Below, one piece after another: positions 1-64,000 of a stretch of DNA of 64,000 nt (positions are counted from its first letter, which is position 1; every line of letters starts with the position of its first letter). The DNA comes from an uncultured Planctomycetaceae bacterium. Its GTDB lineage: Bacteria > Planctomycetota > Planctomycetia > Pirellulales > Thermoguttaceae. Both the position numbers and the translations under genes were made by a program. The notes beneath the pieces were generated by a model. The model was given only the letters and a program-made list of their open reading frames with translations, had not been told where the DNA came from and searched no databases. The stretch covers positions 15,469-79,468 of the forward strand of contig CAZLWV010000002.1 in the NCBI GenBank assembly GCA_964563135.1. Reading direction: 5' to 3'.

Positions 1-16
1 CCGGACGAGCCCCAAA

Positions 17-59
17 GGCCGGGATGCGGGGCAGGCATCCCGGCCTGTTTTCTTTTCTT
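17..59 (+). terminator. Rho-independent terminator of a + strand gene lying upstream of the window
   Basis: Perfect 11-bp inverted repeat GGCCGGGATGC (17-27) / GCATCCCGGCC (35-45) with a 7-nt loop, followed by TGTTTTCTTTTCTT. Confidence 0.7.
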
Positions 60-244
60 GCCGCCCCGATCCGGCCCGGCCGATGATCGGAACGGTTGAC
101 AGCCAGAACGCCGGCCTGAACTTACAGATCTTTTACAGCGGCGTGACAACGATTTGACCACTCATTTGGGGACATCGCATAAGATTCGGGCGTGTGGTCG
201 CCGGCAGCGGCGAGCTGTTGCCCATCAGACAAAGGAGAATTGCG

Positions 245-1603
245 ATGTGCAGATCGGTGAAGTTGGGGTGTGCGGTGTTGATGCTGGCCTTGACGGCGGC
301 CCCCTCGTGGCTGCCGGCCGGCCAGATCAGGCTCGACGTGTCGATGGCCCAGCCCACGCTGTTGGCCGAGAAGAAACAGACGACCTTTGTCAAGGTGGGG
401 CTGACCGGGTTCAGGATGTCGTCGAAAGCCGACCGAACGCCGGTCAACGTGTCGTTCGTGTTGGACAAATCGGGTTCGATGTCGGGCACGAAGATCGCCA
501 AGGCCAAGGAGGCCGCGAACTGGGCGGTGCGGCGTCTCGATCGGGAGGACATCGTTTCCGTGGTGGTCTACGACTCGACGGTGAACGTATTGGTGCCGGC
601 CACCAAGCTGACCGACAAGGACGCGGTATGCCAGAAAATTTGCGAAATCAACTCCGGCGGATCGACGGCCTTGTTTGCCGGCGTGAGCAAAGGGGCGGCT
701 GAACTGCGGAAGTTCATCGATCGCAACCGCATCAACCGTGTGATCCTGCTCTCCGATGGACTGGCCAACATCGGCCCGCAGTCTCCCAGTGAATTGGGCG
801 AATTGGGTTCTGCGCTGATCGAGGAAGGCATCTCGGTCTCGACCATGGGATTGGGTCTGGGTTACAATGAAGACCTGATGGTCCAACTCGCCCAGCGGAG
901 CGACGGAAACCACTTCTTCATCGAGCGGGCCGAGGACCTGGCCAAGGTTTTCAATTTCGAGTTTGACGACGTGTTGTCGGTCGTGGCCCAGGAAGTAGCC
1001 ATCACGATCAACGTCGGCCCCGAGGTTCGGCCCGTGCGAGTGCTGGGCCGGGAAGCAGAGATCAACGGCCGGCAGGTGATCGTGCAAATGAACCAACTCT
1101 ACCAAGAGCAGGAGAAGTACGTGATCCTGGAGGTGGAACTGCCGCCGACCCAGGCGGGCCGAACTCGCCGGATTGCCGAGGTCGACGTGACCTATGCCAA
1201 CATGCAGACAAAAGCCACCGACCGGCTCAGCAGCACGGTCGGTGTGAACTTCGACATGTCGGAAGAGGTGGTCGAGGCGAAGACCAACGGGGCGGTCATG
1301 GCCGAGTGTGTCCTGCAGATAGCCAACGAGCAGAACAAGCTGGCCACGGCATTGCGCGACAAGGGAGACGTGGAAGGGGCCCGCAAGGTTCTGCAAGACA
1401 ACGCGAGCTACCTGTCCAGGAACGCCGCCATGTACGGATCGGAGAAGCTCCGGCAGCGCGCCGCGGACAACGATGGACAATCCCGCCTTCTCGACGAACA
1501 GGAGTGGGCAGGCAGCCGGAAGAGAATGCGTTATGGCCAGAACGCCGATACGACCCAACAATTCGGCGGCTTTGATTCCAGTAGCGGGGCGGGCAAGCGT
1601 TAG
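245..1603 (+). CDS. Secreted von Willebrand factor type A (VWA) domain protein
   Basis: ORF 194-1603. The ATG at 245 is preceded by AAGGAG and opens a signal-like MCRSVKLGCAVLMLALTAAPS. VWA/MIDAS-type signature VSFVLDKSGSMSG ... GGSTALFAG ... VILLSDGLANIG. The GTG at 194 is the alternative start. Confidence 0.85.
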   Translation: MCRSVKLGCAVLMLALTAAPSWLPAGQIRLDVSMAQPTLLAEKKQTTFVKVGLTGFRMSSKADRTPVNVSFVLDKSGSMSGTKIAKAKEAANWAVRRLDREDIVSVVVYDSTVNVLVPATKLTDKDAVCQKICEINSGGSTALFAGVSKGAAELRKFIDRNRINRVILLSDGLANIGPQSPSELGELGSALIEEGISVSTMGLGLGYNEDLMVQLAQRSDGNHFFIERAEDLAKVFNFEFDDVLSVVAQEVAITINVGPEVRPVRVLGREAEINGRQVIVQMNQLYQEQEKYVILEVELPPTQAGRTRRIAEVDVTYANMQTKATDRLSSTVGVNFDMSEEVVEAKTNGAVMAECVLQIANEQNKLATALRDKGDVEGARKVLQDNASYLSRNAAMYGSEKLRQRAADNDGQSRLLDEQEWAGSRKRMRYGQNADTTQQFGGFDSSSGAGKR

Positions 1604-1853
1604 CATTGGATGCGGCCCGTAGCCGTGGTTGCGATGAGGGCCGAGCCGCGAGACTCGCCTTCAAGGGACCGACATGTGGAATGGCGGTCAGGAAAGCAGT
1701 GCAGCGACCAGTCGTTGTTTTTCCCGGGAAACCGGCCTCCCGGTGGTCGGCCTGGTTGCGTGGTTTGTCTGAGGGGCAACAGGCTTCGGCACGTATTTCG
1801 TGCCTCGGCCCATCGTGTGAATACTGCATACCTGCCTCAATCACAGAGAGTCC

Positions 1854-3551
1854 TTGGCCAGTAGACAAATCGTCCTTTTCTCGCTCATCGTGTGTCTGCC
1901 GCTGGCGATGCTGGCATGGCTGGGATCGCGGCTTGCACGCCAGGAGCAGACGACGGCCCGGCAGCGTTTGACGGGCCTGGCCCTGGAGCGGCTCGAAGAC
2001 GTCGACCTGGTGGTCAGCAAACACTTTCGGCAACGGGAGCGAGAACTGCTCCAGTGGACCGAACTGGACAGCTACGATCCGGACCGGCTACGCCAGATCG
2101 TTCGCAGCCGGCCCGGCATCGGTCAACTGTTCGTGCTCGGTCCGGACGGCATGCTGCTCCATCCCGATCCGGCCGGCACGCTCAACGCCTCCGAACGCGA
2201 GTTCCTGCTGCAGGCCCAGCGGGCCCTCGACGACAAGGAGTTGATCCGCAGCGCAGGTGCTGACGAGAACGACGTCGTGCCTGCAGCCTACGGCTGGCAC
2301 GTTCGATATTGGGGGCCGGGGCTGAATCTCATCTTCTACCATCGCCTGGAATCGGGAAATGTCGTCGGCGTCCATGTGCCCAGATCGATGTGGATCGCCG
2401 ACCTGATCGCCGAGCTGCCCGACACTGCCCCGCCAGTCAGCTCTCGGCACGGCTCGGAAGCGCGCATCCGCCTGGTCGACTCCAGTGGGGAGGTGGTCTA
2501 CCAGTGGGGACCTTTTGAACCCGATGAAGCGGCCGAGGCTCTTGCCGCGATGCCGCTCAGCAGCCCGCTCTCCGCATGGCGGCTGGAGTACTTCGTGGAT
2601 GAGCATCAGTTCGCGGCGGTCGGCCGCAGCGCCTACTGGAGCCTCTTCTCCAGCCTGGCAGCGATCGGACTGGGGCTGATCGTGGTGGCCGCATACTTCT
2701 ATCGCGAGTATGCCCGCGAGGTGCGCGAGGCGGTCCAGCGAGTGAACTTTGTCAACCAGGTGTCTCATGAACTGAAGACGCCGCTGACCAATATCCGCAT
2801 GTACGCCGAGCTGCTCGAAGCCGACTTGGAACTGATCGATCCCAACGAGGCCGCCACGCCCCGGGGCCATCTGGAAGTGATCGTGGCCGAGAGCCAGCGG
2901 CTCAGCCGTTTGATCGGCAACGTGCTCACCTTTGCGCGTCAGGGACGCAATCAGGTCACGCTGCGCAAGACGACCGGTCGGGTCGATGAGGTGATCGCTG
3001 CCGTGGTGGAGCGTTTTCGGCCGGCTCTCGAGCAGAAGGCGGTTGAGGTTATTCTCGACCTGCAGGCCAAGGCCCTGGTGAATCTCGATGCCGACGCCTT
3101 GGAGCAGATCCTGGGGAATCTGATCAACAACGTGGAGAAGTATGCCGCCGGCGGCGGGCACATGGAAATCGTCAGCCGGCAGGACGGCTCGCAAACCGCC
3201 ATCGTGGTTGCCGATCGGGGCCCCGGCATCCCGGCGGGCTCGCGGGACAAGATCTTCCGGGCGTTCTACAGGGTCTCCGATCGCATCGAGGGGCCCACGG
3301 GCACCGGCATCGGTCTGTCGATAGCACGCAAACTGGCCCGCATGCACGGCGGCGACGTGGTTCTCCTGCCCTGTGCCACTAACCTCAGAGATCGTCACGT
3401 CTCTCACGAAGATTCGCGACCAACGGGAGCAGACCATTTCAGCGCGAGCGGTAGCTCGCTTTGGCCGGCGGCCCTGCCGCCCGGTGAAAACGGGGCCCGC
3501 TTCCAAGTCATCCTCGACACCCCAAGAGCGGAAAGCGAAGGTGCCGTTTGA
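1854..3551 (+). CDS. Membrane sensor histidine kinase (HisKA + HATPase_c)
   Basis: TTG start. N-terminal TM segment, large extracytoplasmic region, second TM segment (YWSLFSSLAAIGLGLIVVAAYFY). H-box VSHELKTPLTNI, N-box NLINNVEKYA, G1 ADRGPGIP, G2 GTGIGLSIARK. Its end overlaps the next gene by 4 nt. Confidence 0.9.
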   Translation: MASRQIVLFSLIVCLPLAMLAWLGSRLARQEQTTARQRLTGLALERLEDVDLVVSKHFRQRERELLQWTELDSYDPDRLRQIVRSRPGIGQLFVLGPDGMLLHPDPAGTLNASEREFLLQAQRALDDKELIRSAGADENDVVPAAYGWHVRYWGPGLNLIFYHRLESGNVVGVHVPRSMWIADLIAELPDTAPPVSSRHGSEARIRLVDSSGEVVYQWGPFEPDEAAEALAAMPLSSPLSAWRLEYFVDEHQFAAVGRSAYWSLFSSLAAIGLGLIVVAAYFYREYAREVREAVQRVNFVNQVSHELKTPLTNIRMYAELLEADLELIDPNEAATPRGHLEVIVAESQRLSRLIGNVLTFARQGRNQVTLRKTTGRVDEVIAAVVERFRPALEQKAVEVILDLQAKALVNLDADALEQILGNLINNVEKYAAGGGHMEIVSRQDGSQTAIVVADRGPGIPAGSRDKIFRAFYRVSDRIEGPTGTGIGLSIARKLARMHGGDVVLLPCATNLRDRHVSHEDSRPTGADHFSASGSSLWPAALPPGENGARFQVILDTPRAESEGAV

Positions 3552-4231
3552 AGGTTCTGCTGGCCGAAGACGATCGGTTTACTCGCGAGGGCCTAGCGGA
3601 GGTGCTTCGCAGCGAAGGCTACCGGGTGCTCCAGGCCGAGGACGGCGAGACGGCCTTGGAGTTGTTCCAGGCGGAACTGCCCGACTTCGTCTGCCTCGAC
3701 ATCATGATGCCGAAGCTCAGCGGATACGATACCTGCAAGAAGATGCGTGCGGCGCGGCCGCTGGTTCCGATCATCTTCATCAGTGCCAGGTCGGAAGAGA
3801 TCGACAAGGTGATCGGGCTGGAACTGGGTGCCGACGATTTCATCGTCAAGCCCTTCGGCGTGAAGGAAGTGGTGGCCCGCATCCGGGCGGTCACGCGGCG
3901 ATGCTGGGCGGCGGCGGAACCGGCAGGCCTTGACTCGTTCCGAATGGGCGACTTGGAGGTCTTTCCCCGCGAGCTTCGCGCCCGCCGGGGCAAGGTGGCG
4001 ATCGAGTTGAGCCTGCGCGACGTGAAGCTGCTGGAACTGTTCTATCGCCGCCGCGGCGAGGTTCTGAACCGCAACACGATCTTCAACCATTGCTGGGGGG
4101 AAGACTACCTGCCCAACAGCCGCACGCTCGACCAGCACATCTCGCAATTGCGCAAACGAATCGAGATCTCACCCAAGCAGCCCACGCTGATTCGCACGGT
4201 CCACGGTGCCGGGTATCGATTCGAGGGCTGA
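3548..4231 (+). CDS. OmpR/PhoB-family response regulator (receiver + winged-helix)
   Basis: Receiver signature MKVLLAEDD ... DFVCLDIMMPKLSG ... ADDFIVKPF. C-terminal winged-helix ...LDQHISQLRKRIE...IRTVHGAGYRF. The TTG start overlaps the kinase stop. Confidence 0.9.
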   Translation: MKVLLAEDDRFTREGLAEVLRSEGYRVLQAEDGETALELFQAELPDFVCLDIMMPKLSGYDTCKKMRAARPLVPIIFISARSEEIDKVIGLELGADDFIVKPFGVKEVVARIRAVTRRCWAAAEPAGLDSFRMGDLEVFPRELRARRGKVAIELSLRDVKLLELFYRRRGEVLNRNTIFNHCWGEDYLPNSRTLDQHISQLRKRIEISPKQPTLIRTVHGAGYRFEG

Positions 4232-4459
4232 CGGGATTCTTGCAGGGTTGCGCCAGCGACAGCCGCGGAAAGGTCGTTTCCTGGCACTCCGAGAAATTCC
4301 AGCGGCACACACCCGTGCAGGAACGAGGGGCTGAGAACGCTCCGGCAGCCGAAAGCGCGTGGATGCCACCTGCTGCTGCCGCGATTGCCAAAGCCTGGGG
4401 CAGCGGGCGCGGGAACTCGGCAGCGATAGGAGACGCGTTTTGACGGGGACATCGCGGTT

Positions 4460-4490
4460 CGCGGAATTCCGTCGGTGATCCGCGGAATTC
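4460..4490 (+). promoter_or_regulatory. Tandem CGCGGAATTC sites (candidate upstream activator sequence)
   Basis: The 10-mer CGCGGAATTC occurs at 4460-4469 and 4481-4490, exactly 21 bp apart. Each is centred on a GAATTC dyad. The sites lie about 105-135 bp upstream of the sigma-54-type promoter. Confidence 0.35.
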
Positions 4491-4593
4491 TGCGGGATCG
4501 TGGGCACGGCGGGGGCTGGCCGGCGGCGGAGTGGGAGTCGTAAATGTCAATCTGGTAACTGGTTGTGTGGAATCGAGGTGGTCGGTCCCTGTT

Positions 4594-4609
4594 TGGCACA
4601 TTCATTGCT
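4594..4609 (+). promoter_or_regulatory. Sigma-54 (RpoN) -24/-12 promoter upstream of hdrC
   Basis: TGGCACATTCATTGCT matches the TGGCAC-N5-TTGCW consensus with canonical GG (4595-4596) to GC (4607-4608) spacing. It lies 93 nt upstream of the hdrC ATG. It overlaps a 12-bp perfect palindrome, ATTGCTAGCAAT (4604-4615). I saw no other full match in the window on either strand. Confidence 0.6.
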
Positions 4610-4701
4610 AGCAATTGCCGCGACCAACACGCATGTGACGCCGTGTTGTGAGAGAAAATCACAAGCCACCAGGGCCTGACGTTAGAAGCCGGAGGGAGTT
4701 G

Positions 4702-5274
4702 ATGACCACCCAACAGGCCGACAAGCTCGGTTCCGAGTTCTTGAAGGAAGTGATCGACGGGACCCCGGGCGGTGAACGGATCGTTCACTGTCTGCAGTGC
4801 GGGAGTTGCGGCGGCAGTTGCCCGAGCGGGGCCGACATGCAGCACACGCCGCGGACCCTGTTTGCCTTGATCACCGCGAACAAACGCGAGGAAGTGCTCA
4901 CGTCGAACACGATGTGGTGCTGTGTTTCGTGCTATTTCTGCACGACCCGGTGCCCGCAGAACATTCCGATCACCGACATTCTGTACCAGCTCAAGCGGAT
5001 GGCGATCGCCGAGAACAAGGCGACCGGGAGCGATGCCCCGGCGCTGGCCAAGACCTTCACGGACTACGTGGACAAGTACGGCCGAGCCTACGAGTTGGGT
5101 CTGGCGAGCCGGTTCTACCTGCTCAACAAGCCGTTCGCGATGCTGAAGATGGGTCCGATGGGCATTGGGATGTTCAGCCGGGGCCGCATGGCGCTGGTTC
5201 CGACGAAGATCAAACGCATGGACCAACTGAAAGCCATCATCAAGAAAGCCCGAGAGATTGGGAGGGAATCGTGA
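4702..5274 (+). CDS. hdrC: Heterodisulfide reductase subunit C-like (2x[4Fe-4S] ferredoxin-type)
   Basis: ATG at 4702 preceded by GGAGGGAG. Two cluster motifs, CLQCGSCGGSCP and CVSCYFCTTRCP. About 190 aa. The stop overlaps the hdrB start (GTGA). Confidence 0.85.
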   Translation: MTTQQADKLGSEFLKEVIDGTPGGERIVHCLQCGSCGGSCPSGADMQHTPRTLFALITANKREEVLTSNTMWCCVSCYFCTTRCPQNIPITDILYQLKRMAIAENKATGSDAPALAKTFTDYVDKYGRAYELGLASRFYLLNKPFAMLKMGPMGIGMFSRGRMALVPTKIKRMDQLKAIIKKAREIGRES

Positions 5275-6155
5275 AATACGCGTACTATCCTGGCTGCTCG
5301 ATGGAAGTGAACGGCGCCGCCTACGACATGTCGATGCGCGGAGTCGCGAAGATCCTCGGGATCGAGTTTGCCGAAATCGACGACTGGAACTGCTGCGGGG
5401 CGACCGAGTACTTCTCGCAGGATGAACTGACGGCTGCATCGGTGGTGGCGAGGAACCTGGCGATTGCCAGTTGCGGCGCCGGTCAGCTTGTGGCCTCCTG
5501 CGCCGCCTGCTACTGCAACCTGGCGAAGGTCGACAAGCTGATGACCGATGAGCCGGAAATGGGCGAGAAGATCAACCGGGCCCTGGCGGCCGGCGACCTG
5601 AAATACAAGGCGGGGAGCGTCAAGGTCCGCTATCTGCTCGACGTGCTCGTCCGCGACATTGGCGAGGAGAAGATCAAGGAGAAGGTGGTCCGCCCGCTCA
5701 AGGGCCTGCGGGTCGCCCCGTACTACGGCTGCCAGGCGGTTCGTCCGATTTCGGCGGGCGACTGCACCGAGTATCCGATGCAGATGGACACGCTGTTCGA
5801 GTGGCTGGGCGCCGAGGTGGTGGATTACCCGGTGAAGGCTCACTGCTGCGGCGGACACATGCCGCAGATCAGCGAAGAGCAGGCCTTCGAACTGCAACGG
5901 CGGCTGCTGCAGAGCGCGGTCGACTACAAGGCCGACATGATCCTCTGCATGTGCCCGATGTGCCAGTTGAATCTCGATGCGTACCAGCCGCGAGTGAACG
6001 GCATGTTCGGCACGAATTTCAAGATGCCGATCATCTACTTCACGCAACTGGTCGGGGTCGCGTTCGGGATGGACCCGAAGGCGGCCGGTTTTGGCAAGGA
6101 GCTTGTGGCAGGGTTGCCGGTGCTCAAGAAGAAGCTGGAGGCCGTGTCTGCTTAG
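5271..6155 (+). CDS. hdrB: Heterodisulfide reductase subunit B-like (two CCG domains)
   Basis: GTG at 5271 preceded by GGGAGGGA, inside track ORF 4797-6155. VKYAYYPGCS N-terminus. Two Cys-rich CCG motifs (DWNCCGATEYF and AHCCGGHMP) plus CMCPMCQLN. Confidence 0.85.
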   Translation: MKYAYYPGCSMEVNGAAYDMSMRGVAKILGIEFAEIDDWNCCGATEYFSQDELTAASVVARNLAIASCGAGQLVASCAACYCNLAKVDKLMTDEPEMGEKINRALAAGDLKYKAGSVKVRYLLDVLVRDIGEEKIKEKVVRPLKGLRVAPYYGCQAVRPISAGDCTEYPMQMDTLFEWLGAEVVDYPVKAHCCGGHMPQISEEQAFELQRRLLQSAVDYKADMILCMCPMCQLNLDAYQPRVNGMFGTNFKMPIIYFTQLVGVAFGMDPKAAGFGKELVAGLPVLKKKLEAVSA

Positions 6156-6189
6156 GACACCCTGAGAGAATATTCAGTGGAGGACGACC

Positions 6190-8226
6190 ATGGCCGAGAG
6201 AGTCGGCGTTTACATTTGTCACTGCGGCAGCAACATTGCCGGGACGGTCGACGTTGAAGAGGTCGCCAAGTGGGCGGGCGAGACCATCCAAGACGTTGTC
6301 GTGGCGAAAGACTATAAGTTCATGTGTTCCTCCCTCGGCCAGGCGATGATCGAGGAGGATATCAAGAAGGAGAAGCTCACCCGCGTTGTCGTGGGGGCGT
6401 GCTCTCCGCACCTGCACGAGAAGACGTTCCGCACGGCGTGCAAGAACGCGGGTCTGAACCCGTACCTGTTCGACATGACGAACCTCCGCGAGCACGTCTC
6501 GTGGGTCTGCAACGACAAGGCGGCGGGCACCGCGAAGGCCAAGGCGCTGATTGCCGGTTCGGCGGAACGGGTGAAGTACCAGCAGCCGCTGGAGCCGAGC
6601 TACGTGAACGTTCACCCGGCCACGCTGGTCGTGGGAGGGGGCATCACCGGCCTGCAGGCGGCGCTGGAGCTGGCCGACGCGGGCCATCCGGTGTATCTGG
6701 TGGAACGGAGCCCCTCGGTGGGCGGCCACATGGCCCAGTTCGACAAGACGTTTCCGACCCTCGACTGCTCGGCGTGCATTCTGACGCCGAAGATGTCGGA
6801 GGCCGGCCAGCACGAAAACATCACCATGCTGACCTACTCCGAGCTGGAGGAGGTGAGCGGGTCGGTGGGCAAGTTCAAGGTTAAGATCCGCAAGAAGGCT
6901 CGCTACGTGGTCGAGAAAGACTGCACGGGCTGCGGAATTTGCATGGAGAAGTGCCCGCGCAAGATCGTGGACGAGGATTTCGAGGCGGGGATCGGGTACC
7001 GGAAGGCGATCTACACGCCGTTTCCCCAGGCGGTGCCGCGGACCCCGGTGATCGACGTGCAGAACTGCACCTACTTCCAGCGGGGCAAGTGCAAGGTCTG
7101 CTCGAAGGTTTGTCCGACGAACGCGATCGACTACGAGCAGCAGGACGAGATCATCGAGATCGAGGTGGGCAACATCATTCTGGCCACCGGCTGGAAGCTG
7201 TTCGACCTGAAGAAGATTCCCCAGTACGGCTACGGGCGGCTGGCGAACGTATTCACGAACATGGAGTTTGAACGATTGTGCAACGCGGCCGGCCCGACGG
7301 GCGGCAAGATCGTGCTGCGCGACGGCAAGACGGAGCCGAAGTCGGTGGCGATCATCCACTGCGTGGGGAGCCGCGATGTGAAGTACAACGCCCACTGCTC
7401 GGCCGTGTGCTGCATGGCGGCGCTCAAGTTTGGGCACCTGATTCTGGAGAAGACCAAGGCCGAGGTGTACTCGTTCTACATCGACATGCGGACGAACCAG
7501 AAGGCCTATGAGGAGTTCTATCAACGGCTGCTCGAAGAGGGCATGCACTTCGTGCGCGGCAAGGTGGCCGAGGTGACCGACGCGGCGCGGAATCCTGACG
7601 AGCAGGGCAAGCTGATCGTGCAGTGCGAAGACACGCTGCTGGGCAAGCAGCGGCGGATCCCAGTCGACATGGTGGTGCTGATGGGCGCCATCGAGCCCCA
7701 GGCGGACGCCAAGGAACTGGGCCTGAAGTGCGGCATCTCGTGCAGCATGGCGGGTTGGTACACCGAGCGTCATCCGAAGCTGGACCCGGTGGCCACGATG
7801 ACCGAGGGCGTGTTTGTGGCCGGCACCTGCCAGGGGGCGAAGGACATTCCGGCCTGCGTGGCCCAGGGGGCCGCGGCGGCCGCCCGGGTGCAGGGAATGA
7901 TCACCAAGGGCAAGGTGATGATCGAGCCGATCGTGGCGTCGATCAACGAAGAGGCCTGCTCGGGATGCCGGATCTGCAACAATCTCTGCCCCTACAATGC
8001 GATCGAGTTCGACGCGGTGAAGGGAACCAGCCACGTGGTCAGCTCGATGTGCAAGGGCTGCGGCACCTGCGTGGCGGCCTGCCCGGCGGGCGTGATCACG
8101 GGGGCCCACTTCAACAACCAGCAGATATTCGCCCAGATCGGCGGCGTTCTCTGGGACGCCAAGCCGGCGGGTGGAAACGGCGGGGCTGCGGCCAAAGCCT
8201 CCGAGTCCCAGCCGGTTGCATCCTGA
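6190..8226 (+). CDS. hdrA: Heterodisulfide reductase subunit A-like flavoprotein (FAD + multiple [4Fe-4S])
   Basis: N-terminal VGVYICHCGSNIAG. Dinucleotide fold VVGGGITGLQAALELADAGHPVYLVE. Ferredoxin motifs CTGCGICMEKCP, CKVCSKVCP, CSGCRICNNLCP and CKGCGTCVAACP. 678 aa. Confidence 0.9.
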   Translation: MAERVGVYICHCGSNIAGTVDVEEVAKWAGETIQDVVVAKDYKFMCSSLGQAMIEEDIKKEKLTRVVVGACSPHLHEKTFRTACKNAGLNPYLFDMTNLREHVSWVCNDKAAGTAKAKALIAGSAERVKYQQPLEPSYVNVHPATLVVGGGITGLQAALELADAGHPVYLVERSPSVGGHMAQFDKTFPTLDCSACILTPKMSEAGQHENITMLTYSELEEVSGSVGKFKVKIRKKARYVVEKDCTGCGICMEKCPRKIVDEDFEAGIGYRKAIYTPFPQAVPRTPVIDVQNCTYFQRGKCKVCSKVCPTNAIDYEQQDEIIEIEVGNIILATGWKLFDLKKIPQYGYGRLANVFTNMEFERLCNAAGPTGGKIVLRDGKTEPKSVAIIHCVGSRDVKYNAHCSAVCCMAALKFGHLILEKTKAEVYSFYIDMRTNQKAYEEFYQRLLEEGMHFVRGKVAEVTDAARNPDEQGKLIVQCEDTLLGKQRRIPVDMVVLMGAIEPQADAKELGLKCGISCSMAGWYTERHPKLDPVATMTEGVFVAGTCQGAKDIPACVAQGAAAAARVQGMITKGKVMIEPIVASINEEACSGCRICNNLCPYNAIEFDAVKGTSHVVSSMCKGCGTCVAACPAGVITGAHFNNQQIFAQIGGVLWDAKPAGGNGGAAAKASESQPVAS

Positions 8227-8345
8227 GGCCACTGACGAGACGAGCACACTGCCCAGAGCGGGGCAAGCCCGCAACCCAACCTTCGCAAGATCCTGCGTGC
8301 ACGATGCGCACAAATCCAGAACCAAGACTCTAAAAGGTTTTGAGA

Positions 8346-8843
8346 ATGAATAACGAGAACTTTGAACCAAAGATCGTGGGGTTCATGTGCAACTGGTGCT
8401 CCTACCGGGCCGCCGACCTGGCGGGCTCGGCGCGCATCAAGTACCCGCCCAACGTGCGCATCATTCGCGTGATGTGCAGCGGCCGGATGGATCCCGCCTT
8501 CGTCACCAAGGCGCTCTCGCTGGGGGCCGACGGCGTGATGCTGGCCGGCTGCCATCCGGGGGAGTGCCACTACATCGACCAGAACTACAAGGCGATGCGG
8601 CGCTACCACATGCTCAAGCACATGCTGGCCGCCATGGGCGTGGAAGACGAGCGGGTCCGCCTGTTCTGGCGTTCGGCGGCCGAGGGGGAGCAGCTTGCCG
8701 AGGCCATCACGGAGTTCGTGGCGGACATCAAGAAGCTCGGTCCGCTCAACTGGCCCGGTAACTGGGAAGAGAGCGACGAGCGTCTGGAAGCGCTGGAAGC
8801 GATCGTCAAAGAGCACGCAGAGGTGATGGAGGTGCAGTCATGA
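8346..8843 (+). CDS. mvhD: Methyl-viologen-reducing hydrogenase delta subunit (MvhD-like, [2Fe-2S])
   Basis: IVGFMCNWCSYRAADLAG ... VMCSGRMDP ... LAGCHPGECHY signature. ATG at 8346 (the track ORF starts at the TTG at 8340). The stop overlaps the next start (ATGA). Confidence 0.85.
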   Translation: MNNENFEPKIVGFMCNWCSYRAADLAGSARIKYPPNVRIIRVMCSGRMDPAFVTKALSLGADGVMLAGCHPGECHYIDQNYKAMRRYHMLKHMLAAMGVEDERVRLFWRSAAEGEQLAEAITEFVADIKKLGPLNWPGNWEESDERLEALEAIVKEHAEVMEVQS

Positions 8844-9817
8844 GCGAAGGCAAGGCAAAAGGCAAGCTGGCGGTCTACTGGGCTGCTTCGTGCGGCGGCT
8901 GCGATATCTCCACGCTCGGGATCGATACCAAGATCCTGGATGTTGCCGAGCACTTCGACATCGTCATGTGGCCCTGTGCCGCCGACGGCAAGGTGCACGA
9001 TATCGAGAAGATGGCCGACGGCGAGATCGACGTCTGCCTGTTCAACGGTGGTATCCGCACCAGCGAGCAGGAGTACATGGCTCGGCTCCTGCGGCAGAAG
9101 GCGAAGGTCCTGGTGGCGTTTGGTTCGTGTGCTTCCGAGGGTTGCATTCCCGGACTGGGCAACATGAACGACAAGGCGAGCTGCTTCCAGACCGTGTATC
9201 ACGACAGCCCTTCGCTCGATAATCCGAAAGGGATCGAGCCCCAGCCGGAGACCGAGATGCCGGAGGGCAAGCTCCATTTGCCGGTCTACTACGACACCTT
9301 GAAGACGCTCAATCAGACCGTGCCGGTCGACTACTTCCTTCCGGGCTGCCCGCCGGAATCCGACCGGATCTGGGACGCGATCGTGGCGATCCTGGAAAGC
9401 AAGCTTCCGGCGCCGGGTTCCACGATCGGGTCGAACACGACCGTTTGCGACGAGTGCCCCCGCAAGCGGGAGGAGAAGAAGATCAAGAAATTCTACCGGA
9501 CTTGGGAAATCGAGGTGGATCCGGACCGCTGCCTGCTGGAGCAAGGCCTTCTGTGCGCCGGGATCGCCACACGAGCAGGCTGCGGCGCCCTATGCCCGCA
9601 GGTCAATTCGCCCTGCATCGGTTGCTACGGTCCCAACAACGGTGTCGAGGACCACGGGATGCAGTTACTGAGTGCGGTGGCCTCCGTGATTGACTCGGAG
9701 AATCCCGACGAGATCAATGCGATCATCAAGGAGGGCATTCCCGATCCGGTCGGCAGCTTCTATCGGTTCAGCCTGGCCCAGAGCAATCTGCGGCGCAAGA
9801 ACAAGGCAGGAGTATAA
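8840..9817 (+). CDS. mvhG: [NiFe] hydrogenase small subunit, Mvh/F420-non-reducing type
   Basis: N-terminal AASCGGCDIS proximal-cluster motif with no Tat signal. C-terminal Cys clusters (CDECP; CLLEQGLLCAGIATRAGCGALCP...CIGCYGP). Translationally coupled to mvhD and 3 nt from mvhA. Confidence 0.85.
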   Translation: MSEGKAKGKLAVYWAASCGGCDISTLGIDTKILDVAEHFDIVMWPCAADGKVHDIEKMADGEIDVCLFNGGIRTSEQEYMARLLRQKAKVLVAFGSCASEGCIPGLGNMNDKASCFQTVYHDSPSLDNPKGIEPQPETEMPEGKLHLPVYYDTLKTLNQTVPVDYFLPGCPPESDRIWDAIVAILESKLPAPGSTIGSNTTVCDECPRKREEKKIKKFYRTWEIEVDPDRCLLEQGLLCAGIATRAGCGALCPQVNSPCIGCYGPNNGVEDHGMQLLSAVASVIDSENPDEINAIIKEGIPDPVGSFYRFSLAQSNLRRKNKAGV

Positions 9818-9820
9818 ACG

Positions 9821-11287
9821 ATGAAACGAATCTCGATCGATCCCATTACCAGGCTGGAAGGCCACGGCAAGATCGACATCTTCCTCAACGAGGAAGGCGA
9901 CGTGGCCAATTGTTATTTGCAGATTCCGGAATTGCGAGGCTTCGAAAAGTTCTGCGTGGGACGTGCGGCGGAGGATATGCCGAACCTGACGAACCGGATT
10001 TGCGGCGTGTGCCCCGAGGCGCACCATATGGCGGCCACCAAGGCGCTGGACAAGGTTTGGGGCGTCGATCCGCCCCCGGCCGCCAAGAAACTCCGGGAGA
10101 TGTTCTACAACATCTTCTTCGCCACCGACCACACGACGCACTTCTACGCCCTGGGCGGTCCCGACTTTGTGGTTGGTCCCGATGCACCGCCGGCGGAGCG
10201 GAATGTGCTGGGCGTGATCAAGAAGGTGGGCATGGACGTGGGGGGCAAGGTGCTGAAGATGCGCCGCGACGGCCACGCCCTGATCAAGATGCTCGGCGGG
10301 CGGCCGGTCCACCCCAACTGGGGCCTGCCCGGCGGCGTCAGCCGCGGCATCAACGAGGAGCAACGCAAGGAGATCGAGGCCCGCGGGCGGGAAGCGATCG
10401 AGTTTGCCAAGTTCTCCCTGCAGGTCTTCGACGACATCGTGTTGAAGAACAGCGCCTACGTCGACCTCATTACCGGCGGCGTCTACACCCACCAGACGTA
10501 CAACATGGGTACGGTCGACGAGAACAACAAGGTCAACTTCTATGACGGCAAGATCCGCGTGGTCGGGCCGGATGGAAAGGAGCTGGTCAAGTACGACGCG
10601 AAGGACTACCAGAAGCACATTGCCGAACGCGTAGAGCCCTGGTCGTACCTCAAGTTCCCCTATCTCAAGGCCGTCGGCTGGAAGGGTTTTGTGGACGGGA
10701 AGGATTCCGGGGTCTACAAGGCAACGCCACTGTCGCGTTTGAACGCGGCCGACGGCATGGCGACCCCGCTGGCCCAGGAGCAGTACGAGAAGATGTACTC
10801 GACCCTGGGGGGTAAGCCGGTACATCACACGCTGGCGACCCACTGGGCCAGGCTGGTCGAGCTGCTCTACGCGACCGAGCGCTGGGTGCAGTTGGCCACC
10901 GACCCGGAAATCACCAGCGACAAGTTCCGCACCTTGCCGACGGAAACGCCCCGCGAGGGAGTCGGCTGCGTCGAGGCCCCGCGGGGGACCCTGACCCATC
11001 ACTATGTGACCGACGAACGCGGCATCCTCACGAACGTGAACCTGATCGTGGGCACGACGAACAACAATGCCCCGATCTGCATGTCGGTGAAGAAGGCGGC
11101 CGAGGGTCTGATCAAGAAGGGCAAGGTTTCCGAGGGGCTGCTGAACATGGTCGAGATGGCGTTCCGGGCCTACGATCCGTGCTTTGGCTGCGCCACCCAC
11201 AGCCTGCCCGGCCAGATGCCGCTGGAAATACGTCTCCGCAATCCCGAGGGAGAGGTGATCGAGAAGCTCTCCCAGTATGTGGACTGA
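9821..11287 (+). CDS. mvhA: [NiFe] hydrogenase large subunit, Mvh/F420-non-reducing type
   Basis: PITRLEGHG, N-terminal Ni-binding RICGVCPEAH, and C-terminal DPCFGCATHS followed by a 27-aa tail of the kind removed by a maturation endopeptidase. Confidence 0.9.
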   Translation: MKRISIDPITRLEGHGKIDIFLNEEGDVANCYLQIPELRGFEKFCVGRAAEDMPNLTNRICGVCPEAHHMAATKALDKVWGVDPPPAAKKLREMFYNIFFATDHTTHFYALGGPDFVVGPDAPPAERNVLGVIKKVGMDVGGKVLKMRRDGHALIKMLGGRPVHPNWGLPGGVSRGINEEQRKEIEARGREAIEFAKFSLQVFDDIVLKNSAYVDLITGGVYTHQTYNMGTVDENNKVNFYDGKIRVVGPDGKELVKYDAKDYQKHIAERVEPWSYLKFPYLKAVGWKGFVDGKDSGVYKATPLSRLNAADGMATPLAQEQYEKMYSTLGGKPVHHTLATHWARLVELLYATERWVQLATDPEITSDKFRTLPTETPREGVGCVEAPRGTLTHHYVTDERGILTNVNLIVGTTNNNAPICMSVKKAAEGLIKKGKVSEGLLNMVEMAFRAYDPCFGCATHSLPGQMPLEIRLRNPEGEVIEKLSQYVD

Positions 11288-11308
11288 CGGGCAAGCTCAC
11301 GTAGAATT

Positions 11309-11349
11309 GGCCGGGCGATCGGCTGAGAATGGTCGCCCGGCCTTTTTTG
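11309..11349 (+). terminator. Rho-independent terminator after mvhA
   Basis: 10-bp perfect stem GGCCGGGCGA (11309-11318) / TCGCCCGGCC (11333-11342), followed by TTTTTTG. It begins 22 nt after the mvhA stop. Confidence 0.75.
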
Positions 11350-11613
11350 TCGAGTAACCCCGTCGGGGAGAGCCGGGACGGAACGCCTGGTTCCGAGCCA
11401 GCGCCCGAACGTGGAAGCGTGGTCGACGAGAGGGCGGCGCGGGCCCGGCGAATCGCTTCCGCTTGGGAGCGGCGCGGGTCCCGCGAGCGCTTCAGGCCGG
11501 TCTGATCCTCGGGTTGTGTTTCGGGCTGTCATACCCCCGGCGACGGGCGTCATGGGCTCGTCGGCCGCTTTGCACAACTGTCCTGAACCCTGAATTTCGA
11601 CCCTGACAACTGA

Positions 11614-12156
11614 ATGAAGACTCTCATTCTCGGCCTCGGAAACTGGATCGTCGCCGACGACAGCGTGGGTCTGCACGTGGCGGCGCGGCTGCGGGAACTC
11701 CTGGCGGATCGCGACGACGTGGATGTGGGTGAAGACTACTGGGGCGGGCTGCGACTGATGGAACGGCTCGAGGGTTACGATCGGGCGATCGTGATCGATG
11801 CGATCGTCACCGGGGCGGAGCCGGGTACGATCCACCTTCTCACTCCGGACGCGATTCCGACCCAGCGGAGCAGTTCGGCTCACGACGTGAACCTGCCGAC
11901 GGCCCTGGCCTTCGGCCGCCAGGCGGGTGTGAGCCTGCCGGCGGACAAGGACATCCAGCTTGTCGGCATCGAGGCGCAGGATATATTGACGTTTACGGAG
12001 GAGTGCACCCCCGCCGTGGCGGCATCGATCCCCAAGGCCGTCGAGGAGGTGCTCAAGTTGTTGACAACCGGGAAGGCAGGGGACCAAAGGGAAACGTTGC
12101 CCGCTCCGGTCCCAAGGGCATCGGGTCACAAAGGAGACGGACATGATATCGCCTGA
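11614..12156 (+). CDS. Hydrogenase maturation endopeptidase (HycI/HoxM/FrhD family)
   Basis: MKTLILGLGNWIVADDSVGLHVA N-terminus, conserved internal D (VIDAI) and late H (SSSAHDV). About 180 aa. Confidence 0.8.
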   Translation: MKTLILGLGNWIVADDSVGLHVAARLRELLADRDDVDVGEDYWGGLRLMERLEGYDRAIVIDAIVTGAEPGTIHLLTPDAIPTQRSSSAHDVNLPTALAFGRQAGVSLPADKDIQLVGIEAQDILTFTEECTPAVAASIPKAVEEVLKLLTTGKAGDQRETLPAPVPRASGHKGDGHDIA

Positions 12157-12589
12157 ATCGCTGCGTCGGTACCATTACTTCGCCAACATCGGTGAGGCAA
12201 GCCTGAAGGCTTTGGCGATGATCGCCGAAGAGAAGGACGTTCCGGCGGGAACGGAGATGTTTCGCGAGGGGGACCCGGCCAACACGCTGCACGTCATCAC
12301 GCAAGGAGAGGTCGAGATCCGCTACGTGCTGGGCACAGGAGAAGAGCGGACGGTCGACACGCTCGTGGGTGGAGAGCTTCTTTGCTGGTCGGCCCTGATC
12401 GAGCCCTACAAGGCCACGGCCATCGGTACAACCGTGAAGGATACCCACTTGATCTGCCTCGACGCCAAGAAGGTTCGCGAACTGTGCGAGGCGGAACCGC
12501 TGCTCGGTTTCCAGCTCACCAAGGCGATTGCCAAGCTGCTGGCCCAGCGGCTGGAGAGCGCCCGGGTCCAGTTGGCGGCGGTGGACTGA
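12143..12589 (+). CDS. Stand-alone cyclic-nucleotide-binding (CAP effector-type) domain protein, no DNA-binding domain
   Basis: ATG preceded by AAGGAG. Its start overlaps the protease gene by 14 nt. cNMP-fold signature FREGDPANTLHVITQGEVEI ... GGELLCWSALI ... C-helix. Only 148 aa, with no HTH. Confidence 0.75.
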   Translation: MISPESLRRYHYFANIGEASLKALAMIAEEKDVPAGTEMFREGDPANTLHVITQGEVEIRYVLGTGEERTVDTLVGGELLCWSALIEPYKATAIGTTVKDTHLICLDAKKVRELCEAEPLLGFQLTKAIAKLLAQRLESARVQLAAVD

Positions 12590-12604
12590 GCCGGCGGCTG
12601 CCCG

Positions 12605-13003
12605 ATGCACGAAGTATCGATCGTTGAAGCTCTGATCGAGCAAGTGGAAGTGGAAGTCTCGCGAGCCGGGGCATCAGGCCGGGTGACCCGGCTCGGCTTG
12701 TCGATCGGGCGTCTTTCGGGGGTCCAGGCCGACTCGATCCGGTTTGCCTTCGACCTGCTCTCCCCCGGCACGCTGCTGGAAGGGGCGAGGCTGGAAATCG
12801 AGGAGCCCCGCGCTATCTGCCTCTGCGCGGCGTGCGGCGCGAGCACAGAACTCGAGGAGCTTTGGCTTCATTGTCCGGTCTGCGGCAGCCCGGATATCCG
12901 GGTTCAAGGCGGTCAGGAGATGCTCCTGGAGACGATCGACATCGACGAGGAGACAGCCGACCCTTGTCGCGGTGCGGGAAATCCGCAAGAATCAGGGGGT
13001 TAG
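12605..13003 (+). CDS. hypA: Hydrogenase nickel incorporation protein HypA
   Basis: MHE N-terminal Ni motif. Zn site CAACG...17 aa...CPVCGS. Typical length. Confidence 0.9.
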   Translation: MHEVSIVEALIEQVEVEVSRAGASGRVTRLGLSIGRLSGVQADSIRFAFDLLSPGTLLEGARLEIEEPRAICLCAACGASTELEELWLHCPVCGSPDIRVQGGQEMLLETIDIDEETADPCRGAGNPQESGG

Positions 13004-13033
13004 GGAGTTTCTCGACCTCACGAGCAGGCCAGC

Positions 13034-13687
13034 ATGATGAAAATTGTTGCCGCGAAGAAGATCCTCAAAGCCAACGATCAATTGGCGGAGGAGAATCGTC
13101 GCCGTCTGAACGCGGCGGGGGTGTTCGGCGTCAATATCGTCGGATCACCGGGCTGCGGGAAGACCACCTTTCTGGAGAACCTGTTCTCCCAGTTGGGCAA
13201 GGGCATAGCCCCGGCGGTGATCGAGGGGGATATTGCCAGTTCGATCGACGCCGAGCGGATCGACGCCCTGGGGGTGCCGGTGGTGCAGATCAACACGGAC
13301 GGGGCCTGCCACCTGGATGCGATGATGGTGCAGGCGGCCGCAGACAATTTTGACCTGCAGGCGGTCGACGTGCTGATGATCGAGAATGTGGGCAACCTTG
13401 TCTGTACGGCCGGATTCGACCTGGGGGAGCACCTGCGGATCGTGCTCCTGAGCGTTCCCGAGGGAGATGACAAGATTGCCAAGTATCCGGCCATCTTCCG
13501 GGGTTCTCACGCCCTGGCGATCACCAAGATCGAGCTGTTGCCCCACTGCGATTTTGAAGGGGCCCGGGTGCGTTCGGACATGAAAGCCCTCGCACCCGAG
13601 GCCGGCGTGTTCGAGATCTCCGCCAGGACGGGAACCGGGATGCCCGAGATTGCCGCCTGGCTGAAAGAGCGGATGCAGGGGCGGTGA
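13034..13687 (+). CDS. hypB: Hydrogenase nickel-incorporation GTPase HypB
   Basis: P-loop GSPGCGKTT, ENVGNLVC and ITKIEL (NKxD-like) motifs. No His-rich or CxxCGC N-terminal extension. Confidence 0.9.
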   Translation: MMKIVAAKKILKANDQLAEENRRRLNAAGVFGVNIVGSPGCGKTTFLENLFSQLGKGIAPAVIEGDIASSIDAERIDALGVPVVQINTDGACHLDAMMVQAAADNFDLQAVDVLMIENVGNLVCTAGFDLGEHLRIVLLSVPEGDDKIAKYPAIFRGSHALAITKIELLPHCDFEGARVRSDMKALAPEAGVFEISARTGTGMPEIAAWLKERMQGR

Positions 13688-14304
13688 TACTCGTCATCGA
13701 CAATTACGACAGCTTTGTCCATAACCTTGCCCGTTACTTCCAGCGGCTGGGGGCGGAACCGCTGGTGGTTCGAAATACGGAGATCGACGTCGATGCGATC
13801 GGCTGCCTGGCACCGGAGGCGATCGTGCTGTCCCCCGGTCCATGCACGCCCCGCGAGGCGGGCTGTTCGCTCGAGGTGGTTCGATCGCTCGGCGGACACA
13901 TTCCGATGCTCGGCGTGTGCCTGGGGCACCAGGTGATTGCCGAGGCCTTTGGCGGTCGAATCGTGCGGGCCCGGGAGGCGGTGCATGGTCGCAGCGCGTC
14001 GGTCTACCACGATGGGCGGGGTGTTTTTGCCGGGCTGCCGAGTCCCTTGATCGGTTGCCGGTATCACTCGCTCTCTGTCGACCCGGGAACGCTTCCGGAC
14101 TGTCTGGAGGTGTCTGCCGGTGCCGAGGACGGCACGATCATGGCGATCCGGCACAAGACACTACCGATCGTGGGATTGCAGTTCCATCCGGAATCGATCC
14201 TGACGGAATACGGCTACGACCTGCTGGCGGCATTTCTTCACCAGTCGGGGCTGCCCGTGCGGACTCCGATTCCGGACCGGCGTTCGGAATGGGCTGTCGG
14301 CTGA
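13684..14304 (+). CDS. Class-I glutamine amidotransferase, anthranilate / aminodeoxychorismate synthase component II (TrpG/PabA)
   Basis: MILVIDNYDSFVHNL, catalytic GVCLGHQ, and C-terminal GLQFHPESILT. The GTG start overlaps the hypB stop (GTGA). Confidence 0.85.
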   Translation: MILVIDNYDSFVHNLARYFQRLGAEPLVVRNTEIDVDAIGCLAPEAIVLSPGPCTPREAGCSLEVVRSLGGHIPMLGVCLGHQVIAEAFGGRIVRAREAVHGRSASVYHDGRGVFAGLPSPLIGCRYHSLSVDPGTLPDCLEVSAGAEDGTIMAIRHKTLPIVGLQFHPESILTEYGYDLLAAFLHQSGLPVRTPIPDRRSEWAVG

Positions 14305-14399
14305 GGGCCTCTTTCCAGAACCGCCCAAGCAGCCTCGCGCTCAGCGGCATTGCCGGCCGGGGCAGGATTCGGCGGACCGGCTCAGCGGGCCATTGCCGT

Positions 14400-15332
14400 T
14401 CACGTTATCCAGTCGAGGGCCACATCGAGCACTACGGCCGAGTGGGTAAGCGCACCGACACTGATCCGATCCACGCCGCTTTCGGCGATGGCCCGGATCG
14501 TGTCGAGGTTGACGCCGCCGGACGCCTCCAGTTCGACCGACCGGTTGATGCGGTCGCGCCGCTGGACGGCCTGGCGGAGCAATTCCGGTCCCATGTTGTC
14601 CAGCAGCACGATGTCAGGTCCCGCCGGCAAGACCTCGTCGAGCTGCTCAAGGGTGTCGACCTCGATTTCCACGATCGAGGAACCGGCATCGGCGGAGGTC
14701 CGCTTGCTGGAGAAATAGCGGCGGGCTTGCTCGACCGCTTCGGCGGGAGTGAAGCGAGGGCGGCCGCTATCGGCCTGGGCCCCGAGGGCGAGATGGTTGT
14801 CCTTGATCAGGATGGCCTCAAACAGCCCGAGCCTGTGGTTGAAACCTCCACCGCAGCGAACGGCATACTTTTCCAGACGCCGCAGTCCGGGAGTGGTTTT
14901 CCGGGTGTCGTAGATCCGCGCCCCCGTGCCGGCCACCGCGTCGACATACCGGCCCGTCAGGGTGGCCACGCCAGACAGGCGGCCGAGGAGGTTGAGGGCC
15001 GACCGTTCCGCGGTGAGAAGCCGTTGGGCGGGGCCGTGGACCTCCGCGAGGGCCTGGCCCACTTTGACTTGGGCCCCGTCTTCAGAGCATGCCTTCCATC
15101 TGATGGCTGGGTCGAACCGAGCGAATACGAGTTCGGCCGCCTTGAGGCCGGCAATCACACCCGGTTGGCGGGCTACAACCGCGGCCCGTCCGGGAGCGTT
15201 GTCGGGAACGAGTGCCAGGGATGTGCAATCGCCTTCGTCGCCGAGATCCTCCTGGAGCATCCGCCCGACGAGGTCGCGCAGTTCGTTCTCGGCGGTCCGA
15301 TCCCACTGGATCTGGTGAAACTCTTTGGCCAC
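14400..15332 (-). CDS. nadC: Nicotinate-nucleotide diphosphorylase (quinolinate phosphoribosyltransferase)
   Basis: LQEDLGDEGDCTS, AERSALNLLGRLSGVAT, TRKTTPGLR and IKDNH motifs. Track ORF 14400-15509. The GTG at 15332 gives a family-typical 310 aa. The exact start is uncertain. Confidence 0.85.
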   Translation of the reverse strand: MAKEFHQIQWDRTAENELRDLVGRMLQEDLGDEGDCTSLALVPDNAPGRAAVVARQPGVIAGLKAAELVFARFDPAIRWKACSEDGAQVKVGQALAEVHGPAQRLLTAERSALNLLGRLSGVATLTGRYVDAVAGTGARIYDTRKTTPGLRRLEKYAVRCGGGFNHRLGLFEAILIKDNHLALGAQADSGRPRFTPAEAVEQARRYFSSKRTSADAGSSIVEIEVDTLEQLDEVLPAGPDIVLLDNMGPELLRQAVQRRDRINRSVELEASGGVNLDTIRAIAESGVDRISVGALTHSAVVLDVALDWIT

Positions 15333-15409
15333 AGACGCGGTCTCCGGCTGGGTAGATGTCGTCAAACCGACTATGCTGAAGCATAACCGAAACGGGTGGG
15401 GATCGGAAA

Positions 15410-15826
15410 GTGAGGTGGCATGTGTCCAGTACAAACGAGAACGATGGCGAGGGGCTGCGTCCTTTTCTTCTGCGCCGCCGAGACCAGTGCTGTCTTGCGG
15501 GGATGTCACTGGTTGGGGCGCTGGCCCTTGGCGTCTGGTGGTGGCAGAGCGGCGGCCTGGCCGGTCGACTCATCGAGTGGGATCGGTTGCCCCGGCGTAC
15601 GAGCCGTTTTGAGGTGAATATCAACACGGCGGCCTGGCCGGAACTGATGGAGCTCCCGGAAATCGGGGAATCGCTTGCGCGCCGAATTGTCGACGATCGC
15701 CAGGCCAAGGGACCATTCCAATCGCCCGAGGATCTGCTGCGGGTACGGGGGATCGGGGAGAAGACGCTGGAACTCATGCGGCCTTACCTGAGCGCCGAGT
15801 CGTGGTCCACCGAGCCGCAGAGGTGA
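15410..15826 (+). CDS. ComEA-like helix-hairpin-helix DNA-binding protein
   Basis: TM segment LVGALALGVWWW, then VNINTAAWPELMELPEIGESLARRIV...PFQSPEDLLRVRGIGEKTL (tandem HhH). The start is the GTG at 15410 or the ATG at 15503. Confidence 0.75.
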   Translation: MRWHVSSTNENDGEGLRPFLLRRRDQCCLAGMSLVGALALGVWWWQSGGLAGRLIEWDRLPRRTSRFEVNINTAAWPELMELPEIGESLARRIVDDRQAKGPFQSPEDLLRVRGIGEKTLELMRPYLSAESWSTEPQR

Positions 15827-16022
15827 TGCTGGCGGCAGGAACTGCACGTCGGAGGGGATCGTAAGCCCCCTTTGCCGGACAGGGCTGGGTGGGCATACAA
15901 TGATTGGCTTGGCCGCCCTCGTCCGTCAGCATGCGTGTGGAAGCTGGATGCCTCGATGGGGTGGGGATGGTACCTGATCTTGACGCCGCAGTGCGCACGG
16001 GGCGCGAGGGAGAGAGTCGATC

Positions 16023-18089
16023 GTGTTTGAACTGGTGAGTCCTTTCGAGCCGGCCGGCGACCAGCCCCAGGCGATCGAAGCCCTGACCGAGGGGTTGCGG
16101 CAGAAGAAGAAGTTCCAGACGCTTGTGGGCGTCACCGGGTCGGGGAAGACCTTCACCATGGCCAATGTGATCCAGCGCCTGCAGCGTCCTGCGCTGGTTC
16201 TCTCCCACAACAAGACGCTCTCGGCCCAGCTTTATGCGGAGTTTCGCGAGTTCTTTCCGAACAATGCGGTCGCCTACTTCGTCAGCTACTACGACTATTA
16301 CCAGCCGGAAGCGTATATTCCCCAGCGCGACATCTACATCGAGAAGGACGCGTCGATCAACGAGGAGATCGATCGGCTGCGGCTGGCGGCCACAAGCGCG
16401 CTGATGAGCCGGCGCGACGTGATCATTGTGGCCAGTGTTTCCTGCATTTACGGCCTGGGGTCTCCCGACGACTACCGGGAGATGATGGTGTCGCTGCGGA
16501 CGGGGCAGGAAGCGGAGCGGGATCGGATGCTCGCCCGGTTGGTCGACATCCAGTACGAACGAAACGACGTGGCGTTCGAGCGGGGCAAGTTTCGGGTTCG
16601 CGGCGACTGCGTCGAAGTTTTTCCGTCGTACGAAGAGTTTGCCGTGCGCATCGAATTCTGGGGGGACGAGGTGGAGCAACTCTCCCGCATCAACCCGACC
16701 AGCGGTGAGGTGCTCAGCCGCCAGGAGGAGCTCTACATCTATCCGGCCAAGCATTTCGTACTCCCCGATGAACGCGTGAAGCGGGCCGTGGAAGAGATTC
16801 ACCAGGAATTGGCCGAGAGGCTCGACCAGCTTCGCAAGCAGGGAAAACTGCTGGAAGCACAGCGTTTGAGCGCCCGAACGCGTTTTGACCTGGAAATGCT
16901 GCAGGAGGTAGGTTACTGCCCGGGGATCGAGAATTATAGCCGTCCGCTGTCGGGGCGTCCGCCGGGGTCGCCGCCGGATACGCTGTTCAGTTTCTTCCCG
17001 GACGATTACCTGCTGTTCGTCGACGAGTCGCACGTGACGGTTCCGCAGGTGCGGGCGATGCATTCCGGGGATCAGAGCCGGAAGTCGACCCTGGTCGAGC
17101 ATGGATTCCGGCTGCCGAGCGCGCTGGACAATCGGCCGCTCAAGTTTGACGAGTGGGAGCAGCGGATCCATCAGGTGGTCTTCGTGTCGGCGACTCCGGG
17201 GCCCTACGAGCTGGACAGGTCGAAGGGAGCGATCGTGGAGCAGTTGATCCGGCCGACGGGCCTGCTGGATCCGCTTGTGGAGGTGGTTCCCGCCCGTGGG
17301 CAAGTGGCCCATCTTCTGGAGCAGATCCGTCAGCGGGCCGAGGCGGGGGAGCGCGTGCTGGTGACCACGCTGACCAAGCGCATGGCGGAGGACCTGGCCG
17401 ACTACTTCGGCAAGCAGGACGTTCGCTGCAAGTGGCTGCACAGCGAGCTCGACGCGTTTGAGCGGGTGGAGCTCCTGCGCGACCTGCGCGAGGGGCATTT
17501 CGACGTGCTCGTGGGGGTCAACCTGCTCCGCGAGGGGCTGGACCTGCCGGAGGTCTCGCTGGTGGCCATCCTGGATGCCGACAAGGAGGGATTCCTGCGG
17601 AGCGAGACGTCGCTGATGCAGACCATCGGGCGTTCGGCCCGCAACGTGAACGCCAAGGTGATTCTCTATGCCGACACGATGACCGACTCGATGCAGCGGG
17701 CCATCGAGGAGACCCGTCGGCGGCGTGCGATGCAGCAGGAGTACAATGAGCAACACGGAATCACCCCGGAGACGATCCGCAAGAGCATTCGAAGAGGGAT
17801 CGAAGCTGAGGCGGCGGCCCATGCCAGCTCCAACGCCGCCGTGGGACGGGACGACGAAGCCCGATTCATCACGGAAGAGTACCTGGACGAGCTGGAGCAG
17901 GAGATGCTTGCCGCGGCCGAGGCGCTGGAGTTTGAACGGGCCGCGGCGCTGAGAGACCGTATCCAGCAGATGCGCGGTCAGATCGGGAAACGCACGGACG
18001 AAGCCGAAATCGATCACGCAACCCGCTCACACCGCGGACGTCGTCGCAAGAGCGGCGGATCCCGTATTCCCAAGCCGGAGAAGCCTTGA
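16023..18089 (+). CDS. uvrB: Excinuclease ABC subunit B
   Basis: PAGDQPQAI, Walker [11 protein letters not shown], the [10 protein letters not shown] beta-hairpin region, DESH box and C-terminal UVR domain ([13 protein letters not shown]). Confidence 0.95.
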
Positions 18090-18233
18090 GAGCCGGTGGC
18101 TGGTGAGCGTCAGGGATGTGGGGGTTGACCTGGGCGGGCGACCTCTGCGTCCAAGAAACGCCCAACGGCGTGAATCGGACGAGCCAATCCGCGCCGTTGG
18201 AGAGCAAGCTTGATCGCGTGTGAGCGACGGGGG

Positions 18234-18422
18234 TTACTTCGCAGCATCGCCAGCGGGGGCAGCGGGAGCGGCACCCTCGGCACCCTCGGCGGCGGCACCT
18301 TCGGGGGCGGCAGCGGGGGTGGAGGAACCACCGGCGGGCGCGTCGGCTTTCTTGGCGCAGCCGAGGGAGAATCCGCAAAGGGCGACGGTCAGCAGCATGA
18401 GGGCGAAGAACTTCTTCATCAC
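18234..18422 (-). CDS. Small lipoprotein with an Ala/Pro/Gly/Glu low-complexity tail
   Basis: MKKFFALMLLTVALCGFSLGC has a signal peptide plus lipobox (SLGC). GAAAGG lies upstream of the ATG. 62 aa. Confidence 0.55.
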   Translation of the reverse strand: MMKKFFALMLLTVALCGFSLGCAKKADAPAGGSSTPAAAPEGAAAEGAEGAAPAAPAGDAAK

Positions 18423-18699
18423 AATTGCCTTTCTCGAGAAACGGTTTCAGAAGTGCCGGCACCTTCGATTCCGGCCGGCTCTGTGGATAGTTGATCCGCG
18501 AGTGCGTCCAATTATTCCATGGAAATTCCGAAATAGTGGACGGACGGGGCTGAAACCCGCTCAAGCGGGGAGTGGGTGGCGAGCCGTGGTTCCCTAAGTT
18601 CACATTTTTCGCTAATTTGGTGGAAATCGTCAGGTTTTTCCCGGGTTGCCGGGAATATTGCCTGCGGCGGGAGTCTCTCACTTGGTGGGAAGCGTTGGC

Positions 18700-19242
18700 A
18701 TGGGCGGAGATCGGGCACAACCGGAAATCACGCAGCTCGTTCTGGATCACCATCGGGAGATCTATGCATATGCCTACCGGCTGTGCGGTTCGATCGCGGA
18801 TGCGGAAGACCTGAGCCAATCGGTCTTCCTGACGGCACACGAGAAACTGGAGCAATTGCGCAATTCGGGAAATGTGCGAGGGTGGCTATTCGCCATCCTG
18901 CGAAGCCATTTTCTCAAGCTTTGCCGAAAGAGGCGGCCGATTCCGGCGGCGGCCCTTGAGATGAATTTTGACGAACTTGTCGGTCGGGTGGATGCGCCGG
19001 TCGATTTCGACCGGGAGGCGCTCGAGGATGCGTTGGCCGGTCTGCCGGAAAACCATCGCATGGTGCTGGTGATGTTTTATTTCGAGCAGTGCAGCTATCA
19101 AGAGATTGCCGAGCAACTCGAGATGCCGATGGGCACGGTCATGAGTCGGCTGGCGCGAGCAAAGGCCCGGCTGCGGGCGGAGTTGACACGTCGGGAGCAG
19201 GGCCAGTCGACTCCTGTCAGTCCTCCGACGGGTAAAGGGTGA
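18700..19242 (+). CDS. ECF-type RNA polymerase sigma factor
   Basis: Region 2 (YAYAYRLCGSIADAEDLSQSVFL) and region 4 (MVLVMFYFEQCSYQEIAEQLEMPMGTVMSRLARAKARL). The ATG at 18700 is preceded by GGTGGGAAG (the track ORF starts at 18646). Confidence 0.85.
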   Translation: MGGDRAQPEITQLVLDHHREIYAYAYRLCGSIADAEDLSQSVFLTAHEKLEQLRNSGNVRGWLFAILRSHFLKLCRKRRPIPAAALEMNFDELVGRVDAPVDFDREALEDALAGLPENHRMVLVMFYFEQCSYQEIAEQLEMPMGTVMSRLARAKARLRAELTRREQGQSTPVSPPTGKG

Positions 19243-19246
19243 CGCC

Positions 19247-20038
19247 ATGGATGAACGTCGCATTTGGACTGAGGAACAAATGGAGACGCTGGAGGCGCTT
19301 CGATCGAAGGACGAGGCGGCGAGCCAACCAGGGTTTGCCTCGATGGCCGAGGCGTTGGCAAGAGACCCTGGGCTGGCGCAGCGGCTCGATGCGATCCTCG
19401 CATGGGACGCACGTCTGGTCGAGGCCATGAGGGATGTGCCTGTTCCGCCGGGGCTGGCCGAGCAGATTCTTCAGGGGCTGGAAGATGCGGGTGAGCGTCC
19501 GACGCGGACGGCGGGTGGGGTGGCTGGTCGTTCATGGCGGAGGCGGCGGTTTGCGTGGGCCGCGGTCGCGGCAGGGATTGGGGTGGCGGCGGTCGTGATT
19601 GCGGCCGTCATGCTGAACCGACTGCCCACGATGAGTCCGGAATGGCTTCGTTCCGTGGCCCGCGACCGATCTGTGGTCACTCGAGGAACCCCGCCAACCG
19701 GGGCGACGGCGGAGAGTCCTCCAGACCGTTTCCCTTACAGCACCGATCTGTTGTTCCCTGACGGCGTGCAGTGGCGCCGGGTGGCGGATTTTGACCGTGC
19801 TGAGGCGGTGGCCTACGACATCCCCATGCGGCCGGGGCAGAAAGCGACGCTGTATGTCGTTCGGTGCCGATCCGATGCCCCTCTTCCGACAAGGGTGCCG
19901 GGCACTCCACAAATGCGGACCCAGGGCCTTGCCGTTTCCGCGTGGCAGGGGGCAGGTGTTGTGTACGTGCTGGTTGTGGAGGGGGATGAGGCGGATTACG
20001 GCAGGATTCTCAAGTCGCGGGCACAAGGTCTGGCCTGA
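19247..20038 (+). CDS. Putative single-pass anti-sigma factor
   Basis: Starts 4 nt after the sigma factor gene. Cytoplasmic N-domain, one TM segment (FAWAAVAAGIGVAAVVIAAVML) and an extracytoplasmic C-domain. No HxxxCxxC zinc motif. Confidence 0.6.
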   Translation: MDERRIWTEEQMETLEALRSKDEAASQPGFASMAEALARDPGLAQRLDAILAWDARLVEAMRDVPVPPGLAEQILQGLEDAGERPTRTAGGVAGRSWRRRRFAWAAVAAGIGVAAVVIAAVMLNRLPTMSPEWLRSVARDRSVVTRGTPPTGATAESPPDRFPYSTDLLFPDGVQWRRVADFDRAEAVAYDIPMRPGQKATLYVVRCRSDAPLPTRVPGTPQMRTQGLAVSAWQGAGVVYVLVVEGDEADYGRILKSRAQGLA

Positions 20039-20245
20039 AGTCGAAGTTTCCTGTTTTGCCCGCTCTCGCCAGTTTTGCGGCTTCGCGGAACGCTTTGCCC
20101 ATTCGGAAGATTCTTTCTAATCCCGAAGTTGGATTCTAGCCGAATCCGGTTGTGAGCGAGTCAGCTCCCGCATCGCTTGTGTTGGTTGCGCGGAGCAGGA
20201 AATAACCGTGGGATACAGCAAGGGAATCGAGGGGAGAGTCTGCCC

Positions 20246-20674
20246 ATGAGATGGCTGCCAATCGCAGTAGCGCTGCTGGTCGTTCTGATGGCGATACCCG
20301 CCCAGGCGCAGGCGCCGGCGCCGGCGCAGAACAATAACGAGTCGACCATGCGTTTCAGTGGAGGTATCACTCCAGGCGAGGTCACGGCAACCCCGGAGAT
20401 GTGGTTCTATCAGGAACAGATGAACCGGCGGGACGATCCGAAGGAAGCCGTCCGGAGAAAGGCGGAATTCCGCACCTCGCAGCGGGAGGCGCGTCTGGCC
20501 TCGCGACGGTGGTTTGGGATATCGCTTATGCGTCCCACGACGAGCACCGCGATCATGGACGGCGAGGGTGCGGCGGTGTGGACGGGCAACGACCCGTGGT
20601 ATCCGTATCGCTGGTCGGGCCGCACGCCGGCCGTGGTGGTCAATCGCACGGACGCGTCGCGGACGACCTACTGA
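20246..20674 (+). CDS. Secreted hypothetical protein
   Basis: ATG at 20246 preceded by GAGGGGAGAG. Signal peptide MRWLPIAVALLVVLMAIPAQAQA. Followed by a strong terminator. I recognised no family. Confidence 0.6.
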   Translation: MRWLPIAVALLVVLMAIPAQAQAPAPAQNNNESTMRFSGGITPGEVTATPEMWFYQEQMNRRDDPKEAVRRKAEFRTSQREARLASRRWFGISLMRPTTSTAIMDGEGAAVWTGNDPWYPYRWSGRTPAVVVNRTDASRTTY

Positions 20675-20803
20675 ACGGGCGTTGCCGGAGGCTGGATCGG
20701 AGAATCGTGAATCGCTCTCGCGCAGGCGGGAGAGAACCCACCAATTGGTGGAGCCTCGCAGTCAGGATTCTGCCGGGGCCGGGACCTGGAAGAGAAGAGC
20801 AAC

Positions 20804-20856
20804 AACGGGCCGGTGTGCTTCCTTGATGGGAAGAGCCCCGGCCCGTTGCGTTTTTC
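20804..20856 (+). terminator. Rho-independent terminator
   Basis: 11-bp perfect stem CAACGGGCCGG (20804-20814) / CCGGCCCGTTG (20838-20848), followed by CGTTTTTC. Confidence 0.7.
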
Positions 20857-20979
20857 GGCCGGAGAGACTCCGGCCAGCCGCTTTGCATCCCGAGTGGGCG
20901 CGTGTTATGCTGGTCGCTGATCAAGGCGGGCTGCTCCCTCAAGAGGGGGCCGGCCGCCATCGCGAAGCAGGAGCCGTCT

Positions 20980-21957
20980 GTGACCGAGAAGTCCGCCAAG
21001 TCGAGAAAGTGGTTGTTTGCCGCAATCAAGTTGCTGATTGTGGGCATCGTGCTCTGGGCCGTGGGCGACACGCTTCTGAGCGGTGTGGTGAAACTCTGGC
21101 AGAACGGCTGGGAGATGCACTGGGGCTGGATTTTCCTGGCCGGAGTGATCTACGTGGTCGGGCTGCTGCCTGCCGGGCTGTTCTGGTGGCGGGTGTTGCG
21201 GGTGCTCGGCCAGCGGACGCGGTTCTGGGAAACCATGCGGGCCTACTACATTGGCCACCTGGGGAAGTACGTGCCGGGGAAGGCCATGGTAGTGGTGCTC
21301 CGTGCGGCACTTCTCAGAACGGGCGGCGCGCGGGCCTCGGTGGCGGCGGCGGCCGTGTTCTTCGAGACCCTGACGATGATGGCGGTGGGTGCTTTCTGGT
21401 CGGCGGCCATCCTGGCGGTCTGGTTCCGCGGACACTGGATGCTGTGTGCGGTGGCGATCGGCCTGATGCTGGCAGCGGGCGTTCCCACGATTCCGCCGCT
21501 GTTTCGACGCCTGGCCAGGATGGCTCGGGTTGCCAAATCGGACCTGGAAACGCAGAAGAAGCTGGACGATATCGGCTTCGGTACGCTGGCCACGGGCTGG
21601 GTGATGATGACCCTTTCCTGGGCGCTTCTGGCCATGAGCCTGTGGGCCACGCTCAAGGCGATGGGAATCGAGGGCACCAATCTGGTGATCGACTTCCCTC
21701 GCTACCTGGCGTCGGTTTCGCTGGCCATGGTGGCCGGATTTCTGTCGCTGATTCCCGGGGGGCTTTTTGTTCGCGACGGGATTCTGGCGGAGCTTATCGA
21801 GCCCTATTTCCAGCAGCTTGGCACACCGCTTCCCGCCAACGTGACGGCGGGATTGAGCGCCGTCCTGCTGCGGATCGTGTGGCTGGTGGGGGAACTGATT
21901 GTAGCGGTGGTTCTCTACTTTGGGTTTCGGCCGCGTGGGCCGATCGAGCCTGAATGA
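20980..21957 (+). CDS. Flippase-like (UPF0104 / lysylphosphatidylglycerol-synthase TM region) membrane protein
   Basis: Multi-pass membrane protein. YYIGHLGKYVPGKAMVVVLRAAL is typical of the family. The GTG at 20980 is preceded by AGGAG (the track ORF starts at 20902). Confidence 0.65.
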   Translation: MTEKSAKSRKWLFAAIKLLIVGIVLWAVGDTLLSGVVKLWQNGWEMHWGWIFLAGVIYVVGLLPAGLFWWRVLRVLGQRTRFWETMRAYYIGHLGKYVPGKAMVVVLRAALLRTGGARASVAAAAVFFETLTMMAVGAFWSAAILAVWFRGHWMLCAVAIGLMLAAGVPTIPPLFRRLARMARVAKSDLETQKKLDDIGFGTLATGWVMMTLSWALLAMSLWATLKAMGIEGTNLVIDFPRYLASVSLAMVAGFLSLIPGGLFVRDGILAELIEPYFQQLGTPLPANVTAGLSAVLLRIVWLVGELIVAVVLYFGFRPRGPIEPE

Positions 21958-22072
21958 GGTCGTGAAACGGCGTATCCTTGTAGTTGCTTTCCCTGTCTGA
22001 AATGGGGCGCTCACCCGGTGTCGTGAAAGGTCCAACCGCCAGGCTTTGCGTTCCTGGCCCAGGAGATGCGGC

Positions 22073-23038
22073 ATGTTATCGATCGTGATTCCCGTCTACA
22101 ACGAAGAGGAAAGCCTCGAGAAACTGCATGAGCAGATCGATGCGGTGGGAAAGGCAAACGATTACCAACTGGACATCGTGTTTGTCGACGACGGTTCGAG
22201 CGATGGTTCGTGGGGCGTGATCCGATCGCTTGCCGACAAGGATCCGCGGGTGCGGGCGATTCGGTTCCGCCGGAATTTCGGCAAGGCGGCGGCGCTCAAT
22301 GCGGGATTCACCCTGGCGAGAGGCGAGATGGTGATGACCCTGGACGCCGACCTGCAGGACGACCCGGCGGAAATCCCGGCGTTTCTGGAGAAGATGAACG
22401 AGGGATATGATGTGGTCAGCGGATGGAAGAAACGCCGCCATGATCCCTGGCACAAGGTGGGGCCGTCGCGAGTATTCAACTGGATGGTGAGCAAGCTGAC
22501 GGGCGTGGAACTTCACGACCACAATTGCGGCATGAAGTGCTACCGGCGGCAGATCTTCGACGAGGTGACGCTGTACGGCGAACTGCACCGGTTCGTGCCG
22601 GTCCTTGCTGCCGCGCGGGGCTACCGGGTGAGCGAAAGAGTGGTGCAGCACCGGGCGCGGGAGTTCGGGCGGTCGAAGTACGGCGTGACCCGGATCGTCA
22701 AGGGCTTCCTTGACCTGCTGACGGTGAAGTTTCTCACCGGGTTCGGCCAGCGCCCCCAACACATCCTGGGCACGATCGGGCTGCTGTCGTTCTTCCTGGG
22801 CGGGTTCGGCATGCTGTACCTGGCCGCGTACTGGGTCGTGGGGCAGATCTGGCCGGGGCTGGACCTTATGCCTCTCCACCAGCGGCCGGCGGTGATCTAC
22901 TCGGTGGGGCTGCTGCTGCTCGGGGCGCAGTTCATGACGGTCGGGTTCCTGGGGGAATTGGTGATCGCCTACAATCAGAGGAGCGAGCGAAACTACTCGA
23001 TTGCCGAGACGATCGAACCGGAGAAGAAGAACGACTGA
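22073..23038 (+). CDS. GT2 polyprenyl-phosphate glycosyltransferase (GtrB/ArnC/DPM1-like)
   Basis: LSIVIPVYNEE, VFVDDGSSDGS and TLDADLQDDP (DxD) motifs. Two C-terminal TM helices. Confidence 0.85.
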   Translation: MLSIVIPVYNEEESLEKLHEQIDAVGKANDYQLDIVFVDDGSSDGSWGVIRSLADKDPRVRAIRFRRNFGKAAALNAGFTLARGEMVMTLDADLQDDPAEIPAFLEKMNEGYDVVSGWKKRRHDPWHKVGPSRVFNWMVSKLTGVELHDHNCGMKCYRRQIFDEVTLYGELHRFVPVLAAARGYRVSERVVQHRAREFGRSKYGVTRIVKGFLDLLTVKFLTGFGQRPQHILGTIGLLSFFLGGFGMLYLAAYWVVGQIWPGLDLMPLHQRPAVIYSVGLLLLGAQFMTVGFLGELVIAYNQRSERNYSIAETIEPEKKND

Positions 23039-23069
23039 CGGAGGGGCATCCTGGGAGCGAGTGGAGCCG

Positions 23070-24653
23070 ATGAACGAGCAGCCGAGAGATGACCGCGAAA
23101 CATTGCGGAAGAGCGTGTATGCCCTGCTGATCGCGATGGGGGTTGGAGCCGTCCTGGGGCGGGTGCTTGCCGTAGACGACGTGTCGGGGGCGCGTCTGAC
23201 GCTCTATCTGCAGAGCGAGATCCAGCCGCGTCTCCGATCGAAAAGAGCGGACCTGGAAGCCAGGGGGCTGCCCTCGGAGCGGATCGACGCGGAGCTGGCC
23301 CGCACCCGGGGGACTTTGTTGCGGAGGGCGGGGATCCAGCGGCCGTTTCTGAGCGCCAACGACCGCAGCCGCTGGTGCACCCTGCGGGCCCTGGTGGAAC
23401 GCGACATGTGGGTAGCCGCCGAGGTACAGACGCCGCAGGGCGGGAAACGATACTGCTGGGTGCCCTACGCGATCAACAAAGTGCTTGCAGAACCGGGATG
23501 GGATACCATCGACATGGTGAAGCACTCGCTTCCCTCTCACGGTCCTTCCGGCGAGGCGTATCTGTACTCGAGCAAGCCACCGCTGCTTCCCACGCTGATG
23601 GCCATCCCCTACTGGGTGCTGCACAAGCTGACCGGGGCGACCTTGGGCAGCCATCCCTATGCGATGGGGCGTACGCTTCTGGTGATCTTCAACGTCATCC
23701 CGCTGCTGGTCTACTTCGTGCTGGTCGCCAGGCTGGTCGAACGTTTTGGAACGTCGGACTGGGGGCGGATCTTCGTGATGGCGGCGGCCGTGTTTGGGAC
23801 ATTCCTGACCACCTTTGCGGTGACCGCCAACAATCACCTGCCGGGGGCAGTCAGTGCCCTGGTGGCGCTCTACGCGGCGGTTCGCATCTGGTTCGACGGC
23901 GAGCGCCGGTTGCGCTACTTCGCGGTGGCCGGACTGATGGCCACGTTTGTGGTGGCCTGCGAGCTACCGGGGGCAGCCCTGACGGCGGCTCTCGGCGGGG
24001 CGCTGCTGTGGAAGGCGCCAAAACAGACGCTGTTGGCCGGAGTTCCGGCCGCGATTCTGGTGACGGCGGGGTTTTTCGGCACGAACTGGGCCGCCCACGA
24101 AACTCTCCGCCCGGCCTACACGCAAACGGATTGGTACGACTACGAGTATCAGCGGCATCCCGACGAGAACCCCGTGCCCTCCTATTGGCGAGACCGGAAA
24201 GGGGTGGACCAGGGCGAGCCGTCGGAGTGGATCTACGCGCTGCATGCCCTGGTCGGGCACCACGGGATCTTCTCGCTGACGCCGATCTGGATCCTGGCGG
24301 CCTTCGGGACGGGCATCTGGCTGATCTCGCCTGTTGACCCCCGGTTGCGGCAGATGGCGATCCTGGTCACCGCCGTGACGGTTGTGTGCCTGTACTTCTA
24401 TCTGTTCATGCAGCCCCAGGAGAACCGGAACTACGGCGGGATGACGGCCGGACTGAGGTGGGCCTTCTGGTTCGCCCCGCTGTGGCTGGTTTGCATGCTG
24501 CCGGCGGCGGATCGCTGCGCGGAGCGTCGATGGTCCCGCGGCCTGGCGCTCGTGCTGCTGGGCATGTCGGTCCTGTCGGTAACCTACCCCACCTGGAATC
24601 CCTGGAGCCATCCGTGGCTGTTCAATTTCATGGCCTACGTGACAGGGGGATAG
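23070..24653 (+). CDS. Large multi-pass membrane protein, candidate GT-C (ArnT/PMT-like) glycosyltransferase
   Basis: More than 10 predicted TM segments with an extracytoplasmic loop after TM1, and SKPPLLPTLMAIPYWVL. The functional call rests on architecture and context only. Confidence 0.5.
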   Translation: MNEQPRDDRETLRKSVYALLIAMGVGAVLGRVLAVDDVSGARLTLYLQSEIQPRLRSKRADLEARGLPSERIDAELARTRGTLLRRAGIQRPFLSANDRSRWCTLRALVERDMWVAAEVQTPQGGKRYCWVPYAINKVLAEPGWDTIDMVKHSLPSHGPSGEAYLYSSKPPLLPTLMAIPYWVLHKLTGATLGSHPYAMGRTLLVIFNVIPLLVYFVLVARLVERFGTSDWGRIFVMAAAVFGTFLTTFAVTANNHLPGAVSALVALYAAVRIWFDGERRLRYFAVAGLMATFVVACELPGAALTAALGGALLWKAPKQTLLAGVPAAILVTAGFFGTNWAAHETLRPAYTQTDWYDYEYQRHPDENPVPSYWRDRKGVDQGEPSEWIYALHALVGHHGIFSLTPIWILAAFGTGIWLISPVDPRLRQMAILVTAVTVVCLYFYLFMQPQENRNYGGMTAGLRWAFWFAPLWLVCMLPAADRCAERRWSRGLALVLLGMSVLSVTYPTWNPWSHPWLFNFMAYVTGG

Positions 24654-24737
24654 GAGATCACCGCAGGATGCCGAGTCTCCGCCGGGCGGCGACGGGCACG
24701 ATCGGTCATTTTGTCATGCTCTGAGAGGATTCTGTCC

Positions 24738-25919
24738 ATGGAGAAGAAGACAGTTCGCACCGGCATCGTGGGCTCCGGCTTTTCGTCGACGTTTCACTTC
24801 GAGGCGCTCCGGAAGGTCTACGGCACGAACATCGATGTCATTGGGGTGTTTACCAAAGATGCCGACGGTGGGAAGACGTATGCCGAGAATCGGGGCATCC
24901 GGGCCTTCGGCAGTCTCGATGCGCTCCTGGACGAGGTGGACGCCGTGCATGTCTGCGTTCCCCCGATGGCCCATGAGCGGACGACGGTTGCCGCTCTGGA
25001 GAGAGACAAGTTCGTGGTGTGCGAGAAACCACTGACTGGCTACTTCGGTGACGGCTCCGGCGATTTCCATTGGGACAAGGCCGACATGGAGGTGGTCCTG
25101 GAATCGGCCCTGGGCAGCGTCGGACGCATCCTGGATGCGGAGAAGAAGAGCAAGGGGCGGCTGCTGTATGCGGAGAACTGGGTCTACGCGCCCGCGGTGC
25201 AGAAGGAGCGGGAGATTCTCGAAAAAACGGGGGGGCAGATCCTCTGGATCCACGGCGAGGAGGCCCACAGCGGCTCCCACTCAGTGGACTACGCCTACAC
25301 AGCCCGCTGCGGCGGCGGGGTGCTCATCGGCAAGGGCTGCCACCCGCTGACCGCGGCTCTGTATCTGAAACGGGTCGAAGGGCATGTGCGCGACGGCCAA
25401 CCGATCCATCCCAAGAGGGTAACCGCCAGGACGCATGCGATCACCCGCACGCCCGGTTTCCGCGACGAGGGGCACATCCGCAAGGACTACTACGATATCG
25501 ACGACTTCGCCATGATCCACGTTGAGTTTGACGACGGGACGATTGCCACGCTGGTGAGCAGCGACATCGTTCTGGGAGGTATCCACAACTGGCTGGAGAT
25601 CTGCGCCAATAACCATCGCACCCTGTGCAACATCAACCCCAATACGGCGATGCAGACCTACAATCCGGTGGAAACCAACTTTCGCGACATCTATGTGGTT
25701 GAGAAGATCGGCACCAAGCAGGGCTGGGCCTGCACGTCGCCGGACGAGGACTGGTTCACCGGCTATCCCCAGGAAATGGAGGCCTTCTACCGCACGATTG
25801 CCTACGGCGAAAAGCCGGAGAGCGACAGCCACCTGGCCGCCGATGCCATATCCACGATCTACAGTGCCTACCTCTCGGCCCGCCGCAACGGCGCCGCCGT
25901 GGATGTTCGCGTGTATTGA
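24738..25919 (+). CDS. Gfo/Idh/MocA family NAD(P)-dependent oxidoreductase
   Basis: Rossmann N-terminus VRTGIVGSGFSSTFH and the family motif VVCEKPL. Confidence 0.85.
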   Translation: MEKKTVRTGIVGSGFSSTFHFEALRKVYGTNIDVIGVFTKDADGGKTYAENRGIRAFGSLDALLDEVDAVHVCVPPMAHERTTVAALERDKFVVCEKPLTGYFGDGSGDFHWDKADMEVVLESALGSVGRILDAEKKSKGRLLYAENWVYAPAVQKEREILEKTGGQILWIHGEEAHSGSHSVDYAYTARCGGGVLIGKGCHPLTAALYLKRVEGHVRDGQPIHPKRVTARTHAITRTPGFRDEGHIRKDYYDIDDFAMIHVEFDDGTIATLVSSDIVLGGIHNWLEICANNHRTLCNINPNTAMQTYNPVETNFRDIYVVEKIGTKQGWACTSPDEDWFTGYPQEMEAFYRTIAYGEKPESDSHLAADAISTIYSAYLSARRNGAAVDVRVY

Positions 25920-26011
25920 GAAAGAAGCAGGCAGATCGTGACGTTTCCGTTCGGAGGGCTCACGATTTCTCGTGTTTCGACTCCAGAATGGCCCGTGGGA
26001 AGGAAGAGAAT

Positions 26012-27268
26012 ATGAAGTCTTCGTGTTGCCTTGCCATTGCTGCATTCCTTCTTTGGGCACTCACGGCGTATTCTGCGGAACCGGCTGTCGGCGCCGAGCC
26101 CGTGCTGGGGATTGCCGGGGTGGGTGAGCCTTTGAGCCTGCAGATTGCGGTGCCCGAGGGCCAGGCTTTGGCCTGCGGCGGGCAACTCGCCCTGGTGGAG
26201 GCCGGGTATCCCGATTACCGGCCGATGGCCCAGGCCGTGCCCCTGGCGGCCGCGGAAGGACTTCCGGCCGAGGGCAAGACGGCCATCGTGGCCACGATTG
26301 TCCCGGGAGAACGGGTCGGCAGGGACCGGCGTTTCAAACTCACGGCGGCGGAGAAGCCCACGGCGGCCGCGGCGGAGATGAGACTGGTCGAACTGAACGA
26401 CAAGTCCGTGCAGGTCAACGACGGCGAGGCCCCGGTCCTGGTCTACAACTTTGGTGTGATTACCCGGGAAGATCTCCCCGAGAGCGAGCACCGCCGCAGC
26501 CGGGCCTGCTACATCCACCCGGTTTACGGTCTCGATGGCGAGGTCCTGACCGACGACTTTCCCCGCGACCACTACCATCACCACGGCATCTTCTGGACAT
26601 GGCCCCACGTGAGCGTCGACGGTGTGGAGCACGACCTCTGGGCGGGTGCGACGATCCGTCAGCAGTTCGCCGGATGGCTCGCCCGCCAGTCGGGCCCGGT
26701 CGCCGCGGTGCTCGGTGTGGAGAACGGCTGGTTCGCAGGAGACAAGAAGGTGATGATCGAGCGGGTCTGGCTCCGGGTCTATCATGCGGCCGAAGGGGCC
26801 CGGGCCGTCGACATCGACCTGGTGCTGACCGCCACCGACAAACCGGTGACGCTGCTGGGCGCCGAAGGGAAGAGCTATGGCGGCCTGACGGTGCGTTTCT
26901 GCCCGCCGGTTCCGCGCGATCCGGCCACGGTGATCACCGTGGCCAGCGGCCCCGTTGCGGGCGACCTGACGACGACAATCCTCCGCTGGGCCGACTTTAC
27001 GGCCAGGTTCGACGGCCGCGACGCTGCCAGCGGCGCGGCGATTTTCATCGCCCCGGATCACCCCGATTACCCTCCCGAGTGGCTCCTGCGCTACTATGGC
27101 CCGCTCTGCGTAGGCTGGCCCGGTGTGTCGCCCCGGACACTCCAGCCAGGCAAGCCGGTGCGGATGAGCTACCGGTTCTGGATTCACAAAGAAGCAGTCG
27201 GGACGGCCGAGTTGAACCGGGCCTATTCGGCGTATCTGGCGGGGTTGAATGCACGATGGTTGGAGTAG
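26012..27268 (+). CDS. Secreted protein resembling the PmoA-like / DUF6807 family
   Basis: ATG at 26012 preceded by GGAAGGAAGAG. Signal peptide MKSSCCLAIAAFLLWALTAYSA. His-rich core DHYHHHGIFWTWPHVSVDGVEHDLW. This family commonly sits beside Gfo/Idh/MocA genes. The family name is from memory and was not searched. Confidence 0.55.
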   Translation: MKSSCCLAIAAFLLWALTAYSAEPAVGAEPVLGIAGVGEPLSLQIAVPEGQALACGGQLALVEAGYPDYRPMAQAVPLAAAEGLPAEGKTAIVATIVPGERVGRDRRFKLTAAEKPTAAAAEMRLVELNDKSVQVNDGEAPVLVYNFGVITREDLPESEHRRSRACYIHPVYGLDGEVLTDDFPRDHYHHHGIFWTWPHVSVDGVEHDLWAGATIRQQFAGWLARQSGPVAAVLGVENGWFAGDKKVMIERVWLRVYHAAEGARAVDIDLVLTATDKPVTLLGAEGKSYGGLTVRFCPPVPRDPATVITVASGPVAGDLTTTILRWADFTARFDGRDAASGAAIFIAPDHPDYPPEWLLRYYGPLCVGWPGVSPRTLQPGKPVRMSYRFWIHKEAVGTAELNRAYSAYLAGLNARWLE

Positions 27269-27370
27269 GGTATGGCGGGCCGTGAGTACGGAGCGCCGGT
27301 GCCTGCTTCCGTCCCGATCCGCCTATGAGATTCCGCCGCGTTTGTCCACTTGGCGTAAGGAAGACACCGA

Positions 27371-27616
27371 ATGAACTCGGACACAAGAGGTTTTCGCTGG
27401 GGGATCTGGGCGGTCGTGTTCTTTGTGCTGGCTGTCTCGGTGCCAGGGTGGTATATCCAGATGCGGTTGATCGAGAAGCTCGGCCGGCTGGAAAGGCGGG
27501 TGACGGAACTGGAGTCGCGCTATGAAGTCGGCGGGCAAGGACCGGATTCTGCCGTACCGGTCGAGGAGACTGGCGCCGAGTCGCAGGCTCCGAAGGGCGT
27601 CGAGAACGGCCGGTGA
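27371..27616 (+). CDS. Small membrane-anchored coiled-coil protein (hypothetical)
   Basis: 81 aa. One TM segment (WGIWAVVFFVLAVSVPGWY), then LIEKLGRLERRVTELESRY. Confidence 0.4.
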   Translation: MNSDTRGFRWGIWAVVFFVLAVSVPGWYIQMRLIEKLGRLERRVTELESRYEVGGQGPDSAVPVEETGAESQAPKGVENGR

Positions 27617-27808
27617 CTGGTTGACGGGTTGCGGGAAGAAAGAAGGGCTGCCAAGGCGGCCCCCTCTCCCCCGAATTCTCTCGACGATACTACTTGGGGG
27701 GCCGGCCCCAGGGTTGCGGGGCAGCTGCTGGAACCGACCCGGAGGATTCTGCCGCTGCCAGTATTGCCTGCCCGTGGGAGGCCTTCTTGGCGGTTTTGGG
27801 ACAGACCG

Positions 27809-29056
27809 TCAGCGGACATCCGCATCGATCAGCATATTCGTGTTGTTGCCGATCGCCAGGAGCGGAGCGTAAGGATCGTTGATCTCGCAGGCGGCCTGGC
27901 GTCCAGGATACCAGACCAGGCGGAGAAAGACTCCCCAGCTCTCCCGCTCCTGGCCGGTGGTACCGCCGTCCTTCGGGGCGAGGTAGGTGAAGGAGTTCTC
28001 CAGGGCCCAGGAGGTGCCGAGGGGCACTGTGGCATCGGCCCCGAAAACTCCGTCGCCGTGACTTGTGAAACCTCCCCAGATCCGCCCGATTCCGCCGCCG
28101 GTGAAGTAGCGGCGATAGAAGACCGAGTAGATGTCCATGGGTGCCAACTCGACCTCGGTGATCACTTGATTGACCAGGGGGATGACCATTCGGTCGTTGT
28201 TGGCACCAAACGCGCCGAAGAAACCGTAGTCGTGACATCCGGGCTGGGCAAGAGCGACCTCGGTGCGGATCTGGCCGGTGGTGGCGTTGTCGCGGTAGTT
28301 GTCACGCATGAGGTCGTATACCACGCCCCACTGAAGGCCGTCACACAGGGCTCGATGGAAGATGCCCGAGGTGTAGAAGACCTGGTCCCGGTGGTCGGCA
28401 GAAAAAATGTCGATCACCTGATCGCCCGTGAAGTTGCTGTGGACGACATTGACGCCGACCTGGTAGCCGATGCCCCAGCTTTCACAGAAGGGGGAACTCC
28501 AAACCATGCCGTAGTCGAAGCCAAAATTGCCGTTTCGCCCCAGGTCGGTCGGGCCTTTGAATCCGTGGACCCCAGCCGAGTAGTTCAGATTCGTGACCAG
28601 ATGAACAAAGGCGGCACCGAGAGGGCAACAACTGAGGCAACCGCCAGGCCCGCCGCACGCCCCCCCCTGCCCGCATCCGGTCGAACCGCAGGCAAGCCCT
28701 TCGCCGCAGGCAGTCGGACCGCACAACGAGCAGGAATCGCACGACATTTCAGCTCCGCCAGCCTCGCCGCCTTCATTGAGGACGGACGGCCCGAGTTCCA
28801 GCGGTTCCGTCTCGGTCATCAACGGGATCGACGTGGTTTGCGAGACCGTCTGGGCGGCGAACTGACCGGCCCGATAGGGGGACCAGGTGGACTGTCGTTG
28901 AGGTACGGCTGCAGGACTTTCGAGGACACGGTATTTCCAGACCGTCCGCGAGCCGCCGGTGCCGGCCAGGGTTTCTGCGGAAGCCACTCCACCCATCGCC
29001 ACCGAGAGCATCATGGTCCATGCCATGCAGGTGACATTCCGTGTCAACCGTCTCAT
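27809..29056 (-). CDS. Secreted Cys/Gly-rich protein with a beta-barrel-like C-terminal domain (possible outer-membrane protein)
   Basis: The ATG at 29056 gives MRRLTRNVTCMAWTMMLSVAMGGVASAE (signal peptide). 14 Cys in CDSCSLCGPTACGEGLACGSTGCGQGGACGGPGGCLSCC. The following ~290 aa are rich in Gly and aromatic residues in an alternating pattern. Confidence 0.6.
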   Translation of the reverse strand: MRRLTRNVTCMAWTMMLSVAMGGVASAETLAGTGGSRTVWKYRVLESPAAVPQRQSTWSPYRAGQFAAQTVSQTTSIPLMTETEPLELGPSVLNEGGEAGGAEMSCDSCSLCGPTACGEGLACGSTGCGQGGACGGPGGCLSCCPLGAAFVHLVTNLNYSAGVHGFKGPTDLGRNGNFGFDYGMVWSSPFCESWGIGYQVGVNVVHSNFTGDQVIDIFSADHRDQVFYTSGIFHRALCDGLQWGVVYDLMRDNYRDNATTGQIRTEVALAQPGCHDYGFFGAFGANNDRMVIPLVNQVITEVELAPMDIYSVFYRRYFTGGGIGRIWGGFTSHGDGVFGADATVPLGTSWALENSFTYLAPKDGGTTGQERESWGVFLRLVWYPGRQAACEINDPYAPLLAIGNNTNMLIDADVR

Positions 29057-29395
29057 TTCGGACACCTTTGTTTGGGGGGTATTCGCCACGCTATGGTGTG
29101 CATTTGGGCTTTGGCAGCGACATTATCGGAAAGTCTGAGCTGAAACTTCCGGAATAATCGGAGAATCTCACGAAATCGGAAAAATTACCTCAATCTACGC
29201 AGAATGCAGCAACTGCCTTCCTGCATCCCAGTGGTGGGAGGCGCTGCTGGGAAGGATGCATCGAAGCGACGCTCTGAGCAGATGACGGGAGGCGAGGTGG
29301 CGGAATGGGCTGCGATTGTCCGCCAGCCGGGCTGCTGCGGAATGCCTGCGGCGAGGCCCAAGCGGCGGGTGCCTGGCGAACGAGCCCGGCCCAAG

Positions 29396-29956
29396 TCAGC
29401 TCCGGATCTGAGGAACGTCGGGCACCAGCTTCCGGATCCGGTCGACGAACCTATCGGCCGGGTTGCGGTAGGCGTGGGTGAGCCAGTACCGGTGGCCCTG
29501 CTGGTCGTGAAGGTACCAGCGGTGGGAATCGTTGTCTTCTGCCTGTTCGATGCGGACCAGGTCCTTCAACTTCAATCGAAAGGAATCGCCGCGGGTTTTC
29601 AGAGGGCAGACGCATTCAATCAGTTCTTCATCGAGAATGCAGACGAAGGTCTCATTGCGACGAATTTTGGCCATCGCTGCCCAGGCGACGAGCAGCCCGA
29701 TCAGGGCCTCGGCGACCAGAAAACCCATTGCGAACAGGCGGTTTTCCGGCCACATCGCGGGATACATGAATATCTGAAAGCAGCCGACGACGATGACGGT
29801 CAGTCCGAGCCAGAGGAGCAGGGAGATGCCTTCGGCCAGAGTGCTCTTGGAGTGTTTGAGTGTGTGCATGAAAACCGGGACGGAGGCGGAAGCGGCATCT
29901 GGGGCCGAGGGGGTGATACGCTGAGAAACGACCGGGCGTTTGGGGATATCCAGCAA
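29396..29956 (-). CDS. Hypothetical two-TM membrane protein with a soluble C-terminal domain
   Basis: TM segments ISLLLWLGLTVIVVGCFQIF and FAMGFLVAEALIGLLVAWAAM. Start uncertain (TTG at 29956 or ATG at 29869). Confidence 0.45.
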   Translation of the reverse strand: MLDIPKRPVVSQRITPSAPDAASASVPVFMHTLKHSKSTLAEGISLLLWLGLTVIVVGCFQIFMYPAMWPENRLFAMGFLVAEALIGLLVAWAAMAKIRRNETFVCILDEELIECVCPLKTRGDSFRLKLKDLVRIEQAEDNDSHRWYLHDQQGHRYWLTHAYRNPADRFVDRIRKLVPDVPQIRS

Positions 29957-30435
29957 ACGGGCTCGGGCCCTTGGCGGGCCACGATTCTTCTCTTAAACCT
30001 GAGGATACCGCGGTGTGGCCGGGGGATGCAAATGGCGGTGCGAACGATTCTGGGTACGGGTGTTGGCAACCGTGGGAGAGTCGGGAGACCTGCCACGGGT
30101 GGGGTTTGGTGTTCCCCCGGTCCGCTTGACGAGAGCTGTTCCGGTCGTGTATCAATACGGAATTCGGCACCACCCCATTCTGCCGATCTTGCGGCAGCGC
30201 GCTGAGCAGGCAAGCGGCAGAGGCGGCATGGCGACGGACGCAGAGCCCGCTCGTTCAGGGCGAGCTCAGTTGCTGCCAGAATCGACAGCCGCGTGCGTGC
30301 ACGAGGTGGAGGATCCAGGCCGACGCGCGGCTGGGTTACCCGAATGGTTGCCAGGGAGACCTGTCGACTGGTCGATATCCGTTTGTGGTTTTTCGGGGCG
30401 GCGTGTGCTGCGACCGTCCGGAGGAGGTGATCTCC

Positions 30436-31470
30436 GTGCAAGAGATTCGTGCCGTGCAAGAGATACGTGAGCAGTTTCAGGCGGATCTTGCGGCGGTCAG
30501 TTCGGCCCAGGAGGTGGAAGATGTGCGGATCAAGTACCTGGGGCGCAAGGGTCTGATCACCACGCTGGCCAAGAATACCGACTTCAAGAAACTCAGCGAG
30601 GAGGAGAAACGCAGCTTTGGCCAGCAGCTCAACGAATTGAAGACACTGGCCAGCGAGAAGGTGGCGGAGGCGGCCAGCACGGCCAAGTTGGGGCAGGCCG
30701 CGAAGAGGGGGGCCGCGTTGGACCTTACTCTCCCCGGGACGGGACACTCGCTGGGCTCGCTCCATCCGATCACGCTGGTGCAGATGGAACTGGAAGACAT
30801 CTTCCAGGGCATGGGATTCATGGTCCTGACCGGGCCGGACGTGGAGACGGAGCACTACAATTTCGACGCTCTGAACATTCCAGCGGACCATCCGGCCCGC
30901 GACATGCAGGACACGTTCTGGCTGGAGAACGGGATGTTGATGAAGACCCACACGTCGGCCAACCAGGTGCGGACGCTGGAGAAATTCGGTGCGCCGGTGC
31001 GGGCGATCTTCCCGGGCCGCTGTTTCCGCTACGAGGCCATGGACCCGAGCCACGAGACGACCTTTTACCAGTGCGAGGGGCTCGTTGTCGACCGCAACAT
31101 CTCCGTGGCGAATCTGATCGCGACGATGAAGGCCCTGCTGGGCGAGATCTTCCATCGTGACGTGGCCGTACGATTGCGCCCCGGCTTCTTCCCGTTCGTT
31201 GAACCGGGGTTTGAACTCGATCTGCAATGCCTCCTGTGCGGCGGCAAGAAGTGCTCCACCTGCGGTGACGGATGGCTCGAATTGATCCCCTGCGGGCTGG
31301 TCCATCCCCGCGTGCTCCAGTTCGGCGGGATCGACACCAGCAAGTACAGCGGATTCGCCTTTGGCCTGGGGCTTACCCGGCTGGCCATGATGAAGTACGG
31401 CATCCAGGATATTCGCCGCTTCAACTCGGGCGACATTCGCTTCTGTTCCCAGTTTCCTGCGGCAGTTTGA
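30436..31470 (+). CDS. pheS: Phenylalanine--tRNA ligase alpha subunit
   Basis: GTG at 30436 preceded by GGAGGAGGTGA. Class II motifs (HPARDMQDTF; FPGRCFRYE; GFAFGLGLTRLAM). Confidence 0.95.
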   Translation: MQEIRAVQEIREQFQADLAAVSSAQEVEDVRIKYLGRKGLITTLAKNTDFKKLSEEEKRSFGQQLNELKTLASEKVAEAASTAKLGQAAKRGAALDLTLPGTGHSLGSLHPITLVQMELEDIFQGMGFMVLTGPDVETEHYNFDALNIPADHPARDMQDTFWLENGMLMKTHTSANQVRTLEKFGAPVRAIFPGRCFRYEAMDPSHETTFYQCEGLVVDRNISVANLIATMKALLGEIFHRDVAVRLRPGFFPFVEPGFELDLQCLLCGGKKCSTCGDGWLELIPCGLVHPRVLQFGGIDTSKYSGFAFGLGLTRLAMMKYGIQDIRRFNSGDIRFCSQFPAAV

Positions 31471-31495
31471 CGGCCGTTTTCCTCGGAGTTCTCTT

Positions 31496-33901
31496 GTGAA
31501 AATCTCGCTCGACTGGATATCCGATTTCGTCGACCTTTCCGATCTGGATCCGGAGACCATTGCCGACCGGTTGACCCTGGCGACGGCGGAGGTGGAGGGT
31601 TTTGAGGTGATCGGCCGCTCGCTCGGCGGCGTGCTCGTGGCCGAAGTTGTTTCCGTCCGGTCGATCGCCAGTCCGCAGGAAGCGGCCGCGGGCAAGTCGC
31701 TGGCGGTCGTCGAGGTGGATTGCGGCGGGAAACGGTATCAGACAGTGTGCGGGGCCCCCAACGTCCGCAAAGGGATGAAAGCCGCCTTTGCCCCGGCTGG
31801 AGCGGTGCTGGCGGAGAACACAAGGATCGAAGCCGGCGAGCTTCGCGGCCACAAGAGCGAGGGTGTGCTGTGCTCGGCAGCGGAACTGGGAATGAGCCAA
31901 TGGCACGAGGAGCTTCTGGAACTGCCTCAGGAGATCGACGCGGGGACGCCCCTGGCCGATCTTATTCCCGCCGAGGATGTGCTCATCGAGGTCGACAACA
32001 AGAGCCTCACCCATCGTCCGGACCTGTGGGGCCACTACGGATTCGCGAGGGAGCTGGCGGCCATCTTCCGACGCCCGCTCAAGCCACTGCCGATGGTCGA
32101 TCTGGCGGCTTACGACGATCTGCCGGAGTATCCCCTGTCGGTGGACGATTTTGAGAACTGCCCCTGCTACGGGTGCATCGAGCTGGAGTGCAAGGCGACG
32201 ATTGCCTCACCCGTCGTCATGCAGCGGCGCCTGCATGCCCTGGGGCAGCGAACGATGAACCTCTCGATCGACGTGACGAATTATGCGATGCTCGAGCTGG
32301 GCCAGCCGACACACGCCTTCGACGGCGACCGGATCACTGCGATACGGGTGGCCCCCATGGGCAAGGAAGGGACGTTTACGACCCTTGACGGGCAAGATCG
32401 GAAGATGTTGCCCGAGGATCTGCTCATCTGGGACGCCGAAAAACCCGTGGCCCTGGCGGGCGTGATGGGGGGGCTGAACAGCGAGGTGGGGGAATCGACG
32501 ACGAAGCTGTTGCTGGAATGCGCCAATTTCAAGGCGTCCCGCATTCGGCGAACGTCGGTCCGTTTCGATCTGAGAACGGAGGCCGCCCAGCGTTTTGAGA
32601 AGACCCAGCCGCCGGTGAACGTGAAACGAGGAATCGCGAGAATTCTCAAGCTGATCGAAGAGGCGGGGGCCGAGCCGAAAGTCACAAGCCGGATGACCCT
32701 GGCGGGCGATCTCAAGGAGGGCTATCGTACGGTGGAACTGGCGCCGGGAAGCCTTGCGGCGATGGCCGGGGCGGAGATTCCCGACGACGAGGTGCTGGGG
32801 ATCCTGCGCCGACTGGAGTTCAAGGCCGAGCTGGCCGCCGACGGCACGCTCAAGGTGGGCGTGCCACCTCATCGCAGCGAGAAGGATATATCGATTCCCC
32901 AGGATATTGCCGAAGAGGTACTTCGCGTTTACGGCTACGGCAGGATCGAGCCGCGGATGCCCAAGATGCCCCTGAAGCCGCTGTTGGCCAACAAGACCCT
33001 CCGGACCGAGCACAAGGCGCGCCGGCTGCTGGCGGCAGGCCACCACTTTGCGGAAGTGCACACGTACGGCTGGACAGACGACAACTGGATTGCCAGGCTC
33101 GGGTTCGAGCCGCAGAGTCCGCTCATGTTTGCCAACCCCATTGCCCAGCAGTATCGCCGGTTACGTACGACTCTGGTGCCAAATCTTCTGGCGCTGGTGG
33201 ACGTGAACCGAACGCATCGCGACGCATTCCGACTGTTCGAATTGGGACGGGTGTACGAGGCGGCGAAGGACGGCTGCCGCGAAGGGCTTCGTCTCGGGGG
33301 GATCAGCTATCAGCAATCGCCACAGCCGCCGGTGGAGGAGCATCTGCGCGGCATCAAGGGGGCGATCGAGGATCTGGGACGGATGATCGGTGGCAAGCCA
33401 CTTTCCTTTGTCCCGGCCGGCGGTGTGGCACTGCCGTGGCAGATACCCGGCTATTGGGTGGCGATCCAGTGCGGCGGAGAAACCGTCGGTGGTCTCGGGG
33501 CTCTGGCCGGCAAGGTTTTGGAGGCGGTGGCTCCGAGCGGCGGGCAAGTGGTGTGGTTCGAGATCGAGTTCGACCGGCTGGACGGGCCGATCTTCCCCGT
33601 GGTCGAGTACGAGGCCCCTCCCCGCTACCCCGGCTCGTGGCAGGATTTTTCGCTCGTCTGGGATCTGGAACAGGGCTTCGCGGCGTTGGAGGGAATCCTG
33701 GCCGAGTTCAGCCATCCGCTGGTCACCGAAAGAGAGTTCGTGACTTCCTACAAGGGAAAGGGGCTTCCTCCGGGCAAGGCGAGCTATTCCTACCGCTTCT
33801 GGATCGGCGCGGAAGACCACACGCTTTCGAGCGAGGAGATCGAAGGCTTCCGGAAAGCGTTCTTGGATTTCCTTGGCCAACGCGAGATTGCCCTGCGATA
33901 G
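31496..33901 (+). CDS. pheT: Phenylalanine--tRNA ligase beta subunit
   Basis: MKISLDWISDFV N-terminus, tRNA-binding OB domain, B3/4 and B5 regions, C-terminal anticodon-binding domain. 801 aa. Confidence 0.95.
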   Translation: MKISLDWISDFVDLSDLDPETIADRLTLATAEVEGFEVIGRSLGGVLVAEVVSVRSIASPQEAAAGKSLAVVEVDCGGKRYQTVCGAPNVRKGMKAAFAPAGAVLAENTRIEAGELRGHKSEGVLCSAAELGMSQWHEELLELPQEIDAGTPLADLIPAEDVLIEVDNKSLTHRPDLWGHYGFARELAAIFRRPLKPLPMVDLAAYDDLPEYPLSVDDFENCPCYGCIELECKATIASPVVMQRRLHALGQRTMNLSIDVTNYAMLELGQPTHAFDGDRITAIRVAPMGKEGTFTTLDGQDRKMLPEDLLIWDAEKPVALAGVMGGLNSEVGESTTKLLLECANFKASRIRRTSVRFDLRTEAAQRFEKTQPPVNVKRGIARILKLIEEAGAEPKVTSRMTLAGDLKEGYRTVELAPGSLAAMAGAEIPDDEVLGILRRLEFKAELAADGTLKVGVPPHRSEKDISIPQDIAEEVLRVYGYGRIEPRMPKMPLKPLLANKTLRTEHKARRLLAAGHHFAEVHTYGWTDDNWIARLGFEPQSPLMFANPIAQQYRRLRTTLVPNLLALVDVNRTHRDAFRLFELGRVYEAAKDGCREGLRLGGISYQQSPQPPVEEHLRGIKGAIEDLGRMIGGKPLSFVPAGGVALPWQIPGYWVAIQCGGETVGGLGALAGKVLEAVAPSGGQVVWFEIEFDRLDGPIFPVVEYEAPPRYPGSWQDFSLVWDLEQGFAALEGILAEFSHPLVTEREFVTSYKGKGLPPGKASYSYRFWIGAEDHTLSSEEIEGFRKAFLDFLGQREIALR

Positions 33902-33981
33902 GCAGGATAGGAGCCTCTGTCCGAACGGGGGAATCTCCCCGCCGGCGCGGACGGGCACGACCGGCGGTTCTGCGATCGACT

Positions 33982-34017
33982 GAAAAGAACACCTCGGCGG
34001 CCGGGGCAACCGAGGTG
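33982..34017 (-). terminator. Rho-independent terminator for the minus-strand DUF1559 / lipoprotein unit
   Basis: On the minus strand: CACCTCGG - 12-nt loop - CCGAGGTG, followed by TTCTTTTC. It lies 132 nt downstream of the stop at 34150. Confidence 0.55.
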
Positions 34018-34149
34018 CGAAGGGGTGTGTTCTTACGAGGGATGATCGCGGCGCTTGAAACGGGAGCAAGCGATCGGCGTCGAAATCACGTCTGGCCAAA
34101 CGGGAACCGCTTGCAGGCCGGGGCCTGGAACCAGTTGCCGACGAAGCGA

Positions 34150-34569
34150 TCAACCGCCCTTCTTCAAGGGAACCGTGATCTCGTTGGGGCCTTCGGCCAA
34201 GTCAACCTTGATATCGCTCATCTCGTTCCAGTACTTGTCCGGAACCGTGGTGTCAATCGAAACGGGAGCCGCCTCCTCGCTATTGGTAGCGGACGCCTTG
34301 GGAGCCAGATAAACGGTGTATTTGCCCACCGGAAGCGGTTCGGCGATCGAGAAGGTCCCGTCCGACTGAATATCGGCCGAACCGGCCTGGCCGCTGTCGA
34401 CACCGAGCAATACGACCGAGGCATTGGAATAGGGCTGATCGTCCAAAGTCACTTTGCCCTTGACGGTACCGGTTGGAATCTTCTTGCTGCATCCGACCGA
34501 TGTGACCGCCACGAGGATCAGCAGAAGCAGATACTGACGAACCACGCGACACAGATTGCTGTTGCCCAT
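34150..34569 (-). CDS. Small lipoprotein with a carboxypeptidase-regulatory-like beta-sandwich
   Basis: ATG at 34569 preceded by GAAAGGA. Signal peptide plus lipobox LILVAVTSVGC. GTVKGKVTLDDQPYSNASVVL... Paralogous to the protein at 40663-41157. Confidence 0.7.
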   Translation of the reverse strand: MGNSNLCRVVRQYLLLLILVAVTSVGCSKKIPTGTVKGKVTLDDQPYSNASVVLLGVDSGQAGSADIQSDGTFSIAEPLPVGKYTVYLAPKASATNSEEAAPVSIDTTVPDKYWNEMSDIKVDLAEGPNEITVPLKKGG

Positions 34570-34671
34570 AAGGGAATGTCCTTTCTCTCGGTAGCGTTTG
34601 ATGTGAGTTGGCACTTCCGCTGAGGCCAATCGGAGAGCTGCACTCTCTGATTGACCTGGGAGAACGGGCGA

Positions 34672-35676
34672 TCAGAGCGAACTCTGAATCGGCTCTCCAT
34701 CCAGACGACATGCCAATCGCTTCAGATCGGTGAAGTCGATGGTCTCGGAGACGAAATGGACACTCCCGTCGGTCATGAGGGCCTGAACCCCTCCGGGATG
34801 CATCGAATTGAGGGGTGTGTTGTTGCGGTACATGGCATCCGTTGCGCCGACCTGGCAAATGTTTGCATTGGGAGCGAAGCGGACGCAGGTGGTGCCGGCT
34901 TGCCAAAGGTCGCTGCAGCCCGATGGATGGCCGACGGGACGCGGATGCCGCGAGCCGTACCATCCGCCGTAGTAATTGGCAGATCGATTTCCGCCGTAGG
35001 AGGTGCAGGCGTCTACCACACGGATGACGCCGGATTGCTCTCCCACGAGCATCGTATTGGAGGTTCCATCACGGCAGTCCGCAATATCGAAACACTGGTT
35101 GGCGGCGAGCATTCCATTATTGCACGACCAGCCGTGCCCGCAATCCTGGGTACCTACGTTGGCATCGATTCCAGGAACGGGCCTAGCGGCACCCTGGATA
35201 CCGGCGTAATTGATGTTTTGAGTGGTTCCGGCCGGGTTGTTGTGGCCTTCCGAGAGCGGCTTGAAAGCGCTCGAGGGGCAGGCATAGATGGGAACAATCA
35301 GCCCACGGAGAACCTCATTGCCGAGAAGGGCGTTGGTGTTGGCGGCCATGAACGAAGACGAATAGGTGAACGACAACTGATCGTGGACCGGTCCCTGTTC
35401 GGCGAACGGCAGGATCAGGGCCCGCCAGTTCGAGCCGTTGGAAGGCCATGCCTCCCGCAGGTTGAACGACCCGAGAGGAAACGTCTTGTGGGTGTCGTGG
35501 TAGTTGTGCAAGGCAATCCCGATCTGCTTCAGGTTATTGGAACACTGCGAGCGCCTTGCCGCTTCGCGTGCGGCCTGGACGGCCGGGAGTAACAGCGCGA
35601 TCAAGATGCCGATGATCGCAATCACGACGAGCAGTTCGACCAGGGTGAAACCCCTGGCATGGATGCGTCGAGCCAT
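34672..35676 (-). CDS. DUF1559 domain protein with a prepilin-type N-terminal methylation motif
   Basis: RGFTLVELLVVIAIIGILIALLLPAVQAAREAARRSQCSNNLKQIGIALHNY, and C-terminal HPGGVQALMTDGSVHFVSETID. Confidence 0.9.
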   Translation of the reverse strand: MARRIHARGFTLVELLVVIAIIGILIALLLPAVQAAREAARRSQCSNNLKQIGIALHNYHDTHKTFPLGSFNLREAWPSNGSNWRALILPFAEQGPVHDQLSFTYSSSFMAANTNALLGNEVLRGLIVPIYACPSSAFKPLSEGHNNPAGTTQNINYAGIQGAARPVPGIDANVGTQDCGHGWSCNNGMLAANQCFDIADCRDGTSNTMLVGEQSGVIRVVDACTSYGGNRSANYYGGWYGSRHPRPVGHPSGCSDLWQAGTTCVRFAPNANICQVGATDAMYRNNTPLNSMHPGGVQALMTDGSVHFVSETIDFTDLKRLACRLDGEPIQSSL

Positions 35677-35799
35677 CCATAATCAACCCCCTAAGTGAAC
35701 GGATCAAGGAACGGTACAAATACATATCGCCAAGCCTGCCGCGTAACCCTAACGCCGGACGCGTGAGTTTCTAACGGCGATGTTAGCAACGTCGCGCGT

Positions 35800-35827
35800 A
35801 TTATAACAGCCTCAGACTCCAGGTCAA
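35800..35827 (-). promoter_or_regulatory. Sigma-70-type promoter for the DUF1559 / lipoprotein unit
   Basis: On the minus strand: TTGACC (35827-35822), 16-nt spacer, then TGtTATAAT (extended -10; TATAAT at 35805-35800). About 115-nt leader to the ATG at 35676. Confidence 0.5.
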
Positions 35828-35946
35828 GGTTTTTCGAGGCCCCCCCCACGAAAGGCGAGAGGCCGCCGGGAGGCCTTTGTCGCGGAGGCGGCCGCTGGGA
35901 AGTGTGCATCGGGCGGGCACGGCGGCGAGGGGAATCGAGCCCCGGG

Positions 35947-37584
35947 TCAGAGGGGCGTCCCTGTGCCTTCTCGCAGCACGCAGGGGCGGTTGGGCTCGAG
36001 CGGGCCAAAGACCTCAGGCTTGCCGCCGCTCCAGCGAACCTCGACGCGAACCGGCGATCGATTCTGGCCGAGTCCGAAGTGGAGGCGTTTTCCCCAATCG
36101 CTCTGATAGCCCCGCCCGCTGTGGACTTCGGCGATCTGCTGCAATGAACCGGAGAGGACCCGAACGCGAGCCCCCACACCGCCGCGGTTGCTCCGGGTCC
36201 CTTCAAGCTGCAACTGGATCCAGTGGTTGACCGGCTGCGAGTCGTTTCTGAGCACGGTGGGCAGTTCGCGCGAGTTGAGGACCACGATGTCCTGATCGCC
36301 GTCGTTGTCGAGGTCTCCGAAGGCGGCGCCGCGGCTGCTGTACTCGACCGCCATGCCGTCGCCGGCCGATTCCGTCACATTCAGGAGCTTTCCGCCCCGG
36401 TTCTCGAACAGCAGGTTCTTTGCCCGGGCCGTGTCGTCGCGGAGTTCGATGTTGTCGTCGAGGTCGCCGCAGGCAACGAACAGATCGAGGTCTCCGTCGT
36501 TGTCAAAATCGACGAATCCCTGGCCCCAGGTCACATAGGGAAGCGTTGCCTGGAGATCGCCGACCAGGCGGGTCACGTCGTCGAAACACCCATCCCCAAG
36601 GTTGTGGTAGATGGTCGCCAATTCATGGCGGTACGAAGTGACACAGAAATCCGGGTGGCCGTCGTTATCGTAGTCGCCGCATTCGACACCCATGCTGCCA
36701 TGGGGGATTCCTCCAAGATCGTAGGCGAATCCGGCCAGGACTCCAACCTCGGAGAACCGTCCTGCCCCGTCGTTCTGAAACAGGGAATTGGCCATGACAT
36801 CGTTGCCCACGAAGACATCGGTGTCGCCGTCGTTGTCGTAGTCGGCGCAGGTCATGCCCATGCCGGTCCCGGCACAGTCGCCGATTCCTGAGTCGGCGGT
36901 GACGTCGGTGAAGGTGCCGTCTCCATTGTTGCGGTAGAGCGTGTCGGGATCAGGAGAGTAGTCCAGGGGGCTGGGATAGCACGGCACGCCCTTGACGGTG
37001 TGCGGGACGTGCGTCTGGTAGGAGAACTGGACGTAGTTGGCCACGTAGAGGTCGAGGTCTCCATCTCCCTCGATGTCGAGAAACGACACGCCGGCACCGA
37101 CCCGGTTTCCGTTGCCGACGCCCGCCTCTGCGGTCACGTCGGAGAAGGTGCCGTTGCCGTTGTTTCGATAGAGAATGTTGGGGCCGAAGTTGTTCAGATA
37201 CAGATCCAGGTCCCCGTCGTTGTCGTAGTCGCCGGTAGCGACCCCGAGTCCGTGTCCGGTGTCACCCACGCCCGCCTCGCTGGTCACATCGGTGAAGTGC
37301 CACTGGCCGTCGTTGCGGTACAGCGCGTTGGCCGGTGGTTTGCTGTAACTGGTTCCGGGAAGTGCGCCGCCGTTGAGGAAGTAGATATCCTCGTCTCCGT
37401 CTCCGTCGTAGTCGAAGAGTGCCATTCCCGCGCAGACGTATTCCACGATGTAACGTTGTCCGCTGCTGCCGTCGCAGTGACGAAACGTGATCCCGGTCGA
37501 GCCGGTCACGTCGGCAAGGCGAATCGCGGATTCGGGCTCCGGGTTTGCGGCACACGCGGCAGCGAGAAGAAATGCGAGGATCAT
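35947..37584 (-). CDS. CRTAC1-family FG-GAP repeat protein with a C-terminal ASPIC/UnbV domain
   Basis: Repeated DYDGDGDxDIY / DYDNDGDLDLY Ca-binding FG-GAP motifs. C-terminal NRGGVGARVRV...HSGRGYQSD. The start overlaps the upstream TPR gene stop (ATGA). Confidence 0.85.
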   Translation of the reverse strand: MILAFLLAAACAANPEPESAIRLADVTGSTGITFRHCDGSSGQRYIVEYVCAGMALFDYDGDGDEDIYFLNGGALPGTSYSKPPANALYRNDGQWHFTDVTSEAGVGDTGHGLGVATGDYDNDGDLDLYLNNFGPNILYRNNGNGTFSDVTAEAGVGNGNRVGAGVSFLDIEGDGDLDLYVANYVQFSYQTHVPHTVKGVPCYPSPLDYSPDPDTLYRNNGDGTFTDVTADSGIGDCAGTGMGMTCADYDNDGDTDVFVGNDVMANSLFQNDGAGRFSEVGVLAGFAYDLGGIPHGSMGVECGDYDNDGHPDFCVTSYRHELATIYHNLGDGCFDDVTRLVGDLQATLPYVTWGQGFVDFDNDGDLDLFVACGDLDDNIELRDDTARAKNLLFENRGGKLLNVTESAGDGMAVEYSSRGAAFGDLDNDGDQDIVVLNSRELPTVLRNDSQPVNHWIQLQLEGTRSNRGGVGARVRVLSGSLQQIAEVHSGRGYQSDWGKRLHFGLGQNRSPVRVEVRWSGGKPEVFGPLEPNRPCVLREGTGTPL

Positions 37585-39242
37585 GGAGCATTCTTTGCAG
37601 CAAGTCGGTTTTGCAGTTGCCGGAGCATCTGCTGGCAGTCAGCGCGGCCGGGAGCGAGTGTGGCGACTCGTTCCATGGCGGCTACCGCCGCGGAGAGGTC
37701 TCCGTTTCGTTCGGAGGCCGCGGCCAGGAGCAGCAGGTTTTCGGTCGTCGGCTCCAATCGGGCGGCGGAAGCGGCCAGTTCTGCGATCCGTTCGGGATTG
37801 CGGCCTGCCCGCAGGTAGAGCCTGGCCAGGGAGGCATGGCCGTCGGCACATTGGGGCTGCTTGTCGAGGACCGTCTGCAGGTCTTTTTCCGCATCCTCCC
37901 ACTTGCCCTGAAGGGTCTCAAGGCGGCCGACCTCGAGAAGGTAAGCCGGGTTGTCCGGCTCGATCTCTGCGAGCTGGCGGAGGAAAGAGACGGCATCACC
38001 GAGTCTTCCATCTTGCTGGCAGAACCAGGCAACGGCCTGCCGGCACTCCACGGCGTGGGGGTCGAGCAGGGCGGCACGCCGCCAGTGGCGTTCCGCCTGG
38101 ACCAGGTCGCCTCGCGAGTGGCAAAGACGTCCGGCGTTGGAATGCATGCCGGCCAGTTCGACCCGCATCTCTTCCACGTCGTCGTAATGACTTCGCTGGT
38201 CCACACGGATGGCACGTTCGCCGGCCCGCAATTCCTCGAACTGCTTCATATGCCGGGCGGCTGCCTCGGAATCGCCCAGCCGCTTACAGGCGGTTGCCAG
38301 ACCGAAATGGGCGTTGGCGTGCATGGGGTGACGGGCGATGACGGCCTGGTAGTTGCGCCTTGCCTCGGCATAATTCCTTGCCTGGAGGTGAGCCATCCCC
38401 AGCAGAAACAGTGCTTCGATGGGGGCCGGAGAGGCTTGGGCATCTCGTTTCAACAGCTCGATCGCTTCATCGAGCCGTCCCTGATCGACGAGCACGGTTG
38501 CCAGCCGGATCCGCGTTCCTAGCCCGCTGGGAGCGTCGCCGAAGACCTCCAATGCCTTCCGGTATCTGGAAATCGCCTCCTCAGGACTGCCGCGTTTGGA
38601 TGCCAGTATGCCCAGGCCGTCGTGGGCGTAAGCGTAGTTGGGGTCGAGGGCGAGACATTGCTCCCAGAGCTTGCCAGCCGCCTCGGCATCGCCGAGCCAG
38701 AGGTACATTCTGGCGGTAATCTCCATCGCGTCCGGCTGGTCGGGAAACCTGGCGGCCAGTTCCTCTGCGGCCTTGCGGGTCTCTGAGACCACGTCCGAGG
38801 CGGTGGCCGGAATGGGATCAGGCGAGGGGCTGTTTGAGCCGCTGGAGGAAGCTGTGACGGTCTGGTCCTTGTTGTGGCCGACGTCTTGCTGTCCGTCCGC
38901 TGAACCTGGCGGGAAGAGGGCTTCCAGCGGAATAACCGGCTGGTGCGTAGGCGGTGACGGAGACGCGAGCGCCTGGTCGGCCAGACGGGAGACATGCGAA
39001 TCCTGGGCGGGCGGACGGTTGCAGCCGATGGGGACGGCAACCGACAGGCAGATGGCCAGAAGGAGAAAACCGCGTCCCGCCGGTCGATGAGCCGATACGG
39101 GGGGAATTGCCAGCACCTCGTCAGGGCACTCCGCAGCCGCAAATGTGGCGGAACGGGCGTGCTTGGTATGCATGCGGGATGGGTAGATGGAAAAGGGCAG
39201 CCGGAAGAAAAAACCCTCGTCGGCGAGACGAGTCAAACTCAT
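37581..39242 (-). CDS. TPR-repeat lipoprotein-like protein
   Basis: Hydrophobic segment FLLLAICLSVAVPIGC, then about 10 TPR-like repeats (e.g. AEAAGKLWEQCLALDPNYAYAHDGLG). The start is ATG 39242 or ATG 39173. Confidence 0.8.
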   Translation of the reverse strand: MSLTRLADEGFFFRLPFSIYPSRMHTKHARSATFAAAECPDEVLAIPPVSAHRPAGRGFLLLAICLSVAVPIGCNRPPAQDSHVSRLADQALASPSPPTHQPVIPLEALFPPGSADGQQDVGHNKDQTVTASSSGSNSPSPDPIPATASDVVSETRKAAEELAARFPDQPDAMEITARMYLWLGDAEAAGKLWEQCLALDPNYAYAHDGLGILASKRGSPEEAISRYRKALEVFGDAPSGLGTRIRLATVLVDQGRLDEAIELLKRDAQASPAPIEALFLLGMAHLQARNYAEARRNYQAVIARHPMHANAHFGLATACKRLGDSEAAARHMKQFEELRAGERAIRVDQRSHYDDVEEMRVELAGMHSNAGRLCHSRGDLVQAERHWRRAALLDPHAVECRQAVAWFCQQDGRLGDAVSFLRQLAEIEPDNPAYLLEVGRLETLQGKWEDAEKDLQTVLDKQPQCADGHASLARLYLRAGRNPERIAELAASAARLEPTTENLLLLAAASERNGDLSAAVAAMERVATLAPGRADCQQMLRQLQNRLAAKNAP

Positions 39243-39345
39243 CTCGCCGAAACGAGGGGTACACGGTCTTCGATGCTCCGCAGTTCTGCAGATGCCGAAA
39301 TGGGAGCTGCTGTGATCTTGAAAGGGCGTGCAGCCCCGTGAACGT

Positions 39346-40458
39346 CTACTGGTGAACGTTCACAGCCTCGCCGCCCTTCATGCTGCCCATGGCACCCCAG
39401 ACGCCGTAGGGGCTGGGTTTCGTGCCCAGAGCACGAGCTTCCGCCGAGGCCAAGTTGCCGGTGTCGATCGTTTCACTGACGAAACGGACCGATCCGTCGC
39501 ACATACCCGCGTTGACGCCGCCGGGATGGTAGCTCTGCGGGGGATACAGGCCCCAGGTCCACTCACCCTTGGACTGGGAAATGAGTACGCCGTTGGGCGG
39601 GAGCACCGTGTTGAAGCCGGTGCACATCGGGTAACCCGATGCCCAGCTTTCGCCAATTCGCTGATGGCTGTCGGCCGGAGTGCACAAGAGCGTGCCGTTG
39701 GGGCCCTGGAAAGCCATGGCCTGCCCCGGGTTGGTCGCCAGGCTGTCGCCACCATTCATGCAGTAGCTGCCGTAGATGTTGTTTCTGGTGGTATACACCA
39801 CGCGCTCGCTGATACCGATCGTGTTGCTGGTTCCGTCGACGAGCTCAGCCAACGGCACGCAGCGGCCGGTCGTGTAGGGACCGCGGATGTTACTGCCGGG
39901 GCTCACGACGCTGTTGATGAGGTCGCCTCGGCTGTAAACGTAGTTGACGGTCCCGATCGAGCCGTTGTTGGGATGGTTGTTTTTGGCACTTCCGTCCGAA
40001 GGGCACATCACAGCGCTAAGCTTGATTTGGTACGGAGGATAGGATCCCCAGTTGACCCACGGACCACCGGGAGGATACGTGACTCCATCGGGAGCAGTGA
40101 TCGAACTCCACATCTGGTCCCACAAGGGTCCCTGCTCGATGAAAGGCAGGCTATGGTAGATGGGGCTGGCCGCATTGCAGGTGCCGGTGTTCGAGTTCCA
40201 GGCACAGCCCGGCGGGTTGGTGCCCATCGCCCCGGGCGGGAGGGCCTTGTGGGTGTCTTCGTACGTGAGTGCCGCCAACGACAACTGCTTGATGTTGTTG
40301 GTGCACTGCGACCGCCTGGCTGCTTCGCGGGCCGCCTGAACGGCGGGCAGCAACAGTGCGATCAGGATACCAATGATGGCAATTACCACCAATAGTTCCA
40401 CCAGGGTGAAACCGCGCGATGAACCGCGCTTCCGAGAAGGTAGTATCATAAGACTCAT
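39346..40458 (-). CDS. DUF1559 domain protein with a prepilin-type N-terminal methylation motif (second copy)
   Basis: RGFTLVELLVVIAIIGILIALLLPAVQAAREAARRSQCTNNIKQL, and C-terminal HPGGVNAGMCDGSVRFVSETID. The start is ATG 40458 or 40449 (the track ORF starts at 40530). Confidence 0.9.
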   Translation of the reverse strand: MSLMILPSRKRGSSRGFTLVELLVVIAIIGILIALLLPAVQAAREAARRSQCTNNIKQLSLAALTYEDTHKALPPGAMGTNPPGCAWNSNTGTCNAASPIYHSLPFIEQGPLWDQMWSSITAPDGVTYPPGGPWVNWGSYPPYQIKLSAVMCPSDGSAKNNHPNNGSIGTVNYVYSRGDLINSVVSPGSNIRGPYTTGRCVPLAELVDGTSNTIGISERVVYTTRNNIYGSYCMNGGDSLATNPGQAMAFQGPNGTLLCTPADSHQRIGESWASGYPMCTGFNTVLPPNGVLISQSKGEWTWGLYPPQSYHPGGVNAGMCDGSVRFVSETIDTGNLASAEARALGTKPSPYGVWGAMGSMKGGEAVNVHQ

Positions 40459-40662
40459 CCCCCAGAAAAAAGAACAACTCTTTATGCCCAAACAGGGGCG
40501 AAAAACACAGACATGGAAGAGAAACAACACACAGCCAGTTTTCGGTGTCGGTTGGGCAAATCAGACAAGCAGCCCTCTCGACACTGGCATTTATAGCACT
40601 CCGATCTGGTCAATACAACAGGCAGATACGGGGGTTCCTAGTCACCCAAAGGAGTGGTTTTC

Positions 40663-41157
40663 TTATTTGGAGGTCAGTTCGAAATTGAACTCGGTCTGGC
40701 CTCCCTTGGCCACGTCGGCCTTGAAGCCGGAAGTCGCCGAGTCCTTATACTTCTCGGGCAGGAGTTCCTTGAAGGTCGCTTCGGCCGGTCCGCCCGCCCC
40801 TTGGGCGTCCATGACGGCTTTTGTGGCCTCTTCGTCGGTCATTCCGGGCTTAATGACGTCGCTCGCAGCCCCCCCTTCGGTTTTGGAAATCTTGACCAGA
40901 TAGCTTCCCGCGAGGGCGCCGTCCTCGGGGTTGCGGGTGGTGAGTTTGTAGACCCCGTTGCTATCGGTCTTTCCGCTTGCAGCCATCCCGCCCGTCGCAG
41001 CCGGTTCGAAGGTGACCATGGCCCCCTCCACGGCAGTTCCGTCCAGCGTGACCTTTCCAGAGATCGGCACGGTATCCAGCTTTTCTTTGGGTTGAGCACA
41101 TCCCAGCACGACCAGCAGCATCAATCCGAATCCAACAGTCCCTCTTTGTCGCAGCAT
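40663..41157 (-). CDS. Small lipoprotein with a carboxypeptidase-regulatory-like beta-sandwich (second copy)
   Basis: Signal peptide plus lipobox GLMLLVVLGC. ISGKVTLDGTAVEGAMVTF. C-terminal EKYKDSATSGFKADVAKGGQTEFNFEL parallels the 34150-34569 product. Confidence 0.7.
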   Translation of the reverse strand: MLRQRGTVGFGLMLLVVLGCAQPKEKLDTVPISGKVTLDGTAVEGAMVTFEPAATGGMAASGKTDSNGVYKLTTRNPEDGALAGSYLVKISKTEGGAASDVIKPGMTDEEATKAVMDAQGAGGPAEATFKELLPEKYKDSATSGFKADVAKGGQTEFNFELTSK

Positions 41158-41257
41158 GTTCGACCCCCGTTCTTCCAGGAAGAGAAAAATGGGCAGGGCC
41201 CTTACGAGCTGTGCCCGCCAAAAGATGCAGTCAAACGCTCCAGCGTTTACGGCTCAC

Positions 41258-41287
41258 AAAATAGACGCGCCAGGCACGCCGTGTCAA
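41258..41287 (-). promoter_or_regulatory. Candidate sigma-70-type promoter for the lipoprotein / DUF1559 / TPR / CRTAC1 unit
   Basis: On the minus strand: TTGACA (41287-41282), 18-nt spacer, TATTTT (41263-41258). About 100 nt upstream of the ATG at 41157. Confidence 0.35.
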
Positions 41288-41364
41288 TCCCCCCCGGGAC
41301 TCGCGTTTGGCTATTCCGGCCGGGCGGCGCGGTCTCTGGGGGCCGGTCCGTTCCGCACGACTTG

Positions 41365-43407
41365 TCAGGGGGCGGGCTGCTGGCCAGGCTCAATCGGAAC
41401 GGCCGGCCTGGCAGCGCGGATCGACCGATCGTGATTTGTCCAGGACCTGTCGGGCTGCCGGCGCAGCGACAGGCAGAAGTGGACCAGGTCCACCATTTCC
41501 GTGGCGGTCAGACCGGTACAGGCCGGATGCGGCGTGCCCGGCATGCCCAGCAGAATCCGCAGATAGACGGCCTGCGGATCCTCTCCACCTTTGAGCGGTT
41601 CGCAGGCCAGGTCCCGGGAGCTGGTCAGTCGTCCCTCGTCGTCCACCAGCAGCGTGTTGCCCGGGCCGCGCCCATCCTGGCCGTGGCAGTGAATGCATCC
41701 CATCCGGTCGTAGACTTGTCGGCCGCGAGTGGCACTGTCAGGGCCAGGCGGCCCGATGGCCGGGATCTCGGCCGGCTCCCCCTCGCTGGTCAGTGACTGG
41801 AGGGTCTCGAGGATTTCCTGCTCCTGAAGCGGCTGATCGTCGCCGCCCATGGCGGCAACGATCTGTTCGCGAAGCCCCTCGTGGTAGAAGCGGATTACTT
41901 CCCGGGCAAGCCCGGCAATTGCGTCTGTGCCCAGGTTCTCGAAGGGGGGCATAGAACTGCCCGGCATACCGCGAGAGATCGTCAGTTCCAGATCCTGGAG
42001 GGAGGGAACGCCGTTGAGTGTGCGGATGAGACGAAAGCTCCCCGAGCGAAGACTCTTCGGCCGCGGATACAGATGGCGTGCAGCCCGCCCGTTGCCGTCG
42101 CCGTTTTCGCCATGGCATGCCGAGCAATGGCGGGCATAGAGCGCCGCGTCGGATTCGGGTTTCTGCTCGAGCGGGTTCTGTGCGGAACTTGCCAGGGGTT
42201 TGGACAAGAGGTCTGCCAGGCGGCCGGCAGCACGGGGATCGGTGGGATTGACCTCGAGGCGTGCCCGGAGGTCATTGGTCTGCTGGATGCGGTCGTAGAC
42301 GGCATTGAGCTGGGCGAAGACCTTCCCTGCACTGTAGGCATTCCCCTCGAGGGAGTCGGCCGTGGCGTACGACGTGACGTCTGCCAGCAGCGTTTCGGCG
42401 CCACGGACGTTCCCTTCGACGGCCATGGTCGGCACGGAGTCGAGTGCCGAGCGGCAGGCGTCGCGAGTGCTGAGCCGGGCGCTGCGAAATCTGGCCCGCG
42501 CCCCCTCGTAGTCTCCGGTCTCCAGGGCGATTTCTCCCAATTCCCAGACCGCGTCGGGCGAGAGGTCGTCTCGCGACGCAAGCGTCGCCGTAACCTTTTT
42601 CGCGTCACCCGCCCTTCCGAGTCTTCGCAGAAGGCGGGCGAGGCTCAGGATCGTGGTTTCGTCGGCCGGGGATCGCCGAGCCAGTTCGACGCGGTGGGCC
42701 AGCGCTCTATGGAGATCTCCCTGTTCCTCCAACAACTGTGCCAGTGCGGTGCGGGCCCGCTCATTGGCGGGCTGGCGTGCGAGGGCTGTTTCAAGGCAAT
42801 TGCGGGCCAGTGTCGGGTTGCCTGCCGATGCCCAGAAGACGCCCTGCATGAACGCCACGGTCGGGTCCTCCGGGGCGTCTTTCTCCCACGCCTCGAGGAA
42901 TCGCTGTGCTCGCTGGCCGTCGCCGCGCAAAAGGCAGCCGAAAATGAATGCGCCATACGCGTCGTTGGCAGATGTCCCAGCCTCGACCATGGCGACCAGT
43001 TGGGCCTCGGCGTCCGGGGGGATGTTCCCCGCTTGAAGGTCCGCCAGCTTCGACTCCCTTTCAATCAGCGTCGGAGGGGCATCCTTCTGCCTTGCCGATC
43101 GGATTGCGTCATCAAAACGGTCCTGTTGCCGCCGCTGCCGGTAGCACGACGCACGAACAAGGTCGGCTCGTCCGTCGCCAGGTGCGAAGCGGGCCGACCA
43201 TGCCAGCCGGTCGAGTGCGGCCGTCAACTCGCCCCGGTCGAGCAAGCGGATCGCTGCTCGACGGGCCCACCAAGCCTGAAGATCGCGCACGGCGAACAGG
43301 GCGGCTGCCAGCACCAGAATCAGGGTGCCGAGAACAAGCATTCTCGCCCACCACCGCTTGGGAGAATGCGTTTGGGAGGCATCGTTGTGGAAGGACTCGA
43401 ACGACAT
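41365..43407 (-). CDS. Membrane-anchored TPR protein fused to a C-terminal diheme cytochrome c domain
   Basis: N-terminal TM segment (MLVLGTLILVLAAALFAV), about 350 aa of TPR-like helices, then two heme c motifs, CSACHGENGDG and CIHCHGQDGRG, each followed by a GMPG-type Met region (FixP/CcoP-like layout). Confidence 0.8.
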   Translation of the reverse strand: MSFESFHNDASQTHSPKRWWARMLVLGTLILVLAAALFAVRDLQAWWARRAAIRLLDRGELTAALDRLAWSARFAPGDGRADLVRASCYRQRRQQDRFDDAIRSARQKDAPPTLIERESKLADLQAGNIPPDAEAQLVAMVEAGTSANDAYGAFIFGCLLRGDGQRAQRFLEAWEKDAPEDPTVAFMQGVFWASAGNPTLARNCLETALARQPANERARTALAQLLEEQGDLHRALAHRVELARRSPADETTILSLARLLRRLGRAGDAKKVTATLASRDDLSPDAVWELGEIALETGDYEGARARFRSARLSTRDACRSALDSVPTMAVEGNVRGAETLLADVTSYATADSLEGNAYSAGKVFAQLNAVYDRIQQTNDLRARLEVNPTDPRAAGRLADLLSKPLASSAQNPLEQKPESDAALYARHCSACHGENGDGNGRAARHLYPRPKSLRSGSFRLIRTLNGVPSLQDLELTISRGMPGSSMPPFENLGTDAIAGLAREVIRFYHEGLREQIVAAMGGDDQPLQEQEILETLQSLTSEGEPAEIPAIGPPGPDSATRGRQVYDRMGCIHCHGQDGRGPGNTLLVDDEGRLTSSRDLACEPLKGGEDPQAVYLRILLGMPGTPHPACTGLTATEMVDLVHFCLSLRRQPDRSWTNHDRSIRAARPAVPIEPGQQPAP

Positions 43408-43708
43408 TCACTTGCTCAACGGGTGAGTCATCGACGGGCCTGGCCGTATGGTGTCATTCTAAGACGCCGCTGCAGTAGGAGCGAGTACCCGGCGGCGACC
43501 GGGGGCGGAGCAGCGGCAGCGTTGATTGCCGGCCGGTGTGACAATTGCTCGCGGTTCTGCCGTTCTGCCGCCCGGCCTTCCGCCATCGACACGCCTCTGG
43601 AAATCCCGTACCATGAAGCGGTTCAGGGGAGAAACGCGGTGCATGGGTTGTTTTCTGCGGCTGGAGGGAACCGCGGCTCCCTCCCTTGATCTTCAGGTAC
43701 TCCGTGGC

Positions 43709-45325
43709 ATGTTTTCAAGGCAAGCACAGCAGTGTGCTCCGTTCCGCAGGGCACTGATTTTCGGCACCGGAGCGGCTTTGCTCGCGGCAGGCCTGGCGGT
43801 ATGGATCTTCGTGAGGGGCGGGGCTCATCCGGCCGCTCTGCCACCTGTTTCGACCGTATCCGGCGAGCGGTCTCTCACGGCGGAAACCGAGGCGGCGATC
43901 GCCGCGTTCTGTGGGGATTGCCACGCACTGCCACGACCGGAGAGCTTTCCTCGCAGTCGATGGCATGACGAAGTCCGGTTGGGCTACGAGGCCTACGGAC
44001 GATCGGGGCGCAGCGATCTGTCGCCGCCTCCCGTCGAAGACGTTGTGGCTTACTATCGTTCGCGGGCTCCCGAAGAACTCGAGTTTCCCGCACCGGAAGC
44101 GGTCGACGCGCAGCTCCGATCGAGCTTCCGTCTCGAGCAACTGGATTGGGGGCAGGCCAACTACGTTCTGCCGGCGATTTCCTTTCTGCGCTGGGGTTCG
44201 TTCGGCCTGGGGCCAGGACCGTGTCTGCTCTGCTGCGACATGCGCGATGGCAGCGTCAGTTCGCTCGAGTTGCAGGGAGCATCGCGGCGCCGGGAGGTGC
44301 TGGCCGAATTTGACCACCCGTGCCATCTCGAGCCATGCGATCTTGACGGCGACGGAGTGACCGAACTGGTCGTCGCGGAGCTTGGCAGCTTCTATCCGTC
44401 GGACCACGATCGTGGCCGTGTCATCTGGCTGCGGCGCGACGTGGCAACAGGTCCGTTCACGCCAGTCACGCTGGCGTCCGGTCTGGGACGTGTGGCCGAT
44501 GTCCGTTCGATCGACGCCGACGGTGACGGCGACCAGGACCTGATCGTGGCCGAGTTCGGCCATTTCCGGACCGGCAATATCACCCTGCTTCGAAATGCTG
44601 CCGATCAGGGAGAACCTCCGGCGTTTGTTGCGGAAGAAATCGACCCGCGGCCAGGCACGATCCATGTTCCCATTCATGATTTTGACGCGGACGGTCGGCC
44701 GGACTTCGTGGCCCTCGTGAGTCAGGAATACGAGGCGATCGACATCTTTCTCAACCAGGGCAACGGCCGGTTTCAGCTTCGGAACCTTTGGGCAGGGCCG
44801 GACCTCACTTTCGGCTCGTCCGGGATCGAGCTGGCGGATCTCGATGAGGACGGCGATATGGATATCGTCTACACCAATGGAGACGCTTTTGACAATTCCT
44901 CGGCAAACCCGGCGCACGGGCTCCAGTGGCTCGAAAACGCCGGGAACCTCAGGTTCAGCTACCATCGTCTGGTTGATCTTCCCGGTGCTTATCGGGCTCT
45001 GCCCGCAGATTTCGACGGTGACGGCGACCTTGACATCATCGCGGTCGCCTTTCTCCCCCCGCGGGTCACACCTGAAAGCCTCCGCGGGCCCGCTGTGACG
45101 TCTGTACTCGTCGTGGAGCAGACGGTGCGTGGAGAGTTTGTTCGTCATACTCTGGAGACTGGGCTCGCCAACCATGCCACACTTGAGACCGGCGATTTTG
45201 ACGCCGACGGCGATGTTGATTTCGTTGTCGGCACCCATCTGTTTCCGCATGGGGTGACCCCCGGAAAACCCACGCCGCCGCGGCTCACGATCTGGTGGAA
45301 TCAGCGAAGTTCTCCGGGGCGTTGA
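43709..45325 (+). CDS. FG-GAP/VCBS beta-propeller protein with an N-terminal CxxCH heme motif
   Basis: The ATG at 43709 gives a TM/signal segment ALIFGTGAALLAAGLAVWIF. Heme motif FCGDCHALP. Six to seven DxDGDGxxD repeats (DLDGDGVTELVVAE, DADGDGDQDLIVAEFG, ...). Confidence 0.8.
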   Translation: MFSRQAQQCAPFRRALIFGTGAALLAAGLAVWIFVRGGAHPAALPPVSTVSGERSLTAETEAAIAAFCGDCHALPRPESFPRSRWHDEVRLGYEAYGRSGRSDLSPPPVEDVVAYYRSRAPEELEFPAPEAVDAQLRSSFRLEQLDWGQANYVLPAISFLRWGSFGLGPGPCLLCCDMRDGSVSSLELQGASRRREVLAEFDHPCHLEPCDLDGDGVTELVVAELGSFYPSDHDRGRVIWLRRDVATGPFTPVTLASGLGRVADVRSIDADGDGDQDLIVAEFGHFRTGNITLLRNAADQGEPPAFVAEEIDPRPGTIHVPIHDFDADGRPDFVALVSQEYEAIDIFLNQGNGRFQLRNLWAGPDLTFGSSGIELADLDEDGDMDIVYTNGDAFDNSSANPAHGLQWLENAGNLRFSYHRLVDLPGAYRALPADFDGDGDLDIIAVAFLPPRVTPESLRGPAVTSVLVVEQTVRGEFVRHTLETGLANHATLETGDFDADGDVDFVVGTHLFPHGVTPGKPTPPRLTIWWNQRSSPGR

Positions 45326-45368
45326 TCGGGCTCGGAAAATCCGACGGTTGGATGGTTGATCGCAGTCT

Positions 45369-46463
45369 GTGACACACCCGAGCAGTCGACATGCCGCAGC
45401 GATGCTATCTGAACAGGAACTAGCCCCGATTCTGGCCAGATACCCCGCGATCGGGCCTGTGAAGGAATCTCGCCCTCTCGGTGGCGCCGGCGGGTTCAGC
45501 GGTGCGAGGTTCTGGCAACTGGAGACGTCCCTGGGGCTTTTCTGCCTGCGGCGCTGGCCCGTCGAGTATCCCCAGGCCGACGATCTGGAGTTTATCCACC
45601 GGGTGTTGCAGCATGTTGCCCGAGGCGGTTTCACACTCGCGGCGGTTCCCGTCGAGAACTCTGCCGGTGGCACCTGCATCGCCCATGCGGATTATCTGTG
45701 GGAAGTTGCGCCCTGGATGCCTGGTGTGGCGGATCTTGCCCAGCGGCCGACCGAAGCAAGGCTTGCGGCGGCGATGCAGTGTGTGGCCCGGTTTCACCGA
45801 GCTGCGGAGAATTTTCGCTGGGTCAAGGCGGTACCGGCCAGGCCTGCCTGTCCGTCGGAAGGGTCTTCTCCCGCCATTGCCAAACGCAGAAGTGTCCTTC
45901 GAGTCTGGATGTTTGGCCGGACTCGGCAACTGGAGACCGCGGCAAGGCGAGGGGCCGTCTGGCCCGAGATGCAGCAGCAAGCGGAGAGGCTTCTGCGATT
46001 GGTCCCGAAGTGGGCGCCGTCCGTTGCGGAGAGTCTTGCCTGTTTTGACAGATGCCCGGTGCCGCTTCAGCCCTGCATCCGGGATGTCTGGCACGACCAC
46101 CTGTTGTTCCAGGGAGACGAAGTGTCCGGACTGATCGATTTCGGCTCGATGGGAGTGGACAACGTCGCCTGTGATGTGGCACGGCTCCTGGGAAGCCTTG
46201 CCGCGGGGCGCTCGGATCGGTGGCGGAGCGGACTGGACGCGTACCAGCGTCTGCGTGGACTTTCGGAAGTGGAGACAGGGCTGGTCTATGCCCTTGATCG
46301 AAGCGGCGTATTTCTGGGGGCCCTCAACTGGGCGGCGTGGACCCTGCTGGAAGGTAGGGTCTTCGAGGAACCCCGGGCCGTCCTGCAGCGTATGAATGCC
46401 TTGCTCGAGCGGCTCGAAACCGAGACTCCGGCGACGCCGGCCGAAGGAACGCTTTTGCTGTAA
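45369..46463 (+). CDS. Aminoglycoside/choline-kinase-fold phosphotransferase family protein
   Basis: GGAGGFSGARFW nucleotide-loop region, catalytic VWHDHLLF and IDFGSMGVD (DFG-like). The start is GTG 45369 or ATG 45402. Confidence 0.7.
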   Translation: MTHPSSRHAAAMLSEQELAPILARYPAIGPVKESRPLGGAGGFSGARFWQLETSLGLFCLRRWPVEYPQADDLEFIHRVLQHVARGGFTLAAVPVENSAGGTCIAHADYLWEVAPWMPGVADLAQRPTEARLAAAMQCVARFHRAAENFRWVKAVPARPACPSEGSSPAIAKRRSVLRVWMFGRTRQLETAARRGAVWPEMQQQAERLLRLVPKWAPSVAESLACFDRCPVPLQPCIRDVWHDHLLFQGDEVSGLIDFGSMGVDNVACDVARLLGSLAAGRSDRWRSGLDAYQRLRGLSEVETGLVYALDRSGVFLGALNWAAWTLLEGRVFEEPRAVLQRMNALLERLETETPATPAEGTLLL

Positions 46464-46707
46464 CCCCCGGTTGAGTGGGCGCATCCAACCAGCAACGGAC
46501 CTGTTCTTGCAGGTCCAAGCTGGTACGAATAGGACAATTCCGGCAATAATTGGGGATCCTTCGGGAAACAACCGCTGCTGCCCGATGGTGGCCATTCCGA
46601 TCTGCCAAGAAGTCTTGCAGAGAAGGCCAGCCGGTTGCGACTCGAAACCGTCCCAGGCGATCGATTCCATTCCCAGTAACCCGTTCCAGGGAGGGGACGA
46701 AGTGACC

Positions 46708-48771
46708 ATGCATCCGATGAGATACCGAAGTTTCTGGACACTGCTGCTCCTGACGGCCCTGTGGACGCTCCAGGCCGTGCCGGCCCGGGCGCAACTGCGA
46801 CTGGGGATTGGGGGCGGTTCGGCTGCCAAGCTCAGGGTTTCCGCTCAGTACACCGAAGCCACTGCCAGTGCTCCCCGGCGACTGTTCGTGGTGGCGAGCA
46901 TCGAGCCGGACTGGCACATCTACTCGATCACCCAGACCGGGGAAGGGCCGATTGCATCGGCGATCAAGCTGGACGAGGGGCAAGGCGTGAAGCTTCTTGG
47001 GCCGTTTCAGGTGTATCCCGCCCCCGACAAAAAAAAGGAAGAACTGTTCGACGGCCTGTTGGTCGAGACGCATCACGGCAAGGTAGTCTGGCACGCGCCG
47101 ATCGAGTTGGCGCCGGGTGTCGACGCGGGGGCCTTGAGAATCAGGGGAGAACTCTGGGCGCAGGCTTGCTCCGATACGGCGTGTATCGCGCCGCAGGGCT
47201 ATCCGTTCCTAGCCACACCCGGCCCAGGGGAGGAGGTCCCCGCGGAACAACTCCGCCTGCTCTCGCCGGCAGGCCCCGAGACGCCGGGGGGCCCTGCCCA
47301 GCGGTCACCGACGCCGCCATCGCCTGGTCCTCCCGTGGAGCAACCCAGCGGTGCTGAGGTCCACGCGCCGGCGGCCCCGTCTCCTGGCCAAGGGGCCGAA
47401 CGCAACTCGGAAGAGCCCAGGTGGTATCCCTACACGAACCTGGAGGACTTCGGCGCCATCGTGGGCACGAAGGGAATGATGTTCAGCGCCGACGAAGTGT
47501 CGGCCAATCTGAAGAAGAAACAGGAAAGCAGATCACTGCCTTATGTCCTGCTGGGGGCTTTCGTTGGGGGCTTGATCCTGAACCTCATGCCTTGCGTGCT
47601 GCCGGTGATTGGCCTGAAAGTCCTGTCGTTCGTCACGCAGGCCGGCGAAAGCCGCGGTCGGGTGTTCATACTGAACGTGGTGTATTCGGCGGGCATCGTG
47701 GCCGTGTTTCTGCTCTTGGCGGGGCTGGCGGTCGGCCTGGGGCTAGGGTGGGGCCAACTCTTCACCTACGGCGCGTTCAACGTCGTCATGACGGCTGTCG
47801 TGTTTGCGATGGGGCTGAGTTTTCTTGGGTTATGGGAGATTCCGATCCCCGGTTTTGTGGGATCGGGCAAGTCGGCGCGGATCCAGCAGCAGGAGGGGCT
47901 TGGGGCCGCCTTTCTCAAGGGCGTGATCACCACCGTCCTGGCAACGCCGTGCACGGGACCCTTCATGGCCTCCGCGCTCACCTGGGCCGTGGCCCAGCCG
48001 CCGGGTATCGTGTTTGCCGTTTTCCTGGCCATCGGCCTGGGGATGTCGAGCCCCTATCTGCTCATCGGGGCGTTTCCCGAGCTGATCCGCTTCCTCCCGA
48101 AGCCGGGGGCGTGGATGGACACGTTCAAGCAGATCATGGGCTTCTTCCTGCTGGGAACGGTCGTCTTCCTGTTCAGTTTCCTCCACTGGCCCTACGTGGT
48201 GCCAACGATCGGCCTCCTGTTTGCCATCTGGGCTGGCCTGTGGTGGTTCAATCGCACGCCGCTGACGGCGCCGGCCGGCGACAAGTGGCGGGCATGGCTG
48301 GAGGCCTCGGCGCTGGTGGCGGTTGCCTGGCTGGTGCTGTTCCCCGGGCTCGATGGGATCCTTCCGGGGCGTCTGGGATTTCATGGACTCTACGAGGAAA
48401 TGAACGATCGGTTCGTAACCCTCGTCGGCCACAACAGGCCTGCCGGTGCCGCCGTTCCCAGCGAGCCGCGTACGGTGCTGGTCGATTTCACGGCCGATTG
48501 GTGCACGAGCTGCAAGGCGTTCGAGAAGGCCGTCCTCCAGGATCCCGAGGTCGTTGAAGCTTTCAGGAGGGACCGGGTTGTTCTGCTCAAGGCCGACAAC
48601 ACCGACGGAGATCCCGAGGTGAAGCGGTTTCTGCAGGTGCTCCTGAGCGACCAGGTACCGGTGATTGCCGTTTTCTCTCCCGACAATCCCAACGACCCGA
48701 TCGTCTTTCTCGGCGGTTATACCAAGAAGGGCATCCTCGACGCCCTGGACAAGGCCCGTCCGCGCGGGTAG
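46708..48771 (+). CDS. dsbD: Thiol:disulfide interchange protein DsbD (alpha, TM beta and thioredoxin gamma domains)
   Basis: ATG at 46708 preceded by GGGAGGGGA, with a signal peptide. Alpha-domain Cys pair ACSDTACIAP. TM Cys motifs LMPCVLPV and ATPCTGPF. C-terminal thioredoxin DWCTSC. Confidence 0.85.
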   Translation: MHPMRYRSFWTLLLLTALWTLQAVPARAQLRLGIGGGSAAKLRVSAQYTEATASAPRRLFVVASIEPDWHIYSITQTGEGPIASAIKLDEGQGVKLLGPFQVYPAPDKKKEELFDGLLVETHHGKVVWHAPIELAPGVDAGALRIRGELWAQACSDTACIAPQGYPFLATPGPGEEVPAEQLRLLSPAGPETPGGPAQRSPTPPSPGPPVEQPSGAEVHAPAAPSPGQGAERNSEEPRWYPYTNLEDFGAIVGTKGMMFSADEVSANLKKKQESRSLPYVLLGAFVGGLILNLMPCVLPVIGLKVLSFVTQAGESRGRVFILNVVYSAGIVAVFLLLAGLAVGLGLGWGQLFTYGAFNVVMTAVVFAMGLSFLGLWEIPIPGFVGSGKSARIQQQEGLGAAFLKGVITTVLATPCTGPFMASALTWAVAQPPGIVFAVFLAIGLGMSSPYLLIGAFPELIRFLPKPGAWMDTFKQIMGFFLLGTVVFLFSFLHWPYVVPTIGLLFAIWAGLWWFNRTPLTAPAGDKWRAWLEASALVAVAWLVLFPGLDGILPGRLGFHGLYEEMNDRFVTLVGHNRPAGAAVPSEPRTVLVDFTADWCTSCKAFEKAVLQDPEVVEAFRRDRVVLLKADNTDGDPEVKRFLQVLLSDQVPVIAVFSPDNPNDPIVFLGGYTKKGILDALDKARPRG

Positions 48772-48785
48772 ATGCAGGCCGGTTG

Positions 48786-48817
48786 CCCAGACTGGGTTGC
48801 GTGATTCCCAGACTGGG
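48786..48817. repeat. Two copies of the near-palindrome CCCAGACTGGG, 21 bp apart
   Basis: CCCAGACTGGG at 48786-48796 and 48807-48817, immediately after the dsbD stop. The two copies can also pair with each other as an 11-bp stem with one A-A mismatch. No U-tract follows. Confidence 0.4.
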
Positions 48818-48976
48818 CCCTCTCCCGGAAGCCGCCTCCTGAAGGGTGGTGGCGGAGGGCTGGATCTCCTGGAATCGTGCAAGTCTATTCAGGCTGGTCG
48901 AGCGGCACGCCGAATTGCAGCGAGGGAACGGCCTCCTTTTCAGTCGGCCTGCGGCATCCGTGGATCTGGTGCCGCT

Positions 48977-49882
48977 TCAGCGAGCCGGGCCGTCCTGCAG
49001 CTGGCGCTGAAAATGCCGGAACACCTCCTCCATGGGCGTGAACCGGAATCCCGTGAACTGGAGGAACTTGGATGGATTGAGGGAGATGTCACCGGGACGC
49101 TCGTCGAGAAAACCGAATCGACGGGCCTCCATCTCCACAATATTGCCGTAGTCGATGCGGAGGGTATGGAGAAACTCTGCCAGGAGTTCCCCGCGGGTAT
49201 ACGACCTTGGCTGGCAGAGGTTGAACAGTCCGGCCGCCTGCCGATCGAGGAGCGCCAGGAGTCCGGCCGTGATGTCGCCCTGGCAAGTCGGGCAGGTCCT
49301 CTGGTCGGAGATCGTCCGAATGGTTTCCTGTCTCTGGACCATCCGATACCAGTCGCCCAGGAGTCCGTTTTCGTGCGGGCTGGCCGAGAAGACCTTGCTG
49401 ATGCGGACAATCAGTGCCTGCGGATACGTCTCCAGGATATGGGTCTCCATGGCGGCCTTCTGCCGGCCGTATTCGGTGTTGGGCGAGGGGGGATCCGTTT
49501 CCGAGTAGTGGCCCTTCTTCCCGTCGTAGACATAGTCGGTGGAGAAGAACACAGGCCGGACATTCTTCTGGCTCAGCAGAGCCAGCAACCGGCGTGTGCC
49601 CTCGAGGTTGAGCCTTGCCGACCCGGCCGTGTCCTGTTTGCAGCGGTCGATATCGGCCACCGCGCTGAGGATGATCCCAAGGCCGAACGGGCTCAGATCG
49701 ATATCTTTAAGCGGATCGGCTTCGGTCAGATCGCAGCGCACGAGCCCCGGCTGGGGATGGGTTGCATAGGTGCCCTGTACAGACCAGCCCTCTCTCTGCA
49801 TTCGATCGATGAGAGCCCTTCCGATGTTGCCCGAAGCGCCGAACAGAATAGCGCTCTTGTTCGAATCGATCCCTTCGGTCAT
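48977..49882 (-). CDS. NAD(P)-dependent sugar-nucleotide reductase/epimerase, RmlD-like
   Basis: ILFGASGNIGRAL Rossmann motif, STDYVYDG and the catalytic YGRQK (YxxxK). AAAGGA lies upstream of the ATG. Confidence 0.75.
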   Translation of the reverse strand: MTEGIDSNKSAILFGASGNIGRALIDRMQREGWSVQGTYATHPQPGLVRCDLTEADPLKDIDLSPFGLGIILSAVADIDRCKQDTAGSARLNLEGTRRLLALLSQKNVRPVFFSTDYVYDGKKGHYSETDPPSPNTEYGRQKAAMETHILETYPQALIVRISKVFSASPHENGLLGDWYRMVQRQETIRTISDQRTCPTCQGDITAGLLALLDRQAAGLFNLCQPRSYTRGELLAEFLHTLRIDYGNIVEMEARRFGFLDERPGDISLNPSKFLQFTGFRFTPMEEVFRHFQRQLQDGPAR

Positions 49883-50226
49883 AGTTCGAGTCCTTTATCG
49901 GCCAGCAGCCCGAGACCGGTCCGGTCGTTTGTCCTTCTTTTCGCCGTGCAATTCCCGCTCCCCCCGAGTCCGCATGGCCGGCACATGGGGATCTCGCTGC
50001 ACGCATGGATCGTGCACGTGCGGCAGCGGGCACTGGTCGATGTCTGCATGGAAAATGTTTCCGGCCAGCCAACAAGAGACCGCAAAGAGCCGGGCATCCG
50101 CCGGTCGCCCTCGTGCATGGACGGCACAGGCGTCAAATCAGGGGAATTTTTCTGACACCCCCATTGACGAAACCGAATCTTTCGTAATGATTAAAACCTC
50201 CACGACGCTACTGATTCCTGTCTTGG

Positions 50227-50559
50227 GTGGTAGCCGGCCTGATTCGAGACGGTCAGGTCTTCTTTCAGTCGTTGGCGTTGGCAGAAGGAATCTGTCGACG
50301 CGGTCCGCTTTTTTGGGGATTGATCTGGGTGATTAGAACGCTATCGCTACGTGACAAAGCAGAGGCTCGAATTCGTGCGGCAACCTACGGCGCAGTGAAA
50401 GGAGCGGATTGCGAGTTTTCCGAAGGTGTCCTCGTGCTGCGAGGAAAGGTCCGCAATTTCTACGCGAAACAGTTGGCTCAAGAGGCAGTCGGCCAGCTAC
50501 CGGGCGTAGTGGATATCATCAATCAGATCGAGGTGGTCTCCGCCGATCAGGGGTGCTGA
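50227..50559 (+). CDS. BON domain protein
   Basis: C-terminal ~65 aa fit the BON pattern (FSEGVLVLRGKVRNFYAKQLAQEAVGQLPGVVDIINQIEV). The start is uncertain (GTG 50227, TTG 50320 or GTG 50329). Confidence 0.5.
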   Translation: MVAGLIRDGQVFFQSLALAEGICRRGPLFWGLIWVIRTLSLRDKAEARIRAATYGAVKGADCEFSEGVLVLRGKVRNFYAKQLAQEAVGQLPGVVDIINQIEVVSADQGC

Positions 50560-50587
50560 TGCGGCAGGCAGCGCTCGACCAGTTTGC

Positions 50588-51652
50588 CTAGTCCGCCCAA
50601 GCAACACCTTTCTGGCCTTCTTCGACGCGCCCGATGGTCCAGTTCTCCAGTCCCATGTCGGCGAGCTGGTGGCGGATGCTTTCGGCGTAGTAGGAGCTGG
50701 TGATCAGCGCCATGCCTACGCCCATGTTGAAGACCCGATCCATTTCGCTGCGCTCGATATCGCCGAGTCGCTGAAGCCAAGTGAAAACGGGCGGGATGGG
50801 CCAACTGCCGCGCTGGATGATGACGCGGGTCCCTTCGGGCACGATCCGTTCGATGTTCTCGTGCAACCCGCCGCCCGTAATATGCGCGATTCCATGGATC
50901 ACCGACTTGACCCGATAGTGGGTCATTACAGCGCGCACCGGGCGTACGTAGATATGTGTGGGAACCAGCAGAGCGCGGCCGACGGTGGTTCCCAACTCCG
51001 GTACGTGGTCGGTTACCTTGAGTCCTGCGATGTCGAACACGACTCGGCGGACAAGGCTGAATCCGTTGGAATGGACACCACTGGAGGCAATTCCAATGAC
51101 AACGTCTCCCGGCACGATGGCTGAACCGTCGATCACGTCGGCCTTCTCAGCCGCCCCCACACAGAAACCGGCCATATCGTAGTCGTCGTCGCCGTATACG
51201 TCGGGGAGTATGGCTGTTTCCCCGCCGACCAAAGCGCAGTCGCTCTGAATGCATCCATCCGTAATCCCTTCAACGAGACTCTCCAAAAGAGGGGGGTTGT
51301 CTTTGGGCAGGGCGACGTAGTCCAGGAAGAAAAGGGGTTCTGCTCCGCAGCAGATGGCATCGTTGACACACATGGCCACCAGATCGATGCCAACGGTATT
51401 GTGGATCCCCATCGCGGAGGCAATCTTCAACTTTGTGCCCACTCCGTCGGTGCATGCGATCAGGACGGGTGATTTGTAGTGGCGGGCGAAGAGAGCTCCC
51501 GGGAAATCGAGCTGAAAGAGGCCCGCAAAACCCCCCTCCAACTTGATCACTCGGGGGGTATGCGTCCGCGAAATGAGCCGCGGCAACCGAGACATGGCGT
51601 CTTCGTACTTGTCCAAGTCCACGCCGGCGTCTTTGTAAGTTGCTTTCGCCAT
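50588..51652 (-). CDS. purM: Phosphoribosylformylglycinamidine cyclo-ligase (AIR synthetase)
   Basis: ATG at 51652 preceded by GGAAAGG. MAKATYKDAGVDLD, CTDGVGTKLKIA and GGETA motifs. Confidence 0.95.
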   Translation of the reverse strand: MAKATYKDAGVDLDKYEDAMSRLPRLISRTHTPRVIKLEGGFAGLFQLDFPGALFARHYKSPVLIACTDGVGTKLKIASAMGIHNTVGIDLVAMCVNDAICCGAEPLFFLDYVALPKDNPPLLESLVEGITDGCIQSDCALVGGETAILPDVYGDDDYDMAGFCVGAAEKADVIDGSAIVPGDVVIGIASSGVHSNGFSLVRRVVFDIAGLKVTDHVPELGTTVGRALLVPTHIYVRPVRAVMTHYRVKSVIHGIAHITGGGLHENIERIVPEGTRVIIQRGSWPIPPVFTWLQRLGDIERSEMDRVFNMGVGMALITSSYYAESIRHQLADMGLENWTIGRVEEGQKGVAWAD

Positions 51653-51984
51653 TGCCTTTCCGATCGCTTGTCGACAGTCCGCCCACGCAGGGCTCCACCC
51701 GGCTTGCCTGCCAGGACTGTGTCTGGATGTCCCAAAAGGGGCTTCGCCTACCATTTCAGAAGCACGTATTTTAGAGAGAAGGCAACGGAAAACCAACGGG
51801 TCCGAACCGTTCTGAGTCTGCTGAGAACGTGTGGCAGAAAAATACTTACCAGAAAACGCGAACTATCTTGCCGATCCGCCCGTAATGAAAGCTGTCGGAC
51901 ACGACAAGCACCTCCGTCAGCCTGCGGACCGCTCCCCCATCCGGCGGCTGTCGGCTCAAACCTCCTGTTGTGCAATCTCCCCCC

Positions 51985-52029
51985 AGCGGATGACGAGCCT
52001 CCCCCTTGTTCGTCATCCGCTTTCTTTTT
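51985..52029 (+). terminator. Strong orphan rho-independent terminator with no CDS upstream on its strand
   Basis: 12-bp perfect stem AGCGGATGACGA (51985-51996) / TCGTCATCCGCT (52010-52021), 13-nt loop, then TTTCTTTTT. Confidence 0.7.
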
Positions 52030-52208
52030 GCGCGCTCTTCTGCCGGGTCGTCTGGATGATCCGCTTGCGGCTGCTTAGGATTCTGGTCTGCCGGCCTCGA
52101 TTTCCCGCAATTGACACGCGGGAGCCGAATTGACAGACTACTAAGCTCCACGAAAGCAGCCGTTTTCGTGTGGTCTATTCGGAACAACGTACGAAGGAGA
52201 GCTGGACG

Positions 52209-52970
52209 ATGTCGAAGAGACTGTTCCTCCTGGTGGTGGCCATCGCTGTGATCTCCGCCGCCGGTTGGTTGCAGGCGGCAGAGGTTCCCCAAACACCGGC
52301 GTTTTCCACCCTGGTACCGGTTACGGACCTGGTTGGCCAGGTGGAGTCCTATGTGAAGGAGCTGGAGGAATGCGTGGAGAACGAGGCAGATTTTGCCGAC
52401 TATGCCGAGAAGATCCAGCGATGCGCCCACAGTCTGGCAGCAGTGGCGCTCGCCATGGGACTTCACGATGAACGGACCCCTTTGCAGAAGGCCGCTCCTG
52501 CCGTGATCAAGGCATGCCAGCAACTGTCGGTGGCAAAGGACTATGCTGCAGCCAAGGCGGGCGTCGACGGGGTGAAGGCCGCCCTGGCGGCTAGTGGTGA
52601 TCCTGCTGCCCTCAAGTGGAGCAAGGTGGCCAGTCTCCGACCCCTGATGGTGGAGGTCCCCCTGATCAACATTCGCATGAAGCGTTACATACGGCGTTTC
52701 GAGAAAGGAGCCCCTCTTCTGGCCAGCGAGTCTGCGGCGATCGTTGCCATAAGCCAAGCGAGCCTGGCCAACGCCGACGAGACGGAGGCCCCTGACAAGG
52801 TGTCCGAGTGGCACAAGTACTGTGTTCAGATGCGCAACGCGGCCGGAGCACTCAACAAGGCGGCTCACACCAAGGATGAGCAGGCGGCCAATGCCGCGAT
52901 GGAGGCTCTTCAGAAGAGTTGCGAGGATTGCCACGCTGTCTTCCACAAGACGGCCACGACCACGGAGTGA
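52209..52970 (+). CDS. Secreted all-alpha cytochrome c (cytochrome c-prime / class II-like) with a C-terminal heme site
   Basis: ATG at 52209 preceded by GAAGGAGAG. Signal peptide MSKRLFLLVVAIAVISAAGWLQA. Ala/Lys/Glu-rich helical sequence. A single CEDCH motif 15 residues from the C-terminus. Confidence 0.65.
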   Translation: MSKRLFLLVVAIAVISAAGWLQAAEVPQTPAFSTLVPVTDLVGQVESYVKELEECVENEADFADYAEKIQRCAHSLAAVALAMGLHDERTPLQKAAPAVIKACQQLSVAKDYAAAKAGVDGVKAALAASGDPAALKWSKVASLRPLMVEVPLINIRMKRYIRRFEKGAPLLASESAAIVAISQASLANADETEAPDKVSEWHKYCVQMRNAAGALNKAAHTKDEQAANAAMEALQKSCEDCHAVFHKTATTTE

Positions 52971-53739
52971 CCAGGCACCGGCAAATCGCTTTCCGGCGGC
53001 ACTGCAGAGGATGCTCGAGGGGGCTGCGTCGTAGCCACTGAAGTGGTGTCGGGGCGACCCGTGGTGGGTGATACGTTGCGCAGCGGTTGCTCAGGCTGCT
53101 GGTTCTGTGGGGTGCCGCATGGCCGCGGGGGCAGGGCGAACAGCCGGTCTGGTCCAGTTCGGGTCCTGCGCCGAGCCCCAGTCTGACGAGGAATGGGGGC
53201 TGTGGCGGCCTGCGCTGCGGATGCCGCAGGTGCTTGCGATTGCTGCGCGGGTGGCAGTTCTGCGCGGCGAATAGGCCCACTTCCAACGGTGCATCCGTTG
53301 CAGCCCGTCGCCGGAGATAGGCGATCCCTGCGATCGGGCACAATGGGTTTAGGGAAACGGCCCCATGGTGGAGTTCAGAAAATTCGATTTGCGGAAACTT
53401 GGTTGAATTTGGGGCCGTATTCTGTTCGCAAGAGCTTCGGCCGATTCTTTTTGCGCCAATTCTTCCGTATCCCCGACGCGGTAGTCCGCGACTCGATTTA
53501 TCCAGCGGGTGTGGTCGAAGTAAAGGATCTAGCCAGGACTACCGCGGGACCGGGCTGCACTCAGACGCTTCGTCTGGGGGAGCACACGTCTGATTCTTCG
53601 GGAGTTGCATGGGGTGGAGGACCGGTTCTCCCAGACCTGCAGACTGCCGAGATCGCCGCCCCAACTTGCGCGATATGCCCGGCCCGGCAACAGTTTCCTC
53701 GATTCGGTAACCGCTAGATTCCTATCTGTTTAACGCACC

Positions 53740-55899
53740 ATGGCTTTCGATCTCAATCAGTGGTATCCGGGCAATTTAGCCTTTCCCGCTCCAAGGTCCA
53801 TCGATCCGGCCCTCGTTTTCGAACGTCTGCCGACCCTCAAGTTCACGCATCCACTACCGTATGGCGCGATCGTACACGACGACGGCGTACAGTTTGTGGT
53901 GATGAGTCGCTCAGCAACGGCAATGCGGGTTCTGGTCTACAACGACGTGAACGATCCCGATCCCTACGAGCTCATCGATTTTGACCGGGATCTGAATCGG
54001 TGGGGAGACATTTGGAGCGTGTTCGTACCGGGAATGGTTCCGGGCCAGCTCTATCACTTCCAGGCCGATGGCCCGTGGGACCCGGACGTGGGGCACCGAT
54101 TCGACGGGCACGCCCGTCTGATCGACCCCTACGCCAAGGCGCTGGCGGGCTGCTTCCTGCCGGCTACCGACGGGATCATTCGACCGCCCAAGTGCGTGGT
54201 GATCGACGACGAGTTCGACTGGAAGGGGGATCGCCATCTCCGGCGCGACCTGTCCGAGACGATCATTTACGAGATGCACGTCCGCGGTTACACGAAATCG
54301 CGTTCCTCCGGAGTGAAGCACCCGGGAACCTATCTGGGACTGATCGAGAAGATTCCCTACCTGCGGTCGTTGGGGATCACGGCGGTGGAGTTGATGCCGG
54401 TGCACGAATTTCCGATCAACGACTGCATCGGGCAGACTCCGGAACGACCCAACTACTGGGGCTACGATCCGATGGTGTTCTTCGCGCCCCATCGGGGCTA
54501 CGCAGTGAGCGAGGAACCCGGCGCCCAGGTGCGGGAGTTCAAGGAAATGGTGCTGGCCATGCACCAAGCGGGGATCGAGGTGATCCTGGACGTGGTGTTC
54601 AACCACACCTGCGAGGGCAACGAGCATGGCCCGACGATCAGTTTCAAGGGGCTGGAGAACCAGGTCTACTACATGCTGCAGGATGGCGGCAAGTACTACC
54701 GCAACTATTCCGGCTGCGGGAACACCGTCAATGGAAATCACCCCATCGTGCGCGAGATGATCTTCAATTGTCTCCGCCACTGGGTCCACAACTACCACAT
54801 TGATGGTTTCCGCTTCGACCTGGCATCGATTTTGAGCCGCGATCGGGCGGGGAACCTGGTGGCCAACCCCCCGGTGATCGAGGCGATTGCCGAGGACCCG
54901 CTCCTGGCGGATACGAAGATCATCGCCGAGGCGTGGGATGCCGCGGGCGGCTACCAGGTGGGCACGTTCGGGTGTCTGCGCTGGGCCGAGTGGAACGGGC
55001 GCTATCGCGACGATGTGCGCAAGTTCTGGCGCGGCGACCTCGGCATGACCGGATCCCTGGCCACAAGGCTGGCCGGTTCCAGCGACCTCTACGAGCCGGG
55101 AGGGCGCCGGCCCGTGAACAGCATCAACTTCATCACGTCGCACGACGGATTCACGATGAACGATCTGGTCAGCTACAACCAGAAGCACAACGAGGCGAAC
55201 CTGGAAGAGAACCGGGACGGCGACAACAACAACGAGAGCTGCAACTACGGTCACGAAGGGCCCACGCGGAAGCGGGAAGTCTGTGCCGTCCGCAGCCGCC
55301 AGATCCGGAACTTCTTCGCCACCCTGCTTCTCAGCCAGGGAGTGCCAATGATCGCTGCCGGCGATGAGTTTCGCCGCACGCAGGGGGGCAACAACAACGC
55401 CTACTGCCAGGACAATCCCATTTCGTGGCTCGACTGGCGACACCATCGGAAGAACGAGGGGCTGGTGCGGTTCGTCCGCAGCCTGATCGCGTACCGCAGA
55501 TCGCAACGCAATGTCCGCCAGCCCAAGTTTCTTACAGGCCGGCCCTTCCGCGAAGGGGGGCTGCCTGACGTGAGCTGGTTCGGGGTCGACGGCGGGCCTG
55601 CCAGTTGGGCCGAGGAGACCCGCAGCCTTATCTGCGTGCTCAGTGCGGCCCCGCTTGCCCCGGGGGCTGCAGGTCCGGGCTATCACCTGATGATGATGTG
55701 CCACGGCGCCCCGCACGACCAGCAGTTCATCGTTCCTCCGTCCCTCCTGGGGCTCCCATGGCGGAGGTTCATCGACACGGCCGCCCGCGAGCCCAACGAT
55801 GTTTTTCCCGCCCTCGACGGTCCCGGACTACCTCAGCCTGCCAAGTTCATCCTTCCCGGTCACACCATGCTTTGCTACGTCGCGCCCGACTGGATGTGA
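53740..55899 (+). CDS. glgX: Glycogen debranching enzyme (GH13 isoamylase type)
   Basis: GH13 regions VILDVVFNH, GFRFDLASIL, AEAWD and FITSHDGF, plus the N-terminal CBM48-like YGAIVHDDGVQFVVMS. 719 aa. Confidence 0.9.
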   Translation: MAFDLNQWYPGNLAFPAPRSIDPALVFERLPTLKFTHPLPYGAIVHDDGVQFVVMSRSATAMRVLVYNDVNDPDPYELIDFDRDLNRWGDIWSVFVPGMVPGQLYHFQADGPWDPDVGHRFDGHARLIDPYAKALAGCFLPATDGIIRPPKCVVIDDEFDWKGDRHLRRDLSETIIYEMHVRGYTKSRSSGVKHPGTYLGLIEKIPYLRSLGITAVELMPVHEFPINDCIGQTPERPNYWGYDPMVFFAPHRGYAVSEEPGAQVREFKEMVLAMHQAGIEVILDVVFNHTCEGNEHGPTISFKGLENQVYYMLQDGGKYYRNYSGCGNTVNGNHPIVREMIFNCLRHWVHNYHIDGFRFDLASILSRDRAGNLVANPPVIEAIAEDPLLADTKIIAEAWDAAGGYQVGTFGCLRWAEWNGRYRDDVRKFWRGDLGMTGSLATRLAGSSDLYEPGGRRPVNSINFITSHDGFTMNDLVSYNQKHNEANLEENRDGDNNNESCNYGHEGPTRKREVCAVRSRQIRNFFATLLLSQGVPMIAAGDEFRRTQGGNNNAYCQDNPISWLDWRHHRKNEGLVRFVRSLIAYRRSQRNVRQPKFLTGRPFREGGLPDVSWFGVDGGPASWAEETRSLICVLSAAPLAPGAAGPGYHLMMMCHGAPHDQQFIVPPSLLGLPWRRFIDTAAREPNDVFPALDGPGLPQPAKFILPGHTMLCYVAPDWM

Positions 55900-56014
55900 A
55901 AACCGACCTCAATGCTGCGGCCGCGATTGCCTCGGTCCAGGATCCACCCGGCCCGCCACTGCCGCGGAAAGCTGCAATACGCCCCACAATTGGTGAATGG
56001 TGGAGGAGCTGGTC

Positions 56015-56562
56015 ATGGTCGGCTCGTGTCTGGCATCTCTCCTTGCGGCCACGGTCTTCCTGGTTTCTGGCGGACCGGCCGAAGAGCCTGGGCAACTGCG
56101 ATCCCATGGCGACTCCGCCTGTTGGCTCTGGGCGGGCAGCGTGTTCTGGCCGCCTGCCGCGGCATGTCGAATCCGGTGCTGGGCGGCAAGACCGTTCAGC
56201 TCCGCTGGTCGGACGACGGGGCGCGGACCTGGGGCCCGCCGCAGCAACTCACGTGGGTCTTCGGCCAGGCCCATGCCGACCTGGCTCGCCTGGTCAGCGA
56301 TACAATCGTTGCCGTCTATGAGAATCGCTACCCGGTAACGGAGCCGGATATCCGCGCCCACATCAGCCACGATCTCGGCAAGACCTGGGAGCCAAGGCTC
56401 TACATGCTGGCCGACGGCGTCGGATACGCCAGCAGCGTTGGACTGGCCGATGGCACGATCGTGACCGTGACCGGCGACGGCCAGACGACCGATGGCAAAC
56501 CGGTCGGACGCGGCTATACGCTGCAGGCCATCCGCTGGAAACCGACCTTAGAGCCGGAATAA
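56015..56562 (+). pseudogene. Truncated, frameshifted BNR/Asp-box (sialidase-like) gene remnant
   Basis: GGAGGAG plus the ATG at 56015 open a signal peptide (MVGSCLASLLAATVFLVSGG) in one frame. From about 56120 the protein-like sequence continues in another frame, with two Asp-boxes (SDDGARTW, SHDLGKTW). The total of ~180 aa is far shorter than a 6-bladed propeller. Confidence 0.4.
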
Positions 56563-56844
56563 CGCCTTGGAGCGTACCGCAGATCGACAACCCTCCGGAG
56601 CTCTCCAGGCCCGCTATGGGGCGGGCTGCTTTCAGGACGGGCCGGCGATGAAGCCGTTCGTGCCGGCCGTGTTGCGATCGTGGACGGAGAAGAGAGATCT
56701 GCAGGCAAACGGGACCGGCACCGGATGGCCCAGGTGGCCGGAATTGCCTGGCAAACGCAGTCGATGGTGGCTGGCTCTTCGGTTCGGCGGGCGGTATAAG
56801 GTGAGAGGCAGCGTTTCGTCCGGGACTGTGAAAGGTGGTGAACT

Positions 56845-57142
56845 GTGAGCATCCATCGGCGAAGATTCCTCGCAGCCGGTTGGACCGGCGGTACAGCAGC
56901 GACCGGGGACCGGTTTACCTTTCCTGCCGAGTCGGAGCCAACGGATCTGAACGATGCCAGGCTGGATGCGGTGCCTGATCGGCGCTATCGAGCAAGAGCT
57001 GTGTGCCAACGCCGTCGCGATCCAGTCCGTCGAGTTGCCGCACCACGGAGGTGTCTTTCCATGCCGGGTCTGGCCCAAGGACGGTGCGGGGGGATACTGG
57101 TGGCTCACGATACAAGAACGTCTGCGTGAAGGAGTGGAATGA
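56845..57142 (+). pseudogene. Tat-signal gene fragment (frameshifted or truncated)
   Basis: AAAGGTGGTGA plus the GTG at 56845 give MSIHRRRFLAAGWTGGTAAT (twin-arginine signal). After about 43 codons that frame turns Arg-rich and junk-like, while a second frame (56954-57142) stays protein-like. It ends at the start of the next gene. Confidence 0.3.
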
Positions 57143-60100
57143 TGACGTGGGTGAGAATGGGCTTTCTGTGCGCCGCAGCAGTTCTTGCGGCCGGTCCAGA
57201 TAGGGCGGGCGGTCAGGATTGGCCGGAGTGGTGCGGGCAACCCTCGCGCAACATGGCTGCCAAGAGTGGTCAGCGACTGCCGGAGTGGGCGGACTGCGCT
57301 TCTGACGACGATACTGACGAGGTGAAATTACCAGCGACCAAGAATGTCAAGTGGTTTGCCCGGCTCGGTCGTCTGACCACGGGCAGCCCAGTGGTGAGTC
57401 AGGGCAGAGTGTTCATTGGCACCACGTGGAAAGACGGCAAGGAGGCTTGCTTTCTATGTCTTGACGAACAGACAGGAAGGCCCCTGGGTACCTTCCTCTG
57501 TCCCCGGCCCGGCAGGGAGAATCTGGAGAACTGGGCGATCAGCTCAACTCCGACGATTGACGGCGATCGACTGTACTTTGTGAGCCCCCACCAGGAAGTC
57601 TTCTGCGTTGACCTGAATGTTCTTCTGGGCAGAGGCGGAGATGGGCGAGGGAAGGACGAGCCGCAGAGGCCCACAGAAGACAAGAGCTCTCTCGAACAAC
57701 TGGCCGTGAAGAGCATTCTCTGGCGATACGATCTGTTCGAGAAGCTCAAGGCATATTATCACCACACGGCAAGTTCCTCGGTTCTGGTCCACGGAGACTA
57801 TGTCTATGTCTGCACCGGTAACGGACGCTCCTGGATCCCGGGGAGGATCCCGTTCAGCCCGCTGACCCCCAGCCTGGTAGTGTTCCACAAGAGGACGGGA
57901 CAACTGGTGGCTCGCGACGACGAGCAGATCGGGGAGCAGCTCTACCGCGGACAATATGCATCTCCGTCCGCTGGCGTGGTGAATGGACGGACTCAGATCG
58001 TGTTTGCCACAGGAAACGGCGTCTGCTTTGGCTTTGAACCCGTTGACCCCGCAGCTGAAATCGCCTCCGACCGTTGGACGACCACGAGCCTGCGTGGTCC
58101 CATCGTGCACTTCATCGACGTGGAGGGGAAGGATACCGGCGGACTGTCCGCATTGGAATACGCCCAGTCCGTGGGTCTTCTTTCCAACATGCCCAAGCCG
58201 GCTCTTCCTCTGGAGTTCCGCTTCTCGCGGCAAGTTCCGGCCATGACGCCCATCGACACCATTCCGACGGCGACCGTGCCTAACGTGCCGCTGCTGAAGA
58301 AGATCTGGTGGTGCGACTGCATTCCCGCGGGCTACAAGAAACTGCCGTTTTTCCCCCGGCAGATCAAGGGGGATGGTCTCGGGCATCCGTGCGATATCAT
58401 CGGCACGCCGGTCTGCTGGAACAACCGGGTGTACGTGGCGATTGGCGGCGATCCAAATCACGGCGGAAGAGACAGCAAGGGAAGCGTCGTGTGCATTGAC
58501 GCAACCGGGACGGGCGACCTCACGGAGAAAGGCAAGATCTGGTCCTACAACGATCTGAACCAGAGCGTCTCCACCGTGGCGGTGGCCGACGGCCTGGTGT
58601 TTGTTGCTGACACGGCGCACATGGTCCATTGCCTGGATGCAGAGAGCGGCGAGTGCTACTGGACGTACTGCACGCACAAAGGCGGAACGTGTTTCAGTTC
58701 GCCGCTGGTGGCGGATGGGAAGCTGTATCTCGGGAAGACCATTCTGTCGGCGGGCAAGAAGCTGCAGGCGCTGGGCGGCATCCAGAACAGTCAGAGCACC
58801 GCCTACAGCAGCCATTGTGTCGCCAATGGAGTGGTGCTGGCCGTGATCGGCAGTCATCTCTGGGCGCTGTGCGACCAGGGAGACCGGAAGCCGACCGGCG
58901 CGGAGGTTGCTGCCGAACCCGCCCGACCGGTGGGCGGCCGGGAGCCTGCGGGAAACGTGGCTGCCATGCCGGATACATCCGTGGTGTCGACGGGTGCAAG
59001 GGACGCGATCCTGAGAAACTGGCCGAGTCTGCGGGGACCGTTCGGACACGGGATTGCGCGGCAGGCTACGCCGCCGATCGACTTTGATACGGCCGCCGGG
59101 AAAAACGTGCGCTGGAAGGCGCCCATTCCCAGGCCGGGCGCGAGTTCCCCGGTCGTGTGGGAGGGGCGGGTGTTTCTGACCGGTGCCGACGAGCAGGCCC
59201 GCGAGATCTACTGTTTCGACGCGGCCAACGGAAAGATGCTCTGGCGGCAGACGGCCGAACAGCCGCCGAAAATGCCCGAGGTGAGTGAGCCGTTCGGCCA
59301 TGCGGCGGCGACAGGCGCGACGGACGGGAAGCTCTTCTTTGCGATCTTTTCGACGGGCGACCTGCTGGCGGTCGACATGGACGGAGCGATTGCCTGGACA
59401 CGTGCGTTCGGCGCTGCGAAGACCAGCGATGGCTATGCCTCGTCGCTCATGGTCTCCAGGCACCTCTTCGTGCAGATGGACGACGGCGACATAGCGAGCC
59501 TCTACGCCCTCGACCCCGCGACGGGGAAGACGGTCTGGGAGAAGAAGCGAACGGTGAGGGAATCGTGGGCTTCGCCGATCGTCGTCGACTCGGGCGGTCG
59601 CGAAATCGTGGTGCTTGCCGAGAACCCCACGGCGAGTGCCTACGACGCCAGCACGGGCGAGGTGGTTATTTCCACGAAATGTCTTGGAGGCCAGGTGGCG
59701 CCTTCGCCGGCCTATGCCAAGGGGACGGTGCTGGTGGCCAACGATCAGGCAAAGCTCTCGGCCATATCGCTGGCCTCCGGCGCGGTCACATGGAGCGGCG
59801 AGGACGACCTTCCGGATGTGGCGAGCCCGTTGGCAACGGAGGACCTTGTTTTCACCGCCAGCTCCTCCGGCGTGGTGAACTGCTATGAGCTCGGCACGGG
59901 GCGGAAACTGTGGACCCACGAGTTCGACGAGTCCTTCTATCCTTCGCCGATCCTCGCCGAAGGCCGCGTCTACGCCGTCGACAACGGTGGTACGATGCAC
60001 GTCTTCCGGGCATCGAAGTCGTTCCAGCCGGTCGCCGATTCACGACTGGGCGAAGAATCGGTGGCCACACCGGCCTTCGCCGGCGACGCGATATTCATCC

Positions 60101-60144
60101 GCGGCAAGGAGAACCTGTACTGTCTGGGGGCGAAACGGCCGTGA
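57139..60144 (+). CDS. Secreted tandem PQQ-like (BamB-type) beta-propeller repeat protein
   Basis: AAGGAG plus ATG. Signal peptide MMTWVRMGFLCAAAVLAAG. Repeated motifs of the type VVxGRVFIGT / GxLxCLDAxTGxxxW occur in both halves. 1001 aa. Confidence 0.8.
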   Translation: MMTWVRMGFLCAAAVLAAGPDRAGGQDWPEWCGQPSRNMAAKSGQRLPEWADCASDDDTDEVKLPATKNVKWFARLGRLTTGSPVVSQGRVFIGTTWKDGKEACFLCLDEQTGRPLGTFLCPRPGRENLENWAISSTPTIDGDRLYFVSPHQEVFCVDLNVLLGRGGDGRGKDEPQRPTEDKSSLEQLAVKSILWRYDLFEKLKAYYHHTASSSVLVHGDYVYVCTGNGRSWIPGRIPFSPLTPSLVVFHKRTGQLVARDDEQIGEQLYRGQYASPSAGVVNGRTQIVFATGNGVCFGFEPVDPAAEIASDRWTTTSLRGPIVHFIDVEGKDTGGLSALEYAQSVGLLSNMPKPALPLEFRFSRQVPAMTPIDTIPTATVPNVPLLKKIWWCDCIPAGYKKLPFFPRQIKGDGLGHPCDIIGTPVCWNNRVYVAIGGDPNHGGRDSKGSVVCIDATGTGDLTEKGKIWSYNDLNQSVSTVAVADGLVFVADTAHMVHCLDAESGECYWTYCTHKGGTCFSSPLVADGKLYLGKTILSAGKKLQALGGIQNSQSTAYSSHCVANGVVLAVIGSHLWALCDQGDRKPTGAEVAAEPARPVGGREPAGNVAAMPDTSVVSTGARDAILRNWPSLRGPFGHGIARQATPPIDFDTAAGKNVRWKAPIPRPGASSPVVWEGRVFLTGADEQAREIYCFDAANGKMLWRQTAEQPPKMPEVSEPFGHAAATGATDGKLFFAIFSTGDLLAVDMDGAIAWTRAFGAAKTSDGYASSLMVSRHLFVQMDDGDIASLYALDPATGKTVWEKKRTVRESWASPIVVDSGGREIVVLAENPTASAYDASTGEVVISTKCLGGQVAPSPAYAKGTVLVANDQAKLSAISLASGAVTWSGEDDLPDVASPLATEDLVFTASSSGVVNCYELGTGRKLWTHEFDESFYPSPILAEGRVYAVDNGGTMHVFRASKSFQPVADSRLGEESVATPAFAGDAIFIRGKENLYCLGAKRP

Positions 60145-60481
60145 CCGGCAACGATTCTGCCTGCGGTCGACCGGACGCAGAGTCCGAGTGTCGAGGAAAT
60201 GACCGCCTCGATCGAGGAACTGGCCAGGTCGGCCCACTTGGCTGCACTCCCCAGTGTCTGGGCCGCCGTGTGGCCCTTCACGGCGGTCCAGGCCACTGTC
60301 GTGGGAAAAACCCCAGCGAACGACTCTCACAACCGCCTGCATATGCAGGCCGATTGGCAATCGATCGGCACGATGCAACTGTTCGTTTTTGTCTGGGTGA
60401 CGAGACTTTCGGCGTCGAACCTTCGAGTCGATCGCGTTCTCAGGGCCGAAGAAGCCGGATGTCTTGTCGGCAGCAACCAGG

Positions 60482-61846
60482 TCAGAACTCCCGCTGCGGG
60501 TTCGTGCCGGGTTGGGGGAGTGGGTACTTCTCACGGTCGCCCAGCGGCAACGGAGCCGGCGAATCCATCGTCAGCTTGTCGAGCCCCGGGGCGAACTCGT
60601 GATCGTGGTTGAGGGCCTCGTCCCAGGTGACAACGCGTCCGGTGTGGACGGCCATCCGCCCCATGATCTGGACCAGGCTGGCTTCCGCACCGCGCTTCGC
60701 CTCGTTGTGCGGCTTGTCCTGGCGGATCGCCTCGATCAGGTGGTCCCATTCCAGTTGGTAGGGGTCGGGTTCGGGTTGTGGGAAGGCCCACACCAGGTCG
60801 CTGTCGACGAAGTTGTGCCCCTTGTAGATGCGGCACTTGGCTGGCGTGTGCATGAAGGTGGAGATGACGGCCGACCCTTTCGTTCCGTGGGCGGAACTGG
60901 CGAACTTGCCGAAGCAACCATTCATGTTGCGGGCGTTCATGAAGAGGTTCGTGCCGTCGGCGAACGTGTATTCCACGGAGTAGTGGTCGAAGTTCTGGTC
61001 GACCATTCCCTCCCGGTAGCAGCGGCCGCCGGAGCCCTGGGCCGAAACCGGCCAGGCGCCTTTCATCCAGCAGCACTCGTCGATGTTGTGGCTCGTGTAG
61101 TCGTGCACCAGGCCGCCGCTGGCCCACATGAAGCTGAGATAGTTTCGGACTTGGTAGAGCAGCTCGCTCAGATCGTCCGGCTTGGGGCCGCAGAAACCGG
61201 CGGGAGCCACCAGACGGTAGGTCTTCATGTAGGTGATGTCGCCGATCTGGCCCGACTGGATCCGATCGAGAAGTTCCCAACGGGCCTTGCAGTGGCGGCA
61301 CATCAGGCCCACGCCGACCTTCAGGTTCTTCTTCTCCGACTGCTCGGCCAGAGCCAGCATCTTGCGGGTGCTGGGGCCGTCGACCGTGGTCGGCTTCTCC
61401 ATGAAAACGTGGATCCCCTTCTCGATCGCGAGGCCGAAATGTACCCACCGGAAGGCGCAGGGTGTTGTGAGCAGCACGACGTCGCCCGGGCGCAGGCAGT
61501 CCATTGCATGCCGGTAGGCGTCGAAGCCGAGGAACCGCCGCTCCTGCGGCACGTCGACCTGAGCGCCGAACAGCTTCTGCAGGTTCTGATGACTGGTTGT
61601 CAGACGCTGCTCGAATACGTCTGCCATGGCCACCAGCTTGATCGGGCCGCTCTTGGTCGACAGCGCGTCGGCCGCCGCGCCCGTTCCTCGGCCGCCGCAA
61701 CCGACCAGGGCCAACTGGATGGTGTTGTCCTCGGCGGCGTGGACGCGAGGAACCACAGCGGTTGCGAGCAGGGAGGCGGCTGCAACCCGGCTGCTGTGAC
61801 TCAAGAACTCGCGTCGCGAGGTTCCAGACTTGTTGGAACGGGTCAT
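60482..61846 (-). CDS. Tat-exported Gfo/Idh/MocA family oxidoreductase
   Basis: AGGAG plus ATG. Twin-arginine signal SRREFLSHSSRVAAASLLA. Rossmann LALVGCGGRGTGAA. Confidence 0.85.
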   Translation of the reverse strand: MTRSNKSGTSRREFLSHSSRVAAASLLATAVVPRVHAAEDNTIQLALVGCGGRGTGAAADALSTKSGPIKLVAMADVFEQRLTTSHQNLQKLFGAQVDVPQERRFLGFDAYRHAMDCLRPGDVVLLTTPCAFRWVHFGLAIEKGIHVFMEKPTTVDGPSTRKMLALAEQSEKKNLKVGVGLMCRHCKARWELLDRIQSGQIGDITYMKTYRLVAPAGFCGPKPDDLSELLYQVRNYLSFMWASGGLVHDYTSHNIDECCWMKGAWPVSAQGSGGRCYREGMVDQNFDHYSVEYTFADGTNLFMNARNMNGCFGKFASSAHGTKGSAVISTFMHTPAKCRIYKGHNFVDSDLVWAFPQPEPDPYQLEWDHLIEAIRQDKPHNEAKRGAEASLVQIMGRMAVHTGRVVTWDEALNHDHEFAPGLDKLTMDSPAPLPLGDREKYPLPQPGTNPQREF

Positions 61847-62159
61847 CTCATGGCTCCTGTGAAATCGAGGTAACGCGGTTGTCAGGTGGATTAGCAGGAA
61901 AGGTCGGCGGGGGATGGAGGTCGGGTTGATGGAAACCTGTTTGAGACGCTAAAAAAAAGCGCCGTTGCACATTCCTTCCCATGGTGGGGGGGGAATGAAG
62001 AGGCCTGGAAGATCGGCATTCCTGAGCCGCAAGGCCGACTTCTCACTGCCGGCTCCCGGCAGTCCCAACCGGCCTGCCCATGGCCACCAGATTAAGCGAC
62101 TCCCCCATTCGTTGCCAGCCATCCACCCGCTGTTGGGGTGCCGGTGCCGTGCCGTACTC

Positions 62160-62666
62160 ATGGAATGTGGCTGTGGTGACGATCGCGATGTCCGTCGTCA
62201 TTCCGTCCGGATCTTGACCTTCTCCCTTGCATTGAAAGACGAAGCAGAGGAAGCCCTGCTGACGCCGTCGCTCGACTGGGGCGGATGGGAAGTTCACCAT
62301 TGCAGTCCGCCGGCCGATCCGCAGCGTTACAGGGAAGTCGATGGCGTGCTCATGACTCATGCCTTCAACCGGGCCTACACGGTGGGTGCCCCCGAGACGT
62401 TTAAAGCCTTCCGCGGACCGGCGGGGCTGGCCATTGTGCGTCACTACGCGCTCAACGAGCACATGATGTTCGATCGGGAGGACAAAGAGCAAGTCGGCTA
62501 CTTCGTTGCCGACGTGGAACGTGCCGGTCCCTGTTGCATGCTGGGAGAGACCCGAGCGATGGCCAACGGGGATCCCCGCTGTATCGGCTACCTGGTCGGC
62601 AACAATTTCGCCCCCGGGTTTCCCGAGTCGAATGGACCAGCGTTTTCCGTTTTTCGATTTGCCTGA
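62160..62666 (+). CDS. Hypothetical protein, possibly the 3-prime part of a frameshifted gene
   Basis: Good third-position GC and protein-like sequence (RHYALNEHMMFDREDKEQVGYFVADVERAG...). The upstream part of the track ORF (61965-62159) is not protein-like. A different frame from the ATG at 62081 reads plausibly until about 62205. Confidence 0.35.
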   Translation: MECGCGDDRDVRRHSVRILTFSLALKDEAEEALLTPSLDWGGWEVHHCSPPADPQRYREVDGVLMTHAFNRAYTVGAPETFKAFRGPAGLAIVRHYALNEHMMFDREDKEQVGYFVADVERAGPCCMLGETRAMANGDPRCIGYLVGNNFAPGFPESNGPAFSVFRFA

Positions 62667-62705
62667 ACTTGTGTCGCGACACTGTCAAGACATCCAGTTC
62701 ACGAC

Positions 62706-64000
62706 TCACGGTTTCTTCGCCGCATCGCCGGGTATCTCCGGCCGAACCGGTTCTGGCGAGAAGGGCACGAACTGGAAGGAGTACAGGTCCGCATCGCGGA
62801 GCACAAACCGCAGTCGCACCGGCTTGCCGGCTACTGGCCGCACGTCGCCCCCCTTCTGCCATCGCACCACCAGCGCCGGATCGTCGCCGAACAACTCGCG
62901 GCAGTCGGCCAGGGTGTAGCCGGGAACAGGCTGGCCGGCTGCGTCCTGGATCTCCACCTGGATGCCCCCCGCGCCCGAAGTCGATGCGTTGAGCGCGAGA
63001 TTGCCGCCGTCGAACACCAATGGTCTGGTGAGCAGTTCGCCGCCGGCGGCGGAAGCCTGCAGCGAGACGAAGCCGTCGAGCCGCAATGCCAGTCTCCGGA
63101 AACTCACATCGGTCCCTTGCCAGTAGTCTTCCGAAGTGAAGAGCGACAGCTCGTTGGGCGCATTGCCGAGGGTCGAACGCGTTTCTACTATGCCCCAGAA
63201 GACGAGATTGTCGCCATACACCCAGGAACCCTGGCTCAGCGGCCCCGGGCGCAGGAAGGCCTCATTCCAGCGGTGGAACAGCACGCCGTCGCGGCTGGTC
63301 ATGAGCAGCCCATCGGTGATCGCCGTCCCGTAACGGGGGCTCGCCTTGGCTCGGGCCAGTCGTTCTTCCAGTCCCGGCAGATCCATCATCGATTCCGACC
63401 AACCCCGATCGGTATACCGCATCGGGAATCCCACAAAGATGTGCGGTGCCCGGTAGTAAGGCAGGATCTGGTTGGTGTAGAGCTGCTGGGGAGGCGAATC
63501 GACGTACTGGAGATCGGCCTGCCCCTCGAACGTCTGGAAATCCTTGGAGGTCGCGGTGCGGATGGCCCGGATCCCCGCCGGTTTCCACGTGGTGCCGTCG
63601 GCCACGCCTTCGGTGAAGATTCGCCAGTAGGCACGATACTCCTTGCGGACCGGATCCCAGAAGGCCAGGTTTTCTGAATCGAACGCTCCCTCGGTAATGC
63701 GGGGCTTGTCGCTGGCCACGCTGAAGTGGATGCCGTCGGGCGAGTGGAGCAGGTACAGCCCGTGAGGCTTGCCGACGATGACACACTTGTAGCGCGCGTC
63801 GGGCGGGCAATCGGGGTTGGCGTCTTTGAATACGGAGGTGTGGGCCGGATCCCCCTTGATCGCCGAGACGCTCTCGGGTGTGAGGATGATGTTGTTCTGT
63901 TTGGAGCCGTTGAACTCAAACAGCCCCAGTTCCGGCCGCCGCCAATGGATGCCGTCGTTGCTCTCGGCATAGCACAGGAACCAGGGATGTTCCGGAAGAG
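62706..64000 (-). CDS. Glycoside-hydrolase-like 5-bladed beta-propeller plus C-terminal beta-sandwich protein (5-prime partial, runs off the window)
   Basis: The track lists 62706-63719. My manual translation shows the frame stays open to position 64000 (...LPEHPWFLCYAESNDGIHWRRPELGLFEFNGSKQNNIIL...HSPDGIHFSVASDKP...). There are periodic SxDGxxW/F blade motifs (SNDGIHW, SPDGIHF, SKDFQTF, SRDGVLF). Confidence 0.75.
   Translation of the reverse strand, partial: LPEHPWFLCYAESNDGIHWRRPELGLFEFNGSKQNNIILTPESVSAIKGDPAHTSVFKDANPDCPPDARYKCVIVGKPHGLYLLHSPDGIHFSVASDKPRITEGAFDSENLAFWDPVRKEYRAYWRIFTEGVADGTTWKPAGIRAIRTATSKDFQTFEGQADLQYVDSPPQQLYTNQILPYYRAPHIFVGFPMRYTDRGWSESMMDLPGLEERLARAKASPRYGTAITDGLLMTSRDGVLFHRWNEAFLRPGPLSQGSWVYGDNLVFWGIVETRSTLGNAPNELSLFTSEDYWQGTDVSFRRLALRLDGFVSLQASAAGGELLTRPLVFDGGNLALNASTSGAGGIQVEIQDAAGQPVPGYTLADCRELFGDDPALVVRWQKGGDVRPVAGKPVRLRFVLRDADLYSFQFVPFSPEPVRPEIPGDAAKKP

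Follow-up and report, generated by a model that had tools for sequence, protein, structure and literature searches.

The mvh operons of methanogens carry a gene for the MvhB polyferredoxin, and the sulfur oxidisers possess an Hdr-like complex, sHdr-LbpA, with CCG proteins whose proposed targets are protein-bound disulfides or persulfides. As the main reference we used the HdrABC-MvhAGD complex of Methanothermococcus thermolithotrophicus (5ODC/5ODR), together with the related entries 8RVU, 9SW2, 7BKB and 9SFI. In 5ODR, Arg14, Arg201 and Arg240 of HdrB contact the carboxylate and phosphonate groups of CoB (PMC13261682), whereas for HdrA, E356 and K409 have been described as markers separating bifurcating from non-bifurcating flavins and the inserted ferredoxin domain has been named as the ferredoxin-binding site (PMC9430772). 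HdrA2B2C2 of Methanosarcina acetivorans is a ferredoxin- and F420H2-dependent bifurcating Hdr, and 29 HdrA2 homologs are reported from non-methanogenic bacteria and archaea, with other disulfides, for example DsrC, suggested as acceptors (PMC5296606). Among bacterial enzymes, NiFe-HydABCSL of Acetomicrobium mobile (7T2R) is a [NiFe]-hydrogenase of the Bfu family that bifurcates electrons to NAD and ferredoxin, and in the MetFV-HdrCBA-MvhD system of acetogens, HdrCBA-MvhD is proposed to feed a partner enzyme. Bacterial Mvh-Hdr complexes have already been discussed, a group 3c hydrogenase was reported in 2017 for the cultured planctomycete Thermogutta terrifontis (PMC5673643), and the disulfide partner of bacterial Hdr-Mvh is a question that the literature already recognises. 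Biochemical characterisation of the bacterial group 3c/Hdr enzymes was not found in the literature searched.

The locus described here lies in a 64,000-nt stretch of DNA, the whole of which was analysed and is referred to below as the window. Six intact, tightly spaced ORFs in the order hdrC-hdrB-hdrA-mvhD-mvhG-mvhA occupy positions 4702-11287 of the plus strand (Table 1), so that the six co-directional genes proposed in a sequence-only reading of the window are all present where that reading had placed them. The gene junctions that it listed are likewise borne out by the sequence and coordinates: hdrC and hdrB overlap by GTGA (5271-5274), and mvhD and mvhG by ATGA (8840-8843); the spacing is 34 nt between hdrB and hdrA (from the coordinates), 119 nt between hdrA and mvhD if mvhD starts with the ATG at 8346 (a TTG at 8340 is the alternative), and 3 nt between mvhG and mvhA. 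The position of the Shine-Dalgarno-like GGAGGGAG favours the hdrC start at 4702 over a GTG at 4648. The predicted intrinsic terminator begins 21 nt past the mvhA stop codon and appears to close the six-gene transcription unit; the terminator scan produced no more hits overall than expected by chance, with this one by far the strongest. Together, the overlapping or short junctions, the ribosome-binding sites and the strong terminator downstream of mvhA indicate a single transcript.

Table 1. Coordinates of the operon and other features of the window, with the supporting matches
Feature	Position	Strand	Evidence
Sensor histidine kinase	1854..3551	+	Pfam HisKA + HATPase_c
OmpR-type response regulator	3548..4231	+	Pfam Response_reg + Trans_reg_C; 470 nt 5' of hdrC
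Shine-Dalgarno-like GGAGGGAG	4690..4697	+	Read in sequence; 4 nt 5' of hdrC ATG
hdrC	4702..5274	+	Fer4 dicluster (Pfam); TIGR03290 81 bits, under cutoff of 160
hdrB	5271..6155	+	Two CCG stretches (Pfam); TIGR03288 187 bits; 1e-44 to methanogen HdrB chains
hdrA	6190..8226	+	NF040770 792 bits, under cutoff of 1100; 686 bits to 5odc_A, residues 3-656
mvhD	8346..8843	+	Pfam FlpD 180 bits; 166 bits to 8rvu_F, 156 bits to 5odc_D
mvhG	8840..9817	+	VhuG 223 bits; 214 bits to 5odc_E, residues 9-314
mvhA	9821..11287	+	VhuA 378 bits; RICGVC N-terminal, DPCFGCATH near C-terminus
Intrinsic terminator	11309..11348	+	13-bp stem, 10 G-C pairs, then TTTTTT
Hydrogenase maturation endopeptidase, HycI/HybD family	11614..12156	+	TIGR00072 115 bits, over cutoff
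Stand-alone cNMP-binding-domain protein, 148 aa	12143..12589	+	Pfam cNMP_binding 53 bits
hypA, nickel metallochaperone for hydrogenase maturation	12605..13003	+	TIGR00100 93 bits, over cutoff
hypB, nickel-inserting GTPase for hydrogenase maturation	13034..13687	+	TIGR00073 248 bits, over cutoff
ECF sigma factor	18646-19242		
DUF1559 with N-methyl motif	34672-35676		
FG-GAP/ASPIC (CRTAC1-like)	35947-37584		
DUF1559 with N-methyl motif	39346-40530		

The subunit identities and motifs claimed from the sequence alone hold up, with family models and structure alignments in agreement and all cofactor ligands found. For each subunit, the best or a near-best match among solved structures is a chain of HdrABC-MvhAGD, covered over almost the full length except in HdrC. 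MvhA is identified as a [NiFe]-hydrogenase large subunit apparently related to group 3c, the class that the sequence-only reading had anticipated: a small reference tree places it with methanogen MvhA/VhuA, apart from the NAD-linked HoxH and Acetomicrobium HydL. It carries a 27-residue C-terminal extension after DPCFGCATH that is presumably cleaved off, and the HycI endopeptidase encoded downstream is expected to remove it. MvhG, with 12 aligned cluster cysteines, i.e. three [4Fe-4S] sites, appears to be a cytoplasmic small subunit of the long, three-cluster Mvh type; a twin-arginine signal was detected neither in MvhG nor in any of the other five operon proteins. MvhD, in which five conserved cysteines align to the solved chains, would be the [2Fe-2S] adaptor linking the hydrogenase to HdrA. 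In HdrA, an N-terminal cluster domain, a thioredoxin-reductase-like FAD domain, an inserted ferredoxin domain and a C-terminal ferredoxin domain are recognizable, and its cysteines align with those of the solved structures (the N-terminal cluster set, the CxxC beside the FAD, the CC-containing cluster motif and four ferredoxin CxxCxxCxxxC motifs). Both bifurcation markers are retained, as E361 and K413, as is the inserted ferredoxin domain, and by analogy HdrA would be the FAD subunit at which the electron pair splits. The best structural matches of HdrC are the HdrC chains 8rvv_C and 5odc_C; the match (71 bits) spans only residues 21-129, within which both CxxCxxCxxxCP motifs align, consistent with a two-[4Fe-4S]-cluster subunit carrying electrons from HdrA to HdrB.

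The operon thus probably encodes a cytoplasmic, six-subunit bifurcating complex of the HdrABC-MvhAGD type that uses an acceptor other than CoM-S-S-CoB. In such a complex, the [NiFe] site of MvhA would cleave H2, and the electrons would reach the FAD of HdrA by way of MvhG, with its three [4Fe-4S] clusters, and MvhD, with its [2Fe-2S] cluster; at the FAD the pair would be bifurcated. The uphill electron would leave through the inserted ferredoxin domain to ferredoxin, and the downhill electron would travel over the two HdrC clusters and on to the pair of noncubane [4Fe-4S] clusters in HdrB, the subunit that would reduce the high-potential acceptor. We expect the reaction to be reversible, and a possible, although less probable, reading is that the complex runs in reverse during fermentation, confurcating electrons from reduced ferredoxin and a thiol or reduced carrier protein to evolve H2, and thereby disposing of reducing equivalents while partner organisms hold H2 low. 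T. terrifontis, the only cultured relative that the literature discusses, forms H2 by fermentation, and this has been ascribed to its group 3c [NiFe]- and/or its [FeFe]-hydrogenases (PMC5673643), which hints that H2 evolution may be the physiological direction; moreover, the closest relative and several other loci come from anaerobic-digester MAGs, judging by isolate names, and the HydDB table lists group 3 hydrogenases as bidirectional. By our own estimate, the potentials of ferredoxin and a thiol couple would average near -330 mV, which would permit H2 to be released only when its pressure is low. However, such a cycle needs a route for re-reducing the disulfide, and none was identified.

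HdrB is the predicted catalytic subunit; each of its two CCG domains provides a site for one noncubane [4Fe-4S] cluster. Alignment to solved structures shows that all 10 ligand cysteines are kept, leaving both cluster sites intact. The substrate pocket differs: Asn, Pro and Ala occupy the positions of Arg14, Arg201 and Arg240, Glu stands at the reference Gly46, and the CoM-site loop CCPAPG is replaced by CCGATE. The four distinct methanogen HdrB structures compared all have Arg14 and Arg201. Among 47 related bacterial HdrBs, by contrast, none has Arg at position 14, 201 or 240 and all have the 10 cluster cysteines; the signature of CCGATE plus CC-GHM[T/P] is common to the window protein and its bacterial relatives. 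In a wider representative set, Arg at position 201 occurs in 0 of 135 sequences. Loss of the CoB-binding residues argues that the complex is not a CoM-S-S-CoB reductase and strengthens the earlier suggestion of a different acceptor.

A true heterodisulfide reductase, whether on a mis-assembled or mis-binned archaeal contig or in a bacterium that makes or scavenges the coenzymes, would account for the methanogen-like overall architecture and for the label "F420-non-reducing hydrogenase" borne by relatives in source databases, but we consider it highly improbable. Besides the altered CoB and CoM sites, every NCBIfam match of the six proteins falls under its equivalog cutoff, and the host is a bacterium, a Thermoguttaceae-like planctomycete: the named relatives of UvrB, whose gene lies on the same 141-kb NCBI contig, are confined to Thermoguttaceae, Pirellulales and Planctomycetota, the closest MvhA relatives are all from Planctomycetota, and GC content is uniform along the window. 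The operon is flanked by planctomycete hallmark genes, including the DUF1559, CRTAC1-like and ECF sigma neighbours that the sequence-only reading had reported and that were all recovered here. Its claim that DsrC, Flx, Qmo and CoM/CoB-synthesis genes are absent also stands, with no match to these families among the approximately 60 window ORFs scanned.

The acceptor would most likely be another disulfide or persulfide, borne by a small thiol cofactor or by a DsrC/TusE-like or thioredoxin-like protein; a candidate carrier gene is neither present in the window nor conserved beside the operon across 80 related loci. It seems unlikely that the electrons from HdrBC go instead to a quinone or another non-sulfur acceptor, or to a separately encoded partner enzyme, although the near-equal scores of HdrB against the NCBIfam models for SdhE of 8-methylmenaquinol:fumarate reductase (180 bits) and for HdrB (187 bits) leave room for this, and the pocket is unlike that of methanogens at each contact tested. 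HdrCBA-MvhD of Sporomusa ovata interacts with MetFV, and the disulfides tested had no effect (PMC9430772). In other Planctomycetota, the HdrA-MvhDGA core is joined to EtfAB and HdrD-like proteins in place of HdrCB, so that the high-potential branch is exchangeable. Nevertheless, the two sites for noncubane clusters, which are known to cleave sulfur-sulfur bonds, are strictly conserved in 47 of 47 relatives, no membrane subunit, MetFV or other partner gene is conserved beside the module, and the six proteins lack Tat signals.

The rarity implied by the sequence-only reading was overrated, given that the module is common across Planctomycetota and Chloroflexota and that a planctomycete group 3c enzyme has been in print since 2017. 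Relatives of MvhA occur in at least 592 species-representative genomes, the best 80 of which are 73-93% identical and belong to Planctomycetota and Chloroflexota MAGs. Most of these 80 share the gene order hdrCBA-mvhDGA-hycI-cNMP, and its retention in dozens of species from two phyla argues for a functional unit. The cNMP-domain gene keeps its position in at least 37 loci of both phyla, and its 5' end overlaps the 3' end of the protease gene, suggesting translational coupling. The upstream histidine kinase, in contrast, is missing from the region 5' of hdrC in the closest relative and most other related loci and is probably adjacent context outside the conserved module; the OmpR-type regulator, at most a possible local regulator of the operon, does not keep its position in relatives either.

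Compared with methanogen HdrABC-MvhAGD, the locus encodes the same six subunits, five of them aligned full length, and preserves all iron-sulfur ligands, the FAD domain, the bifurcation residues, the inserted ferredoxin domain, the three-cluster small subunit and the [NiFe] L1 and L2 motifs. It differs in its bacterial host, in the collection of all six genes into one hdrCBA-mvhDGA operon without an MvhB gene, in the substrate site of HdrB and in sequence: MvhA is about 40% identical to its methanogen counterpart, and HdrB is similarly distant as judged by its score against solved structures (156 bits; percent identity was not computed). With respect to HdrA2B2C2 of M. acetivorans, the top NCBIfam model of HdrA (792 bits) as well as of MvhD (188 bits) is that of HdrA2, a fusion of the two, but the locus has them as separate genes and encodes a [NiFe]-hydrogenase alongside, so that the expected donor is H2 rather than F420H2 or ferredoxin. 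The large subunit of 7T2R is the top structural match of MvhA (388 bits versus 380 for the HdrABC-MvhAGD chain) and has a similar C-terminal extension; however, that enzyme has a short small subunit, which aligns only with the N-terminal portion of MvhG (7t2r_E, 82 bits), its HydABC (NuoEFG-like) genes are absent here, and the tree separates MvhA from HydL. FlxABCD-HdrABC/DsrC of Desulfovibrio is another bacterial Hdr-like system, for whose HdrB-type CCG proteins a role on protein-bound disulfides or persulfides has been proposed, and both it and sHdr-LbpA offer models for a possible acceptor, although flx, dsrC, lbpA and sulfur-oxidation genes are neither in the window nor conserved near the module, and the match of the short sHdr-type HdrA (6TJR, 349 aa) is limited to residues 323-565 of the window HdrA. 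The closest resemblance is to the bacterial group 3c/Hdr clusters of T. terrifontis (THTE_4311-4313), sulfate reducers and many Planctomycetota and Chloroflexota MAGs, from which the window operon shows no substantive difference: by clade, gene order and HdrB signature, it appears to be one more member of this known group.

Genes in the window were called from third-position GC content and then scanned against Pfam and NCBIfam. All six ORFs of the hdrC-hdrB-hdrA-mvhD-mvhG-mvhA operon are intact, and on re-reading, these ORFs and all five junctions match the sequence-only reading, which had described six co-directional genes with short or overlapping junctions. hdrC and hdrB overlap in a GTGA (5271-5274), and mvhD and mvhG in an ATGA (8840-8843); the remaining spacings are 34 nt between hdrB and hdrA, 119 nt between hdrA and mvhD (counted to the ATG at 8346), and 3 nt between mvhG and mvhA. 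Given these junctions, a ribosome-binding site, GGAGGGAG, upstream of the hdrC ATG at 4702, and a hairpin followed by T6 after mvhA, the six genes appear to form a single transcription unit. It is followed by a second one, which encodes a maturation protease, a cNMP-binding-domain protein, HypA and HypB. An AIR-synthase-like gene further downstream was weighed as HypE or SelD and rejected: it is PurM.

Features of the window, with positions relative to the window
Feature	Position	Strand	Description
Histidine kinase and OmpR-type response regulator	1854-4231		Pfam; upstream of hdrC
Non-coding stretch	4232-4701		470 nt, between response regulator gene and hdrC
hdrC	4702-5274	+	intact ORF
hdrB	5271-6155	+	intact ORF
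hdrA	6190-8226	+	intact ORF
mvhD	8346-8843	+	intact ORF
mvhG	8840-9817	+	intact ORF
mvhA	9821-11287	+	intact ORF
Hairpin and T6	11309-11348	+	13-bp GC-rich stem, 21 nt past mvhA stop codon
HycI/HybD-type maturation protease	11614-12156	+	Pfam/NCBIfam; second unit
Stand-alone cNMP-binding-domain protein	12143-12589	+	148 aa; Pfam/NCBIfam; second unit
hypA	12605-13003	+	Pfam/NCBIfam; second unit
hypB	13034-13687	+	Pfam/NCBIfam; second unit
UvrB	16023-18089
ECF-type sigma factor	18646-19242	+
263-aa ORF	19247-20038	+	4 nt past the sigma factor gene; no Pfam match
680-aa TPR-cytochrome c protein	41365-43407	-	TPR repeats and two cytochrome c domains
654-aa ORF	43715-45679	-	adjoins TPR-cytochrome c protein gene; no Pfam or NCBIfam family match
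DsbD-like thiol:disulfide interchange membrane protein	46396-48771	+	791 aa; DsbD_N, DsbD_TM and thioredoxin-like domains
PurM (AIR-synthase-like)	50588-51796

The histidine kinase and response regulator pair is absent from the position upstream of hdrC in the closest relatives, among the best 80 of at least 592 related loci. Neither an Rfam match nor a promoter-like match above chance was found in the non-coding stretch next to it. Across the window, tRNA and Rfam scans found nothing, and a promoter scan gave matches that are not above chance, so that no promoter is claimed.

Profile searches, named as a check in the sequence-only reading, returned the expected Hdr/Mvh families for all six proteins in Pfam and NCBIfam. 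Every NCBIfam score falls below the equivalog cutoff (HdrC 81 versus 160, HdrB 187 versus 345, HdrA 792 versus 1100), and by NCBI criteria the six proteins are relatives, not orthologues, of the methanogen enzymes. In searches against all solved structures, HdrA matched 5odc_A of the Methanothermococcus thermolithotrophicus HdrABC-MvhAGD complex (686 bits, residues 3-656), full-length HdrB matched 5odc_B (156 bits) and 9sfi_C (157 bits), HdrC matched 8rvv_C (71 bits), and MvhD matched 8rvu_F (166 bits).

The motifs that had been read from the sequence in HdrC, HdrB, HdrA and the large subunit are all present in the structure alignments. HdrC carries both CxxCxxCxxxCP motifs for [4Fe-4S] clusters. 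In HdrB, the two CCG motifs are intact, with 10/10 cysteines for two noncubane [4Fe-4S] clusters, and these ten cysteines are invariant in the window protein, 46 relatives and 4 methanogen references. The HdrA alignment covers the N-terminal cluster cysteines, the FAD-adjacent CxxC, the CC-containing cluster motif and four ferredoxin motifs. Both the FAD domain and the inserted ferredoxin domain, named as the ferredoxin-binding site of HdrA (PMC9430772), are present, with two CxxCxxCxxxC motifs at about residues 244-310. Two residues by which bifurcating HdrA flavins are distinguished from non-bifurcating ones (E356 and K409 of M. thermolithotrophicus; PMC9430772) are retained as E361 and K413 in the alignment to 5odc_A. 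Support for flavin-based bifurcation as the functional class here thus consists of sequence signatures.

Several lines of evidence agree with the earlier expectation that the large subunit is of the group 3c type. With the MvhA motifs defined as ICGxCxxxH and AYDPCxxCATH (Poudel et al. 2018, PMC6085437), the window protein bears L1 (RxCGxCxxxH) as RICGVCPEAHH and L2 (DPCxxCxxH) as RAYDPCFGCATH, with four metal-binding cysteines and, after DPCFGCATH, a 27-residue C-terminal extension of the kind cleaved by a maturation protease. Its bit scores are 380 for MvhA (5odc_F; identity to methanogen MvhA is only ~40%), 322 for HoxH, 111 for FrhA and 98 for group 3b. The top structure match is the large subunit HydL of Acetomicrobium mobile NiFe-HydABCSL (7t2r_D, 388 bits), which prompted us to consider a Bfu-type NAD-linked hydrogenase. 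This possibility was rejected on the grounds of the small-subunit type, the absence of HydABC and the tree. The A. mobile small subunit (7t2r_E) is short and matches only the N-terminal part of MvhG (82 bits), whereas MvhG is a long, three-cluster protein that aligns with 5odc_E over residues 9-314 (214 bits) with all 12 cysteines for the proximal, medial and distal [4Fe-4S] clusters. HydABC genes are absent here. In a neighbor-joining tree with a small set of five structure-derived references, the bacterial clade and MvhA/VhuA split from HydL and HoxH in ~99% of 200 bootstraps. MvhD belongs to Pfam family FlpD (180 bits) with its conserved cysteines aligned, and its gene sits between hdrA and mvhG, a linkage kept in relatives among the best 80 of at least 592 loci. 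The small subunit indeed has no twin-arginine signal, as had been noted: its N-terminus, MSEGKAKGKLAVYW, contains no RRxF motif, as expected of a cytoplasmic subunit.

The HdrB substrate pocket departs from that of the methanogens. In the 5ODR structure of the M. thermolithotrophicus complex, HdrB contacts the products as follows: the CoM sulfonate through the backbone NH groups of Gly46 and Gly198, the CoB carboxylate through Arg201, and the CoB phosphonate through Arg14 and Arg240 (PMC13261682). Among four distinct methanogen HdrB structure sequences, Arg14 and Arg201 are found in 4/4 and Arg240 in 3/4. In the window HdrB, Asn14, Pro198 and Ala237 replace Arg14, Arg201 and Arg240, respectively; at the CoM site, Glu46 replaces Gly46 and the Gly198 equivalent is retained. 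The loop past the second CC is two residues shorter than in methanogen HdrB. An arginine at any of the three CoB positions was found in 0/47 bacterial HdrBs from the related loci (best 80 of at least 592). The type 1 signature of these proteins, including that of the window, is CCGATE and CC-GHM[T/P] in place of CCPAPG and CCGAGGGVR, and a second subtype, from Chloroflexota, has CCGAT[TA] and CC-GSL[IL]. A wider search of 1.84 billion representative proteins at E <= 1e-30 yielded 534 clusters, of which the best 150 representatives all outscore the methanogen HdrBs; among the 135 full-length ones, Arg201 is present in none, Arg14 in 6 and Arg240 in 3. By alignment, then, this HdrB has retained its catalytic clusters and lost the CoM-S-S-CoB site. 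Because all charged CoB contacts are lost while the clusters are kept, CoB-CoM heterodisulfide reductase is not an appropriate annotation for the enzyme; under strict criteria for the EC 1.8.98.5 type, both the substrate-binding residues and scores above the NCBIfam equivalog cutoffs are missing. What is added here is a sequence-level demonstration of a large bacterial clade that lacks the coenzyme B site but has a conserved pocket of its own.

The search for the acceptor of this pocket took in the window and the neighborhoods of the related loci. Family scans of about 60 window ORFs gave no match to DsrC, Flx, Qmo, lipoate-binding or CoM/CoB-synthesis families, in line with the sequence-only reading, which had seen no DsrC, Flx, Qmo or CoM/CoB genes in the window. 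Clustering of all ORFs of at least 90 aa in 10-kb flanks of the best 80 of at least 592 related loci revealed no conserved candidate (DsrC/TusE, thioredoxin, lipoate-binding protein, Flx or Qmo) beside the operon. The sole conserved neighbors of the window-type module in these 80 loci are hycI, the cNMP-domain gene, hypA and hypB, the remaining recurrent clusters being regulators in Chloroflexota loci or parts of a separate Etf-linked module. With no acceptor gene accompanying the operon, the probable acceptor is either a general thiol/disulfide couple of the cell or a protein whose gene lies elsewhere in the genome. An acceptor that is not a disulfide is conceivable as well, given that HdrB scores nearly equally with the NCBIfam models for HdrB (187 bits) and SdhE of methylmenaquinol:fumarate reductase (180 bits). 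Beyond the thiol/disulfide couple or distantly encoded protein that we favor, a broader proposal appears rather unlikely, namely, that the distinct, strictly conserved HdrB pocket serves, across the Planctomycetota/Chloroflexota clade, one undiscovered high-potential acceptor (either a novel thiol cofactor or a carrier protein of its own) common to these anaerobic heterotrophs, with the cNMP-domain protein as a clade-specific regulator or assembly factor. If it were true, the complex would couple H2 to ferredoxin by a major, unrecognized route in soils, sediments and digesters. Separately, the window encodes a DsbD-like protein, 35 kb from the Hdr operon, for which no connection to the operon was found.

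By analogy with the solved methanogen complex, H2 would be oxidized at MvhA, and the electrons would pass through MvhG and MvhD to the HdrA FAD. There the pair would be split, with one branch leading via the inserted ferredoxin domain to ferredoxin, and the other via HdrC to HdrB, which would reduce a disulfide or persulfide. The overall reaction is expected to be reversible, and the physiological direction could be either: in Thermogutta terrifontis, fermentative H2 formation has been ascribed to group 3c as a genome-based inference (PMC5673643).

As the sequence-only reading had inferred, the contig comes from a planctomycete-like bacterium and not from an archaeon. UvrB shares a 141,363-bp NCBI contig with MvhA, and its named relatives are all from Thermoguttaceae, Pirellulales or Planctomycetota MAGs; the window also encodes DUF1559 proteins with N-methyl motifs, an FG-GAP/ASPIC protein, TPR-cytochrome c proteins and an ECF sigma factor, and its GC content is uniform. 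There is no sign of recent horizontal acquisition of the operon, the GC and third-position GC of which match those of the rest of the window. The sigma factor gene and the 263-aa ORF just downstream have an arrangement typical of a sigma/anti-sigma pair. One of the TPR-cytochrome c proteins (680 aa) is encoded next to a 654-aa ORF without a family match.

Comparison of the related loci (L001-L080, the best 80) with the window points to an older history of exchange. Between Planctomycetota and Chloroflexota loci, identity in the HdrA-MvhDGA core is 66-82%, which by impression seems high for two phyla and suggests that the core moved between phyla in older transfers. HdrC and HdrB form three classes, with identities of roughly 60-88%, 51-56% and 36-48%; with the core at 66-82% and these classes reaching down to 36%, the high-potential branch (HdrCB) seems to have been exchanged independently of the core. 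A second, paralogous module, absent from the window, occurs in 13 of the best 80 loci, mostly Planctomycetota MAGs: L024 (867-11455), L011, L022, L031, L032, L033, L038, L044, L045, L049, L052, L056 and L062. Its genes encode an HdrD-like protein (466 aa, ferredoxin and CCG), EtfB, EtfA and an HdrD/EtfD-like protein of 742 aa, and after these HdrA (53% identity to the window protein), MvhD, MvhG and MvhA (about 80%). Two MAGs carry both module types (the L002/L032 and L003/L031 pairs).

The cNMP-domain protein of the second unit is a single cNMP-binding domain without an output domain, and its gene shares its first 14 nt with the end of the HycI-like protease gene. It follows the protease in at least 37 of the 80 best related loci (of at least 592), in both Planctomycetota and Chloroflexota. 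Examined by eye, its phosphate-binding cassette reads GELL...PYKATA; because Lys-Ala replaces the Arg-Ser of CAP, the ligand may be something other than a cyclic nucleotide.

A scan of one genome per GTDB species gave at least 599 pattern matches, at least 592 of them encoding an MvhA relative. The best 80 of the latter (73-93% identity) are nearly all from Planctomycetota (Thermoguttaceae, Pirellulales) and Chloroflexota (Anaerolineales) MAGs, and most of those with sufficient contig keep the order hdrC-hdrB-hdrA-mvhD-mvhG-mvhA, with hycI and the cNMP-domain gene usually coming next. The bacterial clade is thus very large and syntenic, and the window operon is a further member of a widespread, already known kind, not a rarity. 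The role of Hdr-Mvh outside methanogens is a question also raised for sulfate reducers, Chloroflexota and two archaeal groups, the Asgard archaea and Bathyarchaeota, and an experimental test is possible because Thermoguttaceae are in culture. A group 3c [NiFe]-hydrogenase was previously recorded in the cultured planctomycete T. terrifontis (PMC5673643); bacteria account for 26% of the Mvh-encoding complete genomes, and a 'unique functional role' has been suggested for them (PMC6085437). HdrA2B2C2-type homologs are likewise found in non-methanogens, where the proposed acceptors are other disulfides, DsrC among them (PMC5296606).
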